From Cyanophora paradoxa CCMP329 (taxonomy: Eukaryota; Plantae; Glaucophyta), in NCBI GenBank assembly GCA_004431415.1, contig QPMI01000698.1:1-20776 (forward strand): 20,776 nucleotides of DNA. Reading direction: 5' to 3'. The position numbers and the translations under genes are program-made. Positions 1-20,776 of the stretch are shown here, piece by piece (positions within the stretch are counted from its first letter, which is position 1; the number at the start of each line of letters is the position of its first letter). The notes below the pieces were generated by a model. That model was not told where the DNA came from. It made no database searches and worked only from the letters and a program-made list of their open reading frames with translations.

Positions 1-938
1 CTGCGGCGCGAAGCGCGGATCGTCGAGGGGGCGGACTCCGTCTGGAAGATGGAGAAGAGGTAGCCGTCCGTGTTGTTGTCGGTGTTATTCTGGTTGCGCG
101 CGTGCGACCACTGCTTCAGCAGGTCGCGCCGCTGCGTCTCGGGCAGCGTCTTCGTGGGGTACTCCTGCAGCCGCCCGCCGTAATTTTCCTCCGGAATCAG
201 CTCGGCGAGGATGGTGGGCGGGTCTTTTCCCATGCCGATTCTCCTCGGTTCAGGTCGTCGATGAGCTCCGCGTTCTGCAGGATTCTCTCCGCGTCCTGCC
301 CCGCCTCTTGCTGCAGCTGCTCCACCAGCCTCCTTCCGGCCTCCGCGAATTTGCCGGCCAGAATTTCGCCCAGCCTCTCGTAGACGGTTGTCGTACCCGG
401 CTCCTTTTCCTTGAGTACCACGACCCAATCGTACTTTGCCCAGAGCACCTGCAGGTTCGATATGTGGTCGATCGTGACGAGCACGTGGGCGTGCAAGCAG
501 CCGTCGGTCGGCCCCACTTCCACGCCCCCCTGCACGCGAATTCCGATGATGGCGTTTGCAAAGGTATCGTCCTTGTACTTGCCGTCCTCTTCCTTTAAAT
601 TAAATCGAATGAACTTGTAGAATTCGGCGTCCGAGAGCACCTGGGCCAGGCTGCCGCGGAAGGCTCCACCTCGAATTCTCTCGCGGCGCCAGCCTCTTGT
701 GCGTGTTGAAGAGCACCAGTACCGCGACTGGCGCGCCTGTCGAATATCGTAGCGCGTGCTGCCGTCGGCGTTCTTTTTGTTGAGGATGAAAACCGAGCGA
801 CCGTCTCGTTGATTTCGGTGATGACCTTTTCGAGCGCCTCCAGCCCGTTGGCCCTCGCGGCCTGCAGCCCCGTTTTCGTCTTTTCTATGTTCTCCCTCAC
901 CTCGGTCGATTTCCTTAGGTCTCGTCGATCCTGCTCAT
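1..938 (-). CDS. HUH endonuclease (Rep-like) paralog 1; frameshifted, 3' end outside window
   Basis: Joined frames give MSRIDE..RENIEKTKTG..QSRYW/VLFNTHK (motif I-like)..AFRGSLAQVLSD..GVEVGPTDGCLHAHVLVTIDH (HUH at 485-493)..ILAELIPEENYGGRLQEYPTKT (YxxK at 150-161). The last frame stays open to position 1. Confidence 0.8.
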
Positions 939-963
939 GTCGGGCGCGGCGATATCCTGCTTC

Positions 964-1884
964 CTAATTTTCTCCTGGCCCGAACCCGGCGCGATGGTCG
1001 ACTGGCCGAAGCGGCGGCCATATCCTTGGCGGATTTCGAGGCCTTCGGCTTCGGGCCGCCCAGCACCGTCTGCGCCATCTGATTCTGCGCCTGTGCCGAC
1101 ACGGCCGTGGTGTCGCCCTCTTGCGCCGCTGCAGGCCCAAATTCGCGAGGAGGCCGCGCTCGTCCAGGAATCGTAAGCACTGCATGCAGAGCCACGAGTT
1201 CTTCGGGTACACCGGGGGCAGCTGCGCGGGCTTCTTGTCTTTGATCGGGGGTACTTGTTTTTTGGCCTTTGCGCCTTCGCCCACTCGTTGGCCCTGTCGA
1301 CCTTTTCGCGTAATCGGCGTACGCGGCCTCCTTCTTCGCGGTCGCTCCGCGACGGCCTCCGCGGTGCCCTTTTTGCGGGTATGCTCGGGATTTCGTACAT
1401 GAGGCGCAGGCAGCGGTAGCAGACGGGCGCGATTTTGGGCGCTCTGGAAGGCGCGCGGGATGGCCCGCAGGCGCTCCTCGGGCAGCGCGTCGTAGAACTG
1501 CTTGCTGTGGATGCTCCAGAACGTGGCATCTTTGTAGTAGGCGTCGAGCGCAGTGGTTTCCGGTACCTGCACGCGCGTGATCGGATCCTCGAGAATTTTA
1601 ACTACATCCGGGATGCCCTTCTGCATTTCGATGATCTGCCCGTTTTCGCCCTCGACCAGCACGGCCCGCTTTGGAATTTCGACTATGGGCATATCGAGCT
1701 CGTTGTATTTCTTTTCCTTCATCTTCTTCCCCCGCTTCCCCTTTGGCTTCGGCTCATCCTCGGCCTCTTCCTCTTCTACCTCTTCCTCTGATTCCGACTC
1801 TGGCTTCTCCTCCTCTTCCTCGTAAGCCGACCCCTCGGACTCGCTCTCCGGCTTCTTCTTGCGGCCTCGGCGCCTCGGAGGCAT
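964..1884 (-). CDS. Hypothetical viral protein with acidic/basic N-terminus and two CxxC motifs; frameshifted, 3' end approximate
   Basis: ATG 1884 (MPPRRRGRKKKPESESE..) lies 15 nt after TAAATTTTTTC. CYRC and CMQC occur in adjacent frames. Confidence 0.6.
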   Translation of the reverse strand: MPPRRRGRKKKPESESEGSAYEEEEEKPESESEEEVEEEEAEDEPKPKGKRGKKMKEKKYNELDMPIVEIPKRAVLVEGENGQIIEMQKGIPDVVKILEDPITRVQVPETTALDAYYKDATFWSIHSKQFYDALPEERLRAIPRAFQSAQNRARLLPLPAPHVRNPEHTRKKGTAEAVAERPRRRRPRTPITRKGRQGQRVGEGAKAKKQVPPIKDKKPAQLPPVYPKNSWLCMQCLRFLDERGLLANLGLQRRKRATPRPCRHRRRIRWRRRCWAARSRRPRNPPRIWPPLRPVDHRAGFGPGEN

Positions 1885-1907
1885 ATTTATTGGACACGAG
1901 AAAAAAT

Positions 1908-2744
1908 TTACACGAGCTTTACAGCGCCCGTCTCGAGGGCCTCTACCGTCTTCGTAATGTACAGCTGCAGCAGATCCTTGAGGTTGCTCTGAGGCAGCAA
2001 TTTCACGTCTACGTGCATCTGCCTGGCGGTTTCTCGCTTCCTGTAGCCCGTCTCCTTGCCCGTCCACTGCATGCCGAGGGCGTCCTTTCTCCGTATCGGC
2101 CGCACCGCCGTCTTCTGGTACTCCTCCCCGAACCAGTCGTCCTTGTAGAAATTCGGCAGGCCGCCCTGTCCCTCCGTTTGCATGAACTTGATGAGGAAAT
2201 CCGACGCCCGCTTGCCGTCGAATTGCACGCGCGAGTAGTGCACCAGCGTGAGCAGGATGTGCGCGTGGAGCCGCCCCGACCGCGGCCCGTACTCGATGCC
2301 GATGTTCGCGTTGCCCTCTCCACGTGCGTGTCGTACTGGTCGGACTTGAAATCGAAGCCCTTGGGGTTCGCCTTGTCGGGTACACCCCCATCTTTATGCA
2401 CCGCGCCAGCTGCCTGTCGTCGTAGAAGAGGGCCTCCAGCCCCCTGTAAAAGGCGTCCTGCACCTTGGCGCCCTCTCCCTGCTCCGCGGCTTGTAGTTGG
2501 TCTGGATGGTGATCATGAAATTCGACTCGCGCTGGGCCGATCCTCTCCGTTCAGTCTCCTCACGGCGCCGCGTCCAGCACCTTCTGGAACCACGTCTTGT
2601 CGGGCGCCAGCACCTTGTCGTTGATGTTGCCCACCACGATGTGAGTCTCTACCCGGGAGCGGCGGAGGCGTCCATGCGGAGGTGCGGGTTCGGGGCTCGG
2701 GCTTGCCTGTTTGCTGCTACGCCCCTCGCGATGAGGTTGAGCAT
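1908..2744 (-). CDS. HUH endonuclease (Rep-like) paralog 2; frameshifted
   Basis: Joined frames give MLNLIARG..ESNFMITIQTNYKP..QDAFYRGLEALFYDD..NIGIEYGPRSGRLHAHILLTLVH (HUH at 2259-2267)..VDVKLLPQSNLKDLLQLYITKT (YxxK at 1950-1961). Motifs are colinear with paralog 1. Confidence 0.82.
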
Positions 2745-2760
2745 GTCAGACCAAGGCCTA

Positions 2761-2770
2761 GAAAATTTTC
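2761..2770. promoter_or_regulatory. Palindromic GAAAATTTTC, a bidirectional copy of the recurrent viral upstream motif
   Basis: Perfect palindrome between divergent HUH2 and VLTF3, 16 nt upstream of the HUH2 ATG. Confidence 0.55.
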
Positions 2771-2818
2771 CGAGGCTAGGGTGAGCTTCCACGTGGGGCC
2801 CCGGGGTACGTTCACACC

Positions 2819-2846
2819 TCACCTGAGCCTCACATGAATCACCTGA
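2819..2846 (+). promoter_or_regulatory. TCACCTGA motif cluster (3 copies, ~10-bp period)
   Basis: TCACCTGA 2819, TCACATGA 2830, TCACCTGA 2839. The same motif clusters at 14409-14457 and 14819-14849. Confidence 0.5.
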
Positions 2847-2964
2847 GCAACGCCTTCTGTCACATCTGCGGCCTCACCTGCGGCTGGGACCCACTCGATT
2901 GCGCGAAGCCCGTTTGCCACTTCTGCAAGGGAATAGCGCAGCTGCAGTACGAGGACTCGGAGGA

Positions 2965-3773
2965 ATGGCGGACTCTGGCGAAATCGATCTCCTGCTCCGA
3001 AACTTCGAGCAGATCCAGCGCTACGGCGCCATCCTTCACGACGAGGGGGACCCAGACTTCGACACTCCGGCACCGTACCCCGCCGCCGCCGCCGCCATCA
3101 CCAGTTCCTACCTCGGGGCCGGAGAGCGCCCCCGCAAGCGCAACCGCCGCACCCAAGGCCCCCAAGGCGAAGCCGCTGTCCCCTGCGGAAATTGCGGCTC
3201 TACCGCCCTCGTTGGTGTTCACCTGGATGGGGATCTGGTTTGCCAAGGTTGCGGTCTGGTCCTGGATCTTTATTATCCGGATCATCAACCCCTGGCTGTC
3301 AGCGAAATCCACAGCAACTACCTGCGGAAGTACCACGTATCTGAGCGACTTAAGCAGCACTGCCTGGAGGATTCTCCTGTACCCGAGGACGTGCTGGCAG
3401 CTATTGCGAGGCGCATGGCAATATCCGCCAAGTTCTCCGGGCTCTGAAGCAGCAGAAGTACATCGAGCGCTGGGCGCAGATCAAGTGGCGCATCACGGGC
3501 GAGCGCCCGCCTCCGATGAGCGCGGAGGATATGGACCGGGTGCAGGAGATGTTCGCCCTGGTGGAGGTCCCCTTCAGCATGTTCAAGTCGCAGGGCAGGA
3601 AGAACATGCTCAACTACAACTACGTTTTCAGACAGATTTTCGTGCTGCTAGATTTGCCCCAGCACCTCCCCTACTTTCCCTTGCTCAAGAGCAGGCAGAA
3701 ACTCTCGGAGTTAGATTCGATTTGGAACAGGATCTGCGAGTACAACGACTGGCATTTCTTTCCTACTCTTTAG
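2965..3773 (+). CDS. VLTF3: Viral late transcription factor 3 (poxvirus A2-like) with N-terminal TFIIB-type Zn ribbon; one frameshift near 3410-3420
   Basis: CGNCG..DGDLVCQGCGLVLD; YLRKYHVSERLKQ; IRQVLRALKQQKYIE; RKNMLNYNYVFRQIFVLLDLPQHLPYFPLLKSRQKLSELDSIWNRICEYNDWHFFPTL matches the VLTF3 C-terminal signature. Confidence 0.93.
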
Positions 3774-4118
3774 CTACTCTTTAGTGATCGCGGCGGCCTT
3801 CCGCTCGAGCGCCTGCTTGATTCCGAAGCTAGCGCTGGTAGCCTTGATTAGCATGTTCGTCTGCCCGTGTGTAAATCCGAGGATGAACATAATTCCGCCG
3901 GTGGGGTCGTCGTCGAAGAACTTGAGGGTGAGCACGTATTTCGAGAGCAGGCCGAGGGAGAGGCCGTTGACGGCGACTTGCGCGGCGAGCTCGGCCGCGT
4001 GGCCCGCCCTATTTTCGCCTTCGTGCGAGGAGAAGGCGGCGTCGATGAGGGAGCCGGATGCCAGGCCGAGGGCGTACTGCACGATAGCCTGGGAGAGCCC
4101 TAGGAGCACCTTTGACAT
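3774..4118 (-). CDS. Small hydrophobic protein, probably membrane (114 aa)
   Basis: Intact ORF with three hydrophobic segments; upstream AAAAATTTCCGAGG motif 15 nt before the ATG; abuts the VLTF3 stop. Confidence 0.7.
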   Translation of the reverse strand: MSKVLLGLSQAIVQYALGLASGSLIDAAFSSHEGENRAGHAAELAAQVAVNGLSLGLLSKYVLTLKFFDDDPTGGIMFILGFTHGQTNMLIKATSASFGIKQALERKAAAITKE

Positions 4119-4153
4119 TTTCCTGGGGCCTCGGAAATTTTTAAGGGGCGCGC

Positions 4154-4498
4154 CTAGGCGTCGGAGTCCTCGTCCTCAGTCTCTTCCTCTTCCGAGCTCG
4201 ATTCCGAGGTTGCAAAGTCGTCCGGGTCGCGCACGTAAATAACCCTGTCTCCCTCTTCGTCTGTCATCTCCTCCGAGCTGGAATCCTCGCTGCCCAGCGA
4301 CTCGGCCGCGGCCTCGTCCGCCGCCTCCGAGGTCAGGCGCTCCCAGTTAATTCCCAGCGCGTCGCAGACCCTCTCCAGGGCGCTGCTGACCTCGCCGTCG
4401 TTGAAGGGCGAGGAGGGGTCGAGGCTGGCCTCCAGGAGGCAGTCGTAGACGACGGACTCTACGCGGAAGACGGAGGCGATATGGGCGCTGGGCGACAT
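4154..4498 (-). CDS. Hypothetical acidic protein (114 aa)
   Basis: Intact ORF with D/E/S-rich tail; upstream ATTTTTTCTGAGG motif 19 nt before the ATG. Confidence 0.65.
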   Translation of the reverse strand: MSPSAHIASVFRVESVVYDCLLEASLDPSSPFNDGEVSSALERVCDALGINWERLTSEAADEAAAESLGSEDSSSEEMTDEEGDRVIYVRDPDDFATSESSSEEEETEDEDSDA

Positions 4499-4524
4499 GC
4501 TTACGCACGTGGCCTCAGAAAAAA

Positions 4525-5593
4525 TCAGGCGAGGCCGCGGTGCTTCCTGAAATTATCTATCATGCCGAGGAGCGTCTTGTCCACCGTGCCGTCGTCCGGA
4601 CCCACGAGATTTTCCCCGTTGACGGTTTCGCCCTCCCAGTACTCCTTGGATCCGATTCGGAACGGGGGCGGCTCCTCGGCCTTGTAGACGTAAAGGACGT
4701 CCAGAGGGTTCGTAGAGTTGTTGGAAGAATCGATGATAAGGCAGTGGTTATCCTGCGTGTACTTGTCGAGCAGGTAGTAGAAGGCGCGCTGGGATATGAT
4801 GTCGCCCCACTCCTTTGCGAGGGCCTCGCGCTGCATCGCCTGCGAGCACTTGAAAATGACAGCCAGATCAGTATTGGAGCGCAGGACGGGATTGATGCCC
4901 TTGGCATACTGCGTCGTGATAAGGGTCATGATTTTGTAGTGGCGCCCCGCCACGAACAGCTCGTTGAGCGCCTCGTCGTACCGCAGCCGCGCGTCGGAAA
5001 TCACGTCGTCGAGCAGCACGAAAAATCGCGGGTCGACGGGATCTTCCTTTCCCGCGAGCACGTCTTCCGACTTGTTGTGCTGCATGATCGCCTGCTGCCT
5101 TCTGAATAAATGGAAGAGCACGCCCGGGTTGTACTTGGGCCAGATGAAGCGCTGGGGGATGTACTGCTTCCAGTACCCGTTCAGGCGATCGGTCTGGCTG
5201 ATTACGATACCCCCCGGGAAGGTGCCCGAGAGGTTGAACATGAGATCGCGAAGGAAGAAGGACTTGCCCGTGCGCCGTTTGCCGACGCAGACGACCGTGG
5301 CGTCCGGCTTGACGGTGTTCACGTCGAACCACTTAAGTTCGGGCAGGCAGGCCATGCGCTCGATGCCGCCCGTCTTCGAGTTGTCGAGGAAGGCGTTGAC
5401 CTGCTCGGGCGTGAGCTGCATGCCGTCCTCTGTCATGCCCATGGCGCAGCTGGCGCCGGCGGCGGGGGCGGTGCCCGAGCCCGAGCCCGAGGCCTGGCCG
5501 GCGGGGCGGGGCCGCGGGCGCTGCGCCTGCGGGCTGGGCGGCCTGGGGCTTGGCCGCCTTCGGCTTCTTCGGCTTCTTGGGGTCCTTGGCCAT
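4525..5593 (-). CDS. A32: A32-like FtsK/HerA genome-packaging ATPase; frameshift in the low-complexity N-terminus
   Basis: Walker A VGKRRTGKS, Walker B FFVLLDDV, and GRHYKIMTLITTQY..PVLRSNTD typical of A32. Likely start MAKDPKKPKK at 5593. Confidence 0.95.
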
Positions 5594-5630
5594 TTTACCC
5601 CCTTCATTCAGATTTTCTTGTGACCTCGGA

Positions 5631-6106
5631 ATGAAGATTCTCGGCGTGGATGTGGGGTCATTAATTTCGCCTGGTGCCTCATCGAATTCGATCCGCAGAC
5701 AAAGGAATCCCAGATTCTCGACTGGCAAAAGATCGCCCTCTTCCCGTCTGCGCGCTGCTGTGGCCGCCTTGTGGCGCGCCTGGTTGAGGTTACTCGCGGC
5801 CATAGCGCCTTCGGCCTTCCCGACCAGATCGCGATCGAGGGCCAGAGGACGGGAATTAATCGCTGCATCGAGTGCACGCTCCACGCCCTCCTGTACGGGC
5901 GTGCGCGGATCGTGAGCCCGCGCGCCATCAAGCACTTCTTCAAGATCTCGAACCCGAGCTACAAGGAGCGCAAGCGCGGCGCCGTGGACAAGTGCCGCGA
6001 CCTTGTACCCGCCGAGCTTGCCGATATCGCGGATCGAAACGGCAAGCTTGACGACCTCTGCGACGCCTACTTAATCGCCCTCTACGCCGCCCTCAATCCG
6101 TTGTGA
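5631..6106 (+). CDS. RuvC-like Holliday junction resolvase (poxvirus A22-type); one frameshift in a G run near 5654-5657
   Basis: MKILGVDVG/VINFAWC..IAIEGQ..VSPRAIKHFF..RKRGAV..KLDDLCDAYL; RuvC-type acidic catalytic residues present. Confidence 0.88.
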
Positions 6107-6135
6107 TCCCATTGTGATTTCTGGAGGGCCCGCAG

Positions 6136-6297
6136 ATGGGATCGTCATGCCGTAAGCCGAGGCCCCTCTGCTGCGAAATCTGCCGCCTGCCCCAGACCAA
6201 GCGCGGCTGGGTGCTCAAGGCGGGCGTCTACGTCTGCTGCCCCCGGTGCGCCGTCCGCTACTACGCACTTTTTTCTGAAGGCTGTCTACACCCGTAG
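6136..6297 (+). CDS. Small Zn-finger protein (53 aa, absent from the ORF track)
   Basis: MGSSCRKPRPLCCEICRLPQTKRGWVLKAGVYVCCPRCAVRYYALFSEGCLHP*; two CxxC; GATTTCTGGAGG motif 14 nt upstream. Confidence 0.6.
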   Translation: MGSSCRKPRPLCCEICRLPQTKRGWVLKAGVYVCCPRCAVRYYALFSEGCLHP

Positions 6298-6306
6298 CTA
6301 GATCCC

Positions 6307-6699
6307 ATGGAGCACGCCCACTACTGCTTCAAGTGCCGCTCCAACACCAAGCTCGCCAACGTCGAGGTGCGTACCAGCAAGAACAACCGCCAGGTGGCCG
6401 TCGGCTCCTGCACGCAATGCAGCGGCCGCGTCTCGCGCTTCATGCGCCGGGTCCTCGAGGAGGGGGCCCGGGAGACCAGCCCCCCGCCGCAGCGCCCGCA
6501 GGTGGCCCACGCCACTGGCCCGGCCGCCGGCTCGAGCCAGGCACCGGCAGCCCCTACGGTCCCGAAGCCCCCCGCGGCGCCCCGGGCCAAGAAGACGGCG
6601 GCGCCGGCGGACGACTCGGCGCCCGCCGAGAGCCAAGTCCCGAAGCGCCATCGCGCGCCGAAGAAGTCGGCGAGCGAGCCTGCGATTCTTCAGCAGTGA
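6307..6699 (+). CDS. DUF5679-like Zn-ribbon protein with Pro/Ala/Lys-rich tail
   Basis: YCFKCR..TSKNNR....GSCTQCSGRVSRF fits the DUF5679 pattern as recalled. Confidence 0.75.
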   Translation: MEHAHYCFKCRSNTKLANVEVRTSKNNRQVAVGSCTQCSGRVSRFMRRVLEEGARETSPPPQRPQVAHATGPAAGSSQAPAAPTVPKPPAAPRAKKTAAPADDSAPAESQVPKRHRAPKKSASEPAILQQ

Positions 6700-6944
6700 T
6701 TCGGCGGCGCAACTGCCCAGTTCACTGCTTCGTCTGCGACTACCCCCCCACCTGCTTCCCGGGCCACCTGCAGTTCGGCCACGAGATCACGGTGGCGCGC
6801 GTGGGCGGGCGGGCCCGCCTCGTCTGCAGGCGCTGCGCGCGCGGCCTCTTCGCCGACTTTCGCAGGATCCGCGACAGGGAGCTCACGGGCAGTATTTCTA
6901 AGTCCCTCCCCAAATTAAGAAATGGCCTCCCTGCTGTTCGATAG
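6696..6944 (+). CDS. Small CxxC..CxxC protein; start uncertain (GTG overlapping the previous stop)
   Basis: HCFVCDY...LVCRRCARG; GTGA start/stop overlap; fills the intergenic gap. Confidence 0.45.
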   Translation: MIRRRNCPVHCFVCDYPPTCFPGHLQFGHEITVARVGGRARLVCRRCARGLFADFRRIRDRELTGSISKSLPKLRNGLPAVR

Positions 6945-7185
6945 GGATATGTACCAAATGCGCAACCATTTCGAGGGCATCTACCCGCCGCGCGTGCCGC
7001 AGGAGCAGTTTCCGCGCCCGCACTACACGGACCACCGCACGCACGGGCTGAGCAGGCCGGGGGCCGCCCAGCTGCTGCAGCACCACGGGGGCGCGGCGGC
7101 GGAGCGCGACTGGTCGCCCCTCTGGATTATAGCGGGGATCCTGGTGGGGTACCTCCTCTTCCGACCCAGTGTAATTTCTCAGTAG
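6922..7185 (+). CDS. Small protein with C-terminal transmembrane helix (87 aa)
   Basis: WSPLWIIAGILVGYLLFR; ATTTCTAAG motif 23 nt upstream. Confidence 0.7.
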   Translation: MASLLFDRDMYQMRNHFEGIYPPRVPQEQFPRPHYTDHRTHGLSRPGAAQLLQHHGGAAAERDWSPLWIIAGILVGYLLFRPSVISQ

Positions 7186-7199
7186 GGTGCTGTGCAACA

Positions 7200-7478
7200 A
7201 TGCCAGAGGCGCAGAAGAAGCCCGCGAAAAAGGCGCCCACGAACGGGCAGGAGAAGCCGACGAAGGCCGAGGTGAAGGAGGCGAAGGAGAAGCTGAAGGG
7301 CCCGCCCGAATTTCCTAAGGGGCCGAAGCCGCTGTACGAGGACGTCTCGCCCGGCGAAATATTCGTGGCGATGCGCCCGACGAAGCAGGGGAAGAAGGGC
7401 GGCGACAAGAAGGACGGGAAGGACGACAAGGCCAAGACCGATAAAATTTCAAAGCCCACCCCTAAGAAGAGCAAATGA
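7200..7478 (+). CDS. Lys-rich basic small protein, possible DNA-binding core protein (92 aa)
   Basis: Intact ORF, very K-rich; AATTTCTC motif 21 nt upstream. Confidence 0.65.
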   Translation: MPEAQKKPAKKAPTNGQEKPTKAEVKEAKEKLKGPPEFPKGPKPLYEDVSPGEIFVAMRPTKQGKKGGDKKDGKDDKAKTDKISKPTPKKSK

Positions 7479-9505
7479 GGGGGCTCGCCTCGCGTTTCGC
7501 GCCGCGCAACGTGCTCGCGATTCCGGGGGGCGGGGACTCGCACATCACGCCCTTCGAAAGCGATAAGTACGCCCACTTTCAGCAGATGGCGAAAACCGCA
7601 CTATTCAGGGGCCGCGAGGCCCGGGATCGTCCAGAGGGCCGAGACGAGATCGAAAACCTCGCGAAAATCGAGGCGCAGGCCATCGCCAACGCCTACTACA
7701 TTAACAAGTTCCAGCAGATGGAATCCTCGCTCGACCAAGAGTACGAGGAGGGTTTCCGCTCGTGGCTCATGGGCCAGTCGGCCTTCCATGGCCCGCAAAG
7801 GGCGGAAGGAGCAAGCGCCTGCAACGTTGACGGCGCGAACCTGACGATGCTACCAGGCGTGCGCGATTTCTGCAAGTCGAAGGAGGATCAGATCACTGAG
7901 TTCTTAAAGCGCAAGAAGCGGCTGGAGACCCTGGGTCCGATGAACCTCGAAGACGCGTACTACTATTACAAGTACATCATCAACGGCGAAGAGTTCAAGC
8001 CGACGAGCATCTACGCGCGCGAGCCGGAGGATCCCAGACGCAAGGATTACTCCGATCGGAACACACAGCAGCCGTTCACGCAGGCCGAGCCCCCCGGAGA
8101 GAACGACGAGGGGCCGGGCCCAGACGAGAGCCGCCAGCCGGACAAGCGTGCCAGCGCGCGCAGGATCGAGGCGAACCTTGCCAAGTTGGTCAAGATTATC
8201 CGCGAGCAGAAGGAGCAGGCCGCACGCATTCACACCGACGACAACGAAGCCGTGCGGGAGGATGCCGCCGAGGCGCTCGGAAACCTTCCCAAGAAGGCGG
8301 CGAAGGAGGCCCTGATCCAATCGGCCCTGCCGGGTAAGAAAAACCGCGGGGGTGGGGGGGGCGACGAGGGCGGCGAGGGGGGCGACGGGGGCGGTGCGCC
8401 GCCCCCTGGGGACGGGGCTGAGGACGCGGAGGGTGACGTCGAGATGGGCGAGCCCCCCACGGGATCCGGCGTAGAGGAAACCCCCAACCGCCCGCTGCGG
8501 CCCCGTAATCTAGAGGATCAGCTGAGAGGCGAGCCCGCCGCTGGCCCGAGCGGTGTGGCCGCCGAGCCCGAGGCCCCACCCCCCAGCGCCCCGGAGGCCA
8601 TCCAAGCGGCCGTGGGGGCTGCCGTTCAGACCGCGGTAGAGGCCGCCGTGCAGGCCGTGACCGGGGAGGAGACCACGGCCGAGGGAGCTCGGCGCATGCG
8701 CAGGGCCGTCCGCCCCGAAGACACGCGCAACCTCCTTAAAACGAGCGGCAAGCGCGAACCTGCTGAATTCCGAGACGAGGAACTTACAGAGCTTAAGAGG
8801 TCCAGGGCGGAATGGCTGAATGCGCTGGTGAATGGAAAACCCCCTCCCCTTGAAGGCCTTACCCTCACCGATTCCACCGGATACGAGTACTTAGACGTCG
8901 ACGGACTATCGCGGAACTTTGCCGGGTTCTTGATGGCACGTGGGCTTTACCCCACCAGACTTAGCGCAGCAGATCACCGCGCCGCCGTCCCGCAGCTGGC
9001 GAAAGTGTACCTTCAGGAAGTCAGTCGCCTTTTTAGCGGAAATCCCGAGATTACGTACAGCATCGGGGAGCAGCTCGTCGACATCCGAGATGAGCTGAAC
9101 GCAACCGCACAGTGGTTGTTCCGCAGCTACCGGAATCAGGAGAAAGAGAGGAAGATCTACGGCGGGTGGGTTGAGCCGTTATACCCGAGCGGCGAGGCAT
9201 CTGATCCCACAAAACGGTGGTCAGGGATCCCTATCCGGCCAGATGATTTCACAAGGGCCGAACCCGAGCCAACCCCTCGGTGGCTAACCGAGTTCCGGAA
9301 GCAGCAGTCTCTTCGTGAGGCCCGCGAAGCCCGGAATCGACGGTTGCGCCCCGAGGATGAACCTGCAGTGGAAGAGTTACGAGGCTTCGGTGCAGATTTC
9401 GGACCCCTCCTGCCAGCTCGGATGATGGATATCCCACCAATTCAATTCACGGATATGCCGCGGACGTGGTACAGGCCTTCGCAGGGGCCATCGGGCGCCG
9501 CCTGA
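7475..9505 (+). CDS. Large hypothetical viral protein (676 aa) with globular N-domain and disordered middle
   Basis: Uninterrupted 2-kb ORF immediately upstream of MCP; AAAATTTC motif 24 nt upstream. Confidence 0.8.
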   Translation: MRGLASRFAPRNVLAIPGGGDSHITPFESDKYAHFQQMAKTALFRGREARDRPEGRDEIENLAKIEAQAIANAYYINKFQQMESSLDQEYEEGFRSWLMGQSAFHGPQRAEGASACNVDGANLTMLPGVRDFCKSKEDQITEFLKRKKRLETLGPMNLEDAYYYYKYIINGEEFKPTSIYAREPEDPRRKDYSDRNTQQPFTQAEPPGENDEGPGPDESRQPDKRASARRIEANLAKLVKIIREQKEQAARIHTDDNEAVREDAAEALGNLPKKAAKEALIQSALPGKKNRGGGGGDEGGEGGDGGGAPPPGDGAEDAEGDVEMGEPPTGSGVEETPNRPLRPRNLEDQLRGEPAAGPSGVAAEPEAPPPSAPEAIQAAVGAAVQTAVEAAVQAVTGEETTAEGARRMRRAVRPEDTRNLLKTSGKREPAEFRDEELTELKRSRAEWLNALVNGKPPPLEGLTLTDSTGYEYLDVDGLSRNFAGFLMARGLYPTRLSAADHRAAVPQLAKVYLQEVSRLFSGNPEITYSIGEQLVDIRDELNATAQWLFRSYRNQEKERKIYGGWVEPLYPSGEASDPTKRWSGIPIRPDDFTRAEPEPTPRWLTEFRKQQSLREAREARNRRLRPEDEPAVEELRGFGADFGPLLPARMMDIPPIQFTDMPRTWYRPSQGPSGAA

Positions 9506-9532
9506 AAAATTTTCTCAACGCACCCCTAAACC

Positions 9533-11162
9533 ATGGCTTCCGCGCTCATCTCCACCCCCACGACCGCCCTCGCGCAGTCGCTCCTGAGCTCGAACTCGTC
9601 GGTGCATGTGCCCGACTCCTTCGACACGGCGACGCCGTTCGTGGACGAGGTGCTGGAGGTTAGCCCCGTGCAGGCCTCGCCCAATTTCGACACCGTCGTC
9701 GATTTCGTCGTGCCCCACTCCGGCCCGTTCATCTCCGACGTCTGGCTCCGGGCGACCCTGCCCGACCTTGCGGACGACACCAAATTTTACCTTCCCAAGG
9801 CCGGATTTATTTTGCTCAAGAAGGTCAAGGTGTTCGTGGGGACGCAGCTCGTGCACGAGTACGAGGGCGCCTACGATGCGATCTACGACGAGCTCGAGCA
9901 GGATCGCTCCCTCCCCACAACGCCAACCTCATCAACGAGTGCTGGGCGCCCCAGCTCCTGCAGCGCCGCTCCAACCACGGGGCCATGAGCCTCACCATCC
10001 CAAGGTGTTCGTGGGGACGCAGCTCGTGCACGAGTACGAGGGCGCCTACGATGCGATCTACGACGAGCTCGAGCAGGATCGCTCCCTCCCCACAACGCCA
10101 ACCTCATCAACGAGTGCTGGGCGCCCCAGCTCCTGCAGCGCCGCTCCAACCACGGGGCCATGAGCCTCACCATCCCACTGCGCATTCTCAACGGCTTCGG
10201 TCGCAAGAACGCCGTGCCCCTCTACAAGCTCCGTAGCACCGGCAACGACCTGAAGATTCAGATCACATTTGCGCGCCTCAACGAGCTCAACGTCACCTAC
10301 GCCTCGACGGCAAACCACACGGCCGGCACCAGCGCCGGCAACCTCGAAAGCGTCAAGCTCATGGTCCGCTACACGCACGTTTCCGCCTACGAGCTGAGCC
10401 TCCAGCCCAACAGCGTTACCTACCCCGGCAAGTTCATGCAGTCCTACGAGGTCGGCTTCAAGTCGGGCGCCGCGATTCGGCTGCCCTTCACCGGAGTTTG
10501 CTACGAGCTGGTGGTCGTTGTGCGCGATGCCACGCCGACGGCGGCGGCCAAGGAGTTCTGGAAGTTCCGGCCCCTCACGAAGATCGGCCTCAAGTGCGAT
10601 AATATTAAGGTGGTGGACGACTCCGTCCTGGACGCGAATTTCATCCGCACTGTCATTTGTTCGCGCGAGCACCGCAACGTGCCGACGCGCAAGTTCCTCG
10701 AGCTGCTGCAGGGCTTCGCGGCGTCCACCGACGCGGAGGCGCAAAACCTGATTACGGCGCCCGCCGCCGGGGATGTCGCCTACGACGCAAGGGAGCCGCG
10801 GCGCTCAAGGCCTCCAGACGGCGCTCCTTGCCAACCCCTGGTCGGGCAACGACACACCCGTCACGACCGTGGAGACGCAGGACAGGACCAACAGCGACAT
10901 TGTTCCCGCCTCGACCGCGACCGGCCAGTTCGGCGTCGAGTACATCTACTCGCTGCCCTTCGGCACCGAGGTCGGCGACGACACCAAGATGTTCGGCGGC
11001 CTGGACTTTGGCGCCTTCAAGACCGTCGAGCTCACCCTCACGACGGCCAAGACCGGCGCGGGCAACCCTCCCGCTGCCTTCGAGGGCCACGCCACCATCT
11101 ACTGCCGCTACTACAACGAGATCAGCTACGTGGGCGGCGGCGCCTACCGCCGTTTCCAGTAG
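9533..11162 (+). CDS. MCP: NCLDV-type double-jelly-roll major capsid protein; frameshifts near 9915 and 10790 plus an internal 175-bp duplication
   Basis: DFVVPHSGPFISDVWLRATLPDL; LLKKVKVFVGTQLVHEYEG; LTIPLRI..NAVPLYKL..DLKIQITF; YIYSLPF..GGLDFGAF; IYCRYYNEISYVGGGA. These motifs are colinear with NCLDV MCP. Confidence 0.9.
9826..10175 (+). repeat. Tandem duplication of 175 bp inside MCP
   Basis: 9826-10000 equals 10001-10175 (CAAGGTGTTCGTGGG...CTCACCATCC), with no differences seen by eye. Confidence 0.95.
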
Positions 11163-11234
11163 TCGCCTAGCCCCCTCCCCTGTACGCCGATTTGAACCAA
11201 TAAATTTTCCCATTGGGATCCTAACCGAGGCACG

Positions 11235-12350
11235 ATGACGAAGGCCACTCTATGATGGACATTGGGAGGGCTCTAAGAAGCAGCGCCAGTCGCTGAAGAA
11301 CGACCTGAAGGGCGAGGTGACGGGAATTATCGAGAAGTATGCACCCGGCACGATTCTGCCCGAGGTGCCAGTTCCAGCGGGCAAAGGCGATGTGTACACG
11401 CCGAGGACGTGGCCCGCGGCCTGGGCCAGAGCGGTACGGATACCAAGGCCCTGCCGGCCATGAAGTACACCCCGCAGATGGAGAAGCTGATGCGGATGGG
11501 CATCCGACAGCAGCTGCAGAATGCCTACCCCAACCGTCAGATCAACGAAGAGGACGTCGAGAATGCGTTCACGCTGCGGAAGGAAATCATGATTCGCGAT
11601 TTCGACCAGTGGGCGATGACGGCCTTCGACCTGAAGCAGCCAGGCGTGGCTAAAATGCTCGAGGAATATTACCCCGAGCTGCTCGAGCGAATTACGAATA
11701 TGATCGAGCAGGATATCGAAATTCAGCGTTTCGATAAGTACCAGAAGGTTTTCTTCCCGATGAACTACGACGATCTCGTCATGAAGTGGGCACGCGAGCG
11801 CGGCTGGATCAAGACAATGGAGGAAATCGAGAAGGAGAACCTGCTCGGCCCTGCAGGCCGGTACGCCAAGGAGACGGCCGGTGGGAGGGCCTCCGCGCCG
11901 GCTACACGCCCGACCTCTCGCCCATGTTCAACGCACAGACTGCGAACATTAGCAGCTCCGTCAACAGGCCCTACGGCCGCAACGACGTCGACTTCTCCAA
12001 GGGCAATCCGTTCGTGCCATTCTCATGGATCAGCACGGCACGCGAGGCCCCGCGGTTGCGACTGCGACCCCGTACGCGGACCAGAACATGCTACCTGCCA
12101 CGGTGAATCCCCGCCCGGGGCTAGATAGTTTAATCCCCGCCATTACGGCCAGTCAGCTTCAATCGACTCGTGGAAGGGGACGGTAGCCGGGATGACAGAG
12201 GCTGCTCAGAATCCAATTCAAGCTGCGTTCCAGGCCCTCGTCCTGGGCACCGAGACAGCACAGCAAAACATCCTCCGCGAAACCAATACCCGGAAGGCGG
12301 AGCATATACTGCCGCCGCAGCCGCCCTGCAGCCTGGTCGCTAATTTCTAA
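11235..12350 (+). CDS. Hypothetical viral protein downstream of MCP; several frameshifts, ends approximate
   Basis: ATG 11235 follows TAAATTTTCC; core ORF 11409-~11880 (IRDFDQWAMTAF..FFPMNYDDL); coding-like frames continue to TAA at 12350. Confidence 0.6.
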
Positions 12351-12365
12351 CGCACACGCAAGCAC

Positions 12366-12690
12366 ATGGCAGCGACGGAGGCGACGCTGGGCGAGCAGAT
12401 CGAGGCGCGCTGGGGCCGCTTCCTCGACCTGCTGGAGCCGAGGCCAAGGAGCCGGGGTGCGGGCGCAGATCCAGTCGCTGCGCGGTATAGGCGCCACGGC
12501 GGTCATCGTTCTATTTAGGAGGCACATCAACGCGGAGGCCGAATTCATTAAGGCACGGACGATCAAGTTTTCGCGAAGCTGCCGCAGGAGTACGCTCGGC
12601 CGTGCGCTCGCTCTTCTACGGGAGCGGCCCGAGCTGCGCGAGAAGCTGTGGCTTTACATCGAGCTCTTCGTCGAGCTGACCTCGGAGTAA
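12366..12690 (+). CDS. Hypothetical helical protein; frameshifted
   Basis: MAATEATLGEQIEARWGRFLDLL...LREKLWLYIELFVELTSE*; TAATTTCTAA motif 18 nt upstream. Confidence 0.65.
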
Positions 12691-12725
12691 AAATCCGAGG
12701 AAATTTCTAAGGGGCAAGCGTAACG

Positions 12726-13522
12726 ATGGACCCCTCTGCGATGCTGGGCTTCGACGCGCTGGCCGTGGACGGGCCGAACCCGTGGGGATCCCGCAGCCTC
12801 GGAAGAAGGCCGCCCCGCGAAGGAAGGCAAGGAAAAGGGCGAGAAGGCGCCGAAGGCCGACAAGACGGCGCTGCCGGGCGACGGGCCCACGGTGCCGCCG
12901 ACGCGCCGAGCAAGGGGCGAGCTTCAGCGTGCAGGAGCACATCGAAATGACGAAAAAGAAGGAACAGAGCGTGAAGAAGGCGCTGGGGATCGACCTGCAG
13001 GAGAAGCCGCGCGACGAGGCGCAGACGGACGTGGACGAGAAGAAGCAGGTTCTGCGTCAGATCGCGCAGTACAGGCGCTCGTTCGGGGCGAGCTAACGTC
13101 CACGAAAAAGCTGAGCCTCGCGACGCCGCTGGACGAGCTGAAGGAAGAGTACGAGGAAATTCAGCGCGAGCTGAGCACGCGGGGTTCGCTGGAGGCGGCG
13201 CGCCTCTTTCTGATCGCGGGCATGCACTCGCTGGAGCACCTTAACAAAGCGTACGATCCGATCGGCCTGAAGTTAGACGGGCTCGGCAGGCGACGCTCTC
13301 TTCCATGGACCAGGTGCAGCCGATCTTAGAGGAGCTGGTGATTAAGTACTCGCGCTACGTGACCCTGGGCCCGAGGCGCGCCTGGGGATGGCCCTTGTGC
13401 AGACGGTGCTGGCGGTGCACGCGGCCAACGCGAACCCGGAGATGATGAAGGAGGTGACGGAGGCGGCGGCCTCGACGGCGGCGGAGCCCAAAGCGGTGGG
13501 CGGCAAGTTCAACGGCCTTTGA
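12726..13522 (+). CDS. DUF5767-like conserved NCLDV protein; several frameshifts
   Basis: LDELKEEYEEI..LEHLNKAYDPIGLKLDGL..PILEELVIKY..LGPEARLGMALVQTVLAVHAAN resembles the recalled family pattern (EFLN..YDP...KLDGW..FEEL..KY..PE.RL...H..N). AAATTTCTAAGG motif 18 nt upstream. Confidence 0.7.
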
Positions 13523-13563
13523 TTGTAAACGCTTGTAATCAATTGCACCAGAGAATTTACAAT
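13522..13563. terminator. AT-rich imperfect hairpin between convergent genes
   Basis: ATTGTAAA (13522-13529) and TTTACAAT (13556-13563) fill the gap between the two stop codons. Confidence 0.35.
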
Positions 13564-14354
13564 TTATTCGTCTAAACTACTGCATGGGGTGGTGTACATA
13601 GACTCGGGGTTTAGGTAGGGCTCGAAATCGGCCTCGTTGTCGTAGGGCTTGAAGGCCAGCTCGGGCGTGCGGCCGGCGAAGCGAAAGGCGCCGACCTTGC
13701 ACTGCTGCACGGCGAGGAAGGACCACTTGAGGCCGAACTTGCCCTCGGGATGGCGTAGGCGGTGTCGATTTTAACGAGGGCCGCCACCAGGTCGCCGTGC
13801 CGATGGTGGCGCGCTCGGTGATGAGGTAGTTGGACATGTCGACGACGGGCACGGTCTTGCGCTTGCCGGCCATCGTCTGCGTGCGGATGCGCATGTTGAG
13901 GTACTTGTAGAAGGCCTGGCCCGACTCCTTGTCGACCTTGATGCGGACGCTGGGCGTCTGCAGCACCGAGATCTGATCCTTGGAGAGGCTGCGGCCGGGC
14001 GAGACTTGAGCTTGGCCTGGTTCTGCTGCACGAACTCGCAGAATTTCGCGTCCAGGGCCTCCAGCAGCTTGAGGAATTCGTCCGCGGCTGGTTCGTCTGG
14101 CCGTCGACGGCGCTGAGATCGGTGAGGTCCAGCGTGTAAAATCCGCCGTTTTCTTCCATGACGAAGGCCTTCTTCTCGTCGCTCCACGCCTTGCCTTGCT
14201 CGGTGTTGATGCAGGGGTTGATCGTGACCATGGGCGGCGCGTACATCATGAGGCCCTGCAGGCCGTCGTACTTGGCCTTGATGCGGCCGTTGGCATCGAT
14301 TTCGAAGGCGAGCTTGGCGGGGTCGATCTCGGTGGCGTTGCGGACGGTGGCCAT
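13564..14354 (-). CDS. OB-fold ssDNA-binding protein (T7 gp2.5/DUF2738-like NCLDV SSB); frameshifted
   Basis: MATVRNATEIDPAKLAF..FYTLDL..EFLKLLEALDAKFCEFV..HGDLVAALVKIDTAYAIP/EGKFGLKWSFLAVQ with an acidic/aromatic tail. Confidence 0.7.
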
Positions 14355-14408
14355 GTTGTCTGAGCTTAGTGTGCGATCAGCTAGCGCTAGAAAATATTTA
14401 AGGCCGCC

Positions 14409-14457
14409 CCACCTGACTTCAGGCTGACCTCGGTGAGCGCTCAGGTGATTCAGGTAA
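14409..14457. promoter_or_regulatory. TCAGGTGA/CACCTGA motif cluster upstream of SSB
   Basis: CCACCTGA 14409, TCAGGTGA 14441, TCAGGTAA 14450, plus degenerate copies. Confidence 0.5.
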
Positions 14458-14752
14458 AACACGTGTTCAATCGTCTCACTGGGGAGGGGAGAGCCTCAAT
14501 CACGGCTACGCGAATATTCGAGAGTCTAAATCTGGCGCTGGGGCTGGCGACGGCGTACAGGGTGATCTCGTTCTTGGCGGGATTGAGCATGATGTGCTGG
14601 AAGCAGTCGCCCTTGCGGCACTCCAGCGAGATGTTGCGCAGCAGCCTGCAGTAGTTGAAGCAGATCTCGCCGTTCTCGTCGAGATCCTCGTCCATGGCCT
14701 CGTACTCGAAGATGCCGAAGGTCAGGCAGCAGGTCTCGTACTTGGGGCGCAC
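14450..14752 (-). CDS. Hypothetical protein (~100 aa), start uncertain
   Basis: Coding-like codon usage, globular composition, lies between two motif clusters. Confidence 0.55.
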   Translation of the reverse strand: MRPKYETCCLTFGIFEYEAMDEDLDENGEICFNYCRLLRNISLECRKGDCFQHIMLNPAKNEITLYAVASPSARFRLSNIRVAVIEALPSPVRRLNTCFT

Positions 14753-14818
14753 ATTCTTGATTTCTCTTGGCTGTGAAGTGTGAGCGAGGGCGCGGCGCGG
14801 CTGCGGTTTTGAGGCCGT

Positions 14819-14849
14819 TCAGGTGAGGGTCAGGTGAGCGCTCACCTGA
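14819..14849. promoter_or_regulatory. TCAGGTGA cluster including the perfect 20-bp palindrome TCAGGTGAGCGCTCACCTGA
   Basis: Copies at 14819, 14830 and (inverted) 14842; abuts repeat copy A. Confidence 0.55.
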
Positions 14850-14850
14850 A

Positions 14851-16225
14851 GAGGGGGGAGAAGTGACGCGGACGCGAATACGTCATAGTCGAATACGTCA
14901 TAGTCCAAAACCTGGACTCGGGACTTGCCCAGGCCCCGCCGGTAAAAAAATAAGCTCGGACTGGCGCCATTTCTGAACCCCGGCTAGCTGCTTAATCCAG
15001 TACCATGGAGCCCGCCATCTCCCAGCTAGTCTCCAGGGCGCCAAGCTCGACAAGCCCTCAGTATCTACCTTCAGCTGATCGAGCTGGCCTGGCCGAGCCA
15101 ATGATAGCTCAGGCCTGCAAATCGCTCCACGTGGCGTTCGATGCGCCGTTCTCAGGTGACCCGACTCAGATGACATCCTGACCAAGGAGGAGATAAAAGC
15201 CGACTTCGAGGCGCTTTTCTCATTTATGAGCAAGAAGTATGCCGAAATCGAAGCAGCTAAAGCCGCAGCCGCAGCCGAAGACGAAGGCGCAGAAGGCACC
15301 GAAGCCTCAGCCGAAGGCCCTGCCGGCGACGAAGGCACCGAAGTTCAAGGCGCTGGCCCTCTGCAGAAGGCCAAGGCCAAGCCGACCTGCTTCCGCGTAG
15401 GCCCAAGGACATAGCCAAGGAGGCCAGCAGCCACAGGCCCGACTGGCCGCGCCGGCGCCCTACCGCTACCTCAAGCTGACAAGCGCAACGATACCGGCTT
15501 CACCAGGAGGAGGTGGCCTGAGCCCCTTCGGTGGCTGAAGCCAAGGGAGATCAAGTCTGGAGGCGTATCGAGCTAGCGCTAGCGCTAGGAGGAGGCGGTG
15601 CAGACTTAGAGGAGCAGGCGCTGCTAGATACCATCAACTTGGGCAGGGTAGAGCTAGCTAGCTAGCTGGTATCGATATCTAGCTAGCCTAGCGCTAGCCC
15701 AGTGCTTAATTAATTAACTGAAAGGTTGCGGAGGTTGCGGACGCGTCACAAATACGTCATAGTCGAATACGTCATAGTCCAAAACCTGGACTCGGGACTC
15801 GGCCCGGGCCCGCCGGTAAAAAAAGAGACTTGAACAAAAACACCGTACCCCGGTATTTAACTTGAAATCATCATGACATCATGTTCAAGTTGCTATGACA
15901 TTAACTACATTCAAAAGCAATGAATGCATAGATTATTATTATACTAAGTATTATTATTATTATAATAGGGGTACAGTATTATTATTTGAAACTTGGCGAG
16001 AGTCTGGGCCAGTCCCAAGTCCAGGTTTTGACTATGACGTATTCGACTATGACGTATCGGACGCGTCACTTCTCCCCTACTCAGCTGAACCAGCGGGGGT
16101 AGAGATGATGCGCCAATCCGAGTCTATTTTTTTACCGCAGGGCCCGGCCGAGTCCCGAGTCCAGGTTTTGGACTATGACGTATTCGACTATGACGTATTC
16201 GCGTCCGCGTCACTTCTCCCCCCTC
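14851..16225. repeat. Four-copy nested inverted repeat: A 14851-14990 (+), B 15738-15851 (+), C 15968-16077 (-), D 16082-16225 (-)
   Basis: 14851-14925 is the exact reverse complement of 16151-16225 (75 bp). Every copy has two GAATACGTCATAGTC units followed by a CAAAACCTGGACT(C/T)GGGACT-like block. Confidence 0.92.
15005..15414 (+). pseudogene. Degenerate or frameshifted ORF between repeat copies A and B
   Basis: ATG 15005; coding-like stretch DDILTKEEIKADFEALFSFMSKKYAEIEAAKAAAAAEDEG. Confidence 0.35.
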
Positions 16226-16278
16226 CTACGTTCGCAGCCGCCGGGCACCTCCACAATTTTCCGAGGTACCCAGCAAGC

Positions 16279-16563
16279 ATGGACTTACTGACTGCGCAGG
16301 TATCAAGCAGGAGCCCGAGGACCTTCTCTCCGCCGCCGCCGCCTCCGCCCCCAAGCAGCGCCGCCGCCGCGGCCCAAGTCCCTCAGCTCCGAGCCCGAAT
16401 CCTGGCGACGCCGGCCCGCGAGCCAGAGACCGTGGACTTGACCCTGGAGGAGCCCGCGCGCGGCCCGCCCCGCCTCCTGATCCTGGCCGCGGCGGCCGCG
16501 CGCTCTACTACGCGGCCGGCGCCTGGCCCGCAGCTCTCGGGCCTGGCCCGGAACCTTTTCTAA
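16279..16563 (+). CDS. Pro/Ala-rich hypothetical viral protein (94 aa)
   Basis: ATG lies 17 nt after AATTTTC(CGAGG), the same extended motif as at 2764 and upstream of 4118. Confidence 0.5.
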   Translation: MDLLTAQVSSRSPRTFSPPPPPPPPSSAAAAAQVPQLRARILATPAREPETVDLTLEEPARGPPRLLILAAAAARSTTRPAPGPQLSGLARNLF

Positions 16564-16572
16564 GTCTTGCCA

Positions 16573-16938
16573 ATGGAGGCCCTGCTAGATCTCATGGCCT
16601 TTGCGCTGCCCATCTTCTTCCTAGTGGCCTCAGCCGCATGGAGCGCGAGGCGCGCCAGCCCGAGCGCGTCGAGCGCGGCCTCACCCCCGAAGAGCAGCGC
16701 TACCCCGGCACTTTGGCTCACCCACGCATTGCGTCGAAATTTGAGTCATTTTCGACGCAGTGCTCCAATTTCACGCAATGCTGAAAATGCGTCGGGTTTC
16801 AAGCAGCGCTTAAACCCCACGCAGTGCGACGCAGCTGCCCGAAACTTCGAAGCACCGCGACTGCGCCAAATTCCCACTGCGTCTGGCTGCGTCGAGCGAT
16901 GCAGCCTGGCAGCGCTAGCAGGCGTATCCTATAGCTAG
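16573..16938 (+). CDS. Small protein with N-terminal hydrophobic helix; 3' part runs into a repeat cluster
   Basis: MEALLDLMAFALPIFFLVASAAW; TTTTCTAAG motif 12 nt upstream. Confidence 0.35.
   Translation: MEALLDLMAFALPIFFLVASAAWSARRASPSASSAASPPKSSATPALWLTHALRRNLSHFRRSAPISRNAENASGFKQRLNPTQCDAAARNFEAPRLRQIPTASGCVERCSLAALAGVSYS
16724..16894. repeat. Cluster of ACGCAnTGC/CTGCGTCG motifs in both orientations, with a hairpin
   Basis: About 9 copies; stem 16726-16739 pairs with 16750-16763 (one G-T). Confidence 0.65.
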
Positions 16939-19820
16939 TACTAGTAGCTCGTAACCCATGCGGATTGCGGATTCAATGATTGCAGCGCGCGCGCTCGGAT
17001 CACTGGGCAGATCCGAGGTGCGCGGGCGGATTGCAGCGCGCCGCGCGGCTGCTTACCAGTACCGCAGTACTAGTATATACGTATACGTACGTGCATGCTT
17101 AGTTTGCTCGCGCTTCTGGGCCGCTGGCCGCGGCCGGGCCACACGCGACAGGCCCGTGCCAGTATTGTGAATCCGTGGCATGCGCTGTCATAAAAAGATG
17201 ATGAACTGAAGTATACAGGCTGTCGGGATCCGAAATCTATCCCAGCACCAGCCCCTGAAGCCCGAATCCGAGCGCTAGTAGTTGCCGAGAAACGAAACTA
17301 ACTGCAATCAGCTTGTCCGAACAGCGGGTAGTGCTGCTGTCCTGCCTGCAGCATCGTCCGCCGGCGGCACAGGCAGAATGCGCCCTCGCCGCACTCGCTG
17401 CGGCAAGTCACCGCGCTCGCTGCGCTCAGAATAAGCGGACTCCTAGCTTAAAGAGAGAAGTGGGAAGCAAGGGACGTCTGCGCCACCGAGGAGAGGTAGC
17501 AGTCCCGTTCCTCCGCATCCAGCATCCCTTGCCCGTGCCCGACGCGAAGGCAGAGCGCTCGCTGCGCACGGAGAGGAATGTCAATCTAATGAAAAGAGAT
17601 GCGCGCGATTAACAGACCGCACCTGCGGCCGAGCGCCCACACCATGACTGGAAAGAGCGCTCCTCTGGCCAAAAGGCGAGGCGTTGATGGCGCTCGCCGC
17701 GCTGCGGCATCACGGTCAGCGCGCGGATCGAACGAAGATAAGCGAGTGGTGACCGGCAAACGGACCGCTGTGCACCACAGCAGGTGAGTGAGCAGCAGCC
17801 GGCTCGCGCCGCGTCCGGCCGTCCGGCATCCCTCGACCGCGATGCCGAAGCTGCGTTCGGAGCGTCAACCGAAAGAGAGAAGAATGCGCGCCGGCAAACG
17901 ACCGCACCTGCCGCACCTGCGCCCCAGCGCCGCAAGCACAAGAACTCCGAGGCCGCGGCCGTCCAGAGCCACGCGTCCGAGAACGGCACCCGCTCCGCTG
18001 CGCACGCGGCCGGCGTCACAAAAACATCAACGCGAGAGTAGCGGAAACAAGAGCGAGCACCTGGCCTGCGGGAGAAGACGCTAGGCGAACTGGATGGTGG
18101 TGCTCTGCTCGCGCGGGCCAGTCACCCCGTTCCCTGGACCGCCAGCGGAATGAGGGATTGGGGCAAAGGAGATGAAACGAAAAAGCACCTTGCTTCGCAT
18201 CGGCAGCCGCCTTCTCCTTTTTGCGCGAGCCGACCAAAAGAAGGAACACTTGGCGGCGGCGGCCGGGCTAAGAATGCAGATCAAGGGCGCTTGAAGAGGC
18301 AAGAACGACGCGTACACGAGCGCTCTTCGCCACGAGCGGGCGCCCGCCGCCCTGGGCAGCGCTCTGCTTTTGAAATCAGGCCGGCGACAGGCGGGGGACG
18401 CGAGAGGATGCAAGTAGGCACCTTCGAACGTCGTTCGCGCTCGAGGCTCGTCAAGTTCGCGGCAGCTGTGCGGACTCCGTTTGACCTGTTTGAAATTGTG
18501 GAGTAAGGGAGACCAGGATGCGCTGCGGTGGAGAGCCCAGCGCCGACGCACCGAGATTGCATTGCGTCCCGTGCTGGAGGCCGCAGCCAGTTCTTGCCCT
18601 GCGTGCTCTTCAAAGTGCAAGGCCGGAATTCGGGGTACACAGCTGTTGGGCGAAAGCGGCAGCGACACCAACAGCGATATCGATCGAGGATGCTTGAGAC
18701 GCCCTTCGGCTCAGCTTTCCGAGGAAGCCTGAGCGGTCCCATGCTCCTTCGCAGCTCGCTCGGCCGCGGTGCCGAGCACGTTGGCGGAAGCTCGCAGATG
18801 CGGCGCGCGGCCCTTTCGTTAGCTATAGCTAGGCGCATGTGGCCCGTGTTCTCGCAGCTGCATGTCTATGCCCTGGCGTGGCCGTGTTTCCGTGCGGCGC
18901 CGCGTTCACGGCCTGCCTTCCTCCCACAAACCGACGACGTGCGTCTATGCCGTGCCCTCCGCGTTCCACGCGTGACGTACAGCTCACTCGATTTCGCAGG
19001 GATCGCCGGCGGTGAGCCCCGTCGGCCCAGTTGGTTGGCCCTGCGCCCAAGCCGAGCCAAGGTGCGGCTACCGCCTGGACGGGTGCGGGATCAGACGGGC
19101 TGCATCCCGTTTCTCGCTGTTGATCTCTCCTTCGTAGCGGGCGATGGCGTGCCGGCAAGCTGCTGGCGGCGATCGCGCCCTGCCGAGCGCGTCGCCATCG
19201 CCGGGGGTGGGCCACCGGACCATAGCTTTGCGTCAGCGGCGCGCGAACGCATGTCTCACGATTCTTGCTTGCGTTCCAGGCGCTGGATCGCGCGCGCCGT
19301 CTCCAGGCTCCGAATTCTGGACCCCTCTTCCACAGCTTGGTGAGGCTCAGGCCTAGACGAGGTGAGTTGAGCGGTCTGTGTGCGTACGCGTCGCTGACAA
19401 GGCGCTCCTGTCGCGCAGGATGATCGAGTCCCGGGGCGATGGTCGGAGGGAGCGGAGGGCGGCAGCATGGATTGCACGGCGGGGCGTAGGATCGGCGGGC
19501 GGCGGCCCGGGGCGCACGCCTCGCGCGCCGCCGGCTGCCCGCCCGCCCCGGCCCGCCCCGGCGCCGTCGCTTCGCCCGCCCCGGCGCCTTCGCCCCGCTC
19601 CGCCCCGTCGCTTTCGCCCCGCCCCGCAGAGTCGGTGCGCCGTGCTGAGCGCCCTGCCCGGCACAGCCCGGCCTGCCTGCTGCTGACGCCCTCGCAGCTC
19701 TCGAGGATTTTGAATTTTCGGGCGTCCCGCTGCCGCGGGAGAGGATCTTCGAGCGCCCCGCCGCCCCCGCCGTCTCAGGGGACAGCGCCGGGGGTCGCGG
19801 AAGCTCAGCAGGCGGCGGCG

Positions 19821-20130
19821 CGGCTCACCTGGCGGGCGGAGGCGCGGCGGGCGGCGGCACGGCTCGCCGGGAGGGCGGCGGCGCGGCGGGCGGCGCGCAG
19901 CTCGCCGGGCGGGGCGAGGGTGCGGCGGGCGCGGCGAAGCTCGGCGGGCGGGGCGCGGGAGCGGCGGGGGCGGCGCGGCTCGCCAGGCGGGGCGGAGGCG
20001 CGGCGGGCGGCGCCGCGGCTCGCGGGCGGGGCGGAGGCGCAGCGTGCTGCGGCCGGCTCGCCGCACGGGGTGGAGGCGCGGCTGGCGGCGGCGAGGCTCG
20101 CCAGGGGGGGCGGAGGCGCAGCAGGCGGAC
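19821..20130 (+). repeat. GC-rich minisatellite, ~39-bp unit, about 8 degenerate copies
   Basis: Recurring CGGCTCGCCGGGCGGGGCGGAGGCGCGGCGGGCGGCG. Confidence 0.75.
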
Positions 20131-20243
20131 AGGACGGCAGGCGCGGCGGGCGCGGCGTGGCTCGGGGGCGCCGGTGGCGCGACGCGGCTTTCGATTCGTG
20201 ATCACTGATCATGAGCGTGATGATCTCTTGTCATTCAATTTAA

Positions 20244-20776
20244 ACAGATCCGAGGCTGCGCTGCCTGCAACTTGGCACAAATGAAGTGTTGGCAATTGGG
20301 GCCCACTATTGCTTGGCGAGGCCCAGCACCTTTTCAGCGCTTGCCACATTAAAATCAAATCTAGCGCCTTTGATATAGTCCAGGTACGCTTCTCCAGTCA
20401 GTGAAAAGGCCGGGATCTTTTCCTGGCTTCATGATCAATTCTCATGATCATCATGAACACTGCATGCATGGGTGCTCAGATCCTCACTGCGAGCCAAATT
20501 GAAACTCGGGGCCCATATTGCATACGCCCGCGAGCATGCTGTTGGGGGTTCTCGAGGGCGCTGGATTTGATTATGAAGTCGGTTGAAGACAGATCCGAGG
20601 CTGCGCTGCCCTGCAACTTGGCACAAATGAAGTGTTGGCAATTGGGGCCCACTATTGCTTGGCGAGGCACCAGCACCTTTTCAGCGCTTGCCACTATTAA
20701 AATCAAATCTAGCGCCTTTGATATAGTCCAGGTACGCTTCTCCAGTCAGTGAAAAGGCCGGGATCTTTTCCTGGCT
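20244..20776 (+). repeat. Direct repeat of at least 185 bp with ~345-bp period, continuing off the right edge
   Basis: 20244-20428 matches 20589-20776 apart from about three single-base indels. Confidence 0.9.

What the first reader, a model, noticed from the sequence alone, without database searches (positions are those of the whole stretch)
1..2744. Two paralogous HUH/Y1 endonucleases hidden by frameshifts, both with intact catalytic motifs
Four colinear blocks match: SRYW/VLFNTHK vs SNFMITIQTNYK; AFRGSLAQVLSD vs AFYRGLEALFYD; EVGPTDGCLHAHVLVTIDH vs EYGPRSGRLHAHILLTLVH; LIPEENYGGRLQEYPTKT vs LLPQSNLKDLLQLYITKT. HUH plus YxxK is the rolling-circle nicking/joining chemistry. With no integrase or polymerase in view, they may serve both replication initiation and integration/excision (inference).
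Basis: partly seen in the sequence, partly recalled or inferred. Interest (0 to 1): 0.82.

Follow-up and report, generated by a model that had tools for sequence, protein, structure and literature searches.

The report
Algal endogenous mriyavirus's paired HUH nickases

Summary
Both HUH genes are real paralogues (HHalign 98.5%) with conserved HUH and YxxK motifs. The second is not a short gene: it is the C-terminal domain of a ~658-aa protein spanning 1884 to beyond position 1. All 19 breaks are missing bases, and short-read contigs carry exactly the missing number, so they are likely long-read errors. Near-identical proteins lie on at least 28 contigs of a proteome labelled Cyanophora paradoxa, many full-length. 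Neighbours (NCLDV-type capsid, A32 ATPase, VLTF3, RuvC, ssb-like) mark a mriyavirus. A short HUH directly followed by HUH_long is the published gamadvirus arrangement (PMC11253617), seen in 8 of 15 relatives. Mriyavirus-related insertions in a glaucophyte assembly are already noted in a preprint. New in detail: a divergent lineage (ATPase 43-52% to gamadviruses), a compact HUH_long keeping two CxxC pairs, two subtypes sharing one short HUH, and many copies with no integrase in view. Rolling-circle initiation is the likely role (inferred). HUH-driven integration is open, about 20%.

The parts
1908..2744 (-). Short HUH endonuclease gene (about 280 aa; mriyavirus 'HUH'), 6 breaks of one missing base near 2662, 2561, 2532, 2479, 2378, 2316
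   Evidence: P0013 (285 aa) aligns 2744-1911, 262 of 274 identical; breaks absent from short-read contigs; hit by gamadvirus HUH profile E 8e-13
2490..2525 (-). Short HUH motif I (RESNFMIT)
   Evidence: E79, S80, N81 invariant in 26 homologues
2238..2294 (-). Short HUH motif II (HAH)
   Evidence: H167 and H169 invariant in 26 homologues
1947..2000 (-). Short HUH motif III (YITK)
   Evidence: Y269 invariant, K272 in at least 90% of 26 homologues
1..1884 (-). HUH_long gene (about 658 aa in sister copies; runs off the left end): acidic/basic N-terminus, two CxxC pairs, C-terminal HUH domain; 13 breaks, all missing bases
   Evidence: one short-read contig covers 1-1767 with 15 extra letters
1177..1421 (-). 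Two CxxC pairs of HUH_long (CYRC 1421-1410, CMQC 1188-1177), a predicted zinc site
   Evidence: two CxxC pairs also in 8 of 8 gamadvirus HUH_long proteins
147..727 (-). HUH domain of HUH_long: motif I 727-696, motif II 520-464, motif III 200-147
   Evidence: H469, H471, Y580, K583 invariant in 12 long homologues
2899..3773 (+). VLTF3-like late transcription factor (in two frames)
   Evidence: Pfam Pox_VLTF3 E 1.4e-23; gamadvirus family f2
4525..5607 (-). A32-like packaging ATPase, open frame
   Evidence: Pfam Pox_A32 E 1e-4, just under the cut-off; 43-52% identity to 80 viral contigs
5624..6106 (+). RuvC/A22-like Holliday junction resolvase
   Evidence: Pfam Pox_A22 E 2e-5; family f11 E 3e-14
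7475..9505 (+). Conserved mriyavirus protein (family f5; Mriya_1 by gene order, inferred)
   Evidence: E 5e-11
9533..11162 (+). NCLDV-type major capsid protein, broken, with an exact 175-nt tandem duplication (9826-10175)
   Evidence: Pfam Capsid_N E 4e-4, below cut-off; gamadvirus MCP profile E 1e-6 and 5e-3 in two colinear pieces
11409..13489 (+). Three conserved mriyavirus genes (families f6, f10, f9; Mriya_51, PEV_20 and Mriya_48 by gene order, inferred)
   Evidence: E 3e-8, 2e-5 and 5e-6; DUF5767 E 0.002
13577..14355 (-). Family f3 gene (gamadvirus ssb / PEV_26 by gene order, inferred); ends approximate
   Evidence: E 3e-4 and 1e-3
14851..16225 (.). Nested inverted repeats with tandem 15-mers around a 71% AT stretch (15836-16003); candidate origin or shared promoter block, untested
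16700..16712 (.). Junction: other copies continue in a different sequence after 16704; this copy joins another repeat
   Evidence: the same loose end at 16704 in 3 of 3 runs laid

Best explanation
The two genes are the short HUH and HUH_long endonucleases of a gamadvirus-like mriyavirus present in many copies in what is likely a glaucophyte alga's genome, and they likely start rolling-circle copying of the viral DNA, while the frameshifts are likely long-read errors. Inferred mechanism, from established Y1 HUH chemistry: the two histidines bind a divalent metal, the tyrosine nicks one strand at an origin and stays attached to the 5' end, a host polymerase extends the 3' OH with the viral ssb-like protein, and a second nick-and-join closes the unit; the RuvC-like enzyme would resolve branched intermediates before A32 packaging. 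HUH_long adds a predicted zinc-binding and helical N-terminal part that may direct it to other DNA sites or partners. Shown here: identity, motifs, paralogy, gene order, multi-copy presence and the absence of the breaks in short reads. Inferred: catalytic activity, origin, division of labour.
For: Motifs invariant across 26 short and 12 long homologues. Same tandem order (short then long, same strand, 23 nt apart here) in 8 of 15 IMG/VR relatives. Of the other 7, 2 show an ORF starting at that place but cut by the contig end, 2 end just after the short gene, and 3 lack it. Nine further genes are shared with these relatives. The long domain carries the gamadvirus HUH_long motif-I signature (R385, Q389, R391, H399 invariant) and two CxxC pairs, and groups with gamadvirus HUH_long (support 84/86 and 89). 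The HUH core is 91% identical between the two long subtypes against 59% for the N-terminal part, consistent with selection on the nuclease. Full-length models exist in sister copies. The predicted fold is a ferredoxin-like core; IS200 TnpA and parvovirus NS1 nucleases are among the matches, and the only significant viral structure hit is an unnamed 793-aa second segment of a longer protein, E 3e-9.
Against: No activity was measured, here or in the paper read. The structural test is weak: mean pLDDT 51, no Foldseek PDB match at E <= 0.001, and the HUH-family matches (Z 5.1-6.0) are tied with unrelated ferredoxin-like proteins. The HUH_long model failed (pLDDT 33). No Pfam Rep family reaches significance for any of 16 short homologues (best E 0.067). 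Orthology to gamadvirus HUH_long rests on long branches, and an independent duplication is not rejected (p-AU 0.22). HUH_long is about 660 aa here against 1591-1857 aa in gamadviruses, and the N-terminal match is only E 0.06. The short-read contigs also differ from the window by 12 substitutions in 1767 nt, so they may represent sister copies rather than this copy. No helicase, VLTF2, PDDEXK or minor capsid gene was found in the window.
Confidence: 0.8

Rival explanations
1. One of the two HUH enzymes, or the pair, also inserts and excises the viral genome by nick-and-join strand transfer, as HUH transposases (IS91, IS200/IS605, Helitron) and AAV Rep do (recalled), which would explain many young copies without an integrase.
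For: At least 28 contigs carry short-HUH models, and the 11 full-length cluster members are 93-99.6% identical. No integrase, recombinase, transposase or polymerase family among 149 six-frame segments of at least 75 aa. Integration genes are reported absent in mriyaviruses (10.64898/2026.06.19.733378). The longest structural alignment among the top rows is to an IS200 TnpA (124 of 130 residues, Z 6.0).
Against: The element continues beyond the left end of the window and beyond 16704 in other copies, so an integrase is not excluded; related groups carry RVE or YR. Broken frames lower the Pfam sensitivity. The same pair occurs in environmental gamadvirus contigs, so it is not special to endogenous copies. 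The only junction in view cuts a viral ORF. No element ends or target-site pattern were seen.
Confidence: 0.2
2. The copies entered by host repair or recombination during nuclear replication and were then multiplied passively with host repeats; the HUH pair serves replication only.
For: The junction at 16704 lies inside an ORF and joins a sequence that is itself repeated. Mosaic pairing of short-HUH variants with two long subtypes suggests recombination among copies. 10.1101/2025.04.19.649669 proposes mainly accidental insertion for Nucleocytoviricota-related elements.
Against: Dozens of copies with intact motifs in two subtypes suggest repeated recent entry; only one junction was seen.
Confidence: 0.45
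3. This particular copy is a true pseudogene that lost single bases in the genome, while sister copies stayed intact.
For: Short-read contigs collapse many copies, differ by 0.7% substitutions, and none was shown to be this copy; the copy is interrupted at 16704.
Against: All 19 breaks are deletions, with no insertions and no stop codons. 21 of 22 listed missing bases sit beside the same base. Missing bases also occur in the non-viral flank.
Confidence: 0.1

Closest known systems
Gamadviridae (proposed family, class Mriyaviricetes): HUH + HUH_long of Pleurochrysis sp. endemic virus 2 and relatives (PMC11253617)
   Same: Short HUH directly followed by a long protein with a C-terminal HUH domain, both with intact motifs; NCLDV-type MCP, A32 ATPase, VLTF3, RuvC and, by gene-order inference, Mriya_1/48/51, PEV_20 and ssb; no polymerase or integrase seen.
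   Different: HUH_long about 660 aa, not 1591-1857 aa; ATPase 43-52% identical to the sampled relatives, whose own pairwise identity is 51-100% (median 69%); rearranged gene order; multi-copy and endogenous, likely in a glaucophyte rather than a haptophyte.
Mriyaviricetes-related endogenous regions in a Glaucocystophyceae assembly (10.1101/2025.04.19.649669, Fig. 5f)
   Same: Probably the same element family (inferred; figures and supplements not seen).
   Different: That text does not mention HUH or Cyanophora (0 occurrences each) and does not describe the pair, subtypes or copy number in the sections read.
Yaraviridae (yaravirus)
   Same: Mriyavirus core genes and one HUH endonuclease.
   Different: HUH_long, PEV_20 and ssb are scored absent in the Yaraviridae rows of Table S1 that were seen.
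Zoravirus (VC102), VC218 and VC134 NCLDV-like PLVs (10.64898/2026.06.19.733378)
   Same: Mriya48 and, in part, a HUH gene.
   Different: Most carry RVE or tyrosine recombinase; no HUH duplication is described in the passages read; none of these integrases is in the window.
Y1 HUH enzymes: IS200/IS605 TnpA, SIRV1 ORF119, parvovirus NS1, CRESS Rep
   Same: HUH plus single-tyrosine chemistry; ferredoxin-like core; tyrosine on a C-terminal helix after the last strand in the model, as recalled for TnpA.
   Different: No significant sequence or structure score; no fused helicase; resemblance only.

Membership tests
HUH superfamily (Y1) | Motif II H-hydrophobic-H | tested here: met
   Invariant in 26 short and 12 long homologues; present in 12 of 12 and 17 of 17 sister models
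HUH superfamily (Y1) | Motif III catalytic Tyr, Yx2-3K | tested here: met
   Y269 and Y580/K583 invariant; present in 11 of 12 short and 13 of 17 long sister models; the missing ones were not examined
HUH superfamily (Y1) | RRM/ferredoxin-like Rep fold | tested here: inconclusive
   Core 75-262 ferredoxin-like; TnpA Z 6.0 (rmsd 6.0, 124 aligned), NS1 Z 5.1-5.2, tied with unrelated folds; model pLDDT 51
HUH superfamily (Y1) | Metal-dependent ssDNA nicking with Tyr-DNA adduct | not testable with these tools
   Needs an enzyme assay
Mriyaviricetes | NCLDV-like MCP, A32 ATPase, VLTF3, RuvC and HUH together | tested here: met
   MCP scores are weak (E 4e-4 Pfam, 1e-6 gamadvirus profile)
Mriyaviricetes | Placement inside the mriyavirus clade in MCP/ATPase trees | not tested
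   No outgroup sequences were in hand; only identities to relatives
Mriyaviricetes | No DNA polymerase, RNA polymerase or integrase; genome of 35-45 kb; helicase present | tested here: inconclusive
   None of these genes in 16.7 kb of element, but the element is incomplete in the window
Gamadviridae | HUH followed by HUH_long | tested here: met
   orthology favoured, not proven
Gamadviridae | Family-specific genes (PEV_8/12/14/15/20/22/26/27/34/35, SF3_hel2, VLTF2) | tested here: inconclusive
   Two found (f10 and f3, names inferred from gene order, E 2e-5 and 3e-4); 8 other families tested gave no hit in the partial element
HUH transposon (IS91, IS200/IS605, Helitron type) | Defined ends (hairpins or ori/ter) and target-site preference | tested here: inconclusive
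   One junction only, inside an ORF; no inverted partner of the junction sequence in the window

The most novel reading that the evidence does not exclude
An integrase-less relative of giant viruses has colonised an algal nuclear genome dozens of times using its own HUH enzymes, one paralogue starting rolling-circle replication and the zinc-finger-bearing HUH_long doing strand transfer into and out of host DNA. This would be a new integration route for Nucleocytoviricota, with the inverted-repeat/AT-rich block at 14851-16225 as the origin.
Probability: 0.2. Interest if true: 0.75.

Novelty: new member of a known kind. Interest (0 to 1): 0.36.

Why it matters
The HUH pair itself is published, so a specialist would not be surprised. 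Its value is practical. Rolling-circle replication of mriyaviruses is a prediction (PMC11253617), and how they enter host genomes without an integrase is open. A family with many near-identical copies, intact enzymes, two subtypes and a candidate origin, in what is likely a cultured alga, allows both questions to be tested: by comparing junctions across copies and by nicking assays. The case also shows how long-read deletions turn such viral genes into false intron-containing 'host' gene models.

Tried and rejected
No whole genome was held for this window, so other copies' ends could not be read. Pattern scans for close relatives found none: window ATPase and short HUH in viral contigs, alignment A1 in viral and metagenome contigs, A5 in metagenome contigs. 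PDB sequence searches with two profiles gave nothing significant. ESM Atlas gave no usable hit for P0013 or for the HUH_long N-terminal part. The HUH_long structure prediction failed and was not searched. SIRV1 ORF119 was not among the 50 rows listed. A heterodimer test of the two HUH domains returned no verdict (score 0.00, alignments not used). A capsid fragment found no match in 3 of 3 relatives' records, which shows nothing without a positive control. No run on record as RNA holds the stretch. One run guessed to be RNA has contigs over the short HUH and the ssb-like gene and none over HUH_long; this is not proof of expression. Contig depths (viral genes about 1,600-5,300 against about 60 for short chance matches in run X3) suggest tens of copies but are not a copy number. 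Programmed frameshifting or introns were rejected: 19 scattered deletions are absent from short reads. The first tree held 5 of 8 gamadvirus long domains because a motif filter dropped 3; the second held all 8 but used 6 of the 14 short ones (8 chosen, 2 dropped by a filter). Inverted repeats of at least 20 nt within 3 kb occur in 8 of 61 related loci of 10 kb or more, none resembling the window's block in the 4 examined. Earlier scan findings: none returned. Paper searches for HUH-mediated mriyavirus integration or a Cyanophora mriyavirus found no paper stating either in the passages read.

Full report
Observation. A profile of 16 short-HUH homologues matches the second protein with probability 98.5%, E 3.5e-15, over 178 columns that include motifs I, II and III. 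The paralogy is real.

Anatomy. The first gene runs 2744-1908 and matches the full-length 285-aa protein P0013 at 262 of 274 aligned residues, with six breaks. The second HUH is the C-terminal domain of one long gene that starts at 1884, 23 nt after the first, and runs off the window's left end. P0019 (658 aa) aligns from 1884 to 3 at 611 of 619 residues, with 13 breaks and no stop codon. Its N-terminal part has an acidic/basic tract and two CxxC pairs.

The frameshifts. All 19 breaks are missing bases. Short-read contigs from four coded runs were laid on 1-3000. One contig has 1782 letters over 1-1767: +15, equal to the 14 bases of the 13 breaks plus one at position 23. Another has 827 letters over 1965-2785: +6, equal to the six breaks. 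Nine of the 19 breaks match rows in the part of the table shown; 18 rows were hidden. Of 22 listed missing bases, 21 extend a run of the same base, against 52% at random. This is the signature of unpolished long-read consensus (established knowledge). The caveat is that these contigs also differ by 12 substitutions and may represent sister copies, so a true pseudogene keeps about 10%.

Context and host. Neighbours are VLTF3, an A32 ATPase, an A22/RuvC resolvase and an NCLDV-type capsid protein. Short-HUH models lie on at least 28 differently named contigs of one EukProt proteome, whose accessions read Cyanophora paradoxa. The window likely comes from that species (inferred from 99-100% identity). 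On 14 of the 28 contigs the short and long models have consecutive gene numbers, and 3 more models fuse parts of the pair region. The long protein falls into two subtypes 66% identical, while 11 full-length short proteins are 93-99.6% identical. Between subtypes the HUH core is 91% identical and the N-terminal part 59%.

Relatives. A scan of IMG/VR with a profile of distant HUH hits gave 15 loci. In 8 of 15 the short HUH is followed at once by a 1591-1857-aa ORF ending in a HUH domain; 2 are cut there, 2 end just after, and 3 lack it. Four have contig lengths equal to gamadviruses in Table S1 of PMC11253617. Profiles built from the 95 loci (43 families) hit the window for ATPase, VLTF3, MCP, RuvC, both HUH genes and five other families, plus one hit on the strand opposite the ssb-like gene that I take as spurious. 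By gene order against Table 1 of that paper the five are Mriya_1, Mriya_51, PEV_20, Mriya_48 and ssb (inferred names). Eight families, including those taken as helicase, VLTF2, PDDEXK and minor capsid, gave no hit. The window's ATPase is 43-52% identical to 80 relatives, which are 51-100% identical among themselves (67 proteins, median 69%). So this is an outlying lineage. Catalytic residues are invariant in 26 short and 12 long homologues. The window's long domain shares the RQSR...H motif-I signature and two CxxC pairs with gamadvirus HUH_long (8 of 8 have two pairs) and groups with them at support 84/86 and 89, across long branches. An independent duplication is not rejected (p-AU 0.22).

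Structure. The short-HUH model has mean pLDDT 51, with a beta-sheet core and a C-terminal helix bearing the tyrosine. Foldseek found nothing at E <= 0.001 in PDB and one viral hit, an unnamed 793-aa second segment (E 3e-9), whose size would fit half of a gamadvirus HUH_long (inferred). The wide search gave ferredoxin-like folds, among them IS200 TnpA (Z 6.0, rmsd 6.0, 124 aligned) and parvovirus NS1 nucleases (Z 5.1-5.2), tied with unrelated proteins. The fold is compatible with HUH but is not proof by itself.

Mechanism. The most likely role is rolling-circle initiation using a host polymerase, as inferred for all mriyaviruses in PMC11253617; no activity is shown. For integration, no integrase or polymerase family appears in 149 six-frame segments, but the element is incomplete here. 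It is a fair candidate origin but could be a promoter block. It is not the element's end: viral-level depth continues to 16704, where other copies go on in a different sequence in 3 of 3 runs, while this copy joins another repeat inside an ORF. That favours neither a precise end nor a target motif. I put HUH-driven integration at 0.2 and passive or repair-mediated entry at 0.45; the rest is an integrase outside the window or unknown.

Literature seen. PMC11253617: parts 1-4 of 7 of the text (abstract to discussion), a term search of both supplements and part 5 of 9 of the spreadsheet; figure images were not seen. [quoted passage not shown] 10.1101/2025.04.19.649669: passages and sections 10-11; it reports Mriyaviricetes-related regions in a Glaucocystophyceae assembly and suggests mainly accidental insertion. 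Its figures were not available and its supplements are closed, and they may describe this element further. 10.64898/2026.06.19.733378: passages; integration genes absent in mriyaviruses, present in related groups. 10.1101/2022.07.28.501842: passages; NDDV scaffold in Phaeocystis. PMC12220804, PMC10120064 and PMC12480563: term searches only, with no mention of mriyavirus HUH. Properties of IS91, Helitron, AAV Rep and TnpA are recalled.

Verdict. A real feature, correctly spotted, but a new member of a known kind. What is new is detail: a divergent multi-copy lineage, a compact HUH_long with a shared predicted zinc site, two subtypes and a candidate origin. These make two open questions testable. 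Interest 0.36.

Noticed in passing
window 14851-16225: Nested inverted repeats (99 nt, 93%; 73 nt, 92%) with tandem 15-mers containing TGACGT, around a 71% AT stretch; ORFs start just outside and just inside. Candidate origin or promoter block.
   Followed up: partly
window 2818-2853, 14410-14447, 14803-14850: Clusters of CACCTGA/TCAGGTG sit upstream of the short HUH/VLTF3 divergent pair, the ssb-like gene and the 14752 ORF; possible shared viral promoter motif.
   Followed up: partly
window 1843-2830: Short-read depth is several-fold higher over the short HUH than over HUH_long, with loose ends at 1843 and 1392. This fits two element subtypes sharing one short HUH but differing in HUH_long, with mosaic pairing.
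   Followed up: partly
window 16705-19520: Right flank is itself repeated in the genome (contig depth 600-1500 in X3) and partly covered by spliced-looking contigs of the run guessed to be RNA; unidentified repeat.
   Followed up: no
window 9826-10175: Exact 175-nt tandem duplication inside the capsid gene; may be an assembly artefact.
   Followed up: no
window 6307-6699: Small zinc-ribbon protein, Pfam DUF5679 E 9e-10, not among the families shared with gamadvirus loci.
   Followed up: no
window 19795-20170 and 20264-20776: 39-nt GC-rich tandem array and a ~348-nt direct repeat at the window's right end.
   Followed up: no
L081:271-1244 and L080:434-1627: Two related viral contigs share the same 42-44-nt inverted repeat enclosing about 1 kb; possible invertible or mobile cassette.
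   Followed up: no
P0015, P0016, P0054: Environmental short-HUH proteins (71%, 58% and 43% identical to P0013) form a clade with the window's enzyme, suggesting unsampled free relatives.
   Followed up: partly

Follow-up and report, generated by a model that had tools for sequence, protein, structure and literature searches.

Mriyaviruses (Mriyaviricetes), with genomes of 35–45 kb, have been assigned a position close to the base of the giant-virus phylum; their replication by HUH nicking has been predicted from gene content alone. According to the available text of the paper that describes them, they lack a DNA polymerase, and initiation by HUH nicking has been proposed (PMC11253617); integration genes are likewise reported absent in the accessible part of a further report (10.64898/2026.06.19.733378). 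In other HUH-Rep systems, iterons together with a stem-loop constitute the standard origin (PMC12877143, available portion), and in rudiviruses the Rep protein nicks hairpin termini, with resolvase cutting of concatemers having been proposed (PMC5062984, available portion). The available text of PMC11253617 contains no origin, iteron or hairpin, the terms "inverted repeat" and "hairpin" giving 0 matches there, and no cis-acting origin or terminus of a mriyavirus was found described in the literature searched, which included few subscription papers. Mriyaviricetes-related regions have already been reported in a Glaucocystophyceae assembly (10.1101/2025.04.19.649669, available part), and these are very probably the same proviral family as the one analysed here. 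The main text of that report, in its available part, does not mention inverted repeats, termini or origins, and its figure or supplements could show the repeat. The provirus itself is already in print, while for the origin candidate presented below no described mriyavirus counterpart was found.

The window, meaning the whole 20,776-nt stretch of Cyanophora paradoxa DNA that was analysed, carries at positions 1–16704 a mriyavirus-type provirus that runs off the left end of the window and is cut on the right (Table 1). The Mriyaviricetes markers MCP, A32 ATPase, VLTF3 and RuvC are present together with an HUH protein showing motifs I–III, as are the Gamadviridae traits of two HUH domains and an ssb gene, which bears out the statement in an earlier note on this DNA that the provirus codes for HUH nickases and RuvC. 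Pfam also matched DUF5679, and the MCP matches are weak ones on a broken gene (E 2.6e-4 to 4.3e-4). Profiles built from related contigs matched the window for 11 of 27 families, with HUH twice and the ssb-like family included, and gave no match in the window, where the provirus is incomplete, for the remaining 16, including those labeled PDDEXK, minor capsid and VLTF2; family labels other than those of Pfam were inferred by comparison with the order and size of the genes in PMC11253617. Mriyaviruses typically also encode a helicase, and neither this gene nor VLTF2 or PDDEXK was seen in the window, a point against the origin reading given below. An ATPase tree (84 sequences, no outgroup, Yaraviridae absent) puts the family together with two metagenomic proteins on a long separate branch. 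Between 13800 and 16704, many frameshifts consist of one G or C letter missing from a run of that letter; contigs from three to four short-read runs have the letter, in several cases at full depth. Since the models of some siblings are also unbroken, assembly error is the likely cause of the breaks, and the provirus family may be largely intact. An exact 175-nt tandem duplication at 9826–10175, within the capsid gene, is either copy-specific or an assembly artefact.

Table 1 Features of the window, with positions, strands and supporting observations
Feature	Position	Strand	Remarks
Second HUH domain	200-934	-	relative-derived profile, E 3.9e-10
HUH endonuclease gene 1	1908-2650	-	motifs I-III visible; frameshifted
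VLTF3	2965-3773	+	PF04947, E 1.4e-23
A32 packaging ATPase	4525-5607	-	Pfam
RuvC / poxvirus A22-like Holliday junction resolvase	5631-6106	+	PF04848, E 2.2e-5
Double-jelly-roll-type major capsid protein (MCP)	9533-11162	+	PF16903, E 4.3e-4, below cut-off; gene broken in assembly
ssDNA-binding-protein-like (ssb-like) gene	13611-14354	-	relative-derived profile, E 3.8e-6; name inferred from family position in relatives
Left-hand divergent ORF	14450-14755	-	no family found
TCACCTGA/TCAGGTGA motif cluster	14819-14849	.	abuts arm A
Arm A	14851-14985	+	G-run, two tandem units (14876-14905), inner extension
Enclosed gene	15005 to ~15660	+	~215 aa in siblings; sibling protein maps to 15005-15656 across three frames in window assembly (frameshifted)
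Arm B	15737-15851	+	two tandem units (15751-15779), inner stem
AT-rich core	15852-15966	.	three small stem-loops at tip of predicted B/C hairpin
Arm C	15967-16077	-	inner stem, two tandem units, degenerate outer end
Degenerate stretch	16046-16150	.	direct copy of D outer end (71%), then inverted copy of A extension (73.5%)
Arm D	16092-16225	-	16151-16225 is a perfect inverted copy of 14851-14925
Right-hand ORF1	16279-16563	+	96 aa in siblings; viral upstream motif at 16257
Right-hand ORF2	16573-16704	+	161-190 aa in sibling models; cut at ~codon 44

Near the right end of the provirus lies an inverted repeat that the earlier note had described as a nested set of four arms around an AT-rich core, with a perfect 75-bp outer repeat, eight 15-bp units and no target-site duplication. 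The outer repeat of arms A and D is indeed perfect over 75 nt, with no extension outward, whereas the longest perfect inverted repeat in dinucleotide-shuffled windows (n = 20) reached 14–24 nt. The tandem units form four pairs, one per arm, and a 12-nt core occurs at 8 places, a 14-mer at 7 and the exact 15-mer at 6, such that the count of eight holds for the core and not for the full unit. The nested order is present in the assembled copy, and it is only there that four-arm nesting is certain, the C–D part being degenerate. No target-site duplication was found at the A/D ends, in agreement with the earlier description, and an Rfam search of 14300–20776 gave no match. Taken as a whole, that first reading was partly supported and had overlooked three things: the enclosed gene, the existence of another type of unit and the fact that the fourth arm is degenerate.

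A fundamental question is whether this structure belongs to the virus or arrived from the host. The best matches of the ATPase are eukaryotic gene models, comprising an 18-member cluster and 7 singles among the 120 matches listed; the 21 named models that were read all come from Cyanophora paradoxa, in which near-identical proteins are encoded by gene models in multiple copies, and the window's own model may be a further, unnamed member. Right-hand ORF2 is represented by 32 models in 8 clusters. On all five contigs that name both, the ATPase model and the models of the enclosed or right-hand genes lie 11–13 numbers apart, another such pair identified by accession only is 14 apart, and one enclosed-gene accession lies 37 numbers from an ATPase accession without a contig shown. 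Models of the enclosed or right-hand genes occur on 18 named contigs, of which 13 have no ATPase among the members listed, and the synteny thus rests on a minority. Since the enclosed and right-hand genes hold their distance from the ATPase, we read the repeat as virus-intrinsic and not as a dispersed host MITE. Two metagenomic ATPases, P0002 and P0007, are 79–89% identical to that of the provirus, and close relatives therefore exist outside the host assembly.

Short-read contigs, which derive from one organism, connect arm A to the enclosed gene (14903–15054), the enclosed gene to arm B (15601–15747), arm B to the core (15785–15928) and arm D to ORF1 (16194–16286). Depth inside the repeat unit compared with the ssb-like gene is 4305 versus 4014 in run X1 and 1917 versus 1967 in run X9, rough values that provide no copy number. 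Across B–core–C the depth is lower than for the ssb-like gene, a difference that may stem from repeat collapse, from bias in the library or from the presence of a second type of unit. Insertion of a dispersed host MITE into a single provirus copy would agree with a 705-nt X9 contig that matches 15704–15759 only, but it is very improbable given that the interior is a gene found in the same order in sibling proviruses, that the ends lack a target-site duplication and that contig depth inside the unit is near that of the ssb-like gene. The earlier note had named an empty site in siblings or a dispersed MITE family as refutations, and there is no sign of either, the siblings keeping the order of the enclosed and right-hand genes. 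The circular permutation among siblings that it had envisaged was not seen, since the five contigs with both markers named (5/5) are colinear.

The gene between arms A and B is unbroken in sibling models P0139–P0142 (189–221 aa), is preceded by the viral upstream motif, and has metagenomic homologs that match parts of its product at 44–70%. The N-terminal domain of the protein is predicted to be all-helical (model pLDDT 78). No fold match to the model was found in PDB or BFVD, no Pfam family or Atlas match was found for the gene, and neither the enclosed-gene alignment nor the ssb N-terminus, each searched against viral loci, yielded a related locus. Both of the gene models that fuse the enclosed gene to a neighbor (2/2) join right-hand ORF1, and none joins the left-hand ORF.

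A second tandem unit, TTTTCCGTCATGGG, in which the CGTCAT core is kept, was observed at arm B in runs X1, X9 and X13 and at arm D in X1 and X9 (loose contig ends). Because the unit type has changed at both arms, a common binding site is suggested by these sequences. However, recombinational homogenisation of the arms would also alter both together without protein binding, which counts against an origin reading. Arms A and D are identical, yet the C–D stretch matches at only 71–74%, while the divergence between long contigs and the window amounts to a few per cent. The degenerate stretch resembles the right ends of both possible orientations of the A–D segment in series. Given this degeneracy, the fourth arm is fairly likely to be copy-specific or of assembly origin, as a mosaic. 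Distinct inner-arm contigs number three among those listed, and the family form probably has three arms, namely A, B and one opposite arm. The C–D spacer at 16076–16139 is without a contig in X1 or X9, a coverage gap that proves nothing by itself. Flip-flop isomers of the core, another suggestion of the earlier note, did not emerge beyond two weak hints.

Does a comparable element occur in relatives of the provirus? A total of 199 related loci were fetched, and the 173 of at least 4 kb were scanned with 13-mers for inverted repeats. Ten of the 173 loci contain them, corresponding to 7 distinct contigs, one of which is low-complexity, in a set of partial and redundant loci. The sequence of the window's repeat has no resemblance in the first 161 related loci, and the exact tandem unit had 0 matches in viral contigs and 0 in metagenome contigs. 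In L065 and L067, an ORF and an AT-rich stretch are enclosed by 44-nt arms that the two loci share, the whole positioned between divergent genes, with the G-run in the opposite orientation to that of the window; a search with the L067 arm pattern matched only these two loci. Locus L176 has 166-nt arms with a 138-nt AT-rich spacer, and L188 has three 29-nt units with an inverted copy 1.5 kb off. These repeats lend modest support to a recurring kind of cis element but do not prove homology. Against assigning an origin to the window's repeat, the repeats of relatives are rare, stand at differing places and are unlike it in sequence. As separate observations, the L065 and L067 structures (431–1624 and 271–1244, respectively) lie on free gamadvirus-like contigs that are sisters in the ATPase tree, with enclosed ORFs of 151–192 aa that are mutually unrelated, and long AT-centred palindromes, some duplicated, occur in other gamadvirus-like contigs (L073 4518–4721 and 11989–12199; L185 9219–9499; L188 19434–19811).

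One hypothesis is that a small inverted-repeat element or an invertible one-gene cassette was captured by an ancestor of the virus and has been copied along since. Such a capture would agree with the sharp, perfect ends around one gene, with the like units in L065 and L067, whose two ORFs are related neither to one another nor to that of the window (no similarity of the enclosed gene to them was found), and with the stretch at 16046–16150, which reads as two right ends in succession, first that of the standard form and then that of an inverted one. However, no target-site duplication and no transposase or recombinase is seen in the window, the enclosed gene has the viral upstream motif as well as metagenomic homologs, and the fused gene models (2/2) extend across the right-hand boundary and none across the left. 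We regard this hypothesis as quite improbable.

The position of the repeat, internal to the provirus and with genes diverging on either side, is as the earlier note had it, including the viral upstream motif ahead of 16279. Clusters of the motif TCACCTGA, likely an early promoter element, precede the left-hand, ssb-like and HUH genes, and the upstream motif TTTTCCGAGG / TTTCT(G/A)A, which precedes most viral genes (2766, 4137, 16257 and others), is likely a late promoter element. TGACG is a bZIP half-site, and 12 of its 40 sites in the window lie in the arms, three per arm. The arms could then be a transcription-control hub, in which tandem CRE-like sites for host factors act on the divergent promoters and take no part in replication; besides the share of TGACG sites in the arms, the location at the divergence point and the retention of the core in both unit types would fit. 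We consider this unlikely by a good measure: window-wide, TGACG is not enriched (40 observed versus 37.8 expected), the flanking genes have upstream motifs of their own, and neither a perfect 75-nt inverted repeat nor an AT-rich hairpin is needed for promoters.

To the right of the repeat, the match of ORF2 to its siblings ends at 16700–16704. Contigs of X1 and X9 carry other letters past 16704 that read as the next ORF2 residues of the siblings, and this continuation was not found elsewhere in the window. For this reason, the family must extend to the right of the repeat, and the window copy there meets other DNA, at a junction 480 nt from arm D and inside ORF2. Integration of a circle at a random point, a later deletion and an insertion all fit this junction. 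The provirus likely joined host DNA at points outside the repeat, as the window copy did at 16704, and an integration point away from the repeat, as the earlier note had proposed, agrees with this junction falling inside a gene. Beyond it, 16712–17399 corresponds to one unbranched 702-nt contig in three DNA runs and is likely a host repeat; the host side also includes a GC-rich 39-nt tandem array of 8.8 copies (19786–20128) and a direct repeat with a period of ~346 nt (20244–20776).

The core at 15852–15961 has a GC content of 24.5%. The predicted fold of 15737–16075 is one long hairpin of ~340 nt with three small lobes at its tip and an energy of −85.4 kcal/mol, versus −32.5 ± 3.2 kcal/mol in 100 shuffles; the resulting z of −16 is mostly a restatement of the inverted repeat itself, and the stability of the core by itself is not unusual relative to shuffles (z −1.4). 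Over 110 nt, the similarity between arms B and C is only ~70%. A single 319-nt contig from run X9 covers B-inner, core and C-inner. In the commoner core variant, as seen in short-read contigs, 15929–15961 is swapped for 84 other letters. A low-depth opposite-strand joint at 15851/15903 inside the core occurs in 2 of 4 runs with a short side of just 29–31 nt, and amounts to a hint only. A nonanucleotide-like match in the core, obtained with a 7-nt part of the nick-site motif, was rejected, as the matches sit in an ATT microsatellite, a part of the core that the commoner variant has exchanged for other sequence.

How would a virus of this kind begin its replication? A virus that lacks a polymerase and encodes HUH, ssb and resolvase proteins needs a nicking origin. 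Here, the AT-rich core lies where two transcription directions diverge and has on either side arms that carry the tandem units in pairs. The layout of an HUH-Rep origin, in which a genome that encodes Rep has a stem-loop bordered by tandem units in its non-coding DNA, is present. In the proposed sequence of events, the initiator would be a viral HUH protein, perhaps together with a host factor reading TGACG half-sites, and would bind to the tandem units; melting of the AT-rich core would follow, and arms B and C could extrude as a stem-loop; HUH would nick at the stem-loop and provide a 3'-OH for the host polymerase; rolling-circle or strand-displacement synthesis would proceed from the nick; and RuvC would resolve the junctions of the replication products. 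On the basis of the DNA sequence, the repeat is real, virus-intrinsic and a good candidate for an origin. It is a fixed, gene-containing part of the integrated mriyavirus-type virus, and we hypothesize that it is also the HUH-Rep replication origin of that virus, a reading to which we give an even chance.

An alternative hypothesis starts from a linear genome that, as in rudiviruses, ends in hairpins or inverted terminal repeats: B–core–C would be its terminus, either joined or opened, a circularised or concatemeric form of the genome would have integrated elsewhere, and the terminus would double as origin. The 340-nt hairpin with its lobed AT-rich tip, the encoded RuvC, the length variants of the core, the opposite-strand joint described above and the mid-gene end of the window copy all point in this direction. 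From the literature, in the available text of PMC11253617, come the closeness of the mriyavirus HUH to ORF119 of the rudivirus SIRV1 and one genome with inverted terminal repeats (ITR) among 60 mriyavirus representatives. However, a head-to-head palindrome is not what is found, since the genes on the two sides are unlike and B and C only ~70% alike, although a head-to-tail joint of two unlike ends would be compatible with this; the sibling contigs show no permutation (5/5), and the opposite-strand joint has its very short side. In addition, complete mriyaviruses in print are for the most part circular or carry direct repeats: 7 of 60 representatives are DTR genomes (PMC11253617, available text), and in another report 6 of 7 are circular (PMC13768754, available text). 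These genomes are Yaraviridae-like, and all 7 DTR rows in the available part of PMC11253617 are without HUH_long, so the two-HUH group may differ in topology. We regard joined termini as possible but rather doubtful. A broader proposal, which we hold to be unlikely, would make the repeat the origin-terminus of a mriyavirus: a hairpin telomere junction nicked by HUH and resolved by RuvC, lying inside an invertible gene cassette, in an integrase-less and largely intact glaucophyte provirus family that would have spread to some 25–30 loci by its own HUH and split into two origin-specificity types. If true, this origin-terminus would be the first visible for a mriyavirus. Returning to the HUH-Rep origin as the preferred assignment, the candidate comes with the HUH proteins cognate to it and with two unit types that occur naturally, and it is present in many copies in an alga kept in culture, which would make the replication mode and integrase-free spread directly testable.

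Comparison with known systems places the provirus closest to Gamadviridae, a proposed family that includes the Pleurochrysis endemic viruses and NDDV/Phaglo-G (available portions of PMC11253617 and 10.1101/2022.07.28.501842). Both have MCP, A32, VLTF3, RuvC, an ssb-like gene and two HUH domains in common, and gamadviruses are likewise endogenous in algae; the provirus ATPase is ~50% identical to the cluster that contains that of PEV2, whereas the provirus differs by its own long ATPase branch, its gene order and its glaucophyte host. The rudivirus SIRV also combines an HUH protein of the same structural type (per the available text of PMC11253617), a resolvase and an AT-rich hairpin in inverted repeats (PMC5062984, available portion). 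In contrast to the SIRV termini, the structure in the provirus, as known from integrated DNA alone, is internal and has different genes on its two sides. Relative to the HUH-Rep origins of geminiviruses and nanoviruses, the provirus is dsDNA of tens of kb, with arms of 75–135 nt, a stem-loop of ~340 nt, a gene inside the outer repeat and no identified nonanucleotide. In those origins, according to the available portion of PMC12877143, short tandem units likewise flank a stem-loop between divergent genes, and the unit type varies among related genomes, as it does here.
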